Shown here: positions 1-64,000 of the stretch, piece after piece | How positions within the stretch are numbered: the first letter of the stretch is position 1 | Layout: each line of letters begins with the position of its first letter | Origin: Escherichia coli | Lineage (GTDB): Bacteria; Pseudomonadota; Gammaproteobacteria; Enterobacterales; Enterobacteriaceae | Assembly (NCBI GenBank): GCA_022969815.1 | Contig: GCA_022969815.1_4535.1 | DNA: 64,000 nt | Reading direction: 5' to 3' (one strand) | Made by a program: the position numbers and the translations under genes | The notes under the pieces: model-generated | Told to the model about the DNA's origin: nothing | What the model saw: the letters and a program-made list of their open reading frames with translations, nothing else | The model's database searches: none

Positions 1-36
1 CAGTTTTTCTACGGTAACAATAGCGATAGTTTCCAT
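1..36 (-). CDS. 5' end of a leftward early gene that runs off the window edge (partial)
   Basis: ATG at 34-36 (minus) reads METIAIVTVEKL..., preceded by GAGGA SD and by promoter-hairpin module at 55-111. Confidence 0.3.
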   Translation of the reverse strand, partial: METIAIVTVEKL

Positions 37-54
37 TTTGTTTTCCTCATTATC

Positions 55-111
55 GGCGGCACCATTGCCGCCCTACGCATTAAATATAAGTTATCTAAGA
101 GATTAGATCAA
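55..111 (-). promoter_or_regulatory. early promoter-hairpin module E1
   Basis: hairpin GGCGGCACCATTGCCGCC 55-72; -10 TTATAT (rc of 84-89); -35 TTGATC (rc of 106-111); 16-nt spacer. Confidence 0.55.
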
Positions 112-114
112 GGA

Positions 115-306
115 TTATTTTGTAAAGATTACAGCTTCATCAAAATTTTCAACATAGTAAGCAAGCTCTTCATTTGCTGCAACCAGTTGTAAAAGTTGGT
201 CGTAAGATAATCCATTGATCCCCTCTTCATTGTTTAAAGCCTCGATGATTTCATCAACGGGGGCAAAAAACATGTTATTCGATTCCAGGTAGCTGATAGT
301 TTTCAT
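115..306 (-). CDS. hypothetical early protein, 63 aa
   Basis: ATG at 304-306, purine-rich SD, own promoter-hairpin module upstream; no recognisable motif. Confidence 0.6.
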   Translation of the reverse strand: MKTISYLESNNMFFAPVDEIIEALNNEEGINGLSYDQLLQLVAANEELAYYVENFDEAVIFTK

Positions 307-328
307 AATGTTTTACCTTTTTCGGGGA

Positions 329-384
329 GCGGCACCATTGCCGCCCTACGTGGTAAATATTAGCACACTGGCGATCGGTGTCAA
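329..384 (-). promoter_or_regulatory. early promoter-hairpin module E2
   Basis: -35 TTGACA (rc 379-384), 16-nt spacer, -10 TAATAT (rc 357-362), then CACGTAGGG and hairpin GCGGCA-CCAT-TGCCGC (329-344) at predicted 5' end of the 115..306 mRNA. Confidence 0.7.
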
Positions 385-390
385 TACTTT

Positions 391-777
391 TTATTCAATA
401 TAAATCAAATTATCTTCACCAATGTAAGCCGACACGTTCGGCATAAACTTAGCTGCATTTGTTAGGCGGTTCGCCGTGTTAGTGGTGTATACTTCAGGGC
501 GATCCCAGAATCCTACGCCGTGACCGTTACGGGTAAAATGTAAATCATTGCCGATCTGGTTGGCTGTAGCGCCGTCGCTCATTGCTTCCGCAATAGCGGC
601 AAGATTAGCATTAATAAAGGCTGTTACATCCTGGGCGATCCGTTCATCCGCACCAGGAGAAAAATCATAATCGTCTAAGTTATCAATAAAATCACCTTCG
701 TGATCCCTGGCGGATTCAGCAAAAATAAAGGCTTCTTTATAACCGTTGATGATTTCAATAATGATTTCTGTTTTCAT
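391..777 (-). CDS. hypothetical early protein, 128 aa
   Basis: ATG 775-777; ATGA overlap with upstream gene; no recognisable motif. Confidence 0.65.
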   Translation of the reverse strand: MKTEIIIEIINGYKEAFIFAESARDHEGDFIDNLDDYDFSPGADERIAQDVTAFINANLAAIAEAMSDGATANQIGNDLHFTRNGHGVGFWDRPEVYTTNTANRLTNAAKFMPNVSAYIGEDNLIYIE

Positions 778-989
778 GCTGTACGCTCGACAATAATAAT
801 AGTTTGCGGGATCTCGTTTTCTACTACTAACAAGGCTTTTTTCTGTGTAATAGATATTTTAACACGTTGTAACGTAGCGGTAAAGTCTTTCATTTCGTTA
901 TGTGCGGACTTGCTGCAATGCCAGATCTCAGGCTTACCGACTTGCAAACCGCGTAAAAATTCCGTTTTGCCTGTTTTGTTCGTGATCAT
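774..989 (-). CDS. hypothetical early protein, 71 aa
   Basis: track ORF 774..998 begins with GTG; in-frame ATG at 987-989 with AAGGTG SD chosen. Confidence 0.5.
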   Translation of the reverse strand: MITNKTGKTEFLRGLQVGKPEIWHCSKSAHNEMKDFTATLQRVKISITQKKALLVVENEIPQTIIIVERTA

Positions 990-999
990 TTGTTTCACC

Positions 1000-1104
1000 T
1001 TACCCGATACCGTGGGAAGATAGGATCATATTAGCCATAGTTGCAACCACTCCAACCGATAACGCCAGGCCAACTACTGCAACCGTGAAAATTTTCTCTA
1101 ACAT
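1000..1104 (-). CDS. small hydrophobic peptide, 34 aa (not in ORF track)
   Basis: ATG 1102-1104, GAGGG SD, reads MLEKIFTVAVVGLALSVGVVATMANMILSSHGIG, sits directly after promoter module E3. Confidence 0.35.
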   Translation of the reverse strand: MLEKIFTVAVVGLALSVGVVATMANMILSSHGIG

Positions 1105-1122
1105 GATGCTACCCTCATTAAT

Positions 1123-1185
1123 GGGCGTTGCCTTATTGCCCCGCCCTACAAGATGAATACTACGCGCTTACTTTGCTGTTGTCAA
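1123..1185 (-). promoter_or_regulatory. early promoter module E3 (variant leader)
   Basis: -35 TTGACA (rc 1180-1185), 17-nt spacer, -10 TAGTAT (rc 1157-1162), GC stem GGGCG...CGCCC 1123-1146; leader shares CAAGATGAATACTACG with E20. Confidence 0.55.
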
Positions 1186-1350
1186 CAACGGGCGAAAAAA
1201 CTTTTTGATCTGGCTTGCTGTTAGGCGCATATCTGCTTTGAGCGTTGCCAGGCGATAAGCTTTACCCTTGATCAGTTTATGGTGTCCGGTGCCGTTGCCG
1301 ATGATAACATCAATTTCACACAATACACGGGAATAATCAATCTTTTTCAT
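1168..1350 (-). CDS. hypothetical early protein, 60 aa
   Basis: ATG 1348-1350, module E4 upstream. Confidence 0.5.
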   Translation of the reverse strand: MKKIDYSRVLCEIDVIIGNGTGHHKLIKGKAYRLATLKADMRLTASQIKKFFRPLLTTAK

Positions 1351-1370
1351 GTTGTTACCTTTCGTGTTAT

Positions 1371-1427
1371 GGGGGCGCTTGTCGCCCCCTGTCTGATAAA
1401 GATAATCCCTTTCGGGATATCTGTCAA
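1371..1427 (-). promoter_or_regulatory. early promoter-hairpin module E4
   Basis: hairpin GGGGGCGCTTGTCGCCCCC 1371-1389; -10 TATCTT (rc 1399-1404); -35 TTGACA (rc 1422-1427). Confidence 0.55.
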
Positions 1428-1433
1428 CTATTT

Positions 1434-1619
1434 TTATTGTACGGTGTGGCGATCGCTGTATTCAGCGTAAAACTCACATCCATCGTCACGGCTATCAAGT
1501 TTAACGATATATCCACTATTCCAACGTTCAACTGATACTACCGGATAATACTTCCCGTTAAGGATATTTTTCACCAGGTCGCCTTTTACCAGTTCTTTCG
1601 TTTTCTTATAAGTAGTCAT
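1434..1619 (-). CDS. hypothetical early protein, 61 aa
   Basis: track ORF 1434..1700 runs through promoter hairpin E5; internal ATG at 1617-1619 chosen (MTTYKKTKELVKG...). Confidence 0.55.
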   Translation of the reverse strand: MTTYKKTKELVKGDLVKNILNGKYYPVVSVERWNSGYIVKLDSRDDGCEFYAEYSDRHTVQ

Positions 1620-1639
1620 GATGTTTTCTCTTCTGTTTT

Positions 1640-1700
1640 GCGGTGGACCGTTCCGCCGCCCTATGTGGTAAACTATACGCGCCAACGTTCCAGGCGTCAA
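1640..1700 (-). promoter_or_regulatory. early promoter-hairpin module E5
   Basis: hairpin 1640-1659; -10 TATAGT (rc 1672-1677); -35 TTGACG (rc 1695-1700); 17-nt spacer. Confidence 0.65.
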
Positions 1701-1730
1701 GCATATTTTTAAAATTATTTTCTACAACGT

Positions 1731-1757
1731 AAAACGCCCCAGCATAAACCAGGGCGC
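1731..1757 (-). terminator. candidate intrinsic terminator after gene 1818..2045
   Basis: minus-sense hairpin GCGCCC-loop-GGGCG followed by UUUU. Confidence 0.45.
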
Positions 1758-1817
1758 ACTAATTAAATCAGATAGGGGATTGCATTGCCTTACACCTTTT
1801 AGGCTGTTAGCTGGCGA

Positions 1818-2045
1818 TTAGTAGCGTAGGATGTTTACGGATTCATCGCGCCCTAAAATATTCTCATATCTGTTTCCCCTTCCTTCGTACCAGATGATCA
1901 CGGTGTCAGGATCAAACGGATTGTTTTCGATAGCCGTTACCTTGCAGAAGTCATAAGACGGGAACGGATAAACGCCAACCTGTAAACGCGCCCGATCTCC
2001 TGGGCGAATAGTAGCGGCACGATCTGCAATGATATTGTTATACAT
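1818..2045 (-). CDS. hypothetical early protein, 75 aa
   Basis: ATG 2043-2045; no recognisable motif. Confidence 0.55.
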   Translation of the reverse strand: MYNNIIADRAATIRPGDRARLQVGVYPFPSYDFCKVTAIENNPFDPDTVIIWYEGRGNRYENILGRDESVNILRY

Positions 2046-2169
2046 GGTGCACCCCCTTAATATTTTTCTTTTTCTTTGCTTCCAACCGTCTAAGGTTACG
2101 GCTTGACTTATTGCGCAAGGCGCTTAGATCGTCGTACCCTTTCCATGCTTGCATATCTTTCGGATTCAT
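2038..2169 (-). CDS. small basic protein, 43 aa (not in ORF track)
   Basis: ATG 2167-2169 with AAGGGGGG SD 12 nt after the stop of 2181..2459; reads MNPKDMQAWKGYDDLSALRNKSSRNLRRLEAKKKKNIKGVHHV. Confidence 0.4.
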   Translation of the reverse strand: MNPKDMQAWKGYDDLSALRNKSSRNLRRLEAKKKKNIKGVHHV

Positions 2170-2180
2170 GTTATCCCCCC

Positions 2181-2459
2181 TTAACGATTATAAACATTAT
2201 GGATGGCTTCAAAGGCAAGATGACCATAAGCCGCCAAATCGGGATTGATCCAAGCGTTATCCAACATCGTTTCAAGGACTGTGGAATCATCGTATAAAGC
2301 ATCATAGAAATCTGCACGGATGATCGTTTCAATGTCGTCCGGTGTTAGTTTGTCGTTCAACTTGCACACTGTTTCAACGTCAACACCAATTTTCCAATTT
2401 TGTAAATTAGTGGTTAACATTGTTTTCATTTCTTCGGTTGTTAATTTAACGATGGTCAT
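2181..2459 (-). CDS. hypothetical early protein, 92 aa
   Basis: ATG 2457-2459, module E6 upstream. Confidence 0.6.
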   Translation of the reverse strand: MTIVKLTTEEMKTMLTTNLQNWKIGVDVETVCKLNDKLTPDDIETIIRADFYDALYDDSTVLETMLDNAWINPDLAAYGHLAFEAIHNVYNR

Positions 2460-2483
2460 GATTTTTTCTCTCTTCTGTTAGGC

Positions 2484-2538
2484 GGGGCGCTTGTCGCCCC
2501 TATGTGATACATCTTATCAGGTTGATTCAGCTTGTCAA
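2484..2538 (-). promoter_or_regulatory. early promoter-hairpin module E6
   Basis: hairpin GGGGCGCTTGTCGCCCC 2484-2500; -10 TAAGAT (rc 2511-2516); -35 TTGACA (rc 2533-2538). Confidence 0.65.
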
Positions 2539-2539
2539 A

Positions 2540-2719
2540 CTATTTGTTAGCCGGATTATATGCCAGGACCGCGCCGCTCGCTTTCACGCTTTCCGTTTCA
2601 TAGTTGCGCAGATCGTTTTCTGTAAGATTGAGCGCGATCACTTCCTCGATCTCAATGCCAGTGGCAAGGGCGATCTCTTTAATGATGTTTGATGATCTGA
2701 TAACGTTTACTGTTTTCAT
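2540..2719 (-). CDS. hypothetical early protein, 59 aa
   Basis: internal ATG 2717-2719 with AAGGTG SD chosen over the longer track ORF 2540..2776. Confidence 0.5.
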   Translation of the reverse strand: MKTVNVIRSSNIIKEIALATGIEIEEVIALNLTENDLRNYETESVKASGAVLAYNPANK

Positions 2720-2729
2720 GGTGTGCACC

Positions 2730-2849
2730 TTATAAGATGATTGATAAGATAGTGATAACGAAAGCGATAACACCAACGGCGATCGTAGTCTTACGCCCTT
2801 CAGATACTGCCGGATTCTCTACCGTGTATTCTACTGTGTATTTGTTCAT
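2730..2849 (-). CDS. small C-terminally membrane-anchored peptide, 39 aa (not in ORF track)
   Basis: ATG 2847-2849, GAGAGG SD, reads MNKYTVEYTVENPAVSEGRKTTIAVGVIAFVITILSIIL; follows module E7. Confidence 0.35.
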   Translation of the reverse strand: MNKYTVEYTVENPAVSEGRKTTIAVGVIAFVITILSIIL

Positions 2850-2872
2850 TGTGTTATCCTCTCGCTTGCTTT

Positions 2873-2929
2873 GGGAACTATTCCCGCCGCCCTATGAATT
2901 AAATATACACTATCCCAAAATGATTGCAA
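2873..2929 (-). promoter_or_regulatory. early promoter-hairpin module E7
   Basis: hairpin GGGAACTATTCCC 2873-2885; -10 TATATT (rc 2902-2907); -35 TTGCAA 2924-2929. Confidence 0.5.
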
Positions 2930-2948
2930 GCCTTTTTCTAAATTATTT

Positions 2949-3233
2949 TTATGCAGTAAACAGACCATCATTTACAACGGCGGCGATGATCTCCCGCGCC
3001 ATTGATTCAGGAAACGGGGCGCTATAGTCCTGGCTTGTCTCGTCGCTGTCTGTTACCCAATGATAAGCCAACGAGTAAAAGCCTTTACTCCCTGTTTTCA
3101 GTGAAACGATGATCACTCGGTTAAGTCCATCGGTAAACGTTGCCGTTAATGTGCTATCATCTTGCGTCATATTGGACAAGTAAGCGGCATCATTAACCAG
3201 GGAAAACAGTAGCACCGTGTTAGCTTTAACCAT
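2949..3233 (-). CDS. hypothetical early protein, 94 aa
   Basis: track ORF start lies inside hairpin E8; in-frame ATG 3231-3233 with GAGGA SD chosen. Confidence 0.55.
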   Translation of the reverse strand: MVKANTVLLFSLVNDAAYLSNMTQDDSTLTATFTDGLNRVIIVSLKTGSKGFYSLAYHWVTDSDETSQDYSAPFPESMAREIIAAVVNDGLFTA

Positions 3234-3253
3234 GATTTGATCCTCAAACGGGC

Positions 3254-3310
3254 GCGGCACCATTGCCGCCCTACGTAATACAGTTTACCCTATTTCTTCC
3301 AAAAAGCAAG
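3254..3310 (-). promoter_or_regulatory. early promoter-hairpin module E8
   Basis: hairpin GCGGCACCATTGCCGC 3254-3269; -10 TAAACT (rc 3282-3287); -35 TTGCTT (rc 3304-3309). Confidence 0.5.
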
Positions 3311-3490
3311 TTTATTTGCAATTGGTGACAAATAACGTTTACCCGCGTAAAACAGTACAGCGACACTAACCACGGCGGCGATCTCATGCATAACCGACGG
3401 GAAACGAGTATCATAATAAGATCCAATAATAGCAATAGCGGCAACGGCTGCAACGTCGATAATGATTTTTTCTTGTTTTGCGGTGATCAT
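3290..3490 (-). CDS. small membrane protein, 66 aa
   Basis: ATG 3488-3490; hydrophobic stretch DVAAVAAIAIIGSYY and VVSVAVLFYAG. Confidence 0.55.
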   Translation of the reverse strand: MITAKQEKIIIDVAAVAAIAIIGSYYDTRFPSVMHEIAAVVSVAVLFYAGKRYLSPIANKLAFWKK

Positions 3491-3514
3491 AATATTTACC
3501 TTTTTGTATGGTGG

Positions 3515-3571
3515 GGGGAACTATTCCCCGCCTGATGTAATACAGTTTAACAGGTCCGGTTATGGTGTCAA
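3515..3571 (-). promoter_or_regulatory. early promoter-hairpin module E9
   Basis: hairpin GGGGAACTATTCCCC 3515-3529; -10 TAAACT (rc 3544-3549); -35 TTGACA (rc 3566-3571). Confidence 0.6.
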
Positions 3572-3577
3572 CCACTT

Positions 3578-3763
3578 TTAAAGATATTTTATGTTGATAA
3601 CGTTTTCCGGTTTAACCTGGTTGTGATAAGCATCAATGTAAATCAAACCATCATCGGACACGCCCAGGATCACGCCTTGCGCAATAAAACCGTATTGGTC
3701 GCGGTAACGTGCTGCCACTTTGTTCGCTGCGTTGTAGGCTGTTTTAATCTCGTTTAAGGTCAT
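3578..3763 (-). CDS. hypothetical early protein, 61 aa
   Basis: ATG 3761-3763. Confidence 0.5.
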   Translation of the reverse strand: MTLNEIKTAYNAANKVAARYRDQYGFIAQGVILGVSDDGLIYIDAYHNQVKPENVINIKYL

Positions 3764-3793
3764 GTGCTGTTATACTCTCGTTAGATATAAGAA

Positions 3794-3812
3794 AGGGCGC
3801 TATTTGCGCCCT
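3794..3812. terminator. intergenic hairpin, candidate attenuator
   Basis: AGGGCGC-TATTT-GCGCCCT with T-rich flank. Confidence 0.35.
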
Positions 3813-3821
3813 TGATTTGTT

Positions 3822-3968
3822 TTAGTCTTCCAGGTCCATCCATGCACGTTTCTCGGTGCGGTCGCGCTTAGTTTTGTTGCGCTTGTCGCCCTTGCGGATC
3901 ACTTCCTCATTCCACGCTGCGCGTGTTTTGGAGGATTGGATTTTTTCGGCGCGATTAGATGTATTCAT
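3822..3968 (-). CDS. small basic protein, 48 aa (not in ORF track)
   Basis: ATG 3966-3968, AGAGGA SD, reads MNTSNRAEKIQSSKTRAAWNEEVIRKGDKRNKTKRDRTEKRAWMDLED; follows module E10. Confidence 0.4.
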   Translation of the reverse strand: MNTSNRAEKIQSSKTRAAWNEEVIRKGDKRNKTKRDRTEKRAWMDLED

Positions 3969-3992
3969 GATGTTTCCTCTTTTTAGTTGTGA

Positions 3993-4049
3993 GCGGCACC
4001 ATTGCCGCCCTACGTGTTTAAATTTACTTTATTGCTTGATGCCTGTCAA
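3993..4049 (-). promoter_or_regulatory. early promoter-hairpin module E10
   Basis: hairpin 3993-4008; -10 TAAATT (rc 4021-4026); -35 TTGACA (rc 4044-4049); 17-nt spacer. Confidence 0.65.
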
Positions 4050-4066
4050 CTACTTTTAAAAACTTT

Positions 4067-4420
4067 TTATTCGTGGGAAAGTGTAAGGATCACCCCTGCA
4101 ATATATAACCAATAGTTTTCCCTTTCTTTCTGGATCTTGTTTTCGCTACTACGTTCGTTAATGTACCCCCAGGCTGTTAACAACCGATCTACTTCCCAAT
4201 ACTCGAAAGCTATATTAATATTTGACGGCAATCCTTGTAACCATGATGCTATTGCTCTGATAATATTATGATCGTAACGTTTTTGATTATCGGTATACCA
4301 ATACTCGGATTTAAAACAGCGCATCAATTCCGCGATCTTCTCTTTATCTTCTGTGATGCCATACTCGCTATAATCAATTGAGGCCAGAATATAAAGTTTA
4401 ATTGCATTCTGTGCTTTCAT
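4067..4420 (-). CDS. hypothetical early protein, 117 aa
   Basis: ATG 4418-4420, module E11 upstream. Confidence 0.65.
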   Translation of the reverse strand: MKAQNAIKLYILASIDYSEYGITEDKEKIAELMRCFKSEYWYTDNQKRYDHNIIRAIASWLQGLPSNINIAFEYWEVDRLLTAWGYINERSSENKIQKERENYWLYIAGVILTLSHE

Positions 4421-4441
4421 GTTGTCTCTCTTCTGTTGTGA

Positions 4442-4497
4442 GCGGCACCATTGCCGCCCTATGTGTTACATCTTACCGGATTTTTAAAACTTGTCAA
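4442..4497 (-). promoter_or_regulatory. early promoter-hairpin module E11
   Basis: hairpin 4442-4457; -10 TAAGAT (rc 4470-4475); -35 TTGACA (rc 4492-4497). Confidence 0.65.
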
Positions 4498-4718
4498 TCA
4501 TTTTTTACTATCATTTGATACCCTGTTTCCAGGTTAGTAAACACCGTGATCCCGTCCTGGCGTTCACTCATAAGCAAGCAAGGCGCTAACATCCTTCCTA
4601 CTTCCTTGCACTCGTTATAAGCGGCGGTAATGTCTCCCGCTGCCTTGTCTTCTGTGGTGAATGTATCGTTCACGTAAACTTGACCAGCGACAACGGCGAC
4701 AATAGCGAAAGTGATCAT
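4494..4718 (-). CDS. hypothetical protein with hydrophobic N-terminus, 74 aa
   Basis: internal ATG 4716-4718 (MITFAIVAVVAGQVYV...) chosen over the longer track ORF 4494..4790. Confidence 0.5.
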   Translation of the reverse strand: MITFAIVAVVAGQVYVNDTFTTEDKAAGDITAAYNECKEVGRMLAPCLLMSERQDGITVFTNLETGYQMIVKND

Positions 4719-4796
4719 AATGTTTTTCTCTTTATGTGTTTCATTTCGATTAGTTGATAATACGGCAATTCGCAGATTAGTCTTTAGCAATTCATG

Positions 4797-5015
4797 CTAT
4801 TTACTCACAACAATATCGAAAACAAATTTTTCTTTGTTGTCTAAGCTCACGTATCCGATTCGACCACGCAATCCGTGAGTAGTGCCGTATTCGTAACCAT
4901 CCAGACCTTTAACCTTCCAATCCATGCCCATTAAAACCGCATTATATTTCTGACCAACTACAAAAGCGCCACCAGTTGATTCAATGCAAATAACTTTAAT
5001 TTTACGGATTGCCAT
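4797..5015 (-). CDS. hypothetical early protein, 72 aa
   Basis: ATG 5013-5015. Confidence 0.55.
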   Translation of the reverse strand: MAIRKIKVICIESTGGAFVVGQKYNAVLMGMDWKVKGLDGYEYGTTHGLRGRIGYVSLDNKEKFVFDIVVSK

Positions 5016-5054
5016 TTTCTTTCTCTCTCTGTGGTAATTGGTTTCTCTTCTCTA

Positions 5055-5090
5055 TAACGCCCATTATAGGGCGTTATAACGAAAAGTCAA
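5055..5090 (-). promoter_or_regulatory. early promoter with palindrome over the -10 region
   Basis: -35 TTGACT (rc 5085-5090), 16-nt spacer, -10 TATAAT (rc 5063-5068), palindrome TAACGCCC-ATTA-TAGGGCGTTA 5055-5076. Confidence 0.6.
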
Positions 5091-5091
5091 A

Positions 5092-5259
5092 TTATTTTTT
5101 ACGGCTTAAGGTGCCCAGGTTATCAGCGTGGCGCAAACCAGGGAAGATCCACGCGCCTGATGCATCTTTCACAGGGGCTTTAAGCGTAGCGCCCAGGTTG
5201 GCGGCGTTAACTTTACGGGCAACGTTGCGAGCGGCTTCACGGGTAGTAAAAGTGATCAT
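5092..5259 (-). CDS. small protein, 55 aa (not in ORF track)
   Basis: ATG 5257-5259, reads MITFTTREAARNVARKVNAANLGATLKAPVKDASGAWIFPGLRHADNLGTLSRKK; follows module E12. Confidence 0.4.
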   Translation of the reverse strand: MITFTTREAARNVARKVNAANLGATLKAPVKDASGAWIFPGLRHADNLGTLSRKK

Positions 5260-5283
5260 GATGTTTTCCTCTTCTCTTTGTTA

Positions 5284-5345
5284 GGCGGTGGACCATTCCG
5301 CCGCCTTGATGTAATACAGTTTACTTTATTTTGTTAAGATTGCAA
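5284..5345 (-). promoter_or_regulatory. early promoter-hairpin module E12
   Basis: hairpin 5284-5305; -10 TAAACT (rc 5318-5323); -35 TTGCAA 5340-5345. Confidence 0.55.
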
Positions 5346-5351
5346 GTAGTT

Positions 5352-5567
5352 TTATGAAATAATTGTCAAAGTAAAATCATAATCTTTTGACAGTTTATAT
5401 TGCACCTTGTTACCGTATATGTCACCTTTACGTAAAGATCCACGGATACCGATAACATCCTTCACGTCTTTTAAATTTTTCACGCCTGTAATGTCTTTGT
5501 TGAAATACTCGTCATCTGAAAATAAAACTTGACTTGCATTTTTTAACAGTGTGCGGATATTAGCCAT
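5352..5567 (-). CDS. hypothetical early protein, 71 aa
   Basis: ATG 5565-5567. Confidence 0.55.
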   Translation of the reverse strand: MANIRTLLKNASQVLFSDDEYFNKDITGVKNLKDVKDVIGIRGSLRKGDIYGNKVQYKLSKDYDFTLTIIS

Positions 5568-5591
5568 TGAGATAATCTCTCTTTGTTGTGA

Positions 5592-5647
5592 GCGGCACCA
5601 TTGCCGCCCTACGTAATACAGTTTACTCTTTTTCTTTCCGGTGTCAA
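5592..5647 (-). promoter_or_regulatory. early promoter-hairpin module E13
   Basis: hairpin 5592-5607; -10 TAAACT (rc 5620-5625); -35 TTGACA (rc 5642-5647). Confidence 0.65.
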
Positions 5648-5656
5648 CAATCTTTT

Positions 5657-5884
5657 TCAGATTAATTCATCCAGGCATAACAGGCGATCAACGTTGAGAT
5701 CGGTCAGGCTGATGGTTGGCACCTGATAGGATTCGATGTACTCGACGCTCGCATATTCCCCAAAATTAGCAATAGCCCACTTATTCAAGATCTCACATAC
5801 ATCATTAATCTTTTTATTTGTTACAACTGCAATAACCTGGGAAGTGCCAACGGTGCCGGATACGCGAACAATATTGATAGCCAT
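5657..5884 (-). CDS. hypothetical early protein, 75 aa
   Basis: internal ATG 5882-5884 chosen; the longer track ORF runs into hairpin E14. Confidence 0.55.
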   Translation of the reverse strand: MAINIVRVSGTVGTSQVIAVVTNKKINDVCEILNKWAIANFGEYASVEYIESYQVPTISLTDLNVDRLLCLDELI

Positions 5885-5906
5885 GATTTTTCTCTCTTCG
5901 TTAGGC

Positions 5907-5961
5907 GGGGCGCTTGTCGCCCCTATGTGATACATCTTACACTAATTTTAAACGTTGTCAA
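5907..5961 (-). promoter_or_regulatory. early promoter-hairpin module E14
   Basis: hairpin 5907-5923; -10 TAAGAT (rc 5934-5939); -35 TTGACA (rc 5956-5961). Confidence 0.65.
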
Positions 5962-6056
5962 ATTATTTTCTATTTCTTCCGTAATAGCCCAATTTATGAT
6001 CTAAGCTAAAACGTTTTGTTAGATAGGTTGAACGATGTTTCATTTTTATGTCTCCT

Positions 6057-6296
6057 TTACATTCCAACCATAGCGGCGCGGATTGCAGTAGTGCTATATT
6101 TGAATCCGTCCGGTGTTTTATCTTGTCCAGTCTGTTCTAAAAATAACATCATATGACGGGCCGCATCATTGCGATTAGTGTTGTCGTTAATAAAATCCAG
6201 GGCCAACCGATACAATCCCTCATCGTTATTAATCCACAGGCTTACATTCCAATGAGTTTTGTTTTTGTGACCGTTGTACATTTTAGATTTAGCCAT
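6057..6296 (-). CDS. hypothetical early protein, 79 aa
   Basis: ATG 6294-6296. Confidence 0.55.
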   Translation of the reverse strand: MAKSKMYNGHKNKTHWNVSLWINNDEGLYRLALDFINDNTNRNDAARHMMLFLEQTGQDKTPDGFKYSTTAIRAAMVGM

Positions 6297-6317
6297 GATT
6301 TTTCTCTCTTTTTGTTA

Positions 6318-6379
6318 GGCGGTGGACCATTCCGCCGCCTTGATGTAATACAGTTTACTCTTTTTCTTCGTGCTGTCAA
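6318..6379 (-). promoter_or_regulatory. early promoter-hairpin module E15
   Basis: hairpin 6318-6339; -10 TAAACT (rc 6352-6357); -35 TTGACA (rc 6374-6379). Confidence 0.65.
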
Positions 6380-6385
6380 TGCTTT

Positions 6386-6751
6386 TTATAGATCTTTTTT
6401 ACGTTTAACATCGCTTGCATGACTGTATACAGTGATCCCATTGTCACGGCAAAAACGGGAAAGATACGCACCGCGTGAAAATTCCTTGCCCTCAAGGTTG
6501 ATAACCTTGCTAAATTCTTCCAGGGCGACGGTATCGAAATGATCACCATAACCATATTGAAACGGCACGTTAACCACTTCAACCAATTTACCGCAGATCT
6601 CAACGTCTACACTTAAAGAAAAATATGTATTACCGTAGGACTGTTGAAACCAGCGACGGGCGCTAATATGCACCGCCTCAATGCTGGATAATTCAATTTT
6701 AGCCGTGTTAGCCAGGGTAGCATAAGCGGAAACATTGATATTAATAGCCAT
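6386..6751 (-). CDS. hypothetical early protein, 121 aa
   Basis: ATG 6749-6751. Confidence 0.6.
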   Translation of the reverse strand: MAININVSAYATLANTAKIELSSIEAVHISARRWFQQSYGNTYFSLSVDVEICGKLVEVVNVPFQYGYGDHFDTVALEEFSKVINLEGKEFSRGAYLSRFCRDNGITVYSHASDVKRKKDL

Positions 6752-6777
6752 GATGATAATCTCTCTTTTTGGTTAGT

Positions 6778-6829
6778 GGGAAGTATTCCCGATAAAAGTT
6801 ATTATGCTTATACTATCACTCATTGTCAA
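6778..6829 (-). promoter_or_regulatory. early promoter-hairpin module E15b
   Basis: hairpin GGGAAGTATTCCC 6778-6790; -10 CATAAT (rc 6801-6806); -35 TTGACA (rc 6824-6829); 17-nt spacer. Confidence 0.6.
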
Positions 6830-6848
6830 TAGTATAAGACTAAAACTT

Positions 6849-7028
6849 TTAACGATAATCGTTATAGGCTTTATTGACCTGGCGAATGTAACATTCGAAA
6901 GCAAGATCAATGTATTCGTATTCACGCACATAATCACCATAGGTCACTACATACATTTTTAAAGTTTCCTCATAAGCCAGGAGGATCGAATCTAAACCTA
7001 TAATCTCAGTTTTTGCAATGATAGCCAT
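6849..7028 (-). CDS. small protein, 59 aa (not in ORF track)
   Basis: ATG 7026-7028, reads MAIIAKTEIIGLDSILLAYEETLKMYVVTYGDYVREYEYIDLAFECYIRQVNKAYNDYR; follows module E16. Confidence 0.4.
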   Translation of the reverse strand: MAIIAKTEIIGLDSILLAYEETLKMYVVTYGDYVREYEYIDLAFECYIRQVNKAYNDYR

Positions 7029-7049
7029 GATGTTAACCTTTTTATTGTT

Positions 7050-7106
7050 GGCGGCACCATTGCCGCCCTACGTGATAAACTATAACAGAATTTTAAACAG
7101 TGTCAA
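7050..7106 (-). promoter_or_regulatory. early promoter-hairpin module E16
   Basis: hairpin 7050-7067; -10 TATAGT (rc 7079-7084); -35 TTGACA (rc 7101-7106). Confidence 0.65.
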
Positions 7107-7116
7107 ACGTTTTTTC

Positions 7117-7362
7117 TTAGTTTGCGAAATATGGCGCGGCGGCTGATGCCGTTAAGCTCCAAGTGATTTGACTATCGATCAAGTATTCTTCATTCTTGAT
7201 CCGCACGGTATCAATCGAGAAGTTACTAAAAGGCTTACTTTTAATTTTACGAATAACCGTTACACGGCGATCACCTTTCATCTCTTTTAACTGAATCCAG
7301 GCGTAACCTTTTTCATTGACAAAAATTTCATTGTGGTTGGTGATAGATGATAGGTGTTTCAT
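7117..7362 (-). CDS. hypothetical early protein, 81 aa
   Basis: internal ATG 7360-7362 chosen; the longer track ORF runs into hairpin E17. Confidence 0.55.
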   Translation of the reverse strand: MKHLSSITNHNEIFVNEKGYAWIQLKEMKGDRRVTVIRKIKSKPFSNFSIDTVRIKNEEYLIDSQITWSLTASAAAPYFAN

Positions 7363-7383
7363 GATTTCTCTCTTCTGTTTTGA

Positions 7384-7443
7384 GCGGTGGACCATTCCGC
7401 CGCCCTATGTGTTACATCTTACTACTTTTTTAAACATTGTCAA
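7384..7443 (-). promoter_or_regulatory. early promoter-hairpin module E17
   Basis: hairpin 7384-7403; -10 TAAGAT (rc 7416-7421); -35 TTGACA (rc 7438-7443). Confidence 0.65.
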
Positions 7444-7451
7444 GGATATTT

Positions 7452-7733
7452 TTAACTATATGATCCACATCGTTCGCAGTAGTGATCATCGTCGTCATCT
7501 GCTACCTGGCTGATAAAGTGATCAACCTTTGATTTCAGGTTTTTATAGTCGTTTTCGACTTCCTGTAGTCGTCGCTGGTAATATTCCAGGGCTTGCACAT
7601 ATGCCGCTTGTTCGGTTTTCGCTTGCATTGCTAAATTCATGCCGCGCGTTTCATCATACAGCCAATACCCATCATTGCACCCGCTAATTGATAGTGTAGG
7701 GCTTAGTTTTTCGTGGCTGATTGCCTTGCTCAT
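7452..7733 (-). CDS. hypothetical early protein with C-terminal CxxC, 93 aa
   Basis: track start is GTG; in-frame ATG 7731-7733 with AAGGTGG SD chosen; coiled-coil-like middle. Confidence 0.55.
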   Translation of the reverse strand: MSKAISHEKLSPTLSISGCNDGYWLYDETRGMNLAMQAKTEQAAYVQALEYYQRRLQEVENDYKNLKSKVDHFISQVADDDDDHYCERCGSYS

Positions 7734-7743
7734 AGTGTCCACC

Positions 7744-7935
7744 TTACAAAATGACTACGTTATCTTTTTCGTGCAGTGTGGCGGTAATGTTGCGCCCTTT
7801 GTCGCACATTAGCGAGATCTTGCGGTGATGCGGTGGCACTTTCTCGATGTGCGCTACTGTCATTGTGATCCGGTGCAATTCTACTTTGTCACCTGCTTTC
7901 AATGTTGCTACGTTGCCAGTGATATTTTTAAACAT
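7744..7935 (-). CDS. hypothetical early protein, 63 aa
   Basis: in-frame ATG 7933-7935 with AAGGGG SD chosen over the longer track ORF. Confidence 0.5.
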   Translation of the reverse strand: MFKNITGNVATLKAGDKVELHRITMTVAHIEKVPPHHRKISLMCDKGRNITATLHEKDNVVIL

Positions 7936-7945
7936 GGTGCGCCCC

Positions 7946-8056
7946 TTACTTGAAAATGATTGTTGTGATAACTGCCACGGTGATCCAAAATGGAACAACC
8001 AAGATAATAGCGTTAATAGTTCCAACTGTCAAACTATTTTCTTTCTTGATCATCAT
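7946..8056 (-). CDS. small membrane peptide, 36 aa
   Basis: track ORF 7946..8176 starts with GTG inside hairpin E18; ATG 8054-8056 with AAGGA SD gives MMIKKENSLTVGTINAIILVVPFWITVAVITTIIFK. Confidence 0.3.
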   Translation of the reverse strand: MMIKKENSLTVGTINAIILVVPFWITVAVITTIIFK

Positions 8057-8169
8057 GTTTTCCTTACAGTGTCCAAAGAATGATTTCAAGTGCAGCACGG
8101 AAACCAGGAATAAAATTGATTGCAAAAAACAGGGAAGTAGTAGACATTTTTCTATCCTTTCAGTTGTGA

Positions 8170-8225
8170 GCGGCACCGTTGCCGCCCTATGAGTTAACTA
8201 TAAGTGATCACGTTTTACCTGTCAA
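8170..8225 (-). promoter_or_regulatory. early promoter-hairpin module E18
   Basis: hairpin GCGGCACCGTTGCCGC 8170-8185; -10 TTATAG (rc 8198-8203); -35 TTGACA (rc 8220-8225). Confidence 0.55.
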
Positions 8226-8779
8226 CCTAAATCATCAAAATAAAGATAATTTTTTTCGGCTTCTTTCTTCTCTTCCTGCGTTGCCTCAAAGACTGGGAGG
8301 AAGTGATCAAAGGCTATGCACTCAACCGCGTGATCGTCTTCCTCTTCCTGGTCTTCCTCCTGGGCTATGGCTGCAATTTTGGCCAATTTCCTTTCAGCCT
8401 GGATAAGCTTACCATCTAATACGCTTTTTGCAGTACTGTACGCCGTCCAGGTGATGCGCTTACTTTCGAGCGCGGCATCAAGCGCCGCTATCTTGCTGGG
8501 GTATTCATCCAGGACACGAAAAGCCGGATCTACCTTGTACAGCGGATTATCTTTCGCGCCGTCGCTATCATCTGCGGCGCTTGCAATGTCAGCGTTACCA
8601 TTCGCCAGCCAACCAGGGCGATCGCTGCGTGTTTTGGTATTCCCATGACTACGCGCCGATCTGTTGCCTACTTGCTCGCCACTATAACCAGGAGCGTGAT
8701 CGATCATGTCATCCGGTACAATACGCGGATCATTAGCGTCATGTTTTACCCAGGACTGGATCACATATTCGCGCCCCAT
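8222..8779 (-). CDS. hypothetical early protein with acidic patches, 185 aa
   Basis: ATG 8777-8779, AAGGGG SD; acidic run QEEDQEEEDD. Confidence 0.6.
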   Translation of the reverse strand: MGREYVIQSWVKHDANDPRIVPDDMIDHAPGYSGEQVGNRSARSHGNTKTRSDRPGWLANGNADIASAADDSDGAKDNPLYKVDPAFRVLDEYPSKIAALDAALESKRITWTAYSTAKSVLDGKLIQAERKLAKIAAIAQEEDQEEEDDHAVECIAFDHFLPVFEATQEEKKEAEKNYLYFDDLG

Positions 8780-9039
8780 TATACACCCCTTTTAACAATC
8801 ATTTCACACACAAAAAATAAACTGGCGGAATCACGGCAAGGGTAGAAAGATGTGCGATAATCTCTCACCCCTGCTTTTATGATCTCCGTGGTTTTACCTG
8901 ATAGCACATTGTAAATAGTGTAACTTGTCGGACTGTTTTTATATACCTTGCCAGGGTAGATCATAACATAACGAGCAAGGTTATAAAATTCCTCGTTACG
9001 AAAAGCTATGATCTTCCCGCATACCTTAAGAAAATGCAC
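8779..9039 (-). CDS. hypothetical early protein, 86 aa (GTG start)
   Basis: GTG 9037-9039 with AGGGGG SD; alternative ATG at 8962-8964 lacks an SD. Confidence 0.4.
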   Translation of the reverse strand: MHFLKVCGKIIAFRNEEFYNLARYVMIYPGKVYKNSPTSYTIYNVLSGKTTEIIKAGVRDYRTSFYPCRDSASLFFVCEMIVKRGV

Positions 9040-9048
9040 GTTAGCCCC

Positions 9049-9321
9049 CTACAGCAAAAAGTTTACTTGTCTTGCTGTTAATGTAGTATCAACCATCTTC
9101 GGGCTTTTATAATCCACAAAGCGCGCGGTTTTTTCAATAGCGAAACCGAGATAATCTTGCTTGTTGAAATTACATTCTTTCTTAAATGTCTCCCGTGCAA
9201 TGGCGATCGCTGCGTCCAGGGATAAACGCCCGTCAATATTGATATTAGCGAAAGATCCGCCACCGCTCATAGGTTTACCAGTTGTGCCCGTTACGATCAT
9301 TGTTGCGCTATATGATGCCAT
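9049..9321 (-). CDS. hypothetical early protein, 90 aa
   Basis: internal ATG 9319-9321 chosen; the longer track ORF runs into hairpin E19. Confidence 0.55.
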   Translation of the reverse strand: MASYSATMIVTGTTGKPMSGGGSFANINIDGRLSLDAAIAIARETFKKECNFNKQDYLGFAIEKTARFVDYKSPKMVDTTLTARQVNFLL

Positions 9322-9345
9322 GATGATAATCTCTCTTAGTTGTGA

Positions 9346-9405
9346 GCGGTGGACCATTCCGCCGCTCTACGTGATACATCTTATCAGGTTGTTGCCTGTT
9401 GTCAA
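9346..9405 (-). promoter_or_regulatory. early promoter-hairpin module E19
   Basis: hairpin 9346-9365; -10 TAAGAT (rc 9378-9383); -35 TTGACA (rc 9400-9405). Confidence 0.65.
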
Positions 9406-9411
9406 TACTTT

Positions 9412-9609
9412 TTATTCAAGCCCTACGATATGTAAGACACGGCGATCAGCCGTGGCGTGCTGGTCGTCTGTTATAACGCCCATTTCTACCAGGGAATCAA
9501 GGAAGGAAAGCACCGTGATATATTCGTCATCGGGTACACTCATTTCATTAGTACCGTTTACCACTACGCTGATTTGTCCTGCTTTCGCTACTATGTGCAA
9601 TGTTGCCAT
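9412..9609 (-). CDS. hypothetical early protein, 65 aa
   Basis: ATG 9607-9609, GGAG SD. Confidence 0.55.
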   Translation of the reverse strand: MATLHIVAKAGQISVVVNGTNEMSVPDDEYITVLSFLDSLVEMGVITDDQHATADRRVLHIVGLE

Positions 9610-9720
9610 GATCTTAACTCCAGGTGATGAATGATGTTTTTTGTTGGTGGACGGTGGATTATGGAGATCCTCACCTTTGCCCGTCCTACATTGCGCCCTC
9701 CTGTTGTTTATTGTCGTTGT

Positions 9721-9773
9721 GCCTCGCCCCCCTCGACAAGATGAATACTACGCTACCAGGTGCGGAACGTCAA
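9721..9773 (-). promoter_or_regulatory. early promoter E20 (variant leader, about 130-nt 5' UTR)
   Basis: -35 TTGACG (rc 9768-9773), 17-nt spacer, -10 TAGTAT (rc 9745-9750); GC-rich leader shares a motif with E3. Confidence 0.5.
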
Positions 9774-9844
9774 CCACTTTTTCAATCTTTTTTATTTTCT
9801 TTTTGCTTGCTATATATAAAGGAAAGGGCTATCATCTTTCTACC

Positions 9845-9860
9845 GCGCCAACCAGGGCGC
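9845..9860 (+). promoter_or_regulatory. GC hairpin in the leader of the rightward gene 9883..10149
   Basis: GCGCC-AACCAG-GGCGC just upstream of the SD; AT-rich promoter-like sequence at 9795-9836. Confidence 0.35.
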
Positions 9861-9882
9861 ACAACAAAGAAAGGGCGACACC

Positions 9883-10149
9883 ATGACAACTACTACATTA
9901 CACCTCATGCACTCGTTAGGCTGGCAAGGCGGCACGGTCCACCAGGTAGCAAGCGCAACGGGCTTAAAGGTTGAAACCGTTCTCAACCTGGGCGATCATA
10001 AAGTGGAAGAGATAGATCATTTTGATTCGTTCGCTGATGGTTATTTATGGGCTTGCAGTGGCGGCGGGGAAAGCAAGATACCGCCAGGGGCGCGGGGTGA
10101 TATGTATTTTTGGTTAGGCGTTCTTGCCTGGCAAGAAGACAAAAAATAG
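9883..10149 (+). CDS. hypothetical protein, 88 aa (lone rightward gene)
   Basis: ATG 9883, AAGGG SD; divergent from the early array. Confidence 0.45.
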   Translation: MTTTTLHLMHSLGWQGGTVHQVASATGLKVETVLNLGDHKVEEIDHFDSFADGYLWACSGGGESKIPPGARGDMYFWLGVLAWQEDKK

Positions 10150-10151
10150 TC

Positions 10152-10180
10152 TTGACAAGCCCAGGGATCGGGCTTATACT
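10152..10180 (+). promoter_or_regulatory. strong sigma70-type promoter reading into the non-coding region
   Basis: -35 TTGACA 10152-10157, 17-nt spacer, -10 TATACT 10175-10180; no ORF with a start codon downstream for more than 100 nt. Confidence 0.7.
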
Positions 10181-10186
10181 GTTTTA

Positions 10187-10285
10187 CATACAGAAGAGGA
10201 AGCGCCACCCCCACGGCGTAAAGGCGGGGCTAACATACCAGGGGCACCGGTTGGAAGGTCGATCGCCGGGAGGCTGGGCGCTATA
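10187..10285 (+). ncRNA. candidate structured GC-rich transcript
   Basis: about 65% GC with complementary runs (GCGCCACCCCC, GGCGGGG, CCGG-N-CCGG) downstream of the 10152 promoter; 3' end undefined. Confidence 0.3.
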
Positions 10286-10400
10286 TATTTGTAAAGAAAT
10301 GTAAAGATAAAATAATCGCTTGCTTTCCTGGCTGGATCTGTTATTCTTATTACATGGCGAGGGGACACGGGAGCGCGAGATAATCACCGGACCTGCCCGT

Positions 10401-10640
10401 CATTCTCTAAATGAGAATGATTATCATTTACCTTATTGAATAAAAATCAATCTTATTTGGATAGTTGAATGAGAATCAATCTCATTCGCAAGGTGAGAAT
10501 AAATCTCATTTACGCTATTGAATGCGAATCATTCGTATTTACCATGTTGAATGAGAATCATTATCATTTCCGATGCGAAATGAGAATCATTATCATTCTC
10601 ATTCGTATTTCGATTTTAAGTGAGAATAATTCTCATTTCG
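10401..10640. repeat. array of about 7 inverted repeats on GAGAAT/ATTCTC and AATGAG/CTCATT half-sites
   Basis: CATTCTC-TAAAT-GAGAATG (10401-10419), AATGAGAAT-N7-ATTCTCATT, GAGAATAATTCTC (10622-10634) and others. Confidence 0.7.
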
Positions 10641-10653
10641 GTAATTTTCACGC

Positions 10654-10711
10654 AAACTTTAGAATTTGCTTTTCAACTTTCACTTTTGTAAAAGCAAAAA
10701 AACTTTAAATA
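10654..10711. repeat. 58-bp direct repeat, copy R1
   Basis: AAACTTTAGAATTTG...TTTTGTAAA...TTTAAATA, about 80% identical to R2. Confidence 0.7.
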
Positions 10712-10757
10712 CCTGGTGCGCGCGACTTTTTTAAAAATTTTTCTCGGTTTTTTTGTT

Positions 10758-10787
10758 TTGCAATCTGGTCCACCCATTTGAGATAAT
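10758..10787 (+). promoter_or_regulatory. extended -10 promoter
   Basis: -35 TTGCAA 10758-10763, 18-nt spacer, TGaGATAAT 10779-10787; predicted start at the beginning of R2. Confidence 0.45.
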
Positions 10788-10793
10788 GTGTGT

Positions 10794-10851
10794 AAACTTT
10801 AGAATTTGGTTTTGGATTCTCGTTTTTGTAAACTCATAAAAAGTTTAAATA
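10794..10851. repeat. 58-bp direct repeat, copy R2
   Basis: second copy of the R1 unit. Confidence 0.7.
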
Positions 10852-10888
10852 ATTGTAGGGATTTTTGAGATAGTTTGCTTGTAAGATT

Positions 10889-10897
10889 TGAGATAAT
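10889..10897 (+). promoter_or_regulatory. second copy of the extended -10 element ATTTGAGATAAT
   Basis: TGaGATAAT 10889-10897, weak -35; predicted start near 10904. Confidence 0.35.
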
Positions 10898-10903
10898 CTT
10901 TCC

Positions 10904-11006
10904 TGAAGATGCTACGCAGCCTACAACCTACCTGAATGCTCGTCTAACGAGGTTAACTCTAAAAGATGAGTGTTGGTGTAGCTAAAGAGAAAAGGCTCTC
11001 TACGGA
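10904..11006 (+). ncRNA. candidate small RNA, about 100 nt
   Basis: bounded by the extended -10 at 10889-10897 and a terminator; 10-bp inner stem CCTACAACCT/AGGTTGTAGG. Confidence 0.3.
10971..11006. terminator. bidirectional intrinsic terminator
   Basis: AAAA-GGCTC-loop-GAGCC-TTTTT; ends the leftward NADAR operon and the candidate rightward small RNA. Confidence 0.55.
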
Positions 11007-11090
11007 GGTTGTAGGAGCCTTTTTCTGTGGCACAAAGTTGACGTATTCTTTTTAAAAACGAATTTTTTCAAAATATCACGAATATCGCCT

Positions 11091-11618
11091 TTATGGTATT
11101 TTGGCTGGGAACAGGATTTTAATCAGATTGTTGTGGTATTGTCCTAAAAGATTCTGCCCTTTCCAGTTGGCAGGATTAAGCACCCCTGGTTCGTACATAC
11201 CCATTCCAATTCCGTAAACCTTATCATAAGGACTCGCCTCAACGAACGTTTTGAATTGGTACAGTCGCAAGTCAGAGTAAAGATCAGGGTTCTGTGTATA
11301 CTTCAAGCATAAGCCTCGCATTACGATACGCTCTCGGTACTCTTCCCACATGTCATTATTAAAACCAGACACCGCTCGACCCATACGCTTGTAGTATGCC
11401 TGTCCCTTCTCGTCGTCACGCTTCATTGAGTGATCAATGATAGCTGCTGCGATTACCTGATCCTTGAACAGCAAAGCCTTACGCCACATCATGTATTGCT
11501 CTACACAACAGAAAGTCTCACTGTATCCTGGTTCCGTCTCTGTGAATGGTGCAATGTACCAATTGCTAAACACATCTTTATGTGAAAAGAAGAATACATA
11601 TTCATCAGTTATTCGCAT
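11091..11618 (-). CDS. NADAR (YbiA-like) family protein, 175 aa
   Basis: ATG 11616-11618; resemblance to the NADAR/YbiA family over blocks FSNWY, SETFCCVEQYMMWRKALLF, DMWEEYRERIVMRGLCLKYTQNPDL, GIGMG, GQNLLGQ. Confidence 0.7.
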   Translation of the reverse strand: MRITDEYVFFFSHKDVFSNWYIAPFTETEPGYSETFCCVEQYMMWRKALLFKDQVIAAAIIDHSMKRDDEKGQAYYKRMGRAVSGFNNDMWEEYRERIVMRGLCLKYTQNPDLYSDLRLYQFKTFVEASPYDKVYGIGMGMYEPGVLNPANWKGQNLLGQYHNNLIKILFPAKIP

Positions 11619-11793
11619 TTTTCATACCTCTTAAGACTTCAGCTTGCCCGTCTTGAAAAGCTTTCATCAGAACTATCTTAAGATTGACTTCCAAGCGTTC
11701 TTCATCCTCTTTATAACAATCCAACACTGCCTTAAGTTCATCATAGTGGTTCAGAATAGGTTTAAAGATTTCATGATCTGCTAAACGTGCCAT
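11605..11793 (-). CDS. hypothetical protein, 62 aa
   Basis: internal ATG 11791-11793 with AAAGGAG SD chosen. Confidence 0.45.
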   Translation of the reverse strand: MARLADHEIFKPILNHYDELKAVLDCYKEDEERLEVNLKIVLMKAFQDGQAEVLRGMKNANN

Positions 11794-11806
11794 AGTTTCT
11801 CCTTTG

Positions 11807-12172
11807 TTAGTCCATCCACCAGTAGCCATAAACTGCGTCTGCGTCGATGAGTTTGTGTTTGTTGTTCCGCATGTAGTCTAAGATAAGTAGACGTTTATTG
11901 TATCTGGAGAGATTATGACCCTCTTTTCCGCCATAGTCAAAATATTTTGCAAGATCTTTACACTCAAACAAAATCAGTTCGGGAGTTTCTTCACATTGAT
12001 CTGTCTGGTACACTTGACGGATGATCATGTATACATCATCGTCTTCCGCTAAATGCTCTACTGGTCCACATCCAGCAGGAACAAATTCATAGTCCCATCG
12101 AATCAGATGTTTCTCTACTGCTTCAAAGAAATCCATTTTTTCGTTACGCATGATCTGAACATCAACTAACAT
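11807..12172 (-). CDS. hypothetical protein, 121 aa
   Basis: ATG 12170-12172, GGAGG SD. Confidence 0.55.
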   Translation of the reverse strand: MLVDVQIMRNEKMDFFEAVEKHLIRWDYEFVPAGCGPVEHLAEDDDVYMIIRQVYQTDQCEETPELILFECKDLAKYFDYGGKEGHNLSRYNKRLLILDYMRNNKHKLIDADAVYGYWWMD

Positions 12173-12194
12173 AATTTTCCTCCATATGTGAGAA

Positions 12195-12212
12195 ATGCCC
12201 CTTGCGGGGCAT
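12195..12212 (-). terminator. intergenic hairpin, candidate attenuator
   Basis: ATGCCCC-TTGC-GGGGCAT between the ATPase gene and the next gene; weak U tract. Confidence 0.4.
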
Positions 12213-12217
12213 CTTTA

Positions 12218-13357
12218 TTAGAACACACTGCTCAGTGTTGCTGATCGTGTAGTTGTTGGCTCCAGAACTACGCGGAACGTATCTCCAGGTTTATCGCTCA
12301 CTACTACAATCTTACCACCCTCGATCAGGTCACACTTCAAACCTTCGGCAGTAGCTTTCAGGTCGATGCGTGGATCACCATCATCATCCAGGATGACGTA
12401 GCTGCTATCTTCGAGAGGCTCCAGTTCTTCGTCCTTCACTGCTTCCAGGTAGATGTTCAGTTCACATGCACCCGACAAGAACTTGGTAGGAGTGAACTCA
12501 TGCCAGTTGTTGACCCAGTTAGGCTTGATAGCTTTACCGTTGACAACAATAGAGCTAATCGTCCAGCGTGCATCGTTACCCAGAGAGATACCCATCATCT
12601 CCAGACAGGTCTTGAACGTCATTTTCGGATAGAAGTTTAACTCTTCTACGATCCCTTGAATAACATCGAAAGACAGTTCAGTGCTAACATCCCACAAACG
12701 TTGGAAGCTTTCAACATGTTTGCGATTCTTCAGATTCTTATCCAGGTAGTCCAGCATAGTTTCAATAGACAGTTTGTCGTAGTTGAAGCTATAGAAGATA
12801 CGGCTCGGACGGTTGACGAAGTATTCCGAGATGTATCCGCTGTTCTTTGTCAGCATGAACAGTTTGTTACCGCTACCTGTGCCATCCAGCAGAGTCAGCA
12901 GTGCTTCCTGATCTTCCTTCTTGGAATACACTTTGTCGAACTCATCGAACAGTACTACTGCGCGTTCAGAGATTTTACTCATGAACTCCAGGAAGTTGGC
13001 ATCAGAATATGGCTGCGTTACCAGAATAGTTGGGATTCCCAGGTCTTCCGCTTCCAACAGAGTGTTACTGATCAGTTTTGCCAGCATTGTCTTGCCACTG
13101 CCTTTTGTACCCGACAACAGGACACCTGTGTTCTTACCTTCTTTACTACGACGAGCGAAGGTACGGATAACGTGGGCTGCACGTTCTTTGGTTTCCCCGT
13201 ACAGGCGATCAGGAATCGTGAACTTATCAGCACGACTAAGAGAGTAGTTACCATGTGGATCACAATTGACAGTCCAAACGCCAGCGGGGAGTTTATCAAC
13301 CTCTACACCGAAGTCTTTATTAACAATAGCAACATCCCCGTACACTGTGTATTTCAT
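12218..13357 (-). CDS. P-loop NTPase (AAA-like), 379 aa
   Basis: Walker A GTKGSGKT, Walker B VVLFDEFD; ATG 13355-13357, GAGGAG SD. Confidence 0.75.
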   Translation of the reverse strand: MKYTVYGDVAIVNKDFGVEVDKLPAGVWTVNCDPHGNYSLSRADKFTIPDRLYGETKERAAHVIRTFARRSKEGKNTGVLLSGTKGSGKTMLAKLISNTLLEAEDLGIPTILVTQPYSDANFLEFMSKISERAVVLFDEFDKVYSKKEDQEALLTLLDGTGSGNKLFMLTKNSGYISEYFVNRPSRIFYSFNYDKLSIETMLDYLDKNLKNRKHVESFQRLWDVSTELSFDVIQGIVEELNFYPKMTFKTCLEMMGISLGNDARWTISSIVVNGKAIKPNWVNNWHEFTPTKFLSGACELNIYLEAVKDEELEPLEDSSYVILDDDGDPRIDLKATAEGLKCDLIEGGKIVVVSDKPGDTFRVVLEPTTTRSATLSSVF

Positions 13358-13382
13358 TTAATCTCTCCTCTTCTGTTGGAAT

Positions 13383-13417
13383 AGACGTATTATCTCTTGT
13401 CTAATACGTCTTGTCAA
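13383..13417 (-). promoter_or_regulatory. promoter with operator-like palindrome for the ATPase gene
   Basis: -35 TTGACA (rc 13412-13417), 17-nt spacer, -10 GATAAT (rc 13389-13394); 10-bp inverted repeat AGACGTATTA/TAATACGTCT 13383-13411. Confidence 0.55.
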
Positions 13418-13425
13418 TACTTATT

Positions 13426-13785
13426 TTAGATCCCTTCGCCTTTAGTGATGATAGCTTCCATCACCACAGCTTTCTTCTTCTGTTGAACATCTTGACGGAT
13501 CAGGAGGCTACCGCCTTGATCATCCTTATACTGCTTCATGATGATGAAGTTGTTGCCACACACAGCGCCGATAGCCACGTATGGGCGATTAGAGTTATCC
13601 ACATCCACAGATGGGGTTACATCCGTGCAAGTAAAGAACTTGCCATCAGGATCAGTATAAGCAAAGTGGCCTTTAGCAGTTACTGCAACTTCTCCAGTGC
13701 TTGTGGACTGTGCAGCCACAAACGGTGCAGCAGATGCTACGAAACTTGCAGACAGCAGGGCTACAGCTAAAATAATCTTTTTCAT
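13426..13785 (-). CDS. secreted or periplasmic protein, 119 aa
   Basis: N-terminal signal peptide MKKIILAVALLSASFVASAAP; ATG 13783-13785. Confidence 0.6.
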   Translation of the reverse strand: MKKIILAVALLSASFVASAAPFVAAQSTSTGEVAVTAKGHFAYTDPDGKFFTCTDVTPSVDVDNSNRPYVAIGAVCGNNFIIMKQYKDDQGGSLLIRQDVQQKKKAVVMEAIITKGEGI

Positions 13786-13797
13786 GGTGATCTCCTC

Positions 13798-13959
13798 TTA
13801 TTCCAACAACATACACAATGCAGCTACAACCAAGAACAGAGTAGCCACGCTTAAAGCGATAAACATTCCTAATTGAGAATGAAATTCGCCTATGATAGGT
13901 GCAGACAACGCACTTAGCAAACAACCTGTCAAACTTGATTTGATAATAAGATCTAACAT
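13798..13959 (-). CDS. small membrane protein, 53 aa (not in ORF track)
   Basis: ATG 13957-13959, AGGAGG SD; reads MLDLIIKSSLTGCLLSALSAPIIGEFHSQLGMFIALSVATLFLVVAALCMLLE; replaces the overlapping track ORF 13673..13924. Confidence 0.45.
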   Translation of the reverse strand: MLDLIIKSSLTGCLLSALSAPIIGEFHSQLGMFIALSVATLFLVVAALCMLLE

Positions 13960-13967
13960 ATTACCTC

Positions 13968-14219
13968 CTACAATTCCACAATAGTTTTATCTAAGTGGTG
14001 TGCCTCAACTTGAGATAAGGTTAGCACTTCAACCAAACCTCTGTCAATGCCTAATTTGATCACTTGCAAATAATCACCGAAAAGATCAGAGATTTCAATC
14101 TGGTGTTCAGTAACCACCACGACCTCGTTACCCTTGGTATACTCTCTCCAGATTCGTCCACACTTGTAAATGAAATCTTTCTGGTCTTCACTGATCATCT
14201 TAGGCTTAACGCTTAACAT
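13968..14219 (-). CDS. hypothetical protein, 83 aa
   Basis: ATG 14217-14219. Confidence 0.5.
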   Translation of the reverse strand: MLSVKPKMISEDQKDFIYKCGRIWREYTKGNEVVVVTEHQIEISDLFGDYLQVIKLGIDRGLVEVLTLSQVEAHHLDKTIVEL

Positions 14220-14557
14220 TACATACTCCCGTAGTCTGGTTCAATATGGTGTTTACGACAAACAGCATCCCAACGTTCACTACCGAAACCCCGTCCGTGT
14301 AGTGCATCGTATGCGAAATGTTCTGCCAACCACAATACTACACCATCCGGTTCAGTGTCAAGAGGAATTCGAAATTCTCGATCATAACGCATACGGAGAA
14401 CAAACTCATTACCGTCTTCCAGGAGATGCATGTGACTTTTCGCTCGTGATGCTAAGTCAAAGAAAGGTGCCTCATCTTTCCAAGCTTGACGTTCAACCTC
14501 GATACCATGATCAACTACCAGAGTAGCGATCACATCTCTCATTTCTTTACTAAACAT
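14219..14557 (-). CDS. hypothetical protein, 112 aa
   Basis: ATG 14555-14557, GGAGGA SD. Confidence 0.55.
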   Translation of the reverse strand: MFSKEMRDVIATLVVDHGIEVERQAWKDEAPFFDLASRAKSHMHLLEDGNEFVLRMRYDREFRIPLDTEPDGVVLWLAEHFAYDALHGRGFGSERWDAVCRKHHIEPDYGSM

Positions 14558-14566
14558 ATTTCCTCC

Positions 14567-14743
14567 TTAACTAATTAGTTGAACTGCCTTGCAGATGTAA
14601 ATCCAAACAGGACTAAGCATAAGAGCTATACCGAATGTACAAGCCCACTTAATTCCCATATTCTCTATTAGAGACATGATTAAGCCAACAGCATTAATAA
14701 CCAGATAAATCCCTAAGAAAACCACTGTAAAAAATTCAGACAT
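14567..14743 (-). CDS. small membrane protein, 58 aa
   Basis: track start is GTG; ATG 14741-14743 chosen; two hydrophobic segments. Confidence 0.5.
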   Translation of the reverse strand: MSEFFTVVFLGIYLVINAVGLIMSLIENMGIKWACTFGIALMLSPVWIYICKAVQLIS

Positions 14744-14745
14744 AG

Positions 14746-15078
14746 TTAGCTCCACAAGTTATGAAAGTATTCAGCAAACAGGCAACGACCTTCCATTTTA
14801 TCTGTTTTGGTCATAACTGATTCAGGTTTAAAACCTTCGATCATTTGATCAATAATGGATAACCACTCCACTGTAGCTTCCCGCTCCTGCTCTTCTGTTA
14901 GTTTACGGTAATCTGACACATATTTAGCCCAAATCTTAGATGGGATAAGGATATCCCCTCGTTCTACAATACGCGCCTTGAACGCACACAGTCCAGCACA
15001 GATAATCGCGGAGAACGTATCGTCCAGGTCTTGCAGATCTTCTACGTCAAACTGTAATTCATCATGGATAAGTTTCAT
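14746..15078 (-). CDS. hypothetical protein, 110 aa
   Basis: ATG 15076-15078, GAGGAG SD. Confidence 0.55.
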   Translation of the reverse strand: MKLIHDELQFDVEDLQDLDDTFSAIICAGLCAFKARIVERGDILIPSKIWAKYVSDYRKLTEEQEREATVEWLSIIDQMIEGFKPESVMTKTDKMEGRCLFAEYFHNLWS

Positions 15079-15362
15079 TTTGTTTCTCCTCGTTCTGCGT
15101 CCAATTTCAATAAGAAGGCTGCATACTCTTCCGAACCTTTGTGTAAGAACATACGATAAGAACTCACCAGTTTCTTCGTTGTCGTATAACGTTCCATTTC
15201 CCCAACAACACCTCCACCCAGAGTGTAGAGAACAACGCCTTCAACCCCGACATGGGTTACGACTTCAACCATGTCCGTGTTATCCCAGTGATATTTAGGG
15301 GATACAATAAGATCGCCAACTGCTAATTTGATGTTTGCCACTTCGTCTTGTGAATAGTACAT
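15075..15362 (-). CDS. hypothetical protein, 95 aa
   Basis: internal ATG 15360-15362 with GAGGAG SD chosen. Confidence 0.5.
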   Translation of the reverse strand: MYYSQDEVANIKLAVGDLIVSPKYHWDNTDMVEVVTHVGVEGVVLYTLGGGVVGEMERYTTTKKLVSSYRMFLHKGSEEYAAFLLKLDAERGETK

Positions 15363-15399
15363 TTTGTTCTCCTCTCTTAGTTGATGGAAGTAGTATACC

Positions 15400-15891
15400 T
15401 TACCACATAATCTCGCGCAACTCTTTTTCTTCTTTAAAATTACGTAAGTTCTCGATTGCACGGTTTAGTTCTTGTTCCGTCTCTGCTTTCTGAACTTTTT
15501 CCATCATTTTTGCAACAATATCTTTCTTAACTTGAAGATCTGGAACAGGCATACGTTTTTCCATTTCATAAACTTCTCGTCTGTGACGTTCTTCCATCTC
15601 TGCCTTTTCTTTCACCCAATCCGCCTCGTCCATTGCGCCTTTGCAGACACAAGTGTAACCTTTAATATCATAATCCCCATGCTCAATACCAGGTTGAAGG
15701 GATAACGCTTCATTGCCACAATACGCGCACAATGGACGACCTGGCATTTTCAAAGTTTTGGTGGCCTTAGCGCCACATTGACTGTCCCAGCTTGTTTTGT
15801 AGCTGGAACCTGCATCTCCATGTGTTTTTCCAACAAGGAAGTTACGGAAGAAGCCAGTAGCACGTTCGTCGATGTATTCAGGGTAAGCCAT
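15400..15891 (-). CDS. cysteine-cluster (zinc-binding) protein, 163 aa
   Basis: CAYC...CVC cysteines followed by a charged coiled-coil tail; ATG 15889-15891. Confidence 0.6.
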   Translation of the reverse strand: MAYPEYIDERATGFFRNFLVGKTHGDAGSSYKTSWDSQCGAKATKTLKMPGRPLCAYCGNEALSLQPGIEHGDYDIKGYTCVCKGAMDEADWVKEKAEMEERHRREVYEMEKRMPVPDLQVKKDIVAKMMEKVQKAETEQELNRAIENLRNFKEEKELREIMW

Positions 15892-15904
15892 TGTATTTCT
15901 CCTC

Positions 15905-16195
15905 TCACATTAAGACACGTTTTGTGTCGATGGGTGCATTATCAAACATCCGAAGAACGTTGTCAAGCAGTTTTACTAATTCATTTGTAATTTGTTCCTC
16001 TGAACGAGAAGAAGTAAGTACCTTACTCTCACCAACGATGTGCATCACCTTGATAGGAGCGTTCAGGATAATATTATGCTGCTCATCTTCTTCAAAAGAT
16101 GCTAACCACTTCTCATTATTCCCGTGCAAAGCCACGATAACACCAAAACCGTTGATAGTTTGTGAAATGTTCTTAGTTGCTAATGTAATGTTCAT
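15905..16195 (-). CDS. hypothetical protein, 96 aa (first gene of the leftward operon)
   Basis: ATG 16193-16195, AGAGAGG SD. Confidence 0.55.
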   Translation of the reverse strand: MNITLATKNISQTINGFGVIVALHGNNEKWLASFEEDEQHNIILNAPIKVMHIVGESKVLTSSRSEEQITNELVKLLDNVLRMFDNAPIDTKRVLM

Positions 16196-16223
16196 TGTTC
16201 ACCTCTCTTAATAATGTAGGGCT

Positions 16224-16251
16224 ATTGTACACTAAAAATATTTCAGGTCAA
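16224..16251 (-). promoter_or_regulatory. leftward promoter of a divergent pair
   Basis: -35 TTGACC (rc 16246-16251), 16-nt spacer, -10 TACAAT (rc 16224-16229). Confidence 0.6.
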
Positions 16252-16254
16252 GTG

Positions 16255-16282
16255 TTGACAAGCTTTTTGGTTCTGTTATGAT
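16255..16282 (+). promoter_or_regulatory. rightward promoter of a divergent pair
   Basis: -35 TTGACA 16255-16260, 16-nt spacer, extended -10 TGtTATGAT 16274-16282. Confidence 0.65.
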
Positions 16283-16312
16283 TAGCTCATACCAAATGAG
16301 AGGAGAAAACAA

Positions 16313-16729
16313 ATGCAAAACATCAAACTGACTTGGACCGAAGCTAAAGAAGCAATGAAGGAAGGTAGACGTGTTGAGCACAGCTATTTTTGTGGTGGCG
16401 AATGGTTTGAGATGCGGGATGGTGTTATTCTCGACGAACACGGTTATAACATGGAAACTTGGTTCAGAGGGGAGGCTTGGCAAGAAGAGGATTGGTCTGT
16501 AATTGAGGAAGAAGACAATAAGGAAGAACGCGAAATGCGTGAAACAAAGATGCCTGAACTGGACTACCATCGCCTGGAACTTCTTGTGGCAGCATCTTTC
16601 GCTACTGGAGATACAATGTGGCAAACTCCGGTGTCCCGTGTCGATAACCAAAATAAACCGTCTGCCCGTAATCACAAGCTTTACAAAGGTAAAGGTCATA
16701 ACAAACTGAAGAAAGGAAAGAAGAAATGA
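16313..16729 (+). CDS. hypothetical protein with basic C-terminal tail, 138 aa
   Basis: ATG 16313, GAGAGGAG SD; C-terminus KGKGHNKLKKGKKK. Confidence 0.6.
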   Translation: MQNIKLTWTEAKEAMKEGRRVEHSYFCGGEWFEMRDGVILDEHGYNMETWFRGEAWQEEDWSVIEEEDNKEEREMRETKMPELDYHRLELLVAASFATGDTMWQTPVSRVDNQNKPSARNHKLYKGKGHNKLKKGKKK

Positions 16730-16872
16730 TCTACAAAAACAAGTTCACTGGTTGTCTACGTAAGTTTGTCGATAAGAAAGGTTATGTTTCGCTTGACAAC
16801 GGGACTACATGGGTGCAGAATGGGACTTCAGAACAATTGATCAAGGCTCTGCCTTACTACGAGGAGGTTTAA
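16726..16872 (+). CDS. small protein, 48 aa (not in ORF track)
   Basis: ATGA overlap with the upstream stop; its stop abuts the next ATG at 16873; reads MIYKNKFTGCLRKFVDKKGYVSLDNGTTWVQNGTSEQLIKALPYYEEV. Confidence 0.4.
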   Translation: MIYKNKFTGCLRKFVDKKGYVSLDNGTTWVQNGTSEQLIKALPYYEEV

Positions 16873-17196
16873 ATGTCCAACAATCTGTTTAGCGTGTCAA
16901 TCGCACCGCGTGTTAATATTCGCTGCCAGTTTGTTACCTTGCCAGGCGTGACACACATTACTTTAGAGTATGATCCTCGTTCACGAGAGAACCCAATTAC
17001 AGGTAAGATTGATTCAGCCTACGGCGACTTCCTGATGGATCACCAAGCGATCTTATGTTGTGTGCAACGCTTACAGGCAGGGTCTTTATACATCTTTAAG
17101 AAGTCTGTGTTCCAAGAGATTGCTCAAGCAGTTGAAAGCGGTATGGAGACTCTTAACGCTATGATTGAATCAGCTAACAAGAAGGAGGTTTTATGA
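16873..17196 (+). CDS. hypothetical protein, 107 aa
   Basis: ATG with GAGGAGG SD. Confidence 0.6.
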   Translation: MSNNLFSVSIAPRVNIRCQFVTLPGVTHITLEYDPRSRENPITGKIDSAYGDFLMDHQAILCCVQRLQAGSLYIFKKSVFQEIAQAVESGMETLNAMIESANKKEVL

Positions 17197-17450
17197 CACT
17201 TTATCACGTAACTACAGAAGGCGACTGTGAAGGCCGCACTACAAAAGATTTGGGGTATGTTGAAGCAGATTCACCTGAACATGCTATCAAATACCTGCAC
17301 TCCATCGGGAAGTATGCGGGTTATGAGTATACTATCAACGAGGTTGAAGTTAACCCTATACAAGTGGCAACTCCTATGGCAGAGTTGAAACATCTTAAGG
17401 CAAAAGTAAGACCTGGTATAGTGTCCGATTACAAAGGGGAAGTAAAATGA
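17193..17450 (+). CDS. hypothetical protein, 85 aa
   Basis: ATGA overlap, AAGGAGG SD. Confidence 0.6.
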   Translation: MTLYHVTTEGDCEGRTTKDLGYVEADSPEHAIKYLHSIGKYAGYEYTINEVEVNPIQVATPMAELKHLKAKVRPGIVSDYKGEVK

Positions 17451-17656
17451 GTGGATGGATTAAAGTATCTGGCACCGAGGATGTTCCTGTCGGAGAGTGG
17501 TTTGTAATCATGGCAAACGGCAAGAAGGGATTCTGTGAAGTTAACAAAACACGCAATGGCACGGTAGCTGTTATCAATGGTCATTTTTATTTTGACTTGG
17601 CACCTGTGATCGCATATCATGAACTACCAACATATGAAGAGGAGACTAACAAATGA
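17447..17656 (+). CDS. hypothetical protein, 69 aa
   Basis: ATGA overlap. Confidence 0.55.
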   Translation: MSGWIKVSGTEDVPVGEWFVIMANGKKGFCEVNKTRNGTVAVINGHFYFDLAPVIAYHELPTYEEETNK

Positions 17657-17949
17657 GCCTTACCACTATGCACAAAACACTGCTCAAACTATTTAACAAT
17701 CAACGTAATCTTTTGATCGAAGATTTCCGTAGCTTTAAACGTAACAAGGTCAATCGTGCCTACATGCCTCATTCAGCCTTTGATGCCACGTTAAAAGAGT
17801 TTCGTAACCGTATCTCTGAAATGGATGCTTACATCCGTGGCACAAAGCTTGCACGCACAGTAACTATCCAAACAGGGTTGTTGCACTTTTATGATGGAAC
17901 TACCGGATCGATCTACAATCCAGACAGCATAGAGAATTATTTAAAATAA
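17653..17949 (+). CDS. hypothetical protein, 98 aa
   Basis: ATGA overlap. Confidence 0.6.
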   Translation: MSLTTMHKTLLKLFNNQRNLLIEDFRSFKRNKVNRAYMPHSAFDATLKEFRNRISEMDAYIRGTKLARTVTIQTGLLHFYDGTTGSIYNPDSIENYLK

Positions 17950-17952
17950 TTG

Positions 17953-17982
17953 TTGACTTTGATATACGAAGTATGCTACCCT
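17953..17982 (+). promoter_or_regulatory. candidate promoter TTGACTTTGAT...TACCCT
   Basis: -35 TTGACT 17953-17958, 18-nt spacer, -10-like TACCCT 17977-17982; same motif recurs at 42838. Confidence 0.35.
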
Positions 17983-18058
17983 ACCCACGAAGTGCCGAGC
18001 GGGAGCGAGGTATAAGTGTTACCCTCCCGTTAGGGTAGAGGGTAGTAATTATAGTTTC

Positions 18059-18112
18059 TATCGTTAGATTGTTCGAAGAACAGAAACTTAGATCTTGTTC
18101 TTATCGTTAGAT
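18059..18112. repeat. direct repeat TATCGTTAGAT x2 with palindrome TGTTCGAAGAACA
   Basis: copies at 18060-18070 and 18102-18112; palindrome at 18070-18082; in the 200-bp leader of gene 18152. Confidence 0.5.
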
Positions 18113-18151
18113 GATCGTAAGATCAAGAACATAATATAGAGGAGATAAAGA

Positions 18152-18688
18152 ATGAAATTGTTAGATTATGCGATGGTTATGGATCTTAGTGTGCTTCGTG
18201 ACGATGCTCAATACATGACACAGAACCAGGAAGGCACCTTAAACCTGTATTCTGCCTATCCACGTAATCATGGCCCAGTTACAACTTACGGTTGGGGTGA
18301 TAGCAACTTCCTGGATTACTACCCAGCGCCACGTAGCCTGGAAACTGCTGAAGATTGGTTCCACTCTATTATCAACTTGCAAGCAATCCGTGACTACCAA
18401 GAGAGTGGGTCAGATAGCAACCTGGCAAATACATTAGGAACATTGAATACCATCTCTTACACAGAGAAGCCGCCTAAGCTTTACTTCCTGCGGGATATTC
18501 CAGAAGGCACTTTCTTTGTCTATGGCGGTGCTGACGCTTCTGGTGAGCCTCCTATCTGGCAGAAAGTAGATGGTGGTTTAGCAGTTATGTTTGATACAGG
18601 GATCACTTCTCCGCAAGATACCTTCTCTCAAGATCGTATGTGGAAAATCTTGAAAGCGCATCTGACTGTTAGCCCAATCCGAGAATAA
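18152..18688 (+). CDS. hypothetical protein, 178 aa
   Basis: ATG 18152, GAGGAG SD. Confidence 0.65.
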   Translation: MKLLDYAMVMDLSVLRDDAQYMTQNQEGTLNLYSAYPRNHGPVTTYGWGDSNFLDYYPAPRSLETAEDWFHSIINLQAIRDYQESGSDSNLANTLGTLNTISYTEKPPKLYFLRDIPEGTFFVYGGADASGEPPIWQKVDGGLAVMFDTGITSPQDTFSQDRMWKILKAHLTVSPIRE

Positions 18689-18708
18689 TCTTAATCTGTA
18701 AATAAGTC

Positions 18709-18737
18709 TTGATCACGAGGTTGTATTCTGGTAGAAT
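18709..18737 (+). promoter_or_regulatory. sigma70-type promoter
   Basis: -35 TTGATC 18709-18714, 17-nt spacer, -10 TAGAAT 18732-18737. Confidence 0.55.
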
Positions 18738-18766
18738 GCAATCTCACTAAACAAAAGGAGATTTAA

Positions 18767-18964
18767 ATGGCTACGAAGAAACAAAAAATGAAATGTCTGT
18801 CACTGACTCAACTGGGACACAGTGCAGGTTGTGTGACGATCGGTAAAACCTACTCCACCACTTTGAATAAAGAGAACAACAGCTTTACATTCAAAGATGA
18901 CAATGGTAACATGCAGGTGGGTATTTACCCTGAGTGTGCATTCGGCACTTGGGAAAAAGTTTAA
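18767..18964 (+). CDS. hypothetical protein, 65 aa
   Basis: ATG 18767, AAGGAG SD. Confidence 0.55.
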   Translation: MATKKQKMKCLSLTQLGHSAGCVTIGKTYSTTLNKENNSFTFKDDNGNMQVGIYPECAFGTWEKV

Positions 18965-18983
18965 TTAACTGATCGGAGGGAGT

Positions 18984-19157
18984 ATGCAAGACAAGAAAAA
19001 TAATGTTCGTTATGCTTTGTACGGACGTATGGGCGTAGACTGCGAATGGAGACTTCTGTTACAGCGTATTCCCTCTTATCAAGAAGCCATGACGAAGCGA
19101 GAACATTATAAGAAGACGTGGAGACACGTTGTTTGCAAACATTACGAGGAGGCATAA
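18984..19157 (+). CDS. small protein, 57 aa (not in ORF track)
   Basis: ATG 18984 with GGAGGGAG SD; stop overlaps the next start (TAATG); reads MQDKKNNVRYALYGRMGVDCEWRLLLQRIPSYQEAMTKREHYKKTWRHVVCKHYEEA. Confidence 0.4.
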   Translation: MQDKKNNVRYALYGRMGVDCEWRLLLQRIPSYQEAMTKREHYKKTWRHVVCKHYEEA

Positions 19158-19465
19158 TGAGCACATTATCAACAGCAGTCAAGTTCCACCAGGATTATGA
19201 AGAAGCTGTCAAAGATGCTGACAATCCTTCCTCATTAGTGTTTGAGGATCGTACAGGTTTGAAGTGGGTTAAATCTTTCGATGAGATCTATTTCTGGTAT
19301 CCGCAGGGAGCCACAAGCAATAGTTCTCTGTATAGCTACGAACTGGAATACCGTGGCCCTGTAGACGAAGATGAAAACTTTATCATGTATTTCGTAAATA
19401 ATGGTTGCGGTGAAACGTTTAATGTTGTATTCTCTAAAGCAGATGAGTCTGACGAGGAGGTGTGA
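19157..19465 (+). CDS. hypothetical protein, 102 aa (paralog A)
   Basis: ATG 19157 with GAGGAGG SD chosen over the track start 19118; paralogous to 19462..19770. Confidence 0.55.
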   Translation: MSTLSTAVKFHQDYEEAVKDADNPSSLVFEDRTGLKWVKSFDEIYFWYPQGATSNSSLYSYELEYRGPVDEDENFIMYFVNNGCGETFNVVFSKADESDEEV

Positions 19466-19770
19466 TGCAGTACAATACGACTTTAAGTTTGGCAGTTGCA
19501 GCCCACATGCTGTACAATGATTCTGTGAAGGATGAGTTGTCGCCTGTGAGTTTAGCTTTCTATCTGATAGACAGGGATTGGATGTTCTCTGGTGAGGATG
19601 AAATCTACTACGTAAATTCGCGCGGGTTTATTGAAAGTTTTGAACTTGAACATCGCGCACCAACAGCAGAAGATGATCGTTTTATTATGTTCTGTGTAAA
19701 TGATGGTTACGGAGAGGTATATGACGTAGTATTCTTCAAAAACCGACAGAAGACTGAAGAGGAATTCTAA
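19462..19770 (+). CDS. hypothetical protein, 102 aa (paralog B)
   Basis: shares F(V/I)E...E(L/Y)(E/R)...(V/I)N(N/D)G(C/Y)GE(T/V)(F/Y)(N/D)VVF with the upstream gene. Confidence 0.6.
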   Translation: MMQYNTTLSLAVAAHMLYNDSVKDELSPVSLAFYLIDRDWMFSGEDEIYYVNSRGFIESFELEHRAPTAEDDRFIMFCVNDGYGEVYDVVFFKNRQKTEEEF

Positions 19771-20133
19771 ATGAAAAAGCTACTTTGTATCTTGATGTTG
19801 ATGATTGCCACCAATGCTACAGCCGCCCGTGACGGTTTCAAGATTGGGGTGGAAGGTAGCCAATTCTTCACTTGGTACGGTGGTGAAGCTGTCTACCAGG
19901 TGGATGATAAAAAGTATAACTGTAAGTTTGATCGTATAGATCGTGGAGTAGATAGTTGGGGCGACGCTTATAAAGCAACAGGTTTCTATTGCACAAAAGA
20001 TTTATATATTACAGTCAAAGAACCACAAGACAACAGAAAGGTGTTGTTTATTGTGATAAACCCTGCTAAATTTGAAGAACGTAAAGCTTATTATGCAGAT
20101 ATGTTCATTGAATACAAAAAGGAGGAGAAATGA
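19771..20133 (+). CDS. secreted protein, 120 aa
   Basis: signal peptide MKKLLCILMLMIATNATAA. Confidence 0.6.
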   Translation: MKKLLCILMLMIATNATAARDGFKIGVEGSQFFTWYGGEAVYQVDDKKYNCKFDRIDRGVDSWGDAYKATGFYCTKDLYITVKEPQDNRKVLFIVINPAKFEERKAYYADMFIEYKKEEK

Positions 20134-20492
20134 GAGAAACAATCGTAGATGTTGTTATTAATGGTCAACGTTATGTACCTGTTGTAGAGAAGGCTGAACC
20201 AGATGCTTTAGATGTTGTCTTTGAGGATGATGATCTTGGCACTGTTACTGTACGTGAATATTTCAGACGACTGCTCTCTACACTTTGGGAAGAAGAAGAT
20301 AGTTTCAGTGGAAAACGACCTTTTGGTAACTCTTGCTGGCAGTTCGATTTGATTATCGGTTTGATCGATGCTGGCTACCTGGAGGGTAAAGTTTATCGTG
20401 ACGAAGATGGTGGTATAGAAGATACTGATTATGATCGTGAAGAAGCAGATAAACTCATTCAAGGTCTAATTTCACGCATGTGTTTGGGGTAA
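20130..20492 (+). CDS. hypothetical protein, 120 aa
   Basis: ATGA overlap, AAGGAGGAG SD. Confidence 0.6.
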   Translation: MRETIVDVVINGQRYVPVVEKAEPDALDVVFEDDDLGTVTVREYFRRLLSTLWEEEDSFSGKRPFGNSCWQFDLIIGLIDAGYLEGKVYRDEDGGIEDTDYDREEADKLIQGLISRMCLG

Positions 20493-20493
20493 T

Positions 20494-20862
20494 ATGAAAG
20501 TCTTGAACTTCTACCATTTAGGTAAAGTTGTTCCCGACACTGCAACATACATTGGACGCGCGATGCCCCACTTCGGGCTGAAAGCGTCAAAGTTTGCCAA
20601 CCCGTTCAAACTGAAAGAGGATGAACCAAGAGGTGCTACTATCCAAAGATACAAAGAGTGGTTGTGGGATCAGATTCGTTCTGGTAAGATAACTCTTGAA
20701 GATTTGTTGGAGTTGGAAGGTAAAGATGTAGTCTGCTTTTGCTCGCCACAACCGTGCCACGGAGATGTGCTCGTTGCAGCCGTGACATGGGCGAGAAGGG
20801 AATACGATAGACGTAATCCACCGTTTGTGGATGGGTATTGGAACTGGGAGGAGAATCTATGA
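20494..20862 (+). CDS. DUF4326-like protein, 122 aa
   Basis: G(K/R)...NPF...(V/L)xCFCSPQPCHGDVL pattern. Confidence 0.55.
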   Translation: MKVLNFYHLGKVVPDTATYIGRAMPHFGLKASKFANPFKLKEDEPRGATIQRYKEWLWDQIRSGKITLEDLLELEGKDVVCFCSPQPCHGDVLVAAVTWARREYDRRNPPFVDGYWNWEENL

Positions 20863-21212
20863 AGAACATTGTTGCGGTGGATGTATTTGGTGCAAGCGTT
20901 TTGCAAGACAAGCAAGCTCTGCTGTACCACTATGAAGAAGACAAGCTTACGTACATTTATGTCGGGTCAGAAAAGTATCGTATCTTTGATTTGGCTTTGT
21001 TGAAAGAGGGTGATCTCCCTTTAACAGAGAAGCTATACGGCTTCAAATTCAGACGAGATGTAAAGCTTGATGGGAAGATTGCAGTGATTCAAGTTGACGC
21101 GTATTATATCATTACCTTTGTCACCCCTGTGTTCAGCGATCTGAACGGAGAAGGTGCTATTAATGATGTGATCGTCCTGAAAGTAGGTAATGCACTGCAC
21201 GATGTGAAATAA
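20859..21212 (+). CDS. hypothetical protein, 117 aa
   Basis: ATG 20859 with GGGAGGAG SD and ATGA overlap chosen over the track start 20838. Confidence 0.55.
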   Translation: MKNIVAVDVFGASVLQDKQALLYHYEEDKLTYIYVGSEKYRIFDLALLKEGDLPLTEKLYGFKFRRDVKLDGKIAVIQVDAYYIITFVTPVFSDLNGEGAINDVIVLKVGNALHDVK

Positions 21213-21223
21213 CAGGAGGTAGT

Positions 21224-21733
21224 ATGTTCTTTGACGTAGATTCCTTATTCGTTGCCACTGCTGGACAATCTGCGGTTAACGCAGAGTTTGAAGAAAGGGA
21301 GGCGTGGATTGATGCTCATAACTATGATCCTACAAACCTAAACTGGTGCCGTATGGATATCAAAGGTATGAGCAGGGATAGTGCGTTTAGGGCATACTAC
21401 GCTGTATATACTCTTGACAATCTTTATCAGTATTTTGTATTCCGTAATATGATTGTCAACCTTAATCTTGCTGGGAGGCTCAAGAACAAGAAAGAGTTTA
21501 CCCTGGGTCACTACATACCGTTCAAAAAAGGTGGTGAACATTTTCCTTCCAACTGGACAGTGCAAATAAGAGTTGAAAATAACCATGCAGGTGATACAAT
21601 ACCAAAAGTCAAAACAAAATGGTCATGGGAGAAACAGGAACGTTATATACGTTCCCATCTCCCACCAAACTTGAGAGAGCCGTATGCGAGTCGGGCCTTT
21701 CATTTAATGAATATTGTCAAGAGTTTTTACTAA
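21224..21733 (+). CDS. hypothetical protein, 169 aa
   Basis: ATG 21224, AGGAGG SD. Confidence 0.6.
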   Translation: MFFDVDSLFVATAGQSAVNAEFEEREAWIDAHNYDPTNLNWCRMDIKGMSRDSAFRAYYAVYTLDNLYQYFVFRNMIVNLNLAGRLKNKKEFTLGHYIPFKKGGEHFPSNWTVQIRVENNHAGDTIPKVKTKWSWEKQERYIRSHLPPNLREPYASRAFHLMNIVKSFY

Positions 21734-21743
21734 GGAGGATTTA

Positions 21744-23345
21744 GTGTCTAATAATTTGAGTTTCACTCCAACCGAAGAGCAATTTGCTATTGAGCGTGCT
21801 TTCGGGGAAAACCGTTTTGTAACTATTCAAGCAAAATCTGGTTCGGGGAAAACATCTACCCTATACATGCTGGCAAATGGCACAGACAAGAGCATCCTGT
21901 ACCTGGCATTCAACAAAAGCATGGCAGAAGAAGCGCGTCGTAAGATGCCGAGTAATGTAGAGTGTCGAACTCTGCACTCAATTTGCTATCAGAAGCTTCC
22001 GCAAAATTTACGTCACAAACTCTCACGTCCTGAAGGAAAATATGTGAATGTGGCGGGAACAGGTAGCGAAATCGCCAAGAAGTTTAAGATCCAAAACCTT
22101 ATTGATAAAAACGGAAAGACTTTGGTCACTCGTGCTATGATCGGTTTAATGGTTAAACAAACTTTGGCTAAATATGAGTTTTCAGATGATGAGCATATCT
22201 CTTTGAAACACTTCCCTAAAATGCACATCTCTGACCTGAAACGTAAGAATGTGAATGAGAATAAGCTGATCGCAGAAGTCGTTAAATATGCAAAACAATT
22301 GTGGCGTGAGCGTATTGATCCTAACTCGGAAACGATCATGACTCATGACACCTATGTGAAACTGTTCGAACTATCGGGCGAAGACTTAGGGTATGATATC
22401 ATCTTTGGTGATGAGTTCCAGGATGTTAACCCTGCGTTTCTGTCTATCCTGTGTAACGCAGAAAAGGCCAGTCGTATTGTGGTTGTAGGTGATGAGTTCC
22501 AGAGTATTTATCAGTTCCGAGGTAGTCAGAACATGATGAAAGAGACTGCTCAATATGGTGTGGAATTACCATTGACAGCATGTTTCCGTTTTGGTCCTAA
22601 AGTGGCAGATATTGCTAATGCGATCCTTAGTGATAAAACTCCCCTGGCCCATCCATTGGTAGGGAAAGGGTATAACACGGTGACAGGTAGCTTCCACTCG
22701 GATATAGTGGACTTCTCCAAACCGTACACAATCATCTTCCGTAAAAACCTGACATTGCTTATGGATGCAATGGATCGTATTGCGAACGGAGAAGATATCA
22801 ATATTAACGTTGACACCAAAGATTTTATTGCTATGGTGGACAGTGTGAATGCATTGCGTCGCGGAGATATTGATAAAGTTAAGCATGAGACTGTTCTCCC
22901 TTATGCAGACTGGCAGGAGTTTGTGGATTGTGCAGAATCAGATCCAGACGCTAAACGTTTACTGAATATTGTTGTTTCCGGTAAGGCTAACAATATTGCT
23001 TATACGTTGCGTATGCACCGTAATTCACCTACAGCAAAGGTGACGCTGACCACAGCACACAAATCGAAAGGTTTGGAATGGGATCAAGTTATCGTTGCAA
23101 ATGACTTCCCTTCAAACTATGATAAGAAGACACGCGAGTGGGTAGGACTGGAAGAATCTGAACGTAACCTTCTGTATGTTGCTCACACACGTTGTATTAA
23201 ATGTTTGCAGTGGAATGAGACAGTGCATGAGATCTTAACCATGCAGCAATTAGGCGGAGATACATCTCCTAAGATGACTGAAGAAGATGAAATGGTTGCA
23301 GCATTGGCTCGTAAGATCAAGCAGATTCGATGCGAGGAGTATTAA
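21744..23345 (+). CDS. SF1 UvrD/Rep-like DNA helicase, 533 aa
   Basis: Walker A AKSGSGKTS, motif II VVVGDEFQ, motif VI TAHKSKGLEWDQV; GTG start 21744 with AAGGAGG SD just after the upstream stop. Confidence 0.85.
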   Translation: MSNNLSFTPTEEQFAIERAFGENRFVTIQAKSGSGKTSTLYMLANGTDKSILYLAFNKSMAEEARRKMPSNVECRTLHSICYQKLPQNLRHKLSRPEGKYVNVAGTGSEIAKKFKIQNLIDKNGKTLVTRAMIGLMVKQTLAKYEFSDDEHISLKHFPKMHISDLKRKNVNENKLIAEVVKYAKQLWRERIDPNSETIMTHDTYVKLFELSGEDLGYDIIFGDEFQDVNPAFLSILCNAEKASRIVVVGDEFQSIYQFRGSQNMMKETAQYGVELPLTACFRFGPKVADIANAILSDKTPLAHPLVGKGYNTVTGSFHSDIVDFSKPYTIIFRKNLTLLMDAMDRIANGEDININVDTKDFIAMVDSVNALRRGDIDKVKHETVLPYADWQEFVDCAESDPDAKRLLNIVVSGKANNIAYTLRMHRNSPTAKVTLTTAHKSKGLEWDQVIVANDFPSNYDKKTREWVGLEESERNLLYVAHTRCIKCLQWNETVHEILTMQQLGGDTSPKMTEEDEMVAALARKIKQIRCEEY

Positions 23346-23346
23346 T

Positions 23347-23598
23347 ATGGCGGGTTATCATTTAATAGATATTGAGAAACAACCTTACGGCAGTATTGAA
23401 AAGATTCAGGAAGAAGTTTATGAACTTTTTGATGCTGTCGAACAGGATTGCAGACTTATGCAATTGGTCGAATTGTCAGATATTGTGGGTGCTGTTGAAG
23501 GTGTGCTGGAGACACAGTTTCCTGGGATGACGTTGCAAGATTTGATCACTATGTCAGACCTTACCAAACGTGCTTTCCGCACAGGAGGAAGATCATGA
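23347..23598 (+). CDS. hypothetical protein, 83 aa
   Basis: ATG 23347 with GAGGAG SD chosen over the track start 23287. Confidence 0.5.
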   Translation: MAGYHLIDIEKQPYGSIEKIQEEVYELFDAVEQDCRLMQLVELSDIVGAVEGVLETQFPGMTLQDLITMSDLTKRAFRTGGRS

Positions 23599-24158
23599 AT
23601 GGGGAAGTCATTGCCAATGCGATCCACTATTACGGACGCTATGCACAAATGATTCAAGTACCTTACCTGGTAGATGCAGATATTCTTGCATACACACTAC
23701 CAGAAGGTAAAGAGGATCGCCCTTTGGGGCATCCTAATGGGAGATTCTATGTTGCCAGCGCAGAACAATCCTTCCTCCAGATGGAGAAAGATGGTTTTGA
23801 GTTTGTAGCAGAACACCCTTATATGGCATTGACCCCATGTTACCGCACAGAAGATGTTCTTGATGAAAGTCATTTTAACATCTTTCTGAAACTGGAATTG
23901 ATTGAGTTTTATCCGAAACATGGACCTATAGCATATGCAAAGGATATGTGTAATTTTCTTTGGACCTATTATAGTCTGGAAACACGTATAGTAAAAACTG
24001 AAATAGGGTTTGACGTGGAAGACAAATATGGGTTAGAATTAGGGTCATTCGGAATGAGGAATTCTCCGAAAGGTCATCCGTACATGTATGCCACAGGCAT
24101 AGCAGAACCACGAGCATCTATTGCTCTTAACCACAGAGAGGGGTTTATTTATGAATAA
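23595..24158 (+). CDS. hypothetical protein with class II aminoacyl-tRNA synthetase-like motifs, 187 aa
   Basis: PCYRTEDVLDESH...LELIEFY resembles class II motif 2; GLELGSFGMR resembles motif 3; tentative. Confidence 0.45.
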   Translation: MNGEVIANAIHYYGRYAQMIQVPYLVDADILAYTLPEGKEDRPLGHPNGRFYVASAEQSFLQMEKDGFEFVAEHPYMALTPCYRTEDVLDESHFNIFLKLELIEFYPKHGPIAYAKDMCNFLWTYYSLETRIVKTEIGFDVEDKYGLELGSFGMRNSPKGHPYMYATGIAEPRASIALNHREGFIYE

Positions 24159-25653
24159 GTCGATGGAAGAATTGGTTAAATATTATGTCCACACAGAAGA
24201 CCTGACAGATGCAGAGTTTACCAAGATCTATGATCTTTGCGAGCAGATTCAGCAAGGTCCGTGGGACAACGAAGAAGATTTTCGTAATGATGTAGGCGCA
24301 GAGACAGGGTTTTTGTTCTTTGATCCGTCTAATGGTATTGATGCTACACACTCCGAGGATTATCTGCCAGCAGGTGTTTCTTCTGTTACCACTACCGAAC
24401 ATTTTATTGATCTGCTTTTGGAGACAGCCTGGTGTGATTCGAAGCCTATCTACTACTGCATGAAGGATACGCTGCGTATGGCAGCAAGTCGTCTGTACGA
24501 TGGGAACTCCCGTTTATATACGGCTGTAGCCGCGCTTTATGGGAATGGTTGGACTGCCGATCAACTCCAAAAAGCTTGGGAAGAAGGGCATGGTGGGCGT
24601 GACGTTGTTATTTTCTCTGAAGTTTTAGGGGTGGATTCTATCTCCTATGAAAATATTCCACGCTTAGGGACAAAACCAGAAATCATAGATGGAGAAGAAA
24701 TGTTAGATCTTATTTTAGCTAAAGTGGCAGGGCGATCTATTCACGAAGTGTGCGTATCTACCAGAAAGATTTCCACAAGTCAAATGGAATCTCTTTTAAA
24801 GATTTTCACCCTGGTAACTGGTGAAGGGTATTGGAAAGATGCTGAACATTTTCTGATGTATAGTCGTGGTCTGTCTGAACACTACTCTTTCTATAGTTCT
24901 AAGTCGGGGATTGATGGTCACAACAGTCCACAAGGATTAGAAATAGGTGTTGACGAATTTATCAAACTGTTTTTGAAGCATTTAGGTATTGACAATACCG
25001 AGAAATCATTGGAAGATATCATTGCTGACTTAACAAAAGAAGGAGATAAAGTGGAAGAGAATACTTTTGAAGTTGAAGAATATGTGGACGAATATCTTCC
25101 GAACCCTGGTTTCCCTCCAGAGGGTAATCCTTATGTGAAGATCGTCTGCCGTAACGGGCAAACTTTCACAGGTCCAGCCGATGATATGGGTTGGAGAGTA
25201 GATGAGAACCATCCTGATAATTGGGATCTGGTGAAATACATGATTGTTCCGCGTGTAGCTAAAGTGGAGGCTGTTCGAGATGATGTGGTTGCTCCGGTAT
25301 ATGCACCTAAACCACGTTATCGCAAGACTCGCCAAAAACCTCCTGTAGGTAAGAAGCCAGTTGTGCGTATTCTCTACACCACACAACAAACCTACATGTT
25401 TAAGAATGTGGACAGTGTACAGGTTACAGGCGAGAAAGTGTATATCCAATATGCGCGTAATATTGCAGAAGGTATTGTTGAGTCTGTTGTTTCCGAGATC
25501 GACAGCAATCTGCTTCTCGCGGTGGTGATTGAAGAGAATGGACACCGTGATAACTTCTTAGCTAACATCGACGGTTCTTGGGATTACCAAGGTCATGATG
25601 GTACTGCCGTTAAAGGTGGTAAGCTGATGGGACGACAGTTCCTTTCTAAATAA
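24151..25653 (+). CDS. hypothetical protein, 500 aa
   Basis: ATG 24151 chosen (8-nt overlap with the upstream gene); no recognisable motif. Confidence 0.65.
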   Translation: MNKSMEELVKYYVHTEDLTDAEFTKIYDLCEQIQQGPWDNEEDFRNDVGAETGFLFFDPSNGIDATHSEDYLPAGVSSVTTTEHFIDLLLETAWCDSKPIYYCMKDTLRMAASRLYDGNSRLYTAVAALYGNGWTADQLQKAWEEGHGGRDVVIFSEVLGVDSISYENIPRLGTKPEIIDGEEMLDLILAKVAGRSIHEVCVSTRKISTSQMESLLKIFTLVTGEGYWKDAEHFLMYSRGLSEHYSFYSSKSGIDGHNSPQGLEIGVDEFIKLFLKHLGIDNTEKSLEDIIADLTKEGDKVEENTFEVEEYVDEYLPNPGFPPEGNPYVKIVCRNGQTFTGPADDMGWRVDENHPDNWDLVKYMIVPRVAKVEAVRDDVVAPVYAPKPRYRKTRQKPPVGKKPVVRILYTTQQTYMFKNVDSVQVTGEKVYIQYARNIAEGIVESVVSEIDSNLLLAVVIEENGHRDNFLANIDGSWDYQGHDGTAVKGGKLMGRQFLSK

Positions 25654-25658
25654 TGCAT

Positions 25659-25684
25659 AGGGCGCTCTCTGCGCCCTTTTTCTT
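25659..25684 (+). terminator. intrinsic terminator
   Basis: AGGGCGC-TCTCT-GCGCCCT followed by TTTTTCTTT. Confidence 0.65.
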
Positions 25685-25694
25685 TGGAGGTGAT

Positions 25695-25886
25695 ATGGTT
25701 ACGTATTTTGCAGTGAAAAACGAAGTAGGAACGGCTGGGAAGCTGATTATGGACAGCGATCGAGACACTCGTGAGGTTATTTGTATCCTGATTGATATTT
25801 TACAAAGAAAAGAGTTGCTTTCTGATCGAGATATTGCTAATCTACTTGGCATCGGCGGTGACGAACTTCAACGACTGCCATTCTAA
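25695..25886 (+). CDS. hypothetical protein, 63 aa
   Basis: ATG 25695 with GGAGG SD; the track start 25653 lies inside the terminator hairpin. Confidence 0.45.
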   Translation: MVTYFAVKNEVGTAGKLIMDSDRDTREVICILIDILQRKELLSDRDIANLLGIGGDELQRLPF

Positions 25887-25898
25887 AGGAGACTAACA

Positions 25899-26501
25899 AT
25901 GCAACAACTGATCGTTAATATGCCTCGCACTGGTAATGAAGTTTTTGGTGTACCAGTAGACAAAGTTTGGAAAGCACACTTTCATCTGACCTTAGCCGAG
26001 GTAAGTAGTGAAGAGCTTATGCGAGCAGCAAAGATTATCGGTGCAAAATGCACAACTATCGATCTACATCGTGACACGCAATCACAACGCGATCGTATGT
26101 TAACTAAGTATCAGGGTGGCATTGACACAGGCTTGATGTTGGAATGTGTGGCAAAGTTAAAAGCTGCTGGCTTCAAAGTGTTACGCTATAAACTGGAACA
26201 AATGTTCAAGGATGTAGAACATGTAATGCAGATGAACCTAAGCAAAGAGCACTACGGAGAGGTACACATCAAGACTCCTGCTTCTATGCCGGAGATTGAC
26301 ACTGGCTTCTTCCGTATCTCTTCTAATGCAGAAGAGGTGGATTATCGTTTCTATAATGCCCGTCTGTATACCGAAGAAGATAAGTTGCAGTTCAAGAAAG
26401 CTTATGATATGCTTCTGGCACATAATGTTGAAATAAAGGGCTACCATGTAGAACAAGTGGTAGTAGACAGTAATCTTAACTTAGACGCATGGTGGGCTTA
26501 A
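25899..26501 (+). CDS. hypothetical protein, 200 aa
   Basis: ATG 25899, AAGGAG SD. Confidence 0.6.
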   Translation: MQQLIVNMPRTGNEVFGVPVDKVWKAHFHLTLAEVSSEELMRAAKIIGAKCTTIDLHRDTQSQRDRMLTKYQGGIDTGLMLECVAKLKAAGFKVLRYKLEQMFKDVEHVMQMNLSKEHYGEVHIKTPASMPEIDTGFFRISSNAEEVDYRFYNARLYTEEDKLQFKKAYDMLLAHNVEIKGYHVEQVVVDSNLNLDAWWA

Positions 26502-26502
26502 T

Positions 26503-27159
26503 ATGACAATCAAACACATTTCTTTCGATGTATGGAACACACTGATCACAGCAAACCCAAATTACGCGGATATGCGAGCTTGGACTATCGCAAAATACGG
26601 AGATATTTCGGAAGTAGAAGCAAGAGCAGCTTACAAGAAGATCAAAAAGGAACTGGATAATGCGGCACTTCAGGGAACAGCCGAGTGTGCAGCATATGCC
26701 TGGGAAAGACTTGGTTACGAACTTGGGATAACACCTTTGAAGTCTGCAAAGCTTCGTTTCGAGTGTGAACAATGGTTCCTTAAGTTTCCACCTCATGTAG
26801 CTGTGGATCTACCGATGCACTTGCTATATCTTTCGGGGCGTTATGATTTGAGCATTAAGAGCAATACCAACTTCATATCAGGAGATATCTTGCGACGTGC
26901 CTGTAAGTTTGAAAGTTGGAATTGTTTTGAGTTCACACATTTCTCGGATGAAGCTTTACTTTGTAAACCAGATCCGCGATTCTTTGCTCGCACGATCACT
27001 TATTCTCCAATCCCTCTGGTAGGGCAGGAAGTGTTGCACGTAGGTGATAGTGAAGAATATGATGGAAAATGTGTTGACGTAGGATTTAACTTCTGTCATA
27101 TTAAGAACCCTAACGACTTGTTAGATAAACTTGCTAAAGGAGAACTTGTTAATGCGTAA
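26503..27159 (+). CDS. HAD-superfamily hydrolase, 218 aa
   Basis: motif I FDVWNTL (haloacid-dehalogenase-like), motif III KPDP, motif IV GDSEEYD. Confidence 0.65.
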   Translation: MTIKHISFDVWNTLITANPNYADMRAWTIAKYGDISEVEARAAYKKIKKELDNAALQGTAECAAYAWERLGYELGITPLKSAKLRFECEQWFLKFPPHVAVDLPMHLLYLSGRYDLSIKSNTNFISGDILRRACKFESWNCFEFTHFSDEALLCKPDPRFFARTITYSPIPLVGQEVLHVGDSEEYDGKCVDVGFNFCHIKNPNDLLDKLAKGELVNA

Positions 27160-27979
27160 TCAAACTCAAATCTTTGCTCACAAATTTGATAATCTGGAAA
27201 CTGCTCGCTTTGATATTCGTGATTATTCCAAACTGAAGTTTGGTAGCAACCAGGCGGCACGCCGTATGGGGAAAACATTAGCAGTCTCTTTCTATGACTT
27301 GGTAGTCAAGAATATGCCGGAAGAAGAGTTTGTGGTGATCCCTTCACCTTACAATCATGTGCATAACGCAGCAACGATGATGACCAATCAGTTCATCAAC
27401 TTCCTGAACCTGTTGCTGTTGAATCACAAGGGTAGCCGTGCAGTAGAGTTGGATACGATCCACCGCAAGGTGAGTTACATTAACGATTATGGTTTCCTGG
27501 ACAAAGCAAGCCGTAAGAAACTGATCGACGGGGACACATTTTATTGCAACAAAGATTTTTGGGGCAACAAGAAGTTGATCTTCATTGATGATGTGAACAT
27601 CACGGGGACTCATGAAGACAAACTCATTGAGATCCTGGATGAAAACAAAGTTACAAACGATGTTTACTTCCTGTATTTTGCCAAGTACACTGGTAATCAA
27701 GCAGACACAGAAGCTAAACTGAACTTCAATCATATTAACACGACAGATGCTTTTGTTAAGATGATCAATGAAGAACAGGATGCACAATGTTTGGTTCGTC
27801 CTATCAAGTATCTGATGGGACAAGCACCGGAAGAGTTTAAAATCATTCTCTCCCGTCTGCCACACCGTTATGTAGAAGCACTGTTCTTTGGGTGTCTTGG
27901 GGAAGGTTATGACAAGATCGAGAAGTATTCTGAAAACTTCGTCTTCCTGAACCGTTACTTTAACCAACATATCCTGTAA
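27152..27979 (+). CDS. phosphoribosyltransferase-like protein, 275 aa
   Basis: PRPP-binding-loop-like LIFIDDVNITGT; ATG 27152 with AAAGGAG SD chosen. Confidence 0.5.
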   Translation: MRNQTQIFAHKFDNLETARFDIRDYSKLKFGSNQAARRMGKTLAVSFYDLVVKNMPEEEFVVIPSPYNHVHNAATMMTNQFINFLNLLLLNHKGSRAVELDTIHRKVSYINDYGFLDKASRKKLIDGDTFYCNKDFWGNKKLIFIDDVNITGTHEDKLIEILDENKVTNDVYFLYFAKYTGNQADTEAKLNFNHINTTDAFVKMINEEQDAQCLVRPIKYLMGQAPEEFKIILSRLPHRYVEALFFGCLGEGYDKIEKYSENFVFLNRYFNQHIL

Positions 27980-27988
27980 GGAGGCAAA

Positions 27989-28462
27989 ATGTTGAAGGTT
28001 GTTACTGGGAATCTGATCGATGCAGCCAAGAATGGGGAAGTGAACGTTATAGCCCACTGTTGTAACTGTATGTGTAATATGGGTGCAGGAATTGCTCCGC
28101 AAATTAAACGAGCATTTCCTTATGCATATGCAGCAGATCTGGGCACAATGGCAGGTGATCAAAGTAAGTTAGGTTATTTTAGTTTAGGGGTGCCAGACGA
28201 ACAATCAGATCCTTTGGTATATAATCTATACGGGCAGTATCGTTATGGATACAATGCTAAAGGTCGTCAGTTGGACTATGATGCCCTCTACGATGCACTA
28301 ATAGCTATGGCTAATGATTTGCTTCTCCGTGACCAAAAATGTAAGATCGGTTTACCTATGATTGGAGCGGGACACGCTGGAGGTAATTGGGCTATCATCC
28401 AAGTGATGATTGAAGAAACTTTAGTAAAAACAGGTCACGATGTGACTATCTATAAACTTTAA
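27989..28462 (+). CDS. macro-domain protein, 157 aa
   Basis: VVTGNLIDA...VNVIAHCCNC...GAGIA and later GAGHAGG match the macro-domain (ADP-ribose binding/hydrolase) pattern. Confidence 0.7.
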   Translation: MLKVVTGNLIDAAKNGEVNVIAHCCNCMCNMGAGIAPQIKRAFPYAYAADLGTMAGDQSKLGYFSLGVPDEQSDPLVYNLYGQYRYGYNAKGRQLDYDALYDALIAMANDLLLRDQKCKIGLPMIGAGHAGGNWAIIQVMIEETLVKTGHDVTIYKL

Positions 28463-28475
28463 GAGGAGAAATATT

Positions 28476-28697
28476 ATGGGCGTTTTAGCAGGTATTCTTG
28501 CAGTGATTATTGTGTTTGTTATTGCTTTTCTGATCAGTATGATTCCAGCATGGCTTCTGCTGCTGGCTTATAACTACGTTGTTGAAATGATGGGTCACAC
28601 AGATATCACTGTTCCTATCACCTTCTGGACTGTGGTGTGTGTGGCATTTATCATGGCTGTACTACGTGGGATCTTTTCCTCAAGTTCTTCAAAATAA
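28476..28697 (+). CDS. small membrane protein with two hydrophobic segments, 73 aa
   Basis: AGGAG SD; predicted TM segments. Confidence 0.55.
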   Translation: MGVLAGILAVIIVFVIAFLISMIPAWLLLLAYNYVVEMMGHTDITVPITFWTVVCVAFIMAVLRGIFSSSSSK

Positions 28698-28700
28698 GTG

Positions 28701-28759
28701 TTGACAAAGTTTTAGAATAGAGTAAGATGTATCACATGAGGCGGGGAGTGGTTCCCCGC
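28701..28759 (+). promoter_or_regulatory. early-type promoter-hairpin module on the + strand, upstream of terC
   Basis: -35 TTGACA 28701-28706, 16-nt spacer, -10 TAAGAT 28723-28728, then GTATCACAT and hairpin GCGGGGAGTGGTTCCCCGC 28741-28759. Confidence 0.65.
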
Positions 28760-28778
28760 AAAGAGAAAGGAGAAAATA

Positions 28779-29753
28779 ATGCAACTTGGTTTCCCCATTA
28801 TTGATGTAGTGGTTCTGGTAGGTATCTTAGTACTGTCTATTGCGGTGGATTTTTTCGGGCACCGTGAGAACAAGGAGATCTCATTCAAATCAGCAGTCGG
28901 TTGGTCAATCTTTTGGATTGGGGTGTCACTGGCGTACTACGGTTTTGTATACTTCCAACATGGCGCTGACTTCGCCAACCTGTTCCTAAGTGGGTATGTG
29001 TTAGAGAAGTCGCTTTCGGTAGATAACTTAGTTGTGTTTGTGGCAGTGTTCACCAGTTTCGGTATTAAGAGCACGCACTTACAACATAAGATTCTGCTGT
29101 GGGGTATTGCAGGTGCGATTGTCTTCCGAGGTGTGTTTGTAGCAGCAGGTACTTACTTGTTAAGTTTGGGCTGGTATGTTAACATTATCTTCGGTGCTGT
29201 TATCCTGTTCTGTGCATTCAAAATGGTAATGGCTGGCGGGGATGATGAAGAAGTTGATTACTCTAAACATTGGGCTACCCGCGTCGTTCGTAAACTGTTC
29301 CCAGTATCGGATCAGATGGATGGTGAGAAGTTCTTCACGATTAAGAATGGTGTTCGTGTAGCAACTCCGGCTCTGGTTTGTGTGTTCGTGATGGAAATGG
29401 TAGATGTGATCTTTGCAGTAGACTCGGTTCCGGCTGTAATTGCAGTGACACAAGAACCTCTGCTGGTGTTCTCTTCGATGCTCTGTGCAATCTTAGGCTT
29501 ACGTGCTCTGTTCTTTGTTCTTAGTGTGGCCCTGAAGTATCTGGTTCACCTGGAGAAAGCAGTTATCGCGGTACTGGTGTTTGTTGGTGTGAAACTGATG
29601 TATCACCCGTTTGCAGAAACGCTGCACGCAAAAGTGAGCTTCCTGCCAGCGCATATTGACCCGACGATCAGCATGTATATCGTGCTTGGTACTCTGACCC
29701 TGGGCGTGATTGCAAGTTTCATCTTCCCTGAAAAAGAAGAAGCTACCGCTTAA
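28779..29753 (+). CDS. terC: TerC-family integral membrane protein, 324 aa
   Basis: multiple TM helices and the TerC signature EKSLSVDNL. Confidence 0.8.
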   Translation: MQLGFPIIDVVVLVGILVLSIAVDFFGHRENKEISFKSAVGWSIFWIGVSLAYYGFVYFQHGADFANLFLSGYVLEKSLSVDNLVVFVAVFTSFGIKSTHLQHKILLWGIAGAIVFRGVFVAAGTYLLSLGWYVNIIFGAVILFCAFKMVMAGGDDEEVDYSKHWATRVVRKLFPVSDQMDGEKFFTIKNGVRVATPALVCVFVMEMVDVIFAVDSVPAVIAVTQEPLLVFSSMLCAILGLRALFFVLSVALKYLVHLEKAVIAVLVFVGVKLMYHPFAETLHAKVSFLPAHIDPTISMYIVLGTLTLGVIASFIFPEKEEATA

Positions 29754-29761
29754 TACCAATG

Positions 29762-29786
29762 AACCTCCTTCGGGAGGTTTCTTACT
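29762..29786 (+). terminator. candidate intrinsic terminator after terC
   Basis: AACCTCC-TTCG-GGAGGTT followed by a T-rich tract. Confidence 0.55.
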
Positions 29787-29801
29787 AACATAGGAGGAAT
29801 T

Positions 29802-30152
29802 ATGTCTGTATATTTTGACGATGTTCAGGAATATGTTTGGTGTCTTTCTGGCACAATCTCGGAGGTAGAAGCTGCGATTCAAGAGGTTTTTCCTTACGCT
29901 TATGTAGAAGTTAAACAGGCACCTCCTATGGATCTTCCCCCTAATGTGGAAGCTTGTTGTGGTTCCGGCGAGGGTACAGTCATCCCAGTTCTGCGTTACG
30001 AACTACAAGCAGCAAGTGCAAATGTCGATGATATTATTACAGAAATTAAGGCGTATGGTTTCTGGACCTCTCCTTACGCTAAATGGGATAACTCTGACAC
30101 TTGGGATTTATTCTTCTGGGATAATGAGACAGATGACGAGGTATTTCTGTAA
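29802..30152 (+). CDS. hypothetical protein, 116 aa
   Basis: ATG 29802, AGGAGG SD. Confidence 0.55.
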   Translation: MSVYFDDVQEYVWCLSGTISEVEAAIQEVFPYAYVEVKQAPPMDLPPNVEACCGSGEGTVIPVLRYELQAASANVDDIITEIKAYGFWTSPYAKWDNSDTWDLFFWDNETDDEVFL

Positions 30153-30394
30153 TGAAAGTTGTTTGGGTTGTGTTTGAAAATATTTGTTTTGCAATAGGTT
30201 TGTTCGTCATACTTTTTGTGTTGACAAACGTGATCAATGGTAGTAAAGTATCCCTATACAAAGACGGGGAGCAGATTTACTGCTTCTCTGGAGATTTCAA
30301 ACACACCTGTGTTAATATGCAGAAAGAAGAAACTCCACACCAGAAGTCAAGAGAAGATTTTGATTGGTGGTCACTACTTAATAACTTAAGATGA
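30152..30394 (+). CDS. small protein with N-terminal TM helix, 80 aa
   Basis: hydrophobic N-terminus VVWVVFENICFAIGLFVILFVL. Confidence 0.5.
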   Translation: MKVVWVVFENICFAIGLFVILFVLTNVINGSKVSLYKDGEQIYCFSGDFKHTCVNMQKEETPHQKSREDFDWWSLLNNLR

Positions 30395-30403
30395 GGAGAA
30401 AAT

Positions 30404-31270
30404 ATGAAAAATATTCAGCCATTACCTGTAGTTGGGGATTTGTATTTCTTATCTGGTACGGGTTATTCCCCAGAAGCATTAGAAGTTAACAAGAACGTCT
30501 TCCGAGTGAAAGAAATAAGAGAAGAATGTAATGAAATTGTTTTCGAAGGTATTACTAACGGAGTTCTTCAGTATGCAGAGATGCGTAGCTGCTTCCAGCA
30601 ACCTTTCCGCCCGTTGGCAGACGAGTATAAGATTGCGGTAAATATTGACGATCTTAAAAAATCTCCTTTGTTTGAAGGGTTCTCTGCTTTTATGGCAGAT
30701 ACTTATGTTGATGTAAAGAGATCTAACCTTTTCGCAGGGGATAATTTCCCTCACTTTGTAGCAGAGAAAAGTCATGGTTTTTCCGATTATGTGGATGCTG
30801 TAAACTATGATGTTTCTGAATTGACAGGAGAGCAGGATTATCTCCTGTTGTCTCCTGAAGATTTCATGAGTGTAATGTATGCCGTAGCTGAACAGAAATG
30901 GAAGAAAGAAGAACCTGTAGCCAAAGTTAAAAAGGTTAAAGGTAAACGTGCCAAAGGTGTTCCAGAACGTAAGCGCACCGTAAATAAGGCGACAGTTTTC
31001 TTTACCAGCGGTGAGCAATATACGATCAAAGGTTTTAAAGAAGTGGGTTACACTGCTGGCGGAAACCTTATGTTCTTCACAGTTGCAGAAGAAGGAGAAA
31101 CTTTTATCCGTTTTTCCAATATGTGGGAAATGTCTGTAGAAGATATTAAAAGTGTTGTTGTTTTAGGTGTACATAAGAGTTTCATTATTAACCAAATCTC
31201 TGATTTCAGTGCACACTTAACGGCACCAGATTTCGAAACTACCACAACAAGCTTTAACTTCAAGGTGTAA
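30404..31270 (+). CDS. hypothetical protein, 288 aa
   Basis: ATG 30404, GAGGAG SD. Confidence 0.6.
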   Translation: MKNIQPLPVVGDLYFLSGTGYSPEALEVNKNVFRVKEIREECNEIVFEGITNGVLQYAEMRSCFQQPFRPLADEYKIAVNIDDLKKSPLFEGFSAFMADTYVDVKRSNLFAGDNFPHFVAEKSHGFSDYVDAVNYDVSELTGEQDYLLLSPEDFMSVMYAVAEQKWKKEEPVAKVKKVKGKRAKGVPERKRTVNKATVFFTSGEQYTIKGFKEVGYTAGGNLMFFTVAEEGETFIRFSNMWEMSVEDIKSVVVLGVHKSFIINQISDFSAHLTAPDFETTTTSFNFKV

Positions 31271-31273
31271 TGC

Positions 31274-31864
31274 ATGAATACCGAGAGAGATTTAAAACTC
31301 TTGTGGTGGGAAGTGATGCAGGAGATCAAGGAAGATTTCCCTGTTTACTACAACATGCTACGTGAAGCTGGATATACGGCTTGCGTTAGGAACAAAGTGA
31401 ATAACTCTTTCGGTTGGTGCAACTACCGAGAAAAGATTGTTGTTGTGAATTGGTACTTGCATAAAAACTCCACAAGGGATATGATAGTGGACACAATGAA
31501 GCATGAAATTGCTCATGCTATTGATGGTTGTATGGGTAAGTTCAGTCGTCATGGACCACACTGGCAAAAACTGGCAGCAGAGTTGGGAGCCAATCCTAAA
31601 GCTACTTCCAAAGAACCGTTCAATCATGAATACAAATATGTTCTTGTTTTGGTAGACAGATTTGCCACAAGATGTGTTAGAGGGTATAATCGTAAACCTA
31701 ACCGTATGACTCCAGGGAAACAACCACATATTTGGTTGAAGAGTGATAAAGAGGGGACAGAAGGAAAAATATGGTTGTATAAATGGGAAGATTGGGTTAA
31801 AGTAGCTAAAGAATATGGTGTTTCACCTTACACAAGAGAAATAGAAGAGGAGAATGAAGAATGA
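31274..31864 (+). CDS. SprT-like zinc metallopeptidase, 196 aa
   Basis: HExxH motif MKHEIAHAIDG with a downstream H and SprT-like N-terminal region. Confidence 0.6.
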   Translation: MNTERDLKLLWWEVMQEIKEDFPVYYNMLREAGYTACVRNKVNNSFGWCNYREKIVVVNWYLHKNSTRDMIVDTMKHEIAHAIDGCMGKFSRHGPHWQKLAAELGANPKATSKEPFNHEYKYVLVLVDRFATRCVRGYNRKPNRMTPGKQPHIWLKSDKEGTEGKIWLYKWEDWVKVAKEYGVSPYTREIEEENEE

Positions 31865-32973
31865 CAAGTCCATTTTTGAAAGCGGCAACTGGTGGTCAAA
31901 AGAAATCTGAAACGAGTGTACTGACTGCTACTACAGACGCAAGCAAGTCCGTGTTCGCTCCGAGTGTCCTGGATGCAAGTCCGGTGTATGCTCCAGCAGC
32001 GCCAAAAGCTGTGCCTACCCTGCCAACAATGTCTCGTAAAGAGATTGAAGAAGTAGGTGCAGAAGCAGGTTTAACTCTCCGTTCTCTGAACGCTGAAGTG
32101 CTGAAGCACCAACGTAGCAATCAAGGTGACGAAATGAGTCAACGCCTTACCGCCTTGATTAAACAAGCCAAACAGCTTGATCCTGCCTCCATTAAGCAGA
32201 GTAAAGGTGTAGGTAAACTCATCAAGAAACTGATGGGGATGAAAGAAGATCTCTTCGGCGAGTTTGATAACGTGAACAACCGTATCGAAGAACTCGTTAA
32301 GAATCTTCAAATGGATATCCGTAAAGAAGAAGACTCTCTGGTGTACCTGGAGAAGCTGCACCAGGCGATCGGGCAGTACGCCGCAAGTCTGAATCGTGAT
32401 ATGGAATTACTCACAGCAGCTTATGAGCAAGAACTGGCTACTTTTGAAGCCACACCAGAAGATGATGTAGAAGCCCGTCAGAGCGTCCGTGACACGCTTG
32501 ATCTTCTGGAGATACGTATTGCTGACTTAAAGGCATTACGCTTGCTGTGCGTGCAAATGGGGCCGCGTGTACTGGGTATGCAGAAAGTATCTGCCAGCCT
32601 CATGCGTTCTGCTCGTAATATTGTGAACAATGTGATTCCTGCTTACTCTGCCAACTTCTCAATGTATATTGAAAGTCTGCGCCAGAAGAAAGCAGCAGAA
32701 ACACAGAACAACGTTCTGGACGAGTTCAACCTGGCAATCAAACTGGGTAGCGATCTTGCCACACAGAATCAGATCGAAGCAGCAGCACTGGCTAACCGCC
32801 AAGTGTTGGATATTGAAACCCTGCGTCACGATCAGGAAAACTTGGTTAAGATGTTGGAAGAAACTAACCGCATCAATACGGAAGCCCGTGCTGCCCGTGT
32901 TGATTACATCAATGAAGTTCAATCTCTCGAAGATGGGATGGTTGATGCTGTTAAGAAGGGGCTTGGTAAATGA
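31861..32973 (+). CDS. coiled-coil protein, possibly TelA-like, 370 aa
   Basis: long helical, charged repeats; size and composition are compatible with TelA-type proteins; family assignment unverified. Confidence 0.55.
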   Translation: MTSPFLKAATGGQKKSETSVLTATTDASKSVFAPSVLDASPVYAPAAPKAVPTLPTMSRKEIEEVGAEAGLTLRSLNAEVLKHQRSNQGDEMSQRLTALIKQAKQLDPASIKQSKGVGKLIKKLMGMKEDLFGEFDNVNNRIEELVKNLQMDIRKEEDSLVYLEKLHQAIGQYAASLNRDMELLTAAYEQELATFEATPEDDVEARQSVRDTLDLLEIRIADLKALRLLCVQMGPRVLGMQKVSASLMRSARNIVNNVIPAYSANFSMYIESLRQKKAAETQNNVLDEFNLAIKLGSDLATQNQIEAAALANRQVLDIETLRHDQENLVKMLEETNRINTEARAARVDYINEVQSLEDGMVDAVKKGLGK

Positions 32974-33164
32974 GAATCCGTATCTATATAATTGATGATA
33001 GTTTTGGTGTACGTTATGATGACGAACGTCGATTCGCACCTATGAGCAGCGTACATCCCCCAAGCATTTTAGCAAGTTTACGGAAAGATTATTCTTATGA
33101 AACTTGTAATAGTTTCGGTTTTGAGATTCTTTCAGATATAGAATTTAATGAGGAAGAAGAATGA
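32970..33164 (+). CDS. hypothetical protein, 64 aa
   Basis: ATGA overlap. Confidence 0.45.
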   Translation: MRIRIYIIDDSFGVRYDDERRFAPMSSVHPPSILASLRKDYSYETCNSFGFEILSDIEFNEEEE

Positions 33165-33334
33165 AAATTTTACGAGTGAGCATCGAAACAGCTTGGTGTG
33201 GATGTAGTGAGGTTGTTGATATTGAGATTGAAGAGGATATGTCTCAAGAAGATATCGAAGATCTTGCAAAAGAAACATTCCAGGATTATTGTAACTACGG
33301 GTTCCATATTTTAGAGGAGGGAGAAGATGTTTAA
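33161..33334 (+). CDS. small acidic protein with CGC motif, 57 aa (not in ORF track)
   Basis: ATGA overlap; the stop overlaps the next ATG; reads MKILRVSIETAWCGCSEVVDIEIEEDMSQEDIEDLAKETFQDYCNYGFHILEEGEDV. Confidence 0.4.
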   Translation: MKILRVSIETAWCGCSEVVDIEIEEDMSQEDIEDLAKETFQDYCNYGFHILEEGEDV

Positions 33335-33530
33335 CTACGAGAACGACCCTAACATTATCCAGTTAACTCGACAAGAACTGATCACAATCATGGAAGATGC
33401 TTTTATCGATGGGTGGAAGACTCAAAACTATGATTGGAGTGGCCCAGAAGACTTTCTGCGTCTTCATAAAGAGTATGACGAGTCCAGTGAGACGACTATT
33501 GCCATTGACGATCTTAAGGCAGGTGTATAA
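33327..33530 (+). CDS. hypothetical protein, 67 aa
   Basis: GGAGGGAG SD. Confidence 0.5.
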   Translation: MFNYENDPNIIQLTRQELITIMEDAFIDGWKTQNYDWSGPEDFLRLHKEYDESSETTIAIDDLKAGV

Positions 33531-34099
33531 TGGGTTGCTTTAGTTTTCTGTGTAAGGAGTCGGGCAAAGCTGCCCTCTCCACCTCTTTCGATGGATCTCC
33601 TTGCTATCTCTTTCTACTGAAAGATGGAAAGGTTATCGAAGAGATGCACGGCAATTATGATAGTTATGGGCGTGTCTTCTCCAGTAAGCAGGATGCTCAC
33701 GGGAACAGAGAAAGCTTTAAATGGACTATACCTTGGAGCGACGTTTGTGATCTTATGTTCTCTGTAAACCGTGGAGACGGTATTGCTATGGTTTTAGCAG
33801 AACACTTTACAGGAGAAGCCCCCACAGAACGATCCGAGGATGATCCTAATCAAGGTTGGGGAGACGGAGAAGAAGAGGAAGAAGAGGATTATTTCTACAG
33901 CACCGAAAATAATATTTTCAAACGTGTTGACAACCCTTATCATAAAGTGCATAATGTCCTCACTGAAACAGAAGACGACAAAATGGAAATTGAAGAAGAT
34001 GATCCTCTTGTAACACTGCCTACAAGCGAGTTACAAAAAATCATCAAAGAAGCTTACGATTTGGGCTTCAAAACTGGTAAAGGAGGAGTTAATGTTTGA
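33530..34099 (+). CDS. hypothetical protein with polyacidic tract, 189 aa
   Basis: GEEEEEEDYFY acidic run. Confidence 0.55.
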   Translation: MGCFSFLCKESGKAALSTSFDGSPCYLFLLKDGKVIEEMHGNYDSYGRVFSSKQDAHGNRESFKWTIPWSDVCDLMFSVNRGDGIAMVLAEHFTGEAPTERSEDDPNQGWGDGEEEEEEDYFYSTENNIFKRVDNPYHKVHNVLTETEDDKMEIEEDDPLVTLPTSELQKIIKEAYDLGFKTGKGGVNV

Positions 34100-34364
34100 T
34101 TTTAAAATAAAAGATTCAAAACCCCAAGACGTAGCGGTTCGCTTCGAAGAGTTGGGGATTGGTGAAACTTTCATGTATTATTCAGCATACGAAGAAAATG
34201 GTTTGGATACATTTGCAAACTTAGTATTTCTTAAAAGCGGCGGCGCGACTGCTGTTTGTTTGAATAGTTCATCAAGAGGGAGTGTTCATACCGTATCCCC
34301 AGATGTGCCGATGGTTGCAGTTCGTTTAGTAGTTACCGATATTACACTTACAGAGGAGAAATAA
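34092..34364 (+). CDS. hypothetical protein, 90 aa (paralog of 35386..35667)
   Basis: shared F.IK(K)DSKP...SAY(E/D)E(N/D)GLD pattern. Confidence 0.5.
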   Translation: MFDFKIKDSKPQDVAVRFEELGIGETFMYYSAYEENGLDTFANLVFLKSGGATAVCLNSSSRGSVHTVSPDVPMVAVRLVVTDITLTEEK

Positions 34365-34365
34365 T

Positions 34366-35166
34366 ATGTCCAATAAAATTAGCCTGAAGAAACGCCAAGA
34401 CACCCTGACCATTTCACTGAAGAAAAAGAAAATCGTGAACGAAGATCAAAAGATCGTTCTGCGTGTTGCAAGTGCACTGGATATCTCCGGTAGCATGTCC
34501 AGCCTGTATCGTAACGGTACTGTAAGTGAGTTTGTTGGTAAGTTGCTTCCGTTTGGTATGCTGTTCGATGATAACGCGCAGATCGATATGTGGGCTTTCA
34601 ACAATAGCTCTCGTGAAATCACTCCAGCAACTGCTGATGTGTATGATGATTACGTTGGTAAATGCATTAATGGTCGTGTAACAGTCCAGGGTGGCACAAG
34701 CTATGCACCTGTTATGCAGGATATTTACGATTCCTACTTCGGTAGCACCACTAAATATGAAACTGTAGAAACTCCTGTAACCAAAGAAGTTCCTAAGAAA
34801 GGTTTCTTCAACCGTTTACTGGGTAAAACTGAAACTGTAGAAGCTGTTGTAGAAAAAACTGTAGCCGTTGCTGTGCCTGGTGTAGACGTTACTCCGGCAG
34901 TTGTGTTCTTCCAGACAGATGGTGAGAACGATGATCCGAGCCGTGTACTCTCCGTACTGGAAAAGAACAAGGGTAAACCTATCTACTGGTTCATGGTGGG
35001 TGTTGGTAGTGCTCGTTTCTCTTTCCTGAAAGATTTGGCTGAAGCTTACGACAACGTAGCATTCATTGGTCTGAACGATCTTTCCTTGACAGACGAGCAG
35101 CTTTACGATAAACTCTTGTCTGAAGAGTTCGGTGAGTGGGTCGAAAAGGTTGGTGCTAAGAAATGA
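34366..35166 (+). CDS. vWA-domain protein (TerY-like), 266 aa
   Basis: MIDAS motifs DISGSM, GGTSY, QTDGEND; N-terminus ISLKK...ISLKK like the TerD-type protein downstream. Confidence 0.7.
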   Translation: MSNKISLKKRQDTLTISLKKKKIVNEDQKIVLRVASALDISGSMSSLYRNGTVSEFVGKLLPFGMLFDDNAQIDMWAFNNSSREITPATADVYDDYVGKCINGRVTVQGGTSYAPVMQDIYDSYFGSTTKYETVETPVTKEVPKKGFFNRLLGKTETVEAVVEKTVAVAVPGVDVTPAVVFFQTDGENDDPSRVLSVLEKNKGKPIYWFMVGVGSARFSFLKDLAEAYDNVAFIGLNDLSLTDEQLYDKLLSEEFGEWVEKVGAKK

Positions 35167-35405
35167 TCGACACGCTGATCTCTCAAACGGTGTTACAAGT
35201 GATGCGCGAGAGAGAAGCTTTCATCATGAAGGGTCTTAAAGATTACTTTGGGACTCTTTCTTTGGAAGAACTCAAGCTACGCGTTGAAATCCATCAGTAT
35301 CCTTTTTATGAAGAATGGATTGACAAAGCAAATAAAGCTGTTATAATGCGTATCAACAAACCAGAAATCACGACAGGAGGACAAGATGTTAAATTTCGCC
35401 ATTAA
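35163..35405 (+). CDS. hypothetical protein, 80 aa
   Basis: ATGA overlap. Confidence 0.5.
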   Translation: MIDTLISQTVLQVMREREAFIMKGLKDYFGTLSLEELKLRVEIHQYPFYEEWIDKANKAVIMRINKPEITTGGQDVKFRH

Positions 35406-35667
35406 GAAAGATAGCAAACCAGAGATTCAGACTTGTCGCATTGCAAATCTTACACATCGGGATTTGTTTGTTCTGAAAAGCGCCTACGATGAAGACGGTC
35501 TTGACCCAGAAGCAGTCATCGTTTATATGGTATTGCGGCGAGACGAAGACACCAAGCACCCATATAATGCGGTAGAAATGAATTACAATGCAATGTTGTG
35601 TTCAATACACCATACGGCAGAGTTGGTGCAGGTAGAGTTAACAGTTAACGAAATTAAACTTAAATAA
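35386..35667 (+). CDS. hypothetical protein, 93 aa (paralog of 34092..34364)
   Basis: AGGAGG SD; shared pattern with 34092..34364. Confidence 0.5.
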   Translation: MLNFAIKKDSKPEIQTCRIANLTHRDLFVLKSAYDEDGLDPEAVIVYMVLRRDEDTKHPYNAVEMNYNAMLCSIHHTAELVQVELTVNEIKLK

Positions 35668-35682
35668 TAGAGGAGACATATA

Positions 35683-36285
35683 ATGAGCGATAAAATTTCC
35701 CTGAAAAAAGGTTCCACCGACAAGATTTCCCTGAAGAAAGTTGCTCCGGCACTGAAAGAACTGCGTCTGGAGTTCTCCTGGAAATCAAACTCTAAACTGG
35801 ATCTGGATGTAAGCGCACTGGTATGCCGACACAACGCTTCTGGCAACCCTGAAATGCTGTCTGCACGTCATCTGGTTTGTTATGCTAACAAGTTTGATCC
35901 AGAACGTTCTGTATTCGCGGGTGATGATGTTCGTGACGGTACTGGTCAAATGGAACAGATCGATGTAACCTTGGCTAAGATCTCCGATAAAGCCGAAGAG
36001 ATTGCTTTTGTCCTGACTATTGATGATGAAACGGGTCAGAAACGTCTGGGTCACGCTACTGAAGGTATGCTGAAGATTTTCGATTCCGAACGTAACGTAG
36101 AGATCCTGGACTTCGACTTCCTGGCTCCTGAAGTAGCTGGTAACACGATCTGCCACGTAGCTTCCTTGGTTCGTGAAGACGGCGAATGGAAACTGAAAGC
36201 TTACGGTGTTGGTAAAGCAGGTATGGATATCTGTGATGTGGTTATGGCCTTCGGTGGTCAGAAAGAATGGTATGATTGCCCGTAA
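35683..36285 (+). CDS. terD: TerD-family protein, 200 aa
   Basis: ISLKKG...ISLKK, LDLDVSALV, FAGDDVRDGTGQMEQIDV, EIAFVLTIDDE, EDGEWKLKAYGVG match the TerD/TerZ/TerE domain pattern. Confidence 0.8.
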   Translation: MSDKISLKKGSTDKISLKKVAPALKELRLEFSWKSNSKLDLDVSALVCRHNASGNPEMLSARHLVCYANKFDPERSVFAGDDVRDGTGQMEQIDVTLAKISDKAEEIAFVLTIDDETGQKRLGHATEGMLKIFDSERNVEILDFDFLAPEVAGNTICHVASLVREDGEWKLKAYGVGKAGMDICDVVMAFGGQKEWYDCP

Positions 36286-36322
36286 GATTTAACTGAAATG
36301 TTGTTGGGGGAGAAATCCCCCA

Positions 36323-36351
36323 TTGCAAAAACGCCTCTCATGTGTTATACT
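36323..36351 (+). promoter_or_regulatory. sigma70-type promoter for the hydrolase gene
   Basis: -35 TTGCAA 36323-36328, 17-nt spacer, -10 TATACT 36346-36351; hairpin GGGGGAGAAATCCCCC 36306-36321 just upstream. Confidence 0.6.
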
Positions 36352-36382
36352 GGTAGTTCATTCACCCAAAAGGAGGCAAAAT

Positions 36383-36904
36383 TTGCTGATAAAAAACTTT
36401 GTAACAGTTGCGTTACTATCCTTAACTGCTTTTACATTTACACCTGTCACGGCAACCGCCGAAGCTGCAAACGTAAAGACTGCTAAAGTAGTTCACAAAT
36501 GTGCAAAGCAAGATACTAAAGAAAATCTCTTAGCTTGTGCAATTTACGCTGAAAGTCGTAATCAGGGTAAACGTGGAATGTATGCTGTAGGTAACGTAGT
36601 ATTGAACAGGAAAGGTGATGATTACTTCCCTGACAATATTAAAGATATTCTCTTCCAACGGGGACAATTCTCTTACAGGAAGAAGTTTAACGTTACTGAA
36701 GCAGAGCGATGGAAAGAAGCTAAAGCTATCGCAAAACGACTTATATACCTGGATACAAACTTCCCTACACTTAGAGAAGCCCAGGACATGACAAAAGGTG
36801 CGACATTTTTTAAGAAAGTAAAAACCCGTGCACACTGGACAAAAGATATGGTCTTAGTGTATCGTTATAAAGAACATCAGTTCTACTCACCGACAAGGAG
36901 CTAA
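36383..36904 (+). CDS. SleB-like cell-wall hydrolase with signal peptide (probable endolysin), 173 aa
   Basis: hydrolase motifs LACAIYAESRNQGKRGMYAVGNVVLNRKG...FP...QRGQFS; TTG start 36383 six nt after AGGAGG; cleavable signal-like N-terminus VTVALLSLTAFTFTPVTATAEA. Confidence 0.7.
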   Translation: MLIKNFVTVALLSLTAFTFTPVTATAEAANVKTAKVVHKCAKQDTKENLLACAIYAESRNQGKRGMYAVGNVVLNRKGDDYFPDNIKDILFQRGQFSYRKKFNVTEAERWKEAKAIAKRLIYLDTNFPTLREAQDMTKGATFFKKVKTRAHWTKDMVLVYRYKEHQFYSPTRS

Positions 36905-36905
36905 T

Positions 36906-37190
36906 ATGCGAGAAGATAATACTGTTGTTGTTGCGAGCTATCTCGTTATCGGTTTAACCGAAGAAGATGTGTACTACATTCGTAAAGGTTTGGAAGCTTA
37001 CGCTACCCTCTTCATGGAAGACGAAAGCGATGTTGATAAATATTCCGTGGAGTTGATCAACGACAGTATTTATCCTTGCATAGCTCTTAAAGTAGATGCT
37101 GTTCTGTGGGAGCGTTTTGCAAGAAGTCACGATGCTATTGAATCTTCAATGGTTATGACACAAAACAACATTTTGGGGGTGATTCACTAA
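36906..37190 (+). CDS. hypothetical protein, 94 aa
   Basis: AAGGAG SD. Confidence 0.5.
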   Translation: MREDNTVVVASYLVIGLTEEDVYYIRKGLEAYATLFMEDESDVDKYSVELINDSIYPCIALKVDAVLWERFARSHDAIESSMVMTQNNILGVIH

Positions 37191-37420
37191 TGGCAGATAT
37201 CATTGAGGTAAACTTCCGTACTCGGAAGAAAGTAGAGAAATATACAATATTGAAAAGTGTTTGCGTTGTTTGTTTCAATAGTGTAATCTACGATTCAAGA
37301 AAGGGCGAAGACGGTAATGAGCCGTATATCGAACTGTCAAAGGGCAACGGTAGTTGCATTTGTAAAGCTTGTGCTGTTCAGATTAAGGGGGTTGTTGATG
37401 AAAACGAATGGGATAAATAA
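37190..37420 (+). CDS. CxxC zinc-ribbon protein, 76 aa
   Basis: CVVC...CICKAC. Confidence 0.5.
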   Translation: MADIIEVNFRTRKKVEKYTILKSVCVVCFNSVIYDSRKGEDGNEPYIELSKGNGSCICKACAVQIKGVVDENEWDK

Positions 37421-37592
37421 TACAGGGGAACTTTCTCTTGAGAACGTAACAAACGACAAACTGATTAAAATGCGAGATGTAGCTTTGGATCATCTCCAAG
37501 ACTCCTTCAAGGAATATATGGAAGCACGGGATCGTGTGCTTGAGATTCGTCAAGCAATGGTTAAACGCGGAATGGTAGTGGATTCTAAGTAA
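37398..37592 (+). CDS. hypothetical protein, 64 aa
   Basis: internal ATG 37398 with AAGGGGG SD chosen; 23-nt overlap with the upstream gene. Confidence 0.4.
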   Translation: MKTNGINNTGELSLENVTNDKLIKMRDVALDHLQDSFKEYMEARDRVLEIRQAMVKRGMVVDSK

Positions 37593-37601
37593 GGGGTTAG
37601 T

Positions 37602-38165
37602 ATGATTTATTATATTACCCCGTATCTGACTGGAGATATCGGCAAAGCAATTAACGATGCTATTGCCGTTCTTCATGAAGATAGTTGGGTGTGTTTACGT
37701 GATACAGATACCATGTTCTTACTGCCAGACCAACCTTCCATGTTGGAAGATTTGGTAGCAACCAACCCACCGTTCGATGTAATCGGTGCATCCTGTAACC
37801 GTTTAGGCAGTAGTTATCAACTCCTCGGCGGAAAGATTGATGATGATCCTGACATTCTGAACCATATTTCTCATGCCAAAGTTGCTCGTGATTACTATGG
37901 TGATGAAATTGAGGAAGTCCCACAAGGCACTCCCTTGGCAGGTTTCTTCCTATTGTTCAGGAAATCATTATGGAAGGAGATCCCTTTTGAAGAACGTAGC
38001 ATCCAGTTCGATATAATCTTCTCAAACACTTTACATGAACGAGGGAAAAGGTTAGGATTGATGCGTGGGATGTATCTCTTCCACATTTACCGTTTAGGTC
38101 AAAAAGATCCTCAACGGGCAATATCACACCTCATGCATTGTCATGATCACCGGAAAACTATTTAG
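37602..38165 (+). CDS. hypothetical protein, 187 aa (possible transferase)
   Basis: sits at the head of the glycosyltransferase cluster; no firm motif. Confidence 0.5.
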   Translation: MIYYITPYLTGDIGKAINDAIAVLHEDSWVCLRDTDTMFLLPDQPSMLEDLVATNPPFDVIGASCNRLGSSYQLLGGKIDDDPDILNHISHAKVARDYYGDEIEEVPQGTPLAGFFLLFRKSLWKEIPFEERSIQFDIIFSNTLHERGKRLGLMRGMYLFHIYRLGQKDPQRAISHLMHCHDHRKTI

Positions 38166-38173
38166 GGGGAAAG

Positions 38174-38857
38174 ATGGAAAATGTTAAAATTGGGGTTGGC
38201 GTTATCACTGTAGGCGTTCGTCCACTTAAAGATTACATGGTTGCACCTGGTGTAGACTTCAAAGTGTTTCACGATCCCGATCGTAAAGGTGTAGCTTATG
38301 CTCGCAACCAATTGATGAAACAGTTCTACGATGAAGGTTTTGACTACTGGTTTATTTTCGACGATGATTGCTATCCAGTTAAACGTGGTTGGGAAGAATA
38401 CTTCGTTAACCAGGCTGTCGAGAATGGTTGGGACTTCTTCGGTATGCCAGAATACTTCAAAGATACTGTGATCGGTTGTTCTGGAGAAGTAGTCTTCTGG
38501 GAATTGGCTATGTGTCAGTTTGCAATGTATTCTCGTGCAATTGTTGAGACGATGGGTTATTTCCGCCCGTATACGCACGGATATGGTTTTGAAGATGCGG
38601 AATGGACTAACCGTCTGAAAGCTTCAGGTTTGAATAAAGGACTCCAGGGCGTACCTTGCCCGATGCGCATTATGGCGTACATTCACCCCGACGATGTTTT
38701 CGGAGACAACCCTTTACCTTTTGCGAATCTGACGAAAGAAGAGAAAGAAGCAGCAATCGGGATCAACTGGGAAGAATACAAACTATCTTTGGAGGATATC
38801 AATAATGGCAAAACATACATCTCTTTTGAAGAGGCTGAAGGATATGGCGTTAAATAA
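38174..38857 (+). CDS. GT-A (family 2-like) glycosyltransferase, 227 aa
   Basis: GVGVITVGVRP...KGVAYARNQLM...YWFIFDDDCYP (ARN motif and DxD). Confidence 0.65.
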   Translation: MENVKIGVGVITVGVRPLKDYMVAPGVDFKVFHDPDRKGVAYARNQLMKQFYDEGFDYWFIFDDDCYPVKRGWEEYFVNQAVENGWDFFGMPEYFKDTVIGCSGEVVFWELAMCQFAMYSRAIVETMGYFRPYTHGYGFEDAEWTNRLKASGLNKGLQGVPCPMRIMAYIHPDDVFGDNPLPFANLTKEEKEAAIGINWEEYKLSLEDINNGKTYISFEEAEGYGVK

Positions 38858-39791
38858 GAAACCAACCCTACTGTGCGATAACAAATTCAACAGTGGTTGT
38901 GATTATCATCGCATTGTTATGCCATTTTCTCACATAGAGATCAAGCCACGTACTGATGTACTGGTCTTTAACCGCATCTTCTCGAAAGGTTCTGATGAAG
39001 TAGCCAAACTTAAGCGTCAAGGTGTTAAGATTGTTGTAGATTTGGATGATTTCTATCAGTTGAATCCAGAGCACTACCTTGCGCATCTGTACGCGCCAAA
39101 CACCCGCACCATTGTGGAAATGGTTAAATTGGCAGATGCGGTCATCGTGACAACAGAATACCTGGCATATAAAATTCGTCACTTAAACTCTAATGTTGTT
39201 GTGATCCGAAATGCTCTACCGTTCGATGATGACCAGTTCACTCTCTCGAATGATCGTACTTCGGGTACGCCTATTATCTGGGCTGGAGGTGCAAGTCATG
39301 AGCCTGATTTACGTTTGCTTTCAAATACTTTTGATGATAGTCTGTTGTCTATCGCAGGGTATGAAGCGAGCAGCACAGTGACAGGGCAAGAGTGGGTTAA
39401 GATTCGCCGTAGTTTGCCTAATGCGCAGTATAAACCTGCTGTACATTCTTTGGATGAGTATATGTCGGCATACGATGGTCACGCTATGGCGGTAGCCCCG
39501 TTAGTAGATAATGACTTCAACCATTGCAAGAGCAACCTGAAAGTATTAGAAGCTGGTGCTAAAGGCATTCCAATCGTTTGTTCTAAGGTATTACCTTACT
39601 ACAACCCGATCGATGCCCGTGCAGTAACCTTCGCAGATAGCAAGGCAGAGTGGCACTATGAAGTTGTAAAACTACTTCGTAATCCAAACTACCGTGAAGA
39701 TCGTGGACTGTTCTTGGCTGAACATGTTCGTACTCATTACAACTTGAAGGATGCAAACGAATTGCGTCGTCAAGTGATCGAAAGTCTATAG
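38844..39791 (+). CDS. GT-B-type glycosyltransferase, 315 aa (paralog 1)
   Basis: C-terminal K.NLK.LEAGAKG.P.VCS nucleotide-sugar-binding-like motif; ATG 38844 chosen by length match to the paralog (alternative ATG 38805). Confidence 0.6.
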   Translation: MALNKKPTLLCDNKFNSGCDYHRIVMPFSHIEIKPRTDVLVFNRIFSKGSDEVAKLKRQGVKIVVDLDDFYQLNPEHYLAHLYAPNTRTIVEMVKLADAVIVTTEYLAYKIRHLNSNVVVIRNALPFDDDQFTLSNDRTSGTPIIWAGGASHEPDLRLLSNTFDDSLLSIAGYEASSTVTGQEWVKIRRSLPNAQYKPAVHSLDEYMSAYDGHAMAVAPLVDNDFNHCKSNLKVLEAGAKGIPIVCSKVLPYYNPIDARAVTFADSKAEWHYEVVKLLRNPNYREDRGLFLAEHVRTHYNLKDANELRRQVIESL

Positions 39792-39797
39792 GTGTCT

Positions 39798-40742
39798 ATG
39801 GGACAAATTATTCTTGACAATCGTGCTGGAAAAGAATATAGTGTCTGCGATTATCACCGAGTAATGCTGCCTTACACAAGGCAGTTCTCGGCTCAACCGT
39901 CACAGAACGTATATGTCTTTAACGGTGTCCCTACAAAAGGGAAACAAGGTTTCATAGCCCTTAAGAGCATGGGTTTTAAGATGGTAATGGATTTGGATGA
40001 CTCCTTAAACATTCCTCAAGGACACATGCTGGAAGACATTTTTGATGCAGGTATTCGAGAAGACTTGCAATGGTTTCTTGAACGTAGCGATCTTGTGACG
40101 ACAACAACACCTGCTCTCCAGGTGGAACTGTCCCAGTACAATCCTAACGTACATATTATTCCAAATGGCTTACCGTTTGATGAGGATCAGTTCACGTTAA
40201 CTCGTGATCGCTATTCCAAATCGCCGATAGTATGGGCTGGAAGTGAAACACATAAACAAGATTTAGCTCTACTGCCGAATTTTGGAAGGGATTTAACAAT
40301 CTGCGGATTCCGTAGAGATAGTGAAGTCTTAAGTAGTAAGCAATGGACTGACATACGTGAAAAAGTGGCTCCAAGCTGCAATTATGAGGCTGTTAGACCA
40401 TATGAGAGCTATATGGAATCTTATGATGGTCATCAAATAATGCTTGCGCCTTTGACCGATAACCTGTTTAATAACGCCAAAAGTAACCTTAAGATTCTGG
40501 AGGCTGGTGCCAAGGGTCTGCCTTTGGTCTGTTCTCCTCGTGAGAATTACTTCACAGAAGAGTTTAAGGATTTACTGTTCTTTGCAGAATCAAGAAGTGA
40601 ATGGGAAGATATTGTTAATTACCTGATCCAAGAACCTGATGTGGGGATCGAGAAGGGATTGGCTTTAGCTAAATATGTTCGTAAGCATTATCACATTGAT
40701 GTGCTGAATGAACGCCGTAGATTATTATTTGAGGAGCTATAA
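39798..40742 (+). CDS. GT-B-type glycosyltransferase, 314 aa (paralog 2)
   Basis: about 35-40% identical by eye to 38844..39791 (CDYHR, PNGLPFDEDQFTL, LEAGAKGLPLVCS); ATG 39798 (track start is GTG 39792). Confidence 0.6.
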   Translation: MGQIILDNRAGKEYSVCDYHRVMLPYTRQFSAQPSQNVYVFNGVPTKGKQGFIALKSMGFKMVMDLDDSLNIPQGHMLEDIFDAGIREDLQWFLERSDLVTTTTPALQVELSQYNPNVHIIPNGLPFDEDQFTLTRDRYSKSPIVWAGSETHKQDLALLPNFGRDLTICGFRRDSEVLSSKQWTDIREKVAPSCNYEAVRPYESYMESYDGHQIMLAPLTDNLFNNAKSNLKILEAGAKGLPLVCSPRENYFTEEFKDLLFFAESRSEWEDIVNYLIQEPDVGIEKGLALAKYVRKHYHIDVLNERRRLLFEEL

Positions 40743-41020
40743 TGCTGAATACTTTTGATTTTGAGTACACTACGAAAAGTGGTTTTAATGTTGTGGTGGA
40801 AGTTGATTATTACTACGAAGAACCTGATCCACACTCACGGGAAAGTGATTGGGATTACCACGGTGGGTTACTGATCGACGGTATCCGTTTCTATGCGGGT
40901 CTGGAACAGCTTGATGCGGAAGATATTAACGTGACCGTAACAGAAATCGCATACCAATTCAAAAAACATATGGAGGCATTAGAAGCCGCGTACATGATGG
41001 AAACTAACGAATCATTTTAA
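40742..41020 (+). CDS. hypothetical protein, 92 aa
   Basis: TAATG overlap. Confidence 0.5.
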   Translation: MLNTFDFEYTTKSGFNVVVEVDYYYEEPDPHSRESDWDYHGGLLIDGIRFYAGLEQLDAEDINVTVTEIAYQFKKHMEALEAAYMMETNESF

Positions 41021-41032
41021 CAGGAGAGGATT

Positions 41033-42814
41033 GTGACACACATTATAACGAAATATGGATTTGATGTTGATCTTAGCAGGGAAGGGCACACTGGCTGTCC
41101 ACGCTGCATGAAAAATGGCAAGGATCGCTCTCGTAATAACCTGATGGTTTATGGATTGGATTCTAACGGTGAGCATAAAGGAGCTAAATGCTTTGCGTGT
41201 GAGTACACAATCCCCAGCGTTGAATGGTTAAGAGAGAATGGTGAAGTTTTAGAAGAAGAGGAGGATATTGTGGGTTCGGAATTTAATAAAGAGATTCATC
41301 GTAAGATTGTAGAAGAAACAGGTACTAACCCACGAGGCTACCGTGGGATCAAGGAAGAATATTCTAAATTCTACGGTGTTCGTTACCAGTATAAACAAGA
41401 AGAATCTAATCTTGTTGTGGAACATACTTTGTATCCAACAACTATCGGTAAAGAACTGGTAGGTTTTAAGCGTCGTATCCATCCTAAAGACTTCTCCAAG
41501 CCCATTGGTCAAGTAGGTAAAGATGTAGATTTGTTTGGACAATTTCGTTTCCTTGAGCGTTCCCATACCGTAATCATTACTGGTGGTGAACATGATGCCT
41601 TGGCAGCATATCAAATGTTGGCAGAAGGTCTTGACAGGAAATATGAATTACCAGCAGTAGTTAGTGGCACAACTGGTGAAACCAGTATGTACAAACAGGT
41701 ACAGGCACAGTACCCTTTCTTTGAGAAGTTCAAGAAGATCATCGTCTGCATGGATAATGATAAAGCAGGTAAGGAAGCTTTTGAGAACATTGTAAAAGTG
41801 TTGCCTCGTAATAAAGTTTACCTGATGAAGATGGAACTGAAAGATGCTAATGAATACCTGTTGCAAGATAAAGCAAAAGACTTTGTGAAGGCTTATTGGG
41901 GTGCAAAACTCTATACCCCAGCAGGTGTTTATGCTTCAAACGAACTTTATGAAGCTGCAATGGATTGCTTGGATGCACAAGTGATCACTCTCCCTCCGTT
42001 CATGCGTACTGCTGCGAACATGTTGGGTGGTGGTCTGGTAGAAGAAGAGATCACAGTTATTCTGGCTAAAACGAGTATCGGTAAGACGTTGATGGTGAAT
42101 GAGATCACCAAACACATTATCGTAGCTCATCCAGAACATGTGTTGGGTATTCTGTCCCTGGAAGCAACGTATAAGAAATACTCACGTAACCTTCTTTCTT
42201 CGTTCCTGCATATTCCTTTGCATCGTAAGACTAAGGAAGAAAAGGCTGCGATCCTGGAAGAGAACAAGGAAGCTATTAATAACTTCTACGTTCGTGAAGA
42301 TGGTTCTCCTCGCTTCTTTGTCTGTGATGACCGTGGTGCAGACATTGATTCAATCAAGGAGAAGGTGCTGGAGATGATTATCTACTTTGGCATTACCATC
42401 TTGGTAATTGACCCATACTCGGATCTGTTGTCGGGGATGAGTGTTCAGGAACAAGAAGAATTGGCAACGTGGTTGAAGCGCATCATGAAAGAATATGGCA
42501 TTACGATCATCGTGATCTCTCACGTTAAGAAAGCTGCGAACAATGGTAATGAGCACTTAACCGAAGATGATGCAATGGGTAGTAGTTTCTTGGCAAAAGG
42601 TGCAGGTATTACACTGGCACTGGAACGAGATAAAGCCGCAGAAGACCCTGTTGAGCGCAACACAACTCATTGTTATATCTTGAAAAACCGTGAGTTCTCA
42701 GAAACTGGTCCTGCTGGACAATTCTATTACGATATTAAAACTGCCACACTGCACGACAAAGCACAGTATTTTGCTAATCCTGATAATGCAGGTGGTGCAG
42801 AAGGCGCATATTGA
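41033..42814 (+). CDS. bifunctional primase-helicase (T7 gp4-like), 593 aa
   Basis: N-terminal zinc ribbon CPRC...CFAC, TOPRIM CMDNDKAGKE, helicase Walker A AKTSIGKT; GTG start with AGGAGAGG SD. Confidence 0.85.
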   Translation: MTHIITKYGFDVDLSREGHTGCPRCMKNGKDRSRNNLMVYGLDSNGEHKGAKCFACEYTIPSVEWLRENGEVLEEEEDIVGSEFNKEIHRKIVEETGTNPRGYRGIKEEYSKFYGVRYQYKQEESNLVVEHTLYPTTIGKELVGFKRRIHPKDFSKPIGQVGKDVDLFGQFRFLERSHTVIITGGEHDALAAYQMLAEGLDRKYELPAVVSGTTGETSMYKQVQAQYPFFEKFKKIIVCMDNDKAGKEAFENIVKVLPRNKVYLMKMELKDANEYLLQDKAKDFVKAYWGAKLYTPAGVYASNELYEAAMDCLDAQVITLPPFMRTAANMLGGGLVEEEITVILAKTSIGKTLMVNEITKHIIVAHPEHVLGILSLEATYKKYSRNLLSSFLHIPLHRKTKEEKAAILEENKEAINNFYVREDGSPRFFVCDDRGADIDSIKEKVLEMIIYFGITILVIDPYSDLLSGMSVQEQEELATWLKRIMKEYGITIIVISHVKKAANNGNEHLTEDDAMGSSFLAKGAGITLALERDKAAEDPVERNTTHCYILKNREFSETGPAGQFYYDIKTATLHDKAQYFANPDNAGGAEGAY

Positions 42815-42820
42815 TTCAGA

Positions 42821-42836
42821 AGGGGCGCAAGCCCCT
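42821..42836 (+). terminator. hairpin after the primase-helicase gene
   Basis: AGGGGC-GCAA-GCCCCT with a modest T tract. Confidence 0.45.
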
Positions 42837-42837
42837 C

Positions 42838-42867
42838 TTGACTTTTGATTGAGGAATGTGATACCCT
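42838..42867 (+). promoter_or_regulatory. candidate promoter TTGACTTTTGAT...TACCCT
   Basis: -35 TTGACT 42838-42843, 18-nt spacer, TACCCT 42862-42867; mirrors the element at 17953. Confidence 0.35.
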
Positions 42868-42897
42868 TCAGGTTGAGTTACATAATATGGAGGACTA

Positions 42898-45495
42898 ATG
42901 AGTAAGTTTACATGGGATATTGAAGCAACCGCATTACTGAACAATGACACAATTGATTACCTGGCAAGCCCTTATCGATTGAAAGACACTTTTGGTATGC
43001 ATTGTATTTGTCTGGAAAACCACGAAACAGGAGAGATCATTGCTTTTCACGATGGTCCTAAGTACATTTTCGATGGTCGTCCTTATGAAGAGTCTGACGG
43101 TAAGTACACTTATGTACTGAAGGAGTATGTGGCACAAGAATACACACACTTTCCTCTGGCAGATTTTCCAGATTTTGTCAACCATACAGGCAAGTTCGCA
43201 GATAAGCCTGAATACCTCGTAGAAATGGCTGTAGCCCATAACGGCATCAACTATGACCACTTGGCAGTTAAGCTTTACTACGGGCTGAATTACAGCGTTA
43301 AATACAACACTTGGGGTGATTCAAAAGTTAAGATTATTGATACCTTAATCCTTAGTAAAGTATTGAACCCTGATCGCAAGGTTGATGGTAAACCTGGACA
43401 CAACTTGAATGCCCTTTCTAAAAAAGCTGGCGGGGATGTTAAGATCGATTTCCGTAAAGAGATTCCAGAAGGAGAGCGATTCAAGACGTTCGCCGCAGAT
43501 ATGTTGTACTACTGTATCTACGACAACAAGGCAACTACAGCAGTATATTATTACCTCATGGAAGAATGGGGTGATTATAAGAAGTGGCAAGAGCCGTTCG
43601 ACTTGGAGCAACGTATTGCGGATATCATCACCCGTCAAGAACACCGTGGCTTTAAGTTCAACATGCAACAAGCTGAACAGAACCTGGAATTCTTGGACAA
43701 AGAAATGGAACGTCTACGTTTGTTGGTAGAGCCTATTCTTCCACCTAAACCAGCGACTAAAGGTTATCTGAAAGATTTTATTCCACCGAAACTTCAAATC
43801 AAGAAGAACGGTGAGCCAACAAATCATATCATCAGGTTTGCGGAGAAACATGGCGGTAGCCTTGAAGAACGTGAAGGTGATTGGTGGCTGCTTGTTTTAG
43901 ATAAAGAGTTTAAGTTACCGATCTCAAGTGAAGAACCTATTTGTGAACCTACCATTCCGTCTACACTGAATGATACGACACACATTAAAAACTGGCTTGT
44001 AGGTTTGGGTTGGGTTCCGTCTGAATATAAAGACAAAGACTTGACGCTTAAATCTGGTTCGAAGATCAAGAAAGATCCTGACGACTTAGAGAAAGGTATT
44101 CTGTCTTATGTCAAACAAACTCTGGAAAGCAACTTCTGTAATGATCGTTGCGAACACTTACAAGCTGATGCTGAAACATTAGAGCTTAGAATCCGTGAAC
44201 GTCTGGCTAAAGGGAAAGGTCGTGGTCTTAAAGTGCTGACCAACCCATGCTTCACGAAGGGGCAGGAGAAAGAGATTTGTCCTAATCTTGAAGCACTGGG
44301 CGAGAAGTTCCCGTATGCCACGCAGATTGTGCAGTACCTGACGTACAAACATCGTCGAAACTCTATTTTGGGCGGTGGTGCAGATTGGGAAGACGATGAG
44401 GAAGATCAAGAATACGATAAAGGCTTCTTAGCAGCAGTTCGTGCCGATGGTCGTATATCGACTCCAGCGGCTACGTGTGACGCTGCAACATCTCGTATGA
44501 AGCATCGCTCTGTTGCGAACGTTCCTCGCGTTACATCGTTGTTTGGGTACGAAATGCGTAACTTGTTTGGGGTAGAAACACCGCGTTACTTCCAGATCGG
44601 TTATGACTTTGACTCCTTGGAAGCAAAGATTGAGTCGCATTATTGTTGGCGCTACGAACCGGAGCCTCATGAATATTGTAACGCTCTCTTGTTGGAGAAG
44701 CCTAACGATGTTCATACCATGATGGCAAGACGTATCACAGAAACTATTGGACGTAAGTTTGAACGTAGTCCAGCTAAATCTGTTAAGTACGGGATTACAT
44801 ATGGAGCACAGGCAGACAAGGTTGCTAAGACAATTGGTAGTGATAAGTACACAGGACAACTGGTGTTTGATGCATTCTGGGAAGCGGCTTTCCCGTTAGC
44901 ACAACTGAAAGAGAAGTTGAATGCTTTCTGGGTTAACACTGGCAAGCAGTATGTTCTCGGTATCGATGGACGTAAAGTCCCAACACGATCTGCACATGCA
45001 ATCTTAAACTCACTGTTCCAAAGTGGCGGGGTTATCTGTGCTAAACGTGCAATGGTGATTTATGACGATATGATCGAAGAGGAAGGTTTAGCTGTTGACT
45101 TCTTCGTTGACGACTGGAAGAATAAAGACTTCGTTCAGCAAATGATCGCTTACCACGATGAAGCGCAGCTTGAAGTATCTCGTAACTTGGTGGAATTTAA
45201 ATGGTTCTCCAAAGAATCTTTAGGTTGGGTTAAAGTGGATGACGAGAAAGAGCAGAAGAAAATAGATGCGGAATGTCTTGCAAAAGCTAACGAATGGAAG
45301 CATAATAAAGAGAAAGAGACAGGGCAGATTTGGGCTAACGTTCACGAATCACCTAAAGGTGGTTGGTTTACCGCTTACAGTCGTGCCGGAGAACTTGCTT
45401 CTCTTGCTGTTATCAAAGCTGGGGAATATTACAAACTAAATGTTCAGCTTACTGCTGGATACGATGTTGGTAGTTCCTGGGCGAGCTGTCACTGA
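42898..45495 (+). CDS. family A DNA polymerase with 3'-5' exonuclease domain, 865 aa
   Basis: Exo I DIEAT; motif A DFDSLEAKI; motif B RRITETIGRKFERSPAKSVKYGITYG; motif C HDE. Confidence 0.9.
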   Translation: MSKFTWDIEATALLNNDTIDYLASPYRLKDTFGMHCICLENHETGEIIAFHDGPKYIFDGRPYEESDGKYTYVLKEYVAQEYTHFPLADFPDFVNHTGKFADKPEYLVEMAVAHNGINYDHLAVKLYYGLNYSVKYNTWGDSKVKIIDTLILSKVLNPDRKVDGKPGHNLNALSKKAGGDVKIDFRKEIPEGERFKTFAADMLYYCIYDNKATTAVYYYLMEEWGDYKKWQEPFDLEQRIADIITRQEHRGFKFNMQQAEQNLEFLDKEMERLRLLVEPILPPKPATKGYLKDFIPPKLQIKKNGEPTNHIIRFAEKHGGSLEEREGDWWLLVLDKEFKLPISSEEPICEPTIPSTLNDTTHIKNWLVGLGWVPSEYKDKDLTLKSGSKIKKDPDDLEKGILSYVKQTLESNFCNDRCEHLQADAETLELRIRERLAKGKGRGLKVLTNPCFTKGQEKEICPNLEALGEKFPYATQIVQYLTYKHRRNSILGGGADWEDDEEDQEYDKGFLAAVRADGRISTPAATCDAATSRMKHRSVANVPRVTSLFGYEMRNLFGVETPRYFQIGYDFDSLEAKIESHYCWRYEPEPHEYCNALLLEKPNDVHTMMARRITETIGRKFERSPAKSVKYGITYGAQADKVAKTIGSDKYTGQLVFDAFWEAAFPLAQLKEKLNAFWVNTGKQYVLGIDGRKVPTRSAHAILNSLFQSGGVICAKRAMVIYDDMIEEEGLAVDFFVDDWKNKDFVQQMIAYHDEAQLEVSRNLVEFKWFSKESLGWVKVDDEKEQKKIDAECLAKANEWKHNKEKETGQIWANVHESPKGGWFTAYSRAGELASLAVIKAGEYYKLNVQLTAGYDVGSSWASCH

Positions 45496-45501
45496 TGGTA
45501 C

Positions 45502-45520
45502 GGGGCTTCGGCCCCTTTAT
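45502..45520 (+). terminator. hairpin, partial terminator after the polymerase gene
   Basis: GGGGC-TTCG-GCCCC followed by TTTAT. Confidence 0.45.
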
Positions 45521-45530
45521 AGGAGGATAT

Positions 45531-45725
45531 ATGAGTTACGATTTAGATTACTTTGGTATGCCTTACCTACCCGATGAGTTCGCAGATGAGGCGGAGGATC
45601 GTGAGTGGGATGATGGGGATATCCGTTGTTGGTCTTGTGGTAAAGACATGTCTTATGAACAACACATGCACAACGATGGCTTCTGTCCACACTGTCAGAA
45701 TGAAATCGATTTAGAGGAGGACTAA
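45531..45725 (+). CDS. zinc-ribbon protein, 64 aa
   Basis: CWSC...CPHC; ATG 45531 with GGAGG SD (the track start lies before the hairpin). Confidence 0.5.
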   Translation: MSYDLDYFGMPYLPDEFADEAEDREWDDGDIRCWSCGKDMSYEQHMHNDGFCPHCQNEIDLEED

Positions 45726-45727
45726 TA

Positions 45728-45895
45728 ATGACTTCCGGTATTATGATCTGTTATAAGATCGTTCGTATTGTTGGGGATGAAGTTACTACTCGCCACTTTA
45801 TGATTGAAAATCACGCTGACGAAGTGTATAATGATTGGCTGGAACAAGGCGGATACGACTTCGTATCTAAAGAAACTTTCCACTTGGAAGTATAA
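45728..45895 (+). CDS. small protein, 55 aa (not in ORF track)
   Basis: ATG 45728; reads MTSGIMICYKIVRIVGDEVTTRHFMIENHADEVYNDWLEQGGYDFVSKETFHLEV. Confidence 0.4.
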   Translation: MTSGIMICYKIVRIVGDEVTTRHFMIENHADEVYNDWLEQGGYDFVSKETFHLEV

Positions 45896-45904
45896 GGAGA
45901 AGAA

Positions 45905-46123
45905 ATGCGTAAATTAGTGAGTTTTAATGTTTCAATTCTTGTTGATGAACAACATGAAGATGTTATTAAAGGTCTTGCAAATAAGCTTGCAGGTGGAATG
46001 ACGGAAGCTGAAGTGTGGGAAGAATGTGCTCGACTTTATGAGGAAGGTGTTATTGAGGTCTTGGGGGATGAGATTAATATGGACGATGTTGTAAAAGTAA
46101 CTGTGGAGCGTATCAATGACTAA
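45905..46123 (+). CDS. hypothetical protein, 72 aa
   Basis: GGAGAAG SD. Confidence 0.5.
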   Translation: MRKLVSFNVSILVDEQHEDVIKGLANKLAGGMTEAEVWEECARLYEEGVIEVLGDEINMDDVVKVTVERIND

Positions 46124-46712
46124 ATCAAGCCAGATTACCCTTGCCTGTGAGATCCTTACTGTTCTTAAGATTGCTGATCCTCGTTCAATCCTGGCAGGTG
46201 GCGCAGTCCGTGACTGGCGAATGTTAAATGCTGCTGGGCGAGATCTTGACTTCTACACCTCTCTTCCTGCATATAACGGGGAAGCAGAGATTAAAGAATT
46301 TATCACCACATCTTTACGTGGGACAAATATTAAGCTTTTAGGTAACAAAGATTTACCTGAAAACTATTCGTCAATGGTTGGTTTGAAACATGTGTTTGAA
46401 TTTGAACGTGATGGTCAATTATGTAACCTCATGATCATGGAAAGGGGCTACCTACCACAAGTAGCACATAACTTTGATACATCTGTTTGCCAAGCTTCTT
46501 TCGACGGAGACACCTACTGGTATAGTGATAACTTTGAAGTTACACTCGCTACTGGTATTTGTTTCTTGCACAAAGATGCAAAGGAGGATGCCAAACATGT
46601 TCGTAAACTTGCTGATCGCTTCCCAACTATGCGTTTTGTTCGTGAAGTACATGTTCGTCCCGACCCGCAAGCGGATAATTTTGAAGATTTTCAGGACGAC
46701 ATTCCTTGGTAA
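46116..46712 (+). CDS. minimal nucleotidyltransferase (Pol-beta superfamily head domain) with SSB-tip-like C-terminus, 198 aa
   Basis: GGAVRDWRMLNAAGRDLDF (GG.VRD...DxD, as in CCA-adding/poly(A) polymerase heads); C-terminus EDFQDDIPW. Confidence 0.55.
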   Translation: MTKSSQITLACEILTVLKIADPRSILAGGAVRDWRMLNAAGRDLDFYTSLPAYNGEAEIKEFITTSLRGTNIKLLGNKDLPENYSSMVGLKHVFEFERDGQLCNLMIMERGYLPQVAHNFDTSVCQASFDGDTYWYSDNFEVTLATGICFLHKDAKEDAKHVRKLADRFPTMRFVREVHVRPDPQADNFEDFQDDIPW

Positions 46713-46719
46713 ATAAAGC

Positions 46720-46749
46720 TTGACTTTCACTAATCTTTTATGATAGGAT
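46720..46749 (+). promoter_or_regulatory. candidate promoter
   Basis: -35 TTGACT 46720-46725, 18-nt spacer, -10 TAGGAT 46744-46749. Confidence 0.4.
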
Positions 46750-46757
46750 GACAATCA

Positions 46758-47153
46758 ATGACTGAACGTTCAAAAATAAGTGTTGAAACTGAATACAGCG
46801 AATACCTGAACAGTTTGATACTTGTTGAAAAAGATGTAATAGGTCTGGATAACTCGTTCTTCTTTCAAATCCTGATAGGTAAGGGTGGACACCGAAAGTT
46901 ATTCTCTCGTGTGGAAGACTCTGACCTATCCGAAACTGAAATAACGGTTAAAGAATTTATTAGCTTGCAGGATAACATCCGAAAAGTTATTGACACAGCC
47001 GGAAACGCTGTTACAATAAAACTCGATATGCATTCTGTGCAATTTGTTCATTTTCCGAATGGAGAAATTGGAGTTGGAATAGGTAAAGGTAAGTACCTTT
47101 TAGAAAAAGAAAACGCAGAGCTTCTTCGTGAGTTCTGTGCAAAAACAATGTGA
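46758..47153 (+). CDS. hypothetical protein, 131 aa
   Basis: ATG 46758. Confidence 0.55.
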   Translation: MTERSKISVETEYSEYLNSLILVEKDVIGLDNSFFFQILIGKGGHRKLFSRVEDSDLSETEITVKEFISLQDNIRKVIDTAGNAVTIKLDMHSVQFVHFPNGEIGVGIGKGKYLLEKENAELLREFCAKTM

Positions 47154-47170
47154 ATATAGAGGAGATAATA

Positions 47171-48079
47171 ATGTCCGTAATTAATACTGAAACTGATCGT
47201 AAAGGCAAAACTGTAACTTATGCAACTGGTGTTGTAGACTACGTTAAACTGGATAAATTTGCAGAGCCTAAAACCTTCCAATGGGATGGTAAGTCGATTG
47301 TTTCTACTCACCGTGCTTCACTCGTTCTGAAAGAAAAGGGTGCCAAGCAGGATGCAAAAGGGACGTGGATTAGCCTGGGTGATATTGAACTGAAAGAAGG
47401 TTACGAAAATCTTCAGGTTAAAGATGGTGATACTTGGATCACTATCGAAAAAGGTGTTGAAGTTAGTATTGATATCGACAAAGTTGATACCAAAGGTGAC
47501 AAAACTTACTACAATACTAAGAAATCTCGTATCACTGTTCTTTCTACTGAAGGCGTTCAAAAGAAAGAAAATAAATCAGGTGGCACTGGCGTTTCAGGTA
47601 ACACTGGAAACAAACAATCCTTCAAAAAACGTGATACCGTAGGTCTTGAGACTGGTCACGCAGTTAACGGAGCTTTGGAACTGATTCGTAATGGTGTGAA
47701 AGGTGAAGCGTTTGATATTGCAGGTGTGGTTCAGTCTGCTACTGTGACTCTGAAAGCTGAAGTGGCTAAAGAGCGTGGCGTAGATATCAGTGATTATGAT
47801 CTGGGGGCTTCTGTTGGTCACGCTGTTCTGAATGCCTGTAAAGATCATTCCGGTAAGTCTGTTTCAGTAGAAGATTTGATTGAAACTGCTCGTGAAGTTC
47901 TGGCACTTTCTGACAAGGTAGCTAATGCCATTCGTGGTGCAGCAGAACAACCTAAGAAAGAAGAAGCCAAGAAAGAGCCTAAGAAGGAAGAACCTAAGCA
48001 GGAGCCTAAGCAAGAACCTGCTCCTCAACAAAATCAAGAAGAACCTCCAATGGACTTCGACGATGATATTCCTTTTTGA
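47171..48079 (+). CDS. putative ssDNA-binding protein ending in the host SSB C-terminal tip, 302 aa
   Basis: last residues EPPMDFDDDIPF, preceded by a Pro/Glu/Lys-rich linker; ATG 47171 with GAGGAG SD. Confidence 0.6.
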   Translation: MSVINTETDRKGKTVTYATGVVDYVKLDKFAEPKTFQWDGKSIVSTHRASLVLKEKGAKQDAKGTWISLGDIELKEGYENLQVKDGDTWITIEKGVEVSIDIDKVDTKGDKTYYNTKKSRITVLSTEGVQKKENKSGGTGVSGNTGNKQSFKKRDTVGLETGHAVNGALELIRNGVKGEAFDIAGVVQSATVTLKAEVAKERGVDISDYDLGASVGHAVLNACKDHSGKSVSVEDLIETAREVLALSDKVANAIRGAAEQPKKEEAKKEPKKEEPKQEPKQEPAPQQNQEEPPMDFDDDIPF

Positions 48080-48110
48080 TCTTATTGATTTATAAAGAGT
48101 TTTTATAAAA

Positions 48111-48142
48111 GAAAAGGGAACCTTTGCGGGTTCCCTTTTTTA
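48111..48142. terminator. bidirectional intrinsic terminator at the convergence point
   Basis: AAAA-GGGAACC-TTTGCG-GGTTCCC-TTTTTT. Confidence 0.8.
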
Positions 48143-50818
48143 TTAGTCGTAATATTTCAAACCTGTAATGAACTTCGATCCCCAATCCGCACTTGCGGCG
48201 GTGAACGTCAACATCCAAGTAGTAGCTGTACCAGTGAAGACCTCTCGTTGCACAGTCCCATCCGTGTGGTAAATGTCCACCCCAGTGTGTCCGTTCTTAG
48301 GAATAGTGAAGGTAGCAGCACTGGAACTGTCTCGTGCATAAGAACAAACAAATGGTGTCCCCGCCCAAACTGGATTTGTCATATCACCCATCTCAAGCTG
48401 TGGAACCCAAGCAATAAGACCTGCCGTACCATCTCCTGCGAAAGTGTCTGATCCACTTGCATTCAAAGCTATAATCTCATAGGTTATAGATGCTTGTTTG
48501 GCAACTGTCACTTTGTGTAGAATTACACGATACCAACCATTCCCCATATCGATTATGTTTGCATCTGCACCTGTAAATGTTCCAGCTACAAGATCATAAG
48601 TCCCTTCGTTAATCTCGTCTCCTGAAGTCAATTTGAGTTTCACTTTAGTGATCCCGTCTGGCTTCAAGAATACAGATGCCGCCCATTGTTTACCTGCTGT
48701 GATATCCGAAGCCGTGTTCACTGCTGATAAAATATGTTGTCCTGAAGTTGTAGAAGGTGTTAACTTGTAAGTGTTAGCGGTAGTTCCAACCGGAGAGTTG
48801 ATTGTTGATGCTGCTACTGTCAAGTTAGTCTTCAGCCACGGGGAGGCGGTTGTCAAGTTATTGTTGATAAAGATATGTGTACGACTGTTTGCTACAACAC
48901 GTCTACCCTGTGGAGTTGTACCAACATATTCTAAAGGTGCTACGGGAGCAGAACTCTCTGTAGGTACAAGGATATCTCCAGAAGTCCTCGCATAACGGTT
49001 ACTCCTGTTTACGCTTACACCTGCCGGAATAGTTTCTTGCGTCAAATCATAGTCCATCACAATCACCACAGCATTTACCGCTAAATAAGAACTATCTTCC
49101 GCAGTTACCACGCCTTGATAGGTTGCTCTACAACCGATACGACAATCCCCATCAGTAACCGCTGTAATAACGCCTGTAACGGGGTCAACTGTTGCTACCG
49201 TAGGGTCGTTAGAGAAATACTCAACAACCATGCCAGGGAGGTTCTCCGCCCCTGCTGGAGTTATTTCTGCCACCAATGTCTGCGTTGTTCCTTCATCCAT
49301 AGCTGAAAGGCTCGGAGTATACACCCCCAGTACAGAAGCATATCCCCCAGAACTGTCGGATAAGGTTGTTCCTGCTGCGTTTAATGCTGTCATCCCTGCA
49401 TCAAAACCACCTTCAGCAACAAACGTCATCAAACCAGAGGAAGATATCGTCATATAAGCTGGGGCAGATGTTGTGTAAGCTTCGTTGAAGATCTTACCTC
49501 CTGAAGGACTTACTGAATAGGTTAACTGTTTGCTCCCACCAACAATACAAATACCTAAAGAATCTGTAGTTAAACTGGTAGCCAAATCTGATCCTAAGAT
49601 CGAATCTTGTGAAATAGGTGCGAACTTGTTAGAATTCAACGTCCCATTAAACAGAGGGTTGGTCTTACCGTCAACAGTAACACCAGAGTAAAACAGATTA
49701 CCATCGTAGACAAAGAAAGTAGCATGGTAGCCTAACTGGTTAGTCACATCCAGATTCTGACTGTGGACACTTGTTAGTTTGCTCATGTCCCAATTCGGAA
49801 CACCTTCGGGTTTAAGAGGCTTCTCAACAACCAAAGGATCTGCTGCCAGAGATGCGTAACCAACACCTAAGTTTCCTGTGTAGTTTTTACCTACAGCCCA
49901 CAAACTGTTATTAATACTTAAGAAGAAAGCGTGGCGACTCATTGGGAAACTCCATGCAGAGAAACCGCCGGAGAAGTTGCTTACTTTCGTATAAGTTGTC
50001 GCAGTGTTAGAACGTGCATACAAATAATTCGTTGTTCCAGTACCGCCAGAGGTATCTCCAATTACCAATGTCTGGGAAACCGTGTTAACGTAATCTTTCA
50101 CAAAAACTGTTTCGGTAGAAGATATAGTCGCAGTAACGAAAGCTGTTGTTGTACTGTTGTTACCTGCCATACCTTTGCTTGCACCGCAAACACGTAATGC
50201 ACCGACATTGTTAAGGTAAGAACACTGGTTGTATCCTGCATCAAATGCTAAAGCAACAGAAGTTATTTGACGTGGATTTGGGATTTGGTTAGTATTACTT
50301 GCACCAAGGCTTCCTACTGTGTTTTGTCCCGAACCATAAAGGACTCCATTGTTCATGAGCCACAAGGTGTTATTATAACCCCCTTTGACCTCTTTCAGGT
50401 TGGCTAAGGTTATGATTGAGGTAATAGATGATGGGAAGCTGGTCCACGTAGTCATGCAAACATCAGCGCCGCCAGCGGCTGTAGATCCAACAAGACCTGC
50501 TAACAATCCTGCATACTGCCAACCACCACTTTGAAGCTTGATAACGAAGCAACGATCTGCTGGAAATATATCTGCTGCTGTTGTTGATGCTAAATGGAAG
50601 GTAGAGTATTTTGCTGTACGTGTGCCGTCAGCAATCTCTCCGAACACATTATCCCCTTGAGTGAATAAACGCCCATCGTTCAAGAGGAGAGCTAAACTGC
50701 TTTTAGAATTGCCAGAAGCATCTGGGTAATCTAAAGTTATTACTTTCTTGATTATTCCTGCTGGAAGTGGAACTACACCTGTGCTGGTCATAATCATCAT
50801 TACTGGAATTGGAAACAT
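48143..50818 (-). CDS. large tail fibre or adhesin-like protein, 891 aa
   Basis: G/S/T/N-rich beta-type repeats typical of fibre and receptor-binding proteins; ATG 50816-50818, GGAGGA SD. Confidence 0.65.
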   Translation of the reverse strand: MFPIPVMMIMTSTGVVPLPAGIIKKVITLDYPDASGNSKSSLALLLNDGRLFTQGDNVFGEIADGTRTAKYSTFHLASTTAADIFPADRCFVIKLQSGGWQYAGLLAGLVGSTAAGGADVCMTTWTSFPSSITSIITLANLKEVKGGYNNTLWLMNNGVLYGSGQNTVGSLGASNTNQIPNPRQITSVALAFDAGYNQCSYLNNVGALRVCGASKGMAGNNSTTTAFVTATISSTETVFVKDYVNTVSQTLVIGDTSGGTGTTNYLYARSNTATTYTKVSNFSGGFSAWSFPMSRHAFFLSINNSLWAVGKNYTGNLGVGYASLAADPLVVEKPLKPEGVPNWDMSKLTSVHSQNLDVTNQLGYHATFFVYDGNLFYSGVTVDGKTNPLFNGTLNSNKFAPISQDSILGSDLATSLTTDSLGICIVGGSKQLTYSVSPSGGKIFNEAYTTSAPAYMTISSSGLMTFVAEGGFDAGMTALNAAGTTLSDSSGGYASVLGVYTPSLSAMDEGTTQTLVAEITPAGAENLPGMVVEYFSNDPTVATVDPVTGVITAVTDGDCRIGCRATYQGVVTAEDSSYLAVNAVVIVMDYDLTQETIPAGVSVNRSNRYARTSGDILVPTESSAPVAPLEYVGTTPQGRRVVANSRTHIFINNNLTTASPWLKTNLTVAASTINSPVGTTANTYKLTPSTTSGQHILSAVNTASDITAGKQWAASVFLKPDGITKVKLKLTSGDEINEGTYDLVAGTFTGADANIIDMGNGWYRVILHKVTVAKQASITYEIIALNASGSDTFAGDGTAGLIAWVPQLEMGDMTNPVWAGTPFVCSYARDSSSAATFTIPKNGHTGVDIYHTDGTVQREVFTGTATTWMLTFTAASADWGSKFITGLKYYD

Positions 50819-50838
50819 TTTTATCCTCCATAAAAGAA

Positions 50839-50856
50839 AAGCCCCTTGCGGGGCTT
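50839..50856 (-). terminator. hairpin terminator between tail genes
   Basis: AAGCCCC-TTGC-GGGGCTT followed by U-rich tract on the minus strand. Confidence 0.55.
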
Positions 50857-50859
50857 CTA

Positions 50860-52905
50860 TTATCGTGTTACAACAACCATGTCCACGATATTACCCACAC
50901 CTGGATACGTCAACTGTAGAATTGTCACAGCACTTGCTGCTGTTGCTACATCCGTATCGTTCAGTGCTCCGTAAGACGCATCCAGCGTCACGGTGTGTCC
51001 CGTTGTATCTTGCAGAAGGTAAATCATTGCAGAGAAAGCTTTCGGTTTTGTAGCCCCTGTAACTCCAGGCCATGCTCCGATCGTCAATGCGTCTGTAACG
51101 TTGACCACGTACATATTGGTGGCTCCAGAAGGAGTCCAAGAAGTACCTGAACTTGCTACCGTAGTAGTTTCCAGTTCCAGATAACCCGCTGTTACCTTCG
51201 TAGGCGTGATTGCTTCTGTAGGATCTCCCGCAGAGATTTCAATCCAATCACCATCAGAACGCCCGTAGGTTAAACCATCTTCAGGAGCTTCAGGAATGCT
51301 TGGAAGTGTACCAACTTGCGTCCAAACAGTAGCAGCGGTTTTCTTAAAGACAGCCCCTGTTGCAGTGTTGAAAGCGTAGTCGTTAATAACACCTTCGGCA
51401 TTGGTTGGGTTGGTTGCAGCTACAAACCATTGCGCTCCATCCTTACCATCTGTTCCATCAGTCCCTGGTGTACCGTTAGTTCCGTCTGTTCCGTTAGTAC
51501 CTGCTGGACCTGGATCACCCTTATCTCCCTTGTCACCTTTGTCCCCTTTTATACTACCCATGTCAACAAAAGAGGCGGTGTTCGTATCTTTGTCATAAGT
51601 GTAGATATAGAGGTTGCTGGTGTCTTCTGTCAGATAAGCATCGCCGTAGCTGTTGTACGTTGGCAGCGCAGAACCGTTTGGTACATGACCTTTGGCAGTG
51701 ATAGATGTTCCACCAAGGCTTCCTACGTTCATCCAGTCTGTAGCGCCTTCTACCCAAACATACAAGTTGTTGTTGATAATATATGCATCACCAACTTCCC
51801 CTGTTGCTGGGAGTTCAGATTCATTAGAGAGAACGTCTAAGATTTCCAAGCCAGAACCTGTTGCACCAACTGGACCTTGTGGGCCTACTTCACCCTGATC
51901 GCCTTGTTGACCCTGAATCCCTTGGTCGCCTTTCTCCCCTTTGATCGCTGCGATAAAATCTACTTCTGTCCCTGTGTTACCGATATCTAACCAAGATTGG
52001 TAAGCTGACTTCCCTTCGTCACCGTCTGTCCCATCAAGACCATCAACACCTGCTTCACCTTGCGGACCTTGTGGGCCTACAATGTTACCCATGTTAACCC
52101 AGTCTTCACCATTAGAGACATAAAGATATCCGCCAATAGAGTAAGCTTGGCTTACGTTATTTGGGTTAGCTGCTGGTAGGTTAGCAGTAGAGTCAAGATC
52201 CCCACGGTAATCAAAACCGTTCGCATTAAGACCTGCCGCCCCTTGTGGACCTTGAGGACCAACATCTCCTCGATCTCCTTTCAGGGATTCCAGGTAGTCG
52301 TAAATTGTACCAGTATTACCTATTGACAACCATACTTGGTACGCTGACTTCCCTTCTGGACCCAGAGAAGAAATCATTTTCCAAGTTGCGCCGTCCCAAG
52401 CGTAAATTGCGTCCCCGACAATCCAACCATCTCCTAAAGCATTACCTGTTGTAGGTAATTGGTTGATGTTGTTCAAAGATCCTTTGATATTTAATTGTGC
52501 GCCAGTGTCACCTTTAAGAGACGCTAACCACTGTTGTTCTGTGCCTACGAAACCATTATCCAGAGCAATCTGGTAGGCTGATTTCCCAGCTTCAGGGATT
52601 TGAGAAGAGATGTTATTGATCTCTTGCTGCATTATTGCAAAACGGGCATTAATTACTGCGATATCATCAGCAGTGCCTACGCTCTCCCATCCAGTGGAGT
52701 TAATGCCGCCTGTGCTTGCCGGAGTAGAGTTCTCAGGAACAACTTTCGGAAAAGCACCTTTCCATTTATAATAGTTACCGTCATCATCTAAAAGCAGAAC
52801 TTCACGGGCATTACGTAAAGTAAATCCCGCTGCAAAGCTTCGACGTTTACGGTACGTAGCTTCGACCATATCTGCAATCGAGCTATTCGGTCTTGTTAAA
52901 AGCAT
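50860..52905 (-). CDS. tail fibre with collagen-like Gly-X-Y repeats, 681 aa
   Basis: multiple G-X-Y tracts, e.g. KGDKGDKGDKGDPGPAGTNGTDGTNGTPGTDGTDGKDG. Confidence 0.8.
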   Translation of the reverse strand: MLLTRPNSSIADMVEATYRKRRSFAAGFTLRNAREVLLLDDDGNYYKWKGAFPKVVPENSTPASTGGINSTGWESVGTADDIAVINARFAIMQQEINNISSQIPEAGKSAYQIALDNGFVGTEQQWLASLKGDTGAQLNIKGSLNNINQLPTTGNALGDGWIVGDAIYAWDGATWKMISSLGPEGKSAYQVWLSIGNTGTIYDYLESLKGDRGDVGPQGPQGAAGLNANGFDYRGDLDSTANLPAANPNNVSQAYSIGGYLYVSNGEDWVNMGNIVGPQGPQGEAGVDGLDGTDGDEGKSAYQSWLDIGNTGTEVDFIAAIKGEKGDQGIQGQQGDQGEVGPQGPVGATGSGLEILDVLSNESELPATGEVGDAYIINNNLYVWVEGATDWMNVGSLGGTSITAKGHVPNGSALPTYNSYGDAYLTEDTSNLYIYTYDKDTNTASFVDMGSIKGDKGDKGDKGDPGPAGTNGTDGTNGTPGTDGTDGKDGAQWFVAATNPTNAEGVINDYAFNTATGAVFKKTAATVWTQVGTLPSIPEAPEDGLTYGRSDGDWIEISAGDPTEAITPTKVTAGYLELETTTVASSGTSWTPSGATNMYVVNVTDALTIGAWPGVTGATKPKAFSAMIYLLQDTTGHTVTLDASYGALNDTDVATAASAVTILQLTYPGVGNIVDMVVVTR

Positions 52906-52950
52906 TTATTTACTCCTGATTAATCATTCGTTTATCGTTGGGAGTTAAAA

Positions 52951-52965
52951 GGGGGACAAGCCCCC
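52951..52965 (-). terminator. hairpin terminator after the tailspike gene
   Basis: GGGGG-ACAAG-CCCCC followed by UUUU on the minus strand. Confidence 0.5.
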
Positions 52966-52971
52966 TTTCAC

Positions 52972-55900
52972 TTATGTCGTCGGAGTATCAATCACCGGAG
53001 TAGGACGAATTACCGCAGTGTTACCAACCGCAACGTTGCTTGCGCTATTAGGAATAGTTGTGATACGTACTCCTGCTGCTGTCGCTGTTTGGATAGGATC
53101 TGCAATATCCACCTTCACTGGGTTGGTCCAAGTATCGTTATCCTGATAAGGGGCACGAGTGATTACTGTGTCCAAATCAGATCCGCCTGGACCCGCACCT
53201 GGGATACGGATACGTGTACCTGCTGACAGTGGGTAATGATATAACCAAGAAGCATTTGTCGCTGTACCGTTAGGTGTCAGGTTCTGCACAATCGATTTAT
53301 CACCAACATTTGTCGCTCGGATACCGAAGGCTGGAATGTCTGGGATGTACGCACCACTTGTAGTTACAAGGAAGAACGTGTTATCTGCTTTAACGATAAT
53401 ATCTCCTTTATCGAACTCTTTCCCTGTTGGGAAGTGCATCCCGTCAATGTTACGACCTGGGATTGCTTCGATGTAGTAAGATTTACCAGTAGAGCCTACC
53501 AGAGCACCAATACCACCTGCGATGTTCGTATACATATTCGCTTCAACGTTACAGTTGATACGATGTATATCCGAGTAACGGCAACGGCTCCATTGAGGAC
53601 GACCAGTTACCATTGTGTTTCCATTTGGATAGCAGTTTACGTTCACCATCTCCAGTACGGACTTCTCTCTACGGAAGAAACCATCGTAGAAAGTACCTGG
53701 ACCAGATTCAGGCTGACCCACACACTCGAAAGAGTTACAAGTGATGTTAGCCATTGACAACCAAGAAGCGATACCAAACAATTGCAGAGCGTTACAACGG
53801 ATGTTATCGAAGCTAACGCGGTTCTCAAAGCCTGGACCCGCTGATACACCTGCGAAGACACGTCCTGTAGCTGTATGTACGTTACGTACCGAGTAATTGA
53901 AGCAAGGGTTTGATGGGCGACCCTGTGCAGGAACAACAGGTTTACCATCCTCGCCTAAAACTGCGTTCGTACCCCATTCCAGATAGATCATACGGATTGC
54001 ACTTGGCAACGTACTGTCGTCTGTAATAGGCTCACCATAAACACCATCGATCGTGAAATCTTTACAGCCGTACATTACAACAGCGCCTGTTGCAAGCCCT
54101 GTACCAACAGAAACTGTCTGGTCAGGATCACCGTGGATGTTCTGGATAGAAATGTTACGACCAACTTCTACGTGAACAATCTGGCGGCAACGTTTCGCAA
54201 ATACGTTACGGATTGTAATATTCTTACAATACTGCGTATCTGGAATGTCATAACCGTATGGGCCTTTACCTGCTACACCGATACCGATACCCCAGTTGGA
54301 AAGAGGAATTGGTGCGTTCGTTCCGTCGATGTGAGACAAGTAGATGTTCTCAATAACACAACCTTCATCGTAGTGCTTGTTGATTACGTTCAGTTCGATT
54401 GCATCGCCCTGCATATCCATAAACGTCAAGTTACGGAAGACACCGCGACTAACTGGTTCACCAGTACCTTGTTGAAGGATACCGTAAAGTCCGTTTTTAA
54501 ACGTACAGTTGTCAATCTCAAAAGTACCTGGAATTGGGTTGCCCTGGAATACCAAGCTACCAACCTGTCCTGGACGAGGTGCACCATCCCACAAGCAGTC
54601 ATAGATACGCACATCGCCACCCCAGTACATTACACGGGAGTTGCGGAAAGTTGTACCTTCCACTTTACAGTTTTGTAGACGGTAGTCACGTTGTCCACGG
54701 AAGACACCACCAAGGAGGGTGATCCCAGTAATATCAAAAGAACTTGTAGTGAAGGTCATATCACAACCATAAGCATTCAGGATCTTGCTCTTGGTTGCTG
54801 CTGTTGCCACGAGAGCCGCTTGGAAAGCTGCTTCTGGAGTAGCGTACACTGCACTGTTTGCAAACTCGGACAGGTAAACAACATCAAACAGATCATCAAA
54901 CTTACCACCATGTGGAGTTAACAGACCTTCTGTGTTTGTCAGTACCCAAGCATTTGGACCTACGCCACCAGAGGAGGCAAGGGTGTCACTCGCAGAGAGA
55001 GTTTTTGGCAAAGTGCCAGCCCAACGGTAACGACCTGCACCCATACCAATAGTCTGGTGTTTAAGGGTCAGGGTAATTTCATTACCGAAACTGGTAGGCA
55101 GATGTACATATTGCTGACGTTCAACTGCTAATGCTGCCAAGTCAACAGTACCAGAAGAGTGGGTAAGAACACCAGTATCTGATAAGCTAACAAATGTCCC
55201 AGTTAAACCAGGTGGCAGGGTGTAAGCTATTTGGTTAGTGGCATCATACAGGGCTTTCAGACCTACTAAAGCTTGTCCTGATTTTGCGTAAGCCACTTCA
55301 TAATTCAGGAAACCATATTTACGAGCAATTGTCTGAAGAGGAACAGCGTTCATATCTTCGGTCAATGTTTCAGTAGTTGTTTCCAGGTTAGAAATTCGGT
55401 TTTCGAGGTTAGGATCGTTTTCTGCGCTTGCTACAATCTTGCCGATGTAAGCAAACAACTGATTAGGTAATCCAGTTGCAGGATCATGTCCAAGTGGTTC
55501 GGACAAGATGATCTGACTGTTCTCAATACGGAATGCATCACCCACGATCTGGATAACGCCGTTGATAGTCACAATAGCACTATCGAACACATAAGGAGGA
55601 CTGATTACTTTTTCATAACCTGTTGCAGAGGTATACAGCCAAGGAATAACTTCACTTGGCAGTTGTTCAGTCTGCATTCCCCACAGCACCCAGTTATTGT
55701 CCCCGACTGGAGTCCCTTGCATTGGGATAGGGTTCACCAGTGTTGCTGCTGGAGCGTAGTAGTATCCACTCAAGATTCCGTTCTGATAGAAACGGAGTTG
55801 GTTGAATACTGTTTCATTGGTCCCTTGCGCCCAGGCAATAGGACTTTTGAAGTAAAAGTTATCAACCAAAGCCTTACGTAAAGTCGGAATCAATCCTGAT

Positions 55901-56022
55901 TCCGTATCAATACTTTCTGTTGCGCTTCCGTTGATGATATCATGTATCTGGTTAGAAGAAAAGATTACCAGATCTACGCCCTGTTCCAAGGACGTAGCGG
56001 GATATGTTGGGAATAGTGTCAT
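52972..56022 (-). CDS. tailspike with probable right-handed beta-helix (pectate-lyase-like) domain, 1016 aa
   Basis: periodic short beta-strand repeats (NITIRNV, ISIQNIHGD, DFTIDGVYG, FRNLTFMDMQGDAIE) typical of parallel beta-helix depolymerases. Confidence 0.7.
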   Translation of the reverse strand: MTLFPTYPATSLEQGVDLVIFSSNQIHDIINGSATESIDTESGLIPTLRKALVDNFYFKSPIAWAQGTNETVFNQLRFYQNGILSGYYYAPAATLVNPIPMQGTPVGDNNWVLWGMQTEQLPSEVIPWLYTSATGYEKVISPPYVFDSAIVTINGVIQIVGDAFRIENSQIILSEPLGHDPATGLPNQLFAYIGKIVASAENDPNLENRISNLETTTETLTEDMNAVPLQTIARKYGFLNYEVAYAKSGQALVGLKALYDATNQIAYTLPPGLTGTFVSLSDTGVLTHSSGTVDLAALAVERQQYVHLPTSFGNEITLTLKHQTIGMGAGRYRWAGTLPKTLSASDTLASSGGVGPNAWVLTNTEGLLTPHGGKFDDLFDVVYLSEFANSAVYATPEAAFQAALVATAATKSKILNAYGCDMTFTTSSFDITGITLLGGVFRGQRDYRLQNCKVEGTTFRNSRVMYWGGDVRIYDCLWDGAPRPGQVGSLVFQGNPIPGTFEIDNCTFKNGLYGILQQGTGEPVSRGVFRNLTFMDMQGDAIELNVINKHYDEGCVIENIYLSHIDGTNAPIPLSNWGIGIGVAGKGPYGYDIPDTQYCKNITIRNVFAKRCRQIVHVEVGRNISIQNIHGDPDQTVSVGTGLATGAVVMYGCKDFTIDGVYGEPITDDSTLPSAIRMIYLEWGTNAVLGEDGKPVVPAQGRPSNPCFNYSVRNVHTATGRVFAGVSAGPGFENRVSFDNIRCNALQLFGIASWLSMANITCNSFECVGQPESGPGTFYDGFFRREKSVLEMVNVNCYPNGNTMVTGRPQWSRCRYSDIHRINCNVEANMYTNIAGGIGALVGSTGKSYYIEAIPGRNIDGMHFPTGKEFDKGDIIVKADNTFFLVTTSGAYIPDIPAFGIRATNVGDKSIVQNLTPNGTATNASWLYHYPLSAGTRIRIPGAGPGGSDLDTVITRAPYQDNDTWTNPVKVDIADPIQTATAAGVRITTIPNSASNVAVGNTAVIRPTPVIDTPTT

Positions 56023-56028
56023 TTATAA

Positions 56029-56364
56029 TTAACCCTTACTCTGTGTACGTTTAGTAATATCCTCTAACATCATCTGGATCGTTGCATTCTTGAGGTCCAT
56101 GATTTTTTCAATCTTCTGCTCAAGAGTCGTATTGTTCGCCAGTAATGTAGAGTTAATCTGATTCAGCATTTGAGTAAGTTCAGCTTTCGTTGCGTAAGTG
56201 GATTCGACGAAAACAAGTTTCTTTTCCAACTCACGGGCCTTGTCTTCGACCTTCTCCAAATCAACACCAAACTTATCTATTTTTTGTTTAAACAGAAACC
56301 AGATTAAACCGATTAGAGGGATGATTGCATCCTTAGCAAGACCCCAGACTTCTTGAAATTCCAT
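56029..56364 (-). CDS. membrane-anchored coiled-coil protein, 111 aa
   Basis: N-terminal TM helix AIIPLIGLIWFLF followed by a charged heptad region. Confidence 0.5.
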   Translation of the reverse strand: MEFQEVWGLAKDAIIPLIGLIWFLFKQKIDKFGVDLEKVEDKARELEKKLVFVESTYATKAELTQMLNQINSTLLANNTTLEQKIEKIMDLKNATIQMMLEDITKRTQSKG

Positions 56365-56375
56365 ATTTGCATCCC

Positions 56376-56921
56376 TTATTTTGTTGGTAGGGTAGGCCAG
56401 TTAACCTCGTAAGGATATCCCTCTTGAAGAGGCACACGGTTCAATTCCACAACATAAACTTGGAGTTGCTTCAGTTCCGCAAGTTCTTCGGGTGTCGCTA
56501 TCTCAAGATCTTTTGCATATTGCAAAGGCGTGATAAGGGCAACGGCTGCTTCTTGCTTATTCTTTATTTCAGCAGAAACCTTGACAATCATTTGTTCACG
56601 ACTGTACTCTTTATCTTTCAGTGTAAGAGTTTCTAAGTCTAAAACCTTGTCACGGATATCTTCGAAACTTGTAATCTCAAAATCAACTTGTGCAAGAGAC
56701 ATGTTTTCGGGACACAACAGAGTAGGATCTGTGTTCCAAAAAACTATACGGTTCTGATCGTCAAACACAACTTTCATTTTGTCGTTTTTTAACAGACCAT
56801 CGCGTAATTCATACCAATCAAAACCCTGGTCGCAAAGTAGGAACAAAATGTTCTCTACTTCTACGAGTTCTCTTAGGGCGGGATCTTCTGGGATATACTT
56901 CTTAAAATTAGTGTAGAGCAT
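56376..56921 (-). CDS. hypothetical tail-associated protein, 181 aa
   Basis: ATG 56919-56921, GGAGG SD. Confidence 0.55.
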   Translation of the reverse strand: MLYTNFKKYIPEDPALRELVEVENILFLLCDQGFDWYELRDGLLKNDKMKVVFDDQNRIVFWNTDPTLLCPENMSLAQVDFEITSFEDIRDKVLDLETLTLKDKEYSREQMIVKVSAEIKNKQEAAVALITPLQYAKDLEIATPEELAELKQLQVYVVELNRVPLQEGYPYEVNWPTLPTK

Positions 56922-57983
56922 TTAGCCTCCAATATCGTACCAGTTTCCGTTCACGTTTCGCTGGAGACGTTTGAAGTAAACACCACCAATGTTATCCGCA
57001 GAACTACGGCCTGTTTCCTGGACAATAATACCAGAAAGAACATAGCCGGAAGAACAAACATATGTCCAAGACACTTCGTTACCTGGTGGGTAATATACGC
57101 CTTGGCTGGTATAACGTATGTCACGAACAAAAGTACCATTCGCATAGTTATAGTTGTTACTGATCTGGTTTTGCAAGTTATTGTTCACGTTGTCAATACG
57201 TGAGTTCAAGTTGTTGTTAACGTTGTTCAGGTTGTTTTGAACAGAGTTAATATTCGTTTGCAAGGTGTTCTGTAAAGAGCTTAAACGTGAGTTCAAGTAA
57301 TCTAAACGAACCAGAGCATTACCGTTCCCAGTATCTTGTCCACTATTAGATCGTGGATTATCAATCAGGACATAACCACCATCATACAAACGTACTGCAC
57401 AGGATACGTTACCATTGGTAGGGTTCCTGCGATACATGTAAAGGTGTCCTCCGTTATTGTATTCGGAAGAGATTTCACCGTTGGTTTGACCTGCGAAGTT
57501 TTTAAAGAATATAGTAGCAGGATCTGAAGTAGATGTACCATTTACATAAATATCTCCACCATAGATAGCACCGCCGCCGTCACGTTTAACTAACACGTTA
57601 GGGGTTACTGTAGTGCTTGTTGCATCTGTGATGTTTGAAGATAAGTGGTTGTGGCTGTTATCTACAACTTGGATAGAAAGCGTTACTGCTGCATTTCCGT
57701 TCCAGGTTACTTCACCTGTTGCATCCCCTGCCATTGTTATTTTAGTACCAACCAGAGGAAGATATGTATTTGGTAATGTTGGAAGAAACTCGTCAACCAG
57801 ATAACGAATCCATAGCCCGTTATTGTTGAGTACCCAGTTCATTTCTTCACAAGTCATGATCTGACCATAATCCATACCCACGGTACGAATAATTTCTTTA
57901 GGTCGAATCTTGTTTAAGTTTTGTGTTCCTGGGAGGGTAACTGTTTCTACAGCCCAATCAGGATAGTATATTGGCTTCGCCAT
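56922..57983 (-). CDS. tail fibre protein, 353 aa
   Basis: Asn-rich heptad region NINSVQNNLNNVNNNLNSRIDNVNNNLQNQ, Gly/Thr/Ser-rich distal part. Confidence 0.65.
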   Translation of the reverse strand: MAKPIYYPDWAVETVTLPGTQNLNKIRPKEIIRTVGMDYGQIMTCEEMNWVLNNNGLWIRYLVDEFLPTLPNTYLPLVGTKITMAGDATGEVTWNGNAAVTLSIQVVDNSHNHLSSNITDATSTTVTPNVLVKRDGGGAIYGGDIYVNGTSTSDPATIFFKNFAGQTNGEISSEYNNGGHLYMYRRNPTNGNVSCAVRLYDGGYVLIDNPRSNSGQDTGNGNALVRLDYLNSRLSSLQNTLQTNINSVQNNLNNVNNNLNSRIDNVNNNLQNQISNNYNYANGTFVRDIRYTSQGVYYPPGNEVSWTYVCSSGYVLSGIIVQETGRSSADNIGGVYFKRLQRNVNGNWYDIGG

Positions 57984-57992
57984 TGGAACTCC

Positions 57993-58622
57993 TTAATCGA
58001 TTTGTTTCAGAAGCATACACATGCGTCCAGTTTCATCTCCTGTAGATTCCAAGTACAAGGAACCCAAACCACCAATACCATGAGGATCTTTGGTAGCGTA
58101 ATAAGAGGTGAATCCAAAAGCTGATCCGGCTTTAGCTCCCAGTCGATAGTTGCTTATAATTGGGAACACACTTAAAAGTTGCTCAAGAGCTTGATCAGAC
58201 TGAAGACACAAGTTATAAAAGAACACATCAAAGGATTTATTCAATCCCACATATGTGTTAATTGTATCTCGTTTTGTACCTGTGAAACGGGCGAAGATAT
58301 CAATAATGTCCCCACGAGTCCCCGAAGAGGCAACACGATAAGCCCTGATTTTTAAAATTGTGCGGTACTCTTCATCATCAGAACCATTTCGTTCAATACC
58401 CATCTCTTCACCAAGGAGATCAAGATAATCTCCCGTGGCTGTAGATATTAAACGGTGTTTAGCAAGATAGATCATTGCCTGATCTATCTTTTGCTTTTCA
58501 CTTGATACGATGTAGAGGAGCTTGACAATGTTAGGGGAAGATTTAAAATCTTCAATCAACAGATCTTTAACGTCTTCATTGATATTCTCCCAAGTCGTTA
58601 CATGGTCAACACTCACTGCCAT
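57993..58622 (-). CDS. baseplate-associated protein (assumed), 209 aa
   Basis: position within the tail module. Confidence 0.5.
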   Translation of the reverse strand: MAVSVDHVTTWENINEDVKDLLIEDFKSSPNIVKLLYIVSSEKQKIDQAMIYLAKHRLISTATGDYLDLLGEEMGIERNGSDDEEYRTILKIRAYRVASSGTRGDIIDIFARFTGTKRDTINTYVGLNKSFDVFFYNLCLQSDQALEQLLSVFPIISNYRLGAKAGSAFGFTSYYATKDPHGIGGLGSLYLESTGDETGRMCMLLKQID

Positions 58623-58624
58623 TT

Positions 58625-60112
58625 TTAGACTCCATACTCGTAGGAAATGTTATCAAGGTCGAAAGACGGGACAATATTGTAGGCAGGAATAATGTTCCCT
58701 TCTGTATATTTACTGTCGTCTTCATTATTAAGTTTAACATAAACACGGAGAGAAGTCAAGCGCCCAAAGGCAAGTGCTGCATAAATAACACCTTTAATCT
58801 GGTCGTTTGTCACAGAAGAACCCAATTCGAAATAGGCTTGCAGGTTATCCAATGCTTTAACAATGTTTTCTTTCTCTGTTCCACTTAACGTTGTACCGTT
58901 GATTGTCTGGTATACAAGTTTCAAAGAGTACGTTGCAGTAGCACCAGGAGAGAAGCGGATAATCTCTTGTCCACCGTCTTCCGTCATGACAGTAATGTTA
59001 GTTGTGCCATACGTCAAGGTATTGATTGGTTTAGTGTCGTAAATCACTTTAGCAACTTCTTCGGCACTCCCACCATACACGATTGTCTGGAAACTCATTG
59101 CAGGTGCATGTTCCTGATCGTGGATTGTCGGGTTGTCGTAAATCTTAACCTTAGTTACGCCATCAGTTTGCAACAAGGCTTTAACGATAGCTGCGCGTGT
59201 ACCTGCGTTTGCTTCATCAAGGTTATCGTTGAAACGTGAGCGGAACTCTGCGTCTGTCTCTACATCTCGTCCTGAAGAGAAAGCATAGAAGTTACCAGAA
59301 TCAAGGTAGCCTGTGAAGGTTGAAGAGATTCCAGAAATGGATTCCACACCTACCGGATTGTACCCTGCTTCCGCCCCTACCACTGGAATTTCACTCCACT
59401 TCATCCCAACAGGGACAGAAGCGTAGAATTTTATTGGTGTTACCAAACCAACAGGTTCTGCATCTCCCGCTGCTGCGAAGCCAACGTAAACGTTACTTGC
59501 GTCTGCGTGGATTAAACCTTGATCCGTAGTGGAGAGGTTGTCTCGAATAAAGTTTGCAAGATCTGTAATGAATGTCGAAGAAGCTGGAGAGAGTACTCGA
59601 CTGTTCAGACCACCATCATTTGCACTTTGTGCGTAGAAAGTTATGTTAGCCATACCTGTAGCTGTTGCATTCGCACGCGAGATTTGATATGCTGCGATCT
59701 TAGCATTCAACATAGTAGGTGCACTGACATAATAGTTCATGTCGTTGTCTGCATTAAAATACGTATCTGTACCAAGTTCAAAAGTCCAAGGGGCTTTGTT
59801 GTTGCTTTTCACATAAGCAAAACCTGAACCAGGTGCAGCGGCTGAACGGTAGAAACCACGTTTGGAGAAGATCTCATCAAGGTAGATACCTTCGGCACCA
59901 TCCAGTGTCTGGGTATTATAAACCCCTTGCATCCCTTCCCATAATGTGTAGTCGGTATAAGCAATAATACGGAACAACTGCCCGAAAACAGTATCCTCCG
60001 AAGTCGCTGCATCAGCACCAAAGGTGTTCTTAAGTGCAGTCATGTAGTTGTTAAGTACATCGTCGAATGTCGGGATTACAAATCCCGCATCGGTTAAACC
60101 ATATTCATCCAT
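58625..60112 (-). CDS. baseplate-like structural protein, 495 aa
   Basis: position and size within the tail module. Confidence 0.55.
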   Translation of the reverse strand: MDEYGLTDAGFVIPTFDDVLNNYMTALKNTFGADAATSEDTVFGQLFRIIAYTDYTLWEGMQGVYNTQTLDGAEGIYLDEIFSKRGFYRSAAAPGSGFAYVKSNNKAPWTFELGTDTYFNADNDMNYYVSAPTMLNAKIAAYQISRANATATGMANITFYAQSANDGGLNSRVLSPASSTFITDLANFIRDNLSTTDQGLIHADASNVYVGFAAAGDAEPVGLVTPIKFYASVPVGMKWSEIPVVGAEAGYNPVGVESISGISSTFTGYLDSGNFYAFSSGRDVETDAEFRSRFNDNLDEANAGTRAAIVKALLQTDGVTKVKIYDNPTIHDQEHAPAMSFQTIVYGGSAEEVAKVIYDTKPINTLTYGTTNITVMTEDGGQEIIRFSPGATATYSLKLVYQTINGTTLSGTEKENIVKALDNLQAYFELGSSVTNDQIKGVIYAALAFGRLTSLRVYVKLNNEDDSKYTEGNIIPAYNIVPSFDLDNISYEYGV

Positions 60113-60369
60113 TACTCATCCTCTTTGTTGTGTTCAGGGTTAGAAGACCTACCCCAACGCAGGTCTATTAGATTTTTCATTAATCGTGAGGGAGTGATCA
60201 TAAAAACAAAAGCCCAGCCCATCCATTCAGGAATTTCTTTTTCTATTCCTAAAAAGATGAACATGCCTGTCATTGTCATCATACCTACGGCGTTCCATAC
60301 TTTAGTGGAACTTACCCCGTTCCCAGGGTAAGTGCAGAACATGCCACGTAAAAATTTTTTAATGCTCAT
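60112..60369 (-). CDS. small membrane protein with two TM segments and charged C-terminus, 85 aa
   Basis: MMTMTGMFIFLGI and GWAFVFMITP hydrophobic segments, tail ...SSNPEHNKEDE. Confidence 0.45.
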   Translation of the reverse strand: MSIKKFLRGMFCTYPGNGVSSTKVWNAVGMMTMTGMFIFLGIEKEIPEWMGWAFVFMITPSRLMKNLIDLRWGRSSNPEHNKEDE

Positions 60370-60370
60370 A

Positions 60371-63202
60371 TTATGGCCTCAAGTCAATACCGATGTTTGG
60401 TAAGCTGGATTGTGCATTGCTTCGACGATACAAAGCGTACAGACCAAAGCCACGGAGGATTTCTCCAGAGTGGAAACCAAACGCCGGAGCGTTATCATTT
60501 GCAGCATCAGGGTTAGAACTCCAAGAACCGTTCATTACATGGTTGGGACCAGCAACAACATAATTCTCTTGCAGGAGGTCAAAGCAACGATCCGCTACGA
60601 TGGAAATATTAGGGATCTGGTTTTCCAGATTAGCCAACCCGATATAACAGCAACCCGCCAGGAACAATGCAGACATGTGGGATGTAAAGTCCCATGTAGG
60701 AGCCGAGACTGTGCCATCAGGCATGAAGATTGTAGGAGTACGCCCTTCGTTGTTGTCTTGGAACCACTTCAGATAGTTCACCCAGTTCTTAGTCACTGTC
60801 ATGAGTTTGGCTGGAATAGGTTCACCACGAGCTTGCAGTTCATGCAAACAACGAGCACCACAATAAAATGCACGAGCTTCATATCCATCCCAAGCTTTTT
60901 CATTCCAGTGTTTCATTGTAAACTGGTTCTTTTCCCCGTACTTCAATGCATCCCAACGATCCCATACAAAGGCTTGAGCCATTGGTCCAGGCATAACAGG
61001 ATCAAATGTTTCATAGAACCACATTTGAGAGTCATAAAGGAAGTTGATACTTTCTGTTAATCGTGTATACTCAATATTCTCACCAGCAAAGCAATACAAT
61101 ACTGGGTACTGGTATCCAGGGTAGGGCAGTCCACGCCAACCATCAAAGAGCGCCGTATTAGGATCGCTAATGTTGGAGAATGGAATAATACCTGGTGTGT
61201 AATGGAGGCTATTCAGTTTGTAGTCAACAATTACGCAGTCGCCAAGTTTCGCGCTGTATGGATTTTGTGCTTGCAAAGAGATGCGGAAATACATTGTGTA
61301 ATCATCACCATTTGCAGAAGAATACCGAGTAGGTACTTCATTCACACAATACCAATCAAACTGTGCGTTAACACCATTAACAGGATCAGTGTCCAATCCG
61401 ATGTTGATTTGGTCGAGAGCACTAATGTCGATAGTCGCAGGTTTAGGATCTGTTTCTGGGTGATTCGGTTGCCAAGAGCTTAACTGGAAACTTGCCGCAG
61501 TTATTGTCTTAGTTACCCAAGTCCCACCAGTTTTCTCCAACATAGCCCACCATCTCCATCCGTCTTTATCCGTCAATGTGATATTGAAATCATCATTGTA
61601 AGTACGGTAAGATAAAGATTGGAGTGGTGCTACTTCTTCATCCAGTAACCAGAAACCAATAGAGATTCCACCGTCAGTATCCATAACCGCAGTGCAAATC
61701 TGATCGCTAATGTTTGAAGGTAAAATATTCGTTGTATACTGGAAGTTTACCACAGTATTGTCACCCCAGTCAATAACATTTCGCGGATCAGCAACAATAT
61801 ACTGTCCACCACCTGGAGGTGTTGAACGAATGAAGCTGGATAGCGGAATATCCATCGACTGGATAGAGGTTGTCGCTGTTGGGATACCACAACGATAATC
61901 TACCAGGTCATCATTCGTTTTTGTCTTACTCAAAGACAATTCTGGACGGAAGATAACAGGGACACCCGCATCATCCACACCTGCAAACTCTACACGCAAT
62001 TTGGAATTATTATCCACACGGAACCAAATAGCTTGTTGCTCCATTGTCGTCTGTGCAGCCACTTTCTGACGAATGGTAATGTACCCTTGAGCATCACGAC
62101 CAAAATCAGCCGTAGATCCTGATGGATAGTAATAGTCATAACTAATACCATCTGTGAACGGAATACTTGCCAATGTGGATTTACGGAAGAACTTGTCGAA
62201 ACGGTCAATATCAGAGTAATCAATACAAACCATCAAAGAAGACTTCCATGCCAGACGATACTTTTCTTCTCCGGTGATCTTGTACATCATGTAACAAGCA
62301 TCGCACCACCAAGTTTCAGCATCGGAAGCATTATCTGCAAACGAAATATCAATCGGAACGTTTACTGGGCGGTTATGCCACATTTCGTTACGTCCGATCA
62401 GATAACCACCTTTGTCTACAGGATTACATGTTGCATAGTTGAACTTGTAGTTGCCAGTGACTGTCTTGTTTTTCAGTTGAACCGTACCGTACTCGGAAAG
62501 AGAGTGTCCAGTAGAAAGAATGTTTCCGTCCCAGTCTACTTTACGTCCCAGACGATCGATAATCCAATCTACATCCCACTGACTACCCTTAACGTCCCAA
62601 TCTGTTGATCCGTCTGCCTTGGTGCCATATACTGTAGCGTTTACAGAGTTCCATCCCAGATTACCGTCGAAAGCAAACCAAGCTTTATCCAAGTATTCTC
62701 CCCAATGTGGAGCACCTTTAGGAATCACTGTGCGTCCGTTGGTCCAAGTCATCACGCTTCCTTTAAAGCCGCCGTGAGTTGGATACCCATCGTCTGTCAG
62801 AGGATAGTGAGCCAAACGAGGCTCCTTTCCGTTGATGATCCAGTTAGGACGATATTTTGCCGGAGGATTAGGGATTGGCTGACCACCAAAGAAGTGGTCA
62901 ATGTAAGCTTGCCAGTAAGTTTTAGCCAAGTCAAGATACTTAACATCGCCAGTACCCAAATAAGCATAAGCACACCCCAGAACTAAAACAGATTGACCTT
63001 CTGTGGTCGCATCTCCGTTGGGCTGTCCTTCCTGTCCAGTCCAGTTGATGAAGTGTCGGTTGTTTGCAAGAACATGCTCTGGGTTGATAAGGTAATGCTG
63101 TACCGTTGGGTCGATTGTCAAACCTGTGCTTCTTTCCATGAACTGGACATGACCATCAATCAGTTGGAAAGCATTATCAATATTGTGCTTAATTTGAGAC
63201 AT
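60371..63202 (-). CDS. large virion protein, possibly with a carbohydrate-active domain, 943 aa
   Basis: Trp/Tyr-rich; ATG 63200-63202, GGGAG SD; function unassigned. Confidence 0.6.
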   Translation of the reverse strand: MSQIKHNIDNAFQLIDGHVQFMERSTGLTIDPTVQHYLINPEHVLANNRHFINWTGQEGQPNGDATTEGQSVLVLGCAYAYLGTGDVKYLDLAKTYWQAYIDHFFGGQPIPNPPAKYRPNWIINGKEPRLAHYPLTDDGYPTHGGFKGSVMTWTNGRTVIPKGAPHWGEYLDKAWFAFDGNLGWNSVNATVYGTKADGSTDWDVKGSQWDVDWIIDRLGRKVDWDGNILSTGHSLSEYGTVQLKNKTVTGNYKFNYATCNPVDKGGYLIGRNEMWHNRPVNVPIDISFADNASDAETWWCDACYMMYKITGEEKYRLAWKSSLMVCIDYSDIDRFDKFFRKSTLASIPFTDGISYDYYYPSGSTADFGRDAQGYITIRQKVAAQTTMEQQAIWFRVDNNSKLRVEFAGVDDAGVPVIFRPELSLSKTKTNDDLVDYRCGIPTATTSIQSMDIPLSSFIRSTPPGGGQYIVADPRNVIDWGDNTVVNFQYTTNILPSNISDQICTAVMDTDGGISIGFWLLDEEVAPLQSLSYRTYNDDFNITLTDKDGWRWWAMLEKTGGTWVTKTITAASFQLSSWQPNHPETDPKPATIDISALDQINIGLDTDPVNGVNAQFDWYCVNEVPTRYSSANGDDYTMYFRISLQAQNPYSAKLGDCVIVDYKLNSLHYTPGIIPFSNISDPNTALFDGWRGLPYPGYQYPVLYCFAGENIEYTRLTESINFLYDSQMWFYETFDPVMPGPMAQAFVWDRWDALKYGEKNQFTMKHWNEKAWDGYEARAFYCGARCLHELQARGEPIPAKLMTVTKNWVNYLKWFQDNNEGRTPTIFMPDGTVSAPTWDFTSHMSALFLAGCCYIGLANLENQIPNISIVADRCFDLLQENYVVAGPNHVMNGSWSSNPDAANDNAPAFGFHSGEILRGFGLYALYRRSNAQSSLPNIGIDLRP

Positions 63203-63675
63203 TAGATCACTCCCGCCATTACCATACTTCCAATCCAGGAAGCACCGTTGTCTAAACTGATAAATTCAAAAGTATCGATCGCACCTTGACGATAACTCAA
63301 AACAGGTGCACGCCCAAAACTCCACTTAACCGATGCTGGCCATACCACTTTATTCGCCCCACTACCCTGACGCAAAGCCAAACTAAAGTTTAAAACTGTC
63401 GCTGTGGTAACAGGAATGTTTGTAAAGCTGATCGTACAAGAAGCGGAAGAGAGAGTCGCATAAAAATACTCTGCCGAACCCACATCTAAAGCCAATGTAC
63501 TGGTGGCAGTGCCACGGGTACTTAAACGATTACGAGTAACCCCAGCACCATTCAAAAGAACGCGCAGGGACGTTTTCTTAGTTATCCCTGCCTGATCCGT
63601 TACAAAGAAATCTGTATCTGAGACAGACGTGGTTTGAACCAAATCTGTAACTTTGATAGTTGTTAAATCTGCCAT
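63202..63675 (-). CDS. hypothetical tail protein, 157 aa
   Basis: ATG 63673-63675, AGGAG SD. Confidence 0.55.
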   Translation of the reverse strand: MADLTTIKVTDLVQTTSVSDTDFFVTDQAGITKKTSLRVLLNGAGVTRNRLSTRGTATSTLALDVGSAEYFYATLSSASCTISFTNIPVTTATVLNFSLALRQGSGANKVVWPASVKWSFGRAPVLSYRQGAIDTFEFISLDNGASWIGSMVMAGVI

Positions 63676-63676
63676 T

Positions 63677-63988
63677 TTATACTCCTGTCATAGCCGTAAG
63701 GCCGAAGTTATTACTTGTTGAAAGAACTGAACCAGAATCGCTAACCATCATGCGTTCAACAGCAGTTTCCGTCGCCCATTCATTCCACCAAGTAGAATAT
63801 GTATTTTCAGGCAGACCAACAAAGTTAATGAAGCGGTACAGACGGTTAGAAGATTCAACAATGGTATATGCTTCACAAGTGATTGCTGCATTGTCATCGC
63901 CAGCTTCTGGGTAAATAAATTCTTCAGAAGGTTGGGTGTTGAAACTTGTTGTTACTGTGTCTGCGCCTACTGTGACAACAACATCCAT
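63677..63988 (-). CDS. hypothetical structural protein, 103 aa
   Basis: ATG 63986-63988; its upstream region lies outside the window. Confidence 0.5.
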   Translation of the reverse strand: MDVVVTVGADTVTTSFNTQPSEEFIYPEAGDDNAAITCEAYTIVESSNRLYRFINFVGLPENTYSTWWNEWATETAVERMMVSDSGSVLSTSNNFGLTAMTGV

Positions 63989-64000
63989 ATTATAATAGCG

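Follow-up and report, generated by a model that had tools for sequence, protein, structure and literature searches.

A perfect palindrome on the promoter of a phage AAA ATPase gene is probably the stem-loop half of a PeSL-type cassette

Is a perfect inverted repeat that lies across the core promoter of a phage gene an operator? The question is raised by the gene for a P-loop ATPase in a 64,000-nucleotide stretch of DNA (the window) from the Escherichia coli assembly GCA_022969815.1. The window belongs to a Phapecoctavirus-type coliphage with 98.6% identity to phages phiWec188/190 and thus to the Stephanstirmvirinae, coliphages of which are part of phage therapy collections. The original prediction took the palindrome on the ATPase promoter to imply repression by a dimeric regulator. 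As set out below, the ATPase, its promoter and the palindrome are real but ordinary. The gene product is an intact classical-clade AAA ATPase, and the 68-bp region upstream of the gene is probably, with appreciable room for doubt about this explanation as a whole, a cassette of the PeSL (promoter-early stem-loop) type, of which the palindrome most likely forms the stem-loop half. A perfect palindrome on a promoter in such phages should not be taken for an operator by default, and a false lead is thereby removed.

The ATPase gene occupies positions 12218..13357 on the minus strand and codes, from an ATG start, for 379 amino acids. It does have its own promoter on the same strand, as had been proposed: the −35 hexamer TTGACA (13412..13417), which is part of the motif AAGTATTGACA common to other cassettes of the window, is separated by a spacer of 17 nt from the −10 hexamer GATAAT (13389..13394), and 11 of the 12 positions match the consensus. 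From the usual distance of 7 nt, transcription is predicted to start near 13382. The perfect 10-bp inverted repeat overlapping this promoter (13383..13411, minus strand) was likewise described correctly, its arms AGACGTATTA (13411-13402) and TAATACGTCT (13392-13383) being 100% complementary and separated by a 9-nt loop. The repeat takes up the spacer together with four −10 bases and ends at about position −1, with the predicted start just beyond the right arm. The cassette begins at its 5′ edge with the AT-rich tract TAAAATAAGTA (13418..13428, minus strand), which holds the TAA stop codon of the upstream gene (13426-13428, within TCTAAAATAAGTA) directly before the −35 hexamer. At the other end the Shine-Dalgarno sequence GAGGAG (13365..13370, minus strand) is found 7 nt before the ATG, with the motif AACAGAAGAG at 13368-13377.

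Perfect inverted repeats of at least 10 bp are present at five loci in the window, as compared with 1.19 ± 1.18 in 200 dinucleotide shuffles, and three of the five overlap a core promoter where 0.005–0.05 would be expected, which argues that the arrangement of a palindrome on a promoter is not due to chance. The window contains the full palindrome only here, before the ATPase gene (0 expected), and the half-site occurs elsewhere in the window at chance level. As an RNA hairpin it has a calculated energy of −10.2 kcal/mol with four of the ten pairs being G:C. As an intrinsic terminator it is a poor candidate: because the stem is AT-rich, the loop is 9 nt long and AUUCCAACAG rather than a U-tract follows, efficient intrinsic termination is doubtful, and a terminator scan did not call the hairpin. 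A second, GC-rich hairpin (ATGCCCC-GCAA-GGGGCAT, 12195..12212, minus strand, −15.3 kcal/mol) follows the stop codon of the ATPase gene at a distance of 6 nt. It is terminator-like, and the annotation of phage ASO2A lists it as a rho-independent terminator; in relatives, homing endonuclease genes are inserted just past it. A scan of the whole window against Rfam at gathering thresholds gave zero matches.

The ATPase promoter does not stand alone. The window contains about 17 repeated promoter cassettes, located at 384-9405 and elsewhere, and both flanks of the ATPase cassette match this family. The upstream motif AAGTATTGACA occurs nine times with one mismatch allowed (1.9 expected in the window), and the downstream motif AACAGAAGAG six times (0.21 expected), five of the six being in 5′ UTRs of cassettes. 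Judged by these shared motifs, the promoter of the ATPase gene is a member of the repeated, putatively early, promoter family of the phage. The stem-loops of the family differ in placement. Most cassettes have a conserved GC hairpin after the −10 hexamer; in two (the cassette at 13417 studied here and the one at 5090) the stem-loop lies over the spacer and the −10 hexamer, and in two others (6829 and 8032) it lies at the −35 hexamer. The sister promoters 5090 and 6829 also carry 10-bp palindromes, which are unrelated in sequence and differ in geometry, with loops of 6 and 12 nt. These two palindromes are kept across genera by double changes from A:T to G:C, several of them in Klebsiella phage KP2025, and the mismatches found among relatives are exclusively G:T on the sense strand. 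Compensatory and G:T changes of this kind point to a nucleic-acid hairpin rather than to a recognition site for a protein.

The palindrome of the ATPase cassette itself is limited to one small clade. It is present once in each of eight sequences, namely six phage genomes, one IMG/VR contig and one metagenome contig, and its sequence is the same in all eight, whereas four positions close by are variable. A pattern search for sequence variants of the cassette that could reveal covariation returned identical copies only. Since all eight copies are identical, there is no covariation evidence for this palindrome, and the argument for a hairpin rests on the sister cassettes. Relatives of the phAPEC8/ESCO5 type and of the genus Justusliebigvirus do not have the palindrome; in these the start of the ATPase gene overlaps the upstream gene or is about 12 bp away from it. 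ESCO5, ASO2A and alia, for example, have the ATPase gene directly coupled to the gene before it, and no conserved promoter or palindrome was found upstream of the ATPase gene in 65 related loci.

Small secreted and membrane proteins are encoded beside the ATPase gene, as previously noted from the translations and as we also judge by inspection. By inspection, the start of the 119-aa product (13426-13785), MKKIILAVALLSASFVASAAP, is a Sec signal peptide of the usual kind, and two further products, of 53 aa (13798-13959) and 62 aa (14567-14755), are hydrophobic. The genes for the signal-peptide protein and the 53-aa membrane protein (13426..13959, minus strand) form together with the cassette a block of about 600 bp that is replaced relative to phages of the phAPEC8 type: homology to these phages ends at 13358, exactly at the cassette, and resumes at about 13964. 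Indeed, the secreted protein is only 39% identical to its counterpart in ESCO5 (gp154) as compared with 80% for the ATPase. The block codes for the secreted and the membrane protein and for no DNA-binding protein, and Pfam searches with the five nearest gene products gave no DNA-binding matches. Homology to related phages also breaks at the sister cassettes, at about 5092 and at 5039-5028 in the case of promoter 5090 and at about 6847, 6792-6782 and 6762-6754 in the case of promoter 6829.

Cassettes with these properties are known from T4-like phages as PeSLs, which were described in RB49, phi1, PST and nt-1 (Arbiol et al., 2010, PMC2839356; Comeau et al., 2014, PMC4122927). In the published description the upstream stop codon lies in an AT-rich region, Shine-Dalgarno sequence and ATG are at the 3′ end (PMC2839356), and the stem-loops are often G/C tracts; in T4-like phages PeSLs keep small early genes insulated and act as joints for recombination. 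The ATPase cassette has the same order of elements: an upstream stop codon in an AT-rich tract, a sigma-70 promoter, a stem-loop over the spacer and the −10 hexamer, a Shine-Dalgarno sequence and an ATG. The placement of its stem-loop fits two of the five published PeSL subclasses. More generally, the cassettes of the window and PeSLs are alike in being intergenic composites of a near-consensus sigma-70 promoter, a stem-loop between or over the −35 and −10 hexamers, a Shine-Dalgarno sequence and an ATG; in belonging to a repeated family with many copies in a region where the genes are small and their function is unknown; in having G:T pairs in their stems; and in marking places where the homology of related phages breaks. 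It should be noted, however, that there are also differences. The stem of the ATPase cassette is AT-rich rather than composed of poly-G and poly-C, and the majority of the cassettes in the window have, unlike PeSLs, a GC hairpin after the −10 hexamer. PeSLs have so far been described in T4-like phages only, whereas the window is of the genus Phapecoctavirus within the Stephanstirmvirinae; we therefore file its cassettes as PeSL-like and from a new lineage. The findings suggest that cassettes of PeSL type are not confined to T4-like phages; in coliphages of the Stephanstirmvirinae they appear to structure the variable early region. The genome paper of phage rV5 lists sigma-70 promoters and does not mention stem-loop cassettes.

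If the ATPase cassette works as a PeSL, host RNA polymerase would start at about 13382, past the right arm, and the ATPase mRNA would be free of the hairpin. Read-through transcripts of the upstream operon (predicted promoters near 16251 and 15966) would contain it, and in these the hairpin may attenuate read-through or may mark and protect the 3′ end. Promoter cassette and GC hairpin after the ATPase gene would together make the gene a transcriptionally insulated unit. In this respect it resembles phage ‘morons’, which are autonomous gene units with promoter and terminator of their own: here, too, one gene within a longer operon of the same orientation is flanked by its promoter and a terminator-like hairpin. 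The ATPase differs from these in that it is a conserved, syntenic family gene and that only the cassette and the two genes upstream have been exchanged. A role of such cassettes as recombination joints would explain why the cassette is found here at the edge of the replaced 600-bp module while in other clades the ATPase gene is coupled directly to the upstream gene.

The palindrome could, however, be without function, a by-product of the creation or movement of the cassette or of the 600-bp module, for example by hairpin-mediated template switching or by recombination at joints, which persists only because the clade is young. The palindrome is indeed located at a mosaic junction, its hairpin is weak and without a U-tract, and its confinement to eight near-identical sequences leaves no variation in which selection would be visible. 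Nevertheless, we consider this unlikely: equivalent palindromes at two other promoters have been maintained across genera by compensatory substitutions, and the strong enrichment at core promoters speaks for selection on the whole class.

The original proposal, in which a dimeric regulator of phage or host origin sits on both 10-bp arms, over spacer and −10 hexamer, and keeps the ATPase promoter repressed for some part of the infection, now appears decidedly unlikely. The position is that of a classical repressor operator: as in lambda OR/OL or the LexA box, a perfect palindrome extends across the spacer and the −10 hexamer, and its location exactly over the core promoter is very unlikely to be due to chance. 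That all eight copies are fully conserved next to positions that vary, and that the hairpin would be a poor intrinsic terminator, also speaks for a site bound by a protein. But in contrast to the lambda and LexA sites there is a single copy per genome with half-sites not above chance, the centres of the half-sites are separated by 19 bp, an uncommon distance for a simple helix-turn-helix dimer, and the site is missing from sister clades and from most relatives whose ATPase is 80% identical. It came with an acquired module in which there is no regulator gene. The unrelated sister palindromes, with their other spacings, would each require a regulator of their own, and yet they evolve like hairpins. 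A look-alike of the palindrome was searched for in 5,426 E. coli genomes and not found, the query of 49 nt giving the search low power. Together with the PeSL layout of the cassette, these findings do not support repression by a dimeric regulator. The arms (AGACGT..) resemble the met-box AGACGTCT of MetJ; a MetJ site was rejected since MetJ requires tandem repeats in an 8-bp register and the arms are not arranged in this way.

The product of the gene was identified as an ATPase by its Walker A (GTKGSGKT, residues 83-90) and Walker B (VVLFDEFD, residues 134-141) motifs, and this identification holds. Classification by HMM and by structure places it in the classical clade of AAA proteins. Against Pfam it matches PF00004 with 37.6 bits (gathering cut-off 21.2; E = 3.5e-9), the sole family clearly above threshold, PF00910 being borderline, and a profile search of PDB sequences matches only Cdc48/p97, NVL, Rix7, AFG2 and Msp1. 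Invariant in 62 homologues are G83, K85, G86, G88, K89, T90, D138, E139, T170, N172, R183, P184 and R186, among them K89/T90 of Walker A, D138/E139 of Walker B, the sensor-1 residue N172 and R183/R186 of the second region of homology. The core fold, both Walker motifs, the sensor-1 asparagine and the arginine pair in the second region of homology (RPSR) are as in classical-clade AAA proteins. Read from the sequence, the lid motif SFDVI occupies the position of the sensor-2 arginine of other clades. At the position of pore loop 1 the protein has PYSD, where Y117 is the majority residue and not invariant, and where the classical pattern is aromatic-hydrophobic-Gly.

The structure was predicted with AlphaFold from the alignment of 62 sequences, a model from the single sequence being unusable (pLDDT 35). 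The model consists of an N-terminal beta domain (residues ~1-50), the AAA core with helical lid (~75-255) and a C-terminal beta-rich domain (~260-370), the latter being lineage-specific. The structures that match it best are those of mitochondrial Bcs1, bacterial CBASS-associated Trip13 and the D2 domain of NSF, and sequence identity to any solved protein is at most 20%. A further difference from these structures is that both terminal beta domains are phage-specific. The C-terminal domain alone, searched against 1.8 billion representatives, found close relatives and two matches made up of many stretches, which are probably repeat or low-complexity matches. Membership in the Bcs1 family was rejected: there is no Pfam match to BCS1_N, the model shows a soluble beta domain at the N-terminus, and by inspection there is no evident transmembrane anchor in that part. 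The Trip13/Pch2 proteins of CBASS defence were rejected too, since in the PADLOC search, which includes Trip13 models of defence systems, there were only weak matches to unrelated P-loop proteins (best mad8, E = 1e-4). Matches in NCBIfam, like those in PADLOC, were sub-threshold and to P-loop proteins only.

What the ATPase does can be proposed in outline. It probably forms a ring, and most likely it remodels or unfolds a host or phage protein early in infection at the expense of ATP, with the target being recognized through the N- and C-terminal beta domains. A more specific proposal is that it is a Bcs1/Trip13-like ring remodeller, expressed immediate-early from an exchangeable, insulated cassette, which disrupts a specific host complex such as an anti-phage defence assembly, that the C-terminal beta domain sets the target, and that the promoter cassette frees expression in this clade from the upstream operon; we consider it very improbable as it stands. 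Quite improbable, too, is that the product is an AAA+ protein of DNA replication or recombination (helicase loader, initiator or clamp-loader-like), perhaps acting at the iteron-like repeat array at 10409-10639, 1.6 kb downstream of the ATPase gene. Weak similarities to the DnaC, Hda and clamp-loader families and the position of the homologue in the replication module of crAss-like phages are compatible with a role related to DNA. Against it stand, however, PF00004 as the one family that clearly passes the threshold, PDB profile matches that are all to protein remodellers of the classical clade, the structural matches to Bcs1, Trip13 and NSF, and the two invariant arginines of RPSR, which we read as the second region of homology of that clade. 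Moreover, in most phages the neighbours of the gene are small early genes of unknown function and not replication genes.

A search of the literature on the function of the ATPase or on transcriptomes of phAPEC8, Phapecoctavirus or Stephanstirmvirinae brought up nothing relevant. Finding the target of the ATPase family, a large and uncharacterised classical AAA group of many big phages, would be useful, and nothing singles out the member described here. The family is widespread in large phages and is found in Stephanstirmvirinae, jumbo phages, Herelleviridae and crAss-like phages.

The 379-aa AAA ATPase gene lies on the minus strand (12218–13357, ATG start), and its product carries a Walker A motif GTKGSGKT at residues 83–90 and a Walker B motif VVLFDEFD at residues 134–141. 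In the 68-bp intergenic region upstream of it, also on the minus strand, a −35 box TTGACA (13417–13412) and a −10 box GATAAT (13394–13389) are separated by a 17-nt spacer and match the consensus in 11 of 12 positions. The left arm AGACGTATTA (13411–13402) and the right arm TAATACGTCT (13392–13383) of a perfect 10-bp inverted repeat with a 9-nt loop lie over this promoter, and the SD sequence GAGGAG is found 7 nt 5′ of the ATG. The P-loop ATPase, its own promoter and the palindrome over the promoter are thus all present as the original prediction had described them. The full palindrome occurs once in the window (0 expected by chance). Perfect inverted repeats with arms of at least 10 bp and loops of 3–20 nt number 5, versus 1.19 ± 1.18 in 200 dinucleotide shuffles, and in three cases the repeat overlaps a core promoter (0.005–0.05 expected). 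The anatomy is real and non-random. The remaining two repeats lie at 48112–48139 and 58464–58490; of these, AAAAGGGAACC/GGTTCCCTTTT is terminator-like and the other is AAGATAGATCA/TGATCTATCTT.

The region shares 98.6% identity with the Escherichia phages phiWec188 and phiWec190, ~150-kb myoviruses of the genus Phapecoctavirus (subfamily Stephanstirmvirinae) in which every gene surrounding the ATPase is annotated as hypothetical. By inspection, a typical signal peptide is present in the 119-aa product of the gene upstream of the ATPase, and two further small products encoded nearby are hydrophobic, which bears out the claim that small secreted and membrane proteins adjoin the ATPase. It should be noted that Pseudomonas phage PsgM04F (OR584014.1) and several "Campylobacter phage" records (MG0656xx), 85–96% identical in DNA to these coliphages, carry host names that seem doubtful.

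The element upstream of the ATPase is probably a cassette like the promoter-early stem-loops (PeSLs) of T4-like phages, a known kind of element and the most economical explanation. In the phages RB49 and phi1, PeSLs consist of an upstream stop codon in an AT-rich region, a sigma-70-like promoter, a stem-loop whose stem contains G:T pairs, and an SD sequence plus ATG at the 3′ end; five subclasses are distinguished by the position of the stem-loop, which is located between −35 and −10, overlaps either box, or lies upstream of −35 or just downstream of −10 (PMC2839356). The findings have been extended to further T4-like phages (PMC4122927). The ATPase cassette has this published layout. In addition, a scan for strong promoters revealed about 17 cassettes that are nearly identical to one another, minus-strand ones from 384 to 9405 and a plus-strand one at 28701. 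Each precedes a small gene of unknown function and is composed of an A-rich tract, TTGACA-N16/17-TAAGAT (or TAAACT, TATAGT), a GC hairpin and a purine-rich SD sequence. The hairpin is conserved (e.g., GGGCGGCAATGGTGCCGCTC, with variants; −14.4 kcal/mol) and is placed exactly where the 5′ end of the transcript is predicted. These cassettes, for which a search of the window against Rfam gave no match, resemble PeSL cassettes, here in a phage outside the T4-like group. The ATPase cassette shares with them the flanks AAGTATTGACA (9 matches versus 1.9 expected) and AACAGAAGAG (6 matches versus 0.21 expected, five of the six in cassette 5′ UTRs), and differs only in that the GC hairpin is absent and a palindrome lies over the spacer and −10 instead. 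In the literature we found no description of PeSL cassettes in the Stephanstirmvirinae (Phapecoctavirus) lineage. Judged from sequence, the cassette here would drive a conserved, uncharacterised classical AAA ATPase.

PeSLs were proposed to be recombination joints that shuffle small genes, with evidence from mini-circles (PMC2839356). DNA similarity to phAPEC8-type phages stops exactly at the ATPase ATG (query 1359, window 13358) and starts again at ~13964, so that the ATPase cassette lies at one margin of a ~600-bp block that has been replaced. The block encodes only the secreted protein, 39% identical to its ESCO5 counterpart, and a 53-aa membrane protein, neither of them a regulator. In phages of the phAPEC8, ESCO5 and ASO2A type, the ATPase is 80% identical, and the upstream gene's stop codon and the ATPase ATG overlap, which leaves no intergenic region there; in Justusliebigvirus alia, 12 bp separate the two genes. 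Two other strong intergenic promoters, at 5090 and 6829, have perfect 10-bp palindromes unrelated to that of the ATPase and show the same breakpoint behaviour. For example, at cassette 5090 some phage groups have in common only the gene upstream (to 5092 or 5039) and others only the gene downstream (from 5033 or 5028), and at cassette 6829 homology breaks at ~6847, 6792–6782 and 6762–6754. That the palindrome is a functionless scar left by recombination is unlikely in our estimation.

The 73-nt ATPase promoter region was found only in six phage records and in one contig each from IMG/VR and a metagenome, once per sequence, and among 65 IMG/VR loci no conserved promoter or palindrome was found 5′ of the ATPase-family gene. 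The known copies differ by a few substitutions, confined to the AT-rich tract and the SD-ATG gap; the promoter-palindrome block is identical in all of them, so that the ATPase palindrome itself affords no covariation test. The sister palindromes on the minus strand are TATAACGCCC-TATAAT-GGGCGTTATA (5053–5078), whose loop is the −10 box of promoter 5090, CTTATACTAT-TGACAATGAGTG-ATAGTATAAG (6807–6838), which wraps the −35 box of promoter 6829, and one with 7-bp arms (~8010–8038) surrounding the −35 box of promoter 8032. Comparison with relatives shows that the first two are kept in other genera via compensatory and G:T changes. Palindrome 6829 has A:T to G:C in Nernie and A:T to G:T in VivaForever and A110a; palindrome 5090 has A:T to G:C plus one T:G in Schickermooser, TSP7_1 and PNJ1809-36, and several paired changes in Klebsiella phage KP2025 although the −10 box there is degraded to TATCCT. 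Each of the three mismatches is a G:T on the sense strand, a pattern that fits a hairpin in the sense RNA or in single-stranded DNA. The proposal that the palindrome implies repression by a dimeric regulator is therefore not supported, and an operator is improbable: the pattern does not fit three different dimeric repressors, the half-site (1 mismatch allowed) is at chance in the window (4 versus 3.7 expected, two of the four being the arms themselves), and the replaced block lacks a regulator.

As predicted from the position of the −10 box, transcription would start at ~13382, one base past the right arm. The hairpin would then be missing from the ATPase mRNA and present only in read-through RNA from the upstream promoters 16251 and 15966. 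The stem is AT-rich (−10.2 kcal/mol) and its loop is as long as 9 nt, and since no U-tract comes after it, the hairpin does not qualify as an intrinsic terminator. A wild-type PeSL behaved, once cloned, as a very strong promoter, and expression fell to about the extent seen with a strong terminator when the stem-loop PeSL211/210 was inserted between such a promoter and lacZ (PMC2839356). By analogy, the hairpin might attenuate read-through, or define and protect the 3′ end of upstream transcripts. 3′ of the ATPase stop codon lies a GC hairpin with a GCAA loop (12195–12212, −15.3 kcal/mol), the equivalent of which is annotated as a terminator in phage ASO2A; between cassette and hairpin, the ATPase forms a bracketed single-gene unit in the phiWec188/190 clade. 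Directly past this hairpin (12172 to 12218 in window equivalents), many relatives have an inserted gene of 1.0–1.5 kb (L002 2163–3176, L003 2667–3875, L004 978–2438, L005 3703–5100), whose product is labelled an endonuclease in ESCO5 and alia and hypothetical in phiWec179 and ASO2A. This gene is missing from the window and from phiWec188/190; the site is probably one of homing-endonuclease insertion.

Classification by profile and structure, as originally suggested, assigns the ATPase to the classical clade of AAA proteins. PF00004 is the only family clearly over threshold (37.6 versus 21.2 bits), PHROG 2376 "ATPase" matches along the full length, and PDB sequence and profile searches returned only classical-clade members (p97/Cdc48, NVL, Rix7, AFG2, Msp1). 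An AlphaFold model built on an alignment of 62 homologues (mean pLDDT 87.3) has an N-terminal beta domain (residues ~1–50) followed by a linker helix, an AAA core with a four-helix lid (~75–255) and a C-terminal beta-rich domain (~260–370) that is confined to close relatives; full-length structural matches are uncharacterised phage ATPases only. The Walker A and B motifs, N172 of sensor-1 and the two arginines R183 and R186 (RPSR) do not vary in the alignment. The family is widespread among large phages, namely Stephanstirmvirinae, the jumbo phages of Erwinia, Yersinia and Cronobacter, phages of Aeromonas and Proteus, Herelleviridae, myoviruses of Lactococcus and Lactobacillus, and crAss-like phages, and its gene usually lies among small early genes of unknown function. 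A literature search found no functional study of it. The best-supported role is that of a ring-forming, ATP-driven protein remodeller made early in infection; a role in DNA replication is a minority alternative, for which the presence of the gene inside a replication/recombination module in one crAss-like phage speaks. Phapecoctavirus has a single copy, and Justusliebigvirus genomes have a second, more distant paralogue (~46–47% identical) that aligns only to residues ~3–274 and hence lacks the C-terminal domain; paralogue pairs share an IMG/VR contig in L034/L023 and L037/L020. In the jumbo Agrobacterium phage Atu_ph07 (L082, ~1395–1435), a 14-bp perfect inverted repeat lies 5′ of the ATPase homologue, and its right arm includes the SD sequence AAGGAG, so that the hairpin may sequester the ribosome-binding site.

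More unusual than the ATPase cassette are the array of cassettes itself and an iteron-like palindromic array at 10409–10639, in the non-coding gap 10150–11090. The latter comprises eight palindromic units of ~22 bp (RAATGAGAAT-N2-4-ATTCTCATTY), mostly 29 bp apart, and from its sequence looks like an iteron or operator array, i.e., an origin or a regulatory site. Close by lie a direct repeat of 58 nt (at 10654 and 10794) and the motif TTTGAGATAAT in three copies, and the corresponding place in phage alia carries annotated "repeat_region" features.

Follow-up and report, generated by a model that had tools for sequence, protein, structure and literature searches.

A seryl-tRNA synthetase-like minimal class II core paired with a small partner protein in phi92-like phages and other large viruses

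The window (the whole 64-kb stretch of DNA that was analysed) derives from a phi92-like E. coli myovirus and encodes a 187-amino-acid protein with a catalytic core of the class II aminoacyl-tRNA synthetase (aaRS) type. Profile comparisons place its nearest relative as seryl-tRNA synthetase (SerRS), rather than AsnA or HisRS. This protein, termed mini-aaRS here, has lost the tRNA-binding arm of SerRS, keeps the catalytic residues and is encoded together with an obligate partner, a small acidic protein of probable HisE/MazG type.

Organization and distribution of the gene pair

The two genes of the pair are as follows.

23347..23598, + strand: partner gene, 83 amino acids, small acidic three-helix protein, probably of HisE/MazG type (phrog_6408, E-value: 4e-40)
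23595..24158, + strand: mini-aaRS gene, 187 amino acids, class II aaRS-like catalytic core, SerRS-derived (phrog_4806, E-value: 3e-64; profile and structure evidence)

The sequence-only reading of this stretch had called an ORF at 23595-24158 on the + strand; the window translation contains exactly this ORF, with an ATG start that is preceded at a distance of 5 nt by the Shine-Dalgarno sequence AGGAGGA. The two peptide segments cited in that reading are both present in the protein. The start codon overlaps the stop codon of the partner gene as ATGA, and the ATG of the following gene, at 24151, lies such that this gene shares the last 8 nt of the mini-aaRS gene. These two overlaps indicate that the three genes are translationally coupled. 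The partner gene starts at ATG 23347 and not at ATG 23287 of the mechanically listed ORF, because the longer ORF overlaps the helicase gene (stop codon at 23343-23345), the sequence GAGGAG is found 7 nt before ATG 23347 and an 83-amino-acid CDS is annotated in the near-identical phage PsgM04F. The DNA of the region is 94-97% identical to that of phages phiWec190, phiWec179, phiWec181 and phiWec186 and of the 'Pseudomonas' phage PsgM04F.

Phage phiWec188 encodes a protein with 100% identity to mini-aaRS, and tblastn finds homologues in 273 phage records. An exhaustive profile search recovered 1,620 clusters at 50% identity (1,074 at E<=1e-30), the members of which are nearly all 175-200 amino acids in length. 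Based on these three results, mini-aaRS is a genuine and widespread gene family rather than a chance ORF. The existence of this ORF family is already known from databases, as inconsistent automatic labels alone: 'histidyl tRNA synthetase' (the PHROG/pharokka label of phrog_4806), 'putative seryl-tRNA synthetase', 'RNA polymerase alpha CTD' and 'hypothetical'. No description of the family was found in the literature searched, and a survey of jumbo phages does not mention it (PMC7824862). Neither the longer mini-aaRS members nor the longer partners have a recognisable domain in their N- or C-terminal extensions.

The sequence-only reading had described the protein as stand-alone, which is not the case. 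Eight distant phages (a T4-like Acinetobacter phage, three Vequintavirinae, a Vibrio jumbo phage, the Caulobacter phage CcrColossus, an Acinetobacter partial genome and the Microcystis phage MaMV-DC) were compared by all-against-all searches of their ORFs, and the only two genes common to all of them are mini-aaRS and the small ORF immediately upstream. In MaMV-DC, the two are fused. Within a collection of viral contigs, the partner is present at 62 of 65 loci and is nearly always adjacent: mostly it lies immediately upstream of mini-aaRS, often with overlapping stop and start codons, while it is directly downstream at four of the 65 loci and, at three, is joined to the core's C-terminus in a fusion. 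When one fusion was used as the query, more than 45 further fusions were found among the best 120 matches. The invariant GYH of the partner starts a few residues past the motif 3 helix in these proteins, and a natural fusion is modelled as one confident unit (pLDDT 96.2, pTM 0.89) in the order core, extended 17-residue segment, three helices.

Two fusions are found in contigs that resemble eukaryotic giant viruses, and cellular-type contigs, too, carry fused genes. Among them is an 835-kb contig that encodes ABC transporters, PPDK, NrdR, a Nudix protein and a nucleoside deoxyribosyltransferase. Another, the archaeal-type contig L081, encodes CDC48, ThyA, DHFR and NDK, with a normal, full-length SerRS beside the fusion. 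Homologous MoaA/viperin-like radical SAM genes directly adjoin the fusion in both cellular-type contigs, and radical SAM genes are located within a few kb of the pair at several phage loci.

No third conserved neighbour was identified by blastp clustering of the 65 loci, as no family other than the pair occurs at more than eight of them. This result bears on the genes downstream of mini-aaRS. The proteins encoded at 26503-29753 include a HAD hydrolase, a PRTase_3/ComF-like phosphoribosyltransferase (PRTase; E-value: 5e-41), a DarG-like macro domain protein and TerC. The sequence-only reading had put mini-aaRS at the head of this HAD, PRTase and macro block and suggested that it could ligate an amino acid to a nucleotide-like metabolite. 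In such a model, mini-aaRS would be the first enzyme of a Ter-type pathway and would act on a nucleoside-like metabolite made by the block. In phi92-like phages the pair and the Ter genes are indeed on the same strand and 2-4 kb apart, both gene sets co-occur in Brevundimonas jumbo phages and in some Caulobacter jumbo phages, and a HisE-like and a HisZ-like protein beside a PRTase recall the first steps of histidine biosynthesis. However, the Ter genes (PRTase, HAD, TerC and TerD) are not co-conserved with the pair in the eight distant phages or at the 65 viral loci. The PRTase is found in 157 phage records, mostly of phi92-like phages along with Rhizobium, Brevundimonas, a few Caulobacter and one Xanthomonas phage, and the Rhizobium phages fall outside the pair-bearing genera listed. 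Conversely, many pair-bearing records have no listed PRTase match, including those of T4-like Acinetobacter phages (61 records versus 1) and of Pectobacterium, Cronobacter, Erwinia and Microcystis phages. The pair and the PRTase are separated by approximately 95-120 kb in CcrColossus and Papperlapapp, and three unrelated genes (one for a 500-amino-acid protein, one a small ORF and one for an AbiEi-like protein) lie between mini-aaRS and the Ter block in the window. The phage 'Ter system' as described in the literature combines HAD, PRTase and TerC/TerD proteins and contains no aaRS-like component (PMC7824862). The Ter block is thus a separate module that is independent of the pair, and a role for mini-aaRS in a Ter pathway, largely refuted by this distribution, is highly improbable.

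The SerRS-like catalytic core

Matches to mini-aaRS were obtained solely with PHROGs and with profile or structure methods. The single protein from the window has no match in Pfam, NCBIfam, PADLOC or the PDB (phmmer), and two relatives pass Pfam class II models (P0143, tRNA-synt_2, score 27.6 with a cutoff of 25; P0217, tRNA-synt_2d, score 24.4 with a cutoff of 19.8). A profile built from 47 mini-aaRS sequences (alignment A1) is most similar to solved seryl-tRNA synthetases (2dq3, E-value: 2.3e-6), followed by weaker matches to AspRS, PylRS and AsnRS. The hhalign alignment with E. coli SerRS pairs VPYLV with VPYLV in motif 1, T..LP with TGQLP, ASAEQ with PTAEV and, in motif 2, TPCYRTE...H..IFLKLE with TPCFRSE...R..HQFDKVE; alignments to SerRS begin at approximately residue 176-185 of that enzyme. 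The predicted structure has the antiparallel beta-sheet catalytic fold of class II aaRS, with a motif 3 that passes from strand to helix. The sequence-only reading had proposed a class II core too short to be a synthetase, to be checked by remote-homology search and structure prediction, and both approaches bear it out.

That reading had also allowed for an AsnA-type amidoligase. AsnA-type asparagine synthetases (approximately 330 amino acids, with an AspRS/AsnRS-like pocket) are not the closest relatives of mini-aaRS; SerRS is closer. The HisRS identity implied by the PHROG label can likewise be set aside. There is no HisRS among the sequence-profile matches, the signature is SerRS-like, and no anticodon-binding domain is present at the C-terminus, as the 187-amino-acid protein stops just after the motif 3 helix. 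HisRS and HisZ match mini-aaRS in structure only.

The conserved elements of the core are as follows.

23619..23672, + strand: motif 1 region, residues 9-26, AIHYYGRYAQMIQVPYLV, including P23 (VPYLV paired by hhalign with VPYLV of E. coli SerRS)
23757..23774, + strand: SAEQSF, residues 55-60, corresponding to the 'TAE' loop of SerRS (alignment with PTAE)
23832..23897, + strand: motif 2, residues 80-101, TPCYRTE-DVLDESH-FNIFLKLE, the loop being short and acidic (profile alignments to SerRS)
24036..24059, + strand: strand E148-L-G-S151-F-G-M-R155, predicted equivalent of the SerRS 'E-I-S-S-C-S' metal-binding strand (pattern)
24087..24128, + strand: motif 3, residues 165-178, YATGIAEPRASIAL, including T167 and R173 (structure and pattern)

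Residue conservation was scored over 377 diverse mini-aaRS members, in which all five elements listed above are kept at 89-100%. P23 of motif 1 is conserved in 89% of the members and H93 of motif 2 in 92%, while R84, F97, K99 and E101 of motif 2 and R173 of motif 3 are conserved in 100%. The full set of positions at 99-100% is S55, E57 and Q58 (SAE loop), C82, R84, F97, K99 and E101 (motif 2), D140, E148, G150, S151 and G153 (the last four in the strand 148-155), and T167, P172 and R173 (motif 3).

The motif 2 assignment of the sequence-only reading agrees with the profile alignments to motif 2 of SerRS. Its motif 3 (GLELGSFGMR, residues 146-155) is actually the preceding beta strand, which spans residues 148-156 in the model. 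In SerRS, the Glu and Ser of the 'REISSCS' strand bind the catalytic metal; comparison of the pattern with the E. coli sequence and with established SerRS structures suggests that E148-R155 is the same strand. The real motif 3 is at residues 165-178 (written from Y165 as Y165-ATGIAEPRASIAL-178). In the secondary structure of the model, a strand (162-171) runs into a helix (173-182) with T167-G-I-A-E-P-R173 at the junction, and this segment resembles N-G-S-G-L-A-V-G-R of E. coli SerRS. Motif 3 was placed by structure and pattern, since no significant alignment to SerRS was obtained with a sequence-only profile built from the C-terminal third.

The conserved positions correspond to those that provide the two arginine tweezers, the adenine-stacking Phe, the metal ligands and the alpha-amino group contacts in class II enzymes. 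SerRS holds the serine hydroxyl with a Glu located after motif 2 and a Thr/Ser located six residues before the motif 3 Arg. By pattern matching, E101 and T167, together with E57 as the counterpart of the TAE Glu (each conserved in 100% of the members), are the putative equivalents of the serine-binding residues in T. thermophilus SerRS structures. Because the catalytic positions are conserved at 99-100%, mini-aaRS is likely to have an intact adenylation site, probably for serine.

The regions that are missing are those that handle tRNA. The catalytic domain of bacterial-type SerRS is approximately 260 residues in length, as opposed to approximately 180 in mini-aaRS. The N-terminal coiled-coil tRNA-binding arm is absent: the protein starts at motif 1 and has no Seryl_tRNA_N match. 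In canonical enzymes the motif 2 loop contacts the acceptor stem. This loop is only 6-7 amino acids long in mini-aaRS, with a mean charge of -1.8 (275 members), and ends in His instead of the conserved Arg in 273 of 275 members, whereas that of E. coli SerRS (AGSYGRDTRGLIR) has about 13 mostly basic residues. Mini-aaRS therefore has neither the arm nor the long basic loop of SerRS, but has an obligate HisE/MazG-like partner; both members of the pair are acidic (median pI 5.2 and 5.5).

Mini-aaRS belongs among the truncated aaRS paralogues, yet differs from each of the known types. The amino acid:[carrier protein] ligases (SerRS-like homologues, for example Bll0957, PDB 3mey) are approximately 300 amino acids in length, have the zinc-dependent methanogen-type SerRS as their ancestor and are partnered by a phosphopantetheinylated carrier protein. 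The partner of mini-aaRS has an invariant EExxE...ExxD and no conserved carrier Ser. HisZ, the regulatory subunit of ATP phosphoribosyltransferase, has 300-390 amino acids, pairs with HisG and is non-catalytic; mini-aaRS keeps all ATP/Mg ligands, has a SerRS-like sequence and is not associated with hisG. EpmA/PoxA/GenX, AsnA and GluQRS/YadB (290-330 amino acids), whose acceptors are atypical or not tRNA, have LysRS, AspRS/AsnRS and GluRS, respectively, as parents, and unlike mini-aaRS none has a MazG/HisE-like partner. Four features of the family appear to be undescribed in the literature searched: the derivation from SerRS, the complete retention of the catalytic residues in approximately 180 amino acids, the obligate and frequently fused HisE/MazG-like partner, and the spread over phages, giant-virus-like contigs and small-genome cells.

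The partner protein

The partner has invariant residues at both ends (G, Y and H at the N-terminus along with K19, and F77, G80 and R82 at the C-terminus) and two acidic motifs in between.

23410..23424, + strand: E22-E23-x-x-E26 (EExxE), invariant in alignments A2 and A4
23470..23481, + strand: E42-x-x-D45 (ExxD), invariant in alignments A2 and A4

EExxE aligns with KvaEEaaE of the HisE structure 2a7w and also with the MazG-family structure 1vmg; for ExxD, the aligned segment in HisE and MazG structures is E..aDL. In the fusion model, E22, E23, E26, E42 and D45 are located on helices 1 and 2. An EExxE...ExxD arrangement on helices is the metal- and triphosphate-binding signature of the all-alpha MazG/HisE NTP pyrophosphohydrolases.

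The most common Pfam match of the partner is PRA-PH (HisE), obtained for 10 of 12 members and always below the cutoff (best E-value: 0.0013). Against the PDB, a clean domain profile is most similar to HisE (2a7w, E-value: 0.09) and a MazG-family protein (1vmg, E-value: 0.17), in alignments that span (S/G)Y..G..K..EE..E...E..D. One homologue is independently annotated as 'MazG-like', and one fusion is named 'phosphoribosyl-ATP pyrophosphohydrolase' by JGI. Nothing was found with hhalign when the partner profile was compared with HisI or MazG of E. coli, each as a single sequence. The partner resembles HisE/MazG proteins in its (S/G)Y...G...K..EE..E...E..D pattern, helical structure and size class (about 85-115 amino acids). 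It differs in having only three helices and 83 amino acids, in falling below every curated threshold, in the GYH and T.RAF..G.R sequences that are invariant at its N- and C-terminus, respectively, and in always being coupled to mini-aaRS. Taken as a whole, these similarities make a protein of HisE/MazG type probable. A carrier protein was also considered and rejected: the only Ser that could serve, that of ELSD, is Ala or Thr in several members (ELAD, ELTD and EASD variants exist), and the invariant residues are of the acidic metal-binding type rather than a Ser for phosphopantetheine attachment.

Proposed activity of the pair

The proposed model for the pair is an enzyme in two pieces that would adenylate serine and use a nucleotide as its substrate, as follows. 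Mini-aaRS, which in other lineages forms a single protein with the partner, would be the catalytic subunit. As every class II residue for ATP, Mg2+ and the alpha-amino acid is retained, the core is predicted to condense ATP with serine, or with another amino acid of similarly small size, forming an aminoacyl-adenylate and pyrophosphate. The EExxE...ExxD cluster of the partner would hold the Mg-triphosphate of a nucleotide, and this nucleotide, rather than a specifically recognised tRNA, would be the second substrate. A nucleotide is proposed on three grounds: the loss of the arm, the shortness and acidity of the motif 2 loop, and a sole constant companion that is a putative binding module of the nucleotide-triphosphate type. 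Such a reaction would yield either a dinucleoside polyphosphate of the Ap4N type, the formation of which is a known side reaction of SerRS, or an aminoacyl-nucleotide. The nucleotide acceptor is speculative, as is the biological role: large viruses might use the pair to manipulate nucleotide pools or signalling. Nucleotide metabolism is one of two loose themes in the gene context, alongside tRNA biology. In T4-like phages the pair is found among nrdC/nrdH-type genes, and the cellular-type contigs, the radical SAM neighbours and the giant-virus-like contigs described above come under the same theme. The assignment of the partner to HisE/MazG falls below threshold in every individual test, which counts against the model. 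The chain as a whole is plausible but tentative, and is somewhat more likely to fail at one of its steps than to hold throughout.

The main rival to this model is a tRNA-end enzyme. Here, the core would aminoacylate, or otherwise act on, the universal CCA end of tRNAs or of a phage-encoded tRNA-like RNA, as one of the functions with which large phages maintain and repair tRNAs, and the partner would handle ATP or pyrophosphate. Charged 3' ends could possibly be shielded in this way from host toxins whose targets are uncharged acceptor ends (MenT/AbiEii-type nucleotidyltransferases), or function could be restored after repair. A SerRS-derived core with all catalytic residues would suit such a task. 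tRNA genes are located within 6 kb of the pair at 13 of 47 loci, and the pair lies inside a tRNA array at five jumbo-phage loci (L039, L043, L045, L061 and L075). A gene for RlaP, a nucleotidyltransferase that repairs tRNA/RNA 3' ends (PMC12776372), is within 6 kb at 15 of 73 loci. Genes for a CCA-adding enzyme are nearby at eight of the 73 loci and for PTH2 at two, including L052, at which no partner gene was found. CcrColossus has a TROVE/Ro-like gene and a tRNA-Gln gene nearby, and in the window an AbiEi-like gene is two genes downstream of mini-aaRS. The preference of MenT3 for tRNA-Ser (PMC11541572) also counts in favour of this explanation. The tRNA, RlaP, CCA-adding enzyme and PTH2 neighbours suggest a link to tRNA, and this counts against the two-piece enzyme model.

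RlaP, CCA-adding enzyme and PTH2 genes, similar to the radical SAM genes, recur only in minorities of the loci. Several observations speak against a tRNA-end enzyme. Proximity is weak evidence, because tRNA and nucleotide genes are in any case intermingled in the early regions of large phages. The 64-kb window has no tRNA, RlaP, CCA-adding enzyme or PTH2 gene (Rfam and tRNA scans were empty). Neither a tRNA-binding arm nor an RNA-binding domain is found in about 1,600 clusters, and both proteins and the short motif 2 loop are acidic. Giant viruses that need a SerRS carry a full-length one, and at least one cellular genome, that of L081, encodes mini-aaRS together with a normal SerRS. Lastly, an obligate partner resembling an NTP pyrophosphatase would have no rationale. 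An enzyme acting on tRNA ends is therefore rather unlikely.

A further alternative is a regulatory or sensor subunit resembling HisZ. In this case, the core would bind ATP and/or an amino acid without turnover and allosterically control its pyrophosphohydrolase partner, which would be the real enzyme. The partner might, for example, clear a particular NTP, an alarmone or a nucleotide that is toxic, as viperin products are. However, residues needed only for catalysis (the motif 2 Arg, the motif 3 Arg, the E..S metal ligands and the adenine-stacking Phe) are conserved at 99-100% in 377 sequences, which is unexpected for a purely regulatory domain, and the sequence signature is that of SerRS and not of HisRS/HisZ. 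A purely regulatory role is accordingly improbable.

In its most extended form, the two-piece enzyme model posits a composite active site, made up of the class II core and the HisE/MazG-like module, that generates a nucleotide-amino-acid conjugate or a dinucleoside polyphosphate. This would be a new viral metabolite or signal, produced by a two-subunit enzyme found across large bacterial and eukaryotic viruses and in some ultra-small cells; this proposal is possible but doubtful.

Truncated synthetase paralogues (HisZ, EpmA, AsnA, GluQRS and the amino acid:carrier-protein ligases) have repeatedly given unexpected chemistry. The mini-aaRS family is found in phi92-like, rV5-like and T4-like phages used in therapy research, among others, and the automatic annotations 'histidyl tRNA synthetase' and 'seryl-tRNA synthetase' that are spreading in databases are misleading. 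Identification of the product would add a new activity to those encoded by viruses. For structural biology, a natural minimal class II core offers a comparison for engineered urzymes. If the composite active site is real, mini-aaRS would be the smallest natural class II core (about 175-190 amino acids, or 'urzyme-sized') and would bear on models for the origins of the synthetases.

Genes near the mini-aaRS in the window

The mini-aaRS (the 187-aa SerRS-like class II core) and its 83-aa HisE/MazG-like partner, together the pair, sit among small early or middle genes that form a long block on the plus strand. GC skew over window positions 1-64000 is negative to ~16 kb, positive between ~16 and 48 kb, and slightly negative beyond that, a pattern that agrees with gene blocks on opposite strands. 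Three genes in its vicinity are of note:

20494-20862, + strand, small ORF
24151-25653, + strand, 500-aa protein
25899-26501, + strand, 200-aa AbiEi-like protein

The gene for the 500-aa protein overlaps that of the mini-aaRS by 8 nt, which indicates translational coupling. No Pfam match was found for this protein, and its matches are confined to the C-terminal ~116 aa, corresponding to phrog_15930 (labelled 'ribonucleotide reductase'). This label looks unreliable. A similar label recurs at 20494-20862, which is syntenic in the nearly identical phage PsgM04F to proteins called 'NrdA-like ribonucleotide reductase' by pharokka. Small proteins of this kind are encoded directly downstream of the mini-aaRS in loci L014, L016 and L017 from other contigs. 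An ORF of the same blastp cluster in L013 has the Pfam domain DUF4326 (E-value: 1.7e-21), and the cluster is present in 8 of the 65 viral neighbourhoods of the pair.

The AbiEi-like protein, encoded two genes downstream of the mini-aaRS, matches the PADLOC AbiEi antitoxin family over almost its full length (E-value: 4.4e-13) and belongs to phrog_22504 (PHROG label 'unknown'). Carried by a phage, it could act as a decoy antitoxin that counters the host's tRNA-end nucleotidyltransferase toxins of the AbiE/MenT type. Co-conservation of its gene with the mini-aaRS was not found.

Neighbours and fusions in other contigs

The following features were identified at loci surrounding mini-aaRS homologues:

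L052 5078-5521, PTH2 peptidyl-tRNA hydrolase
L078 2355-3125 and L081 7808-8509, radical SAM genes next to a fused mini-aaRS/HisE-like gene
L042 4953-5858, L051 5043-5990 and L079 7211-8017, long partner-domain proteins of jumbo phages

In L052, a 448-kb phage contig in which the HisE/MazG-like partner was not found, the PTH2 gene (E-value: 7e-24) is located ~0.5 kb upstream of the mini-aaRS gene, separated from it by a single small ORF. A second PTH2 is encoded nearby in L058. In some jumbo phages, the partner domain occupies the last ~83 residues of a longer protein (270-315 aa), in which no recognisable domain was found in the N-terminal ~200 aa.

In two cellular-type contigs (L078 and L081), radical SAM genes overlap or abut the fused gene. 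Their products (~230-255 aa) are homologous (28% identity, E-value: 1e-16), and their best family matches, all sub-threshold, are to the nucleotide-acting radical SAM enzymes MoaA, viperin and HpnH. The arrangement may represent a three-gene nucleotide-modification unit.

The Ter-type module

Downstream of the pair, the window carries a phage-borne Ter-type module:

26503-29753, + strand, HAD hydrolase, PRTase_3, macro domain, small membrane protein and TerC
~31860-32970, further region, by homology with PsgM04F

The PRTase_3 is ComF-like (E-value: 5e-41) and the macro domain is DarG-like. PsgM04F has a 'tellurite resistance protein' annotated a few kb farther along. In this region, proteins from the public records OR584014.1 and MG0656xx, which cover PsgM04F (a 'Pseudomonas phage') and several entries named 'Campylobacter phage', share 76-99% identity with their counterparts in phi92-like phages of E. 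coli, which suggests host mislabelling or contamination in these records. The role predicted for such phage Ter modules is superinfection exclusion or signalling (PMC7824862).
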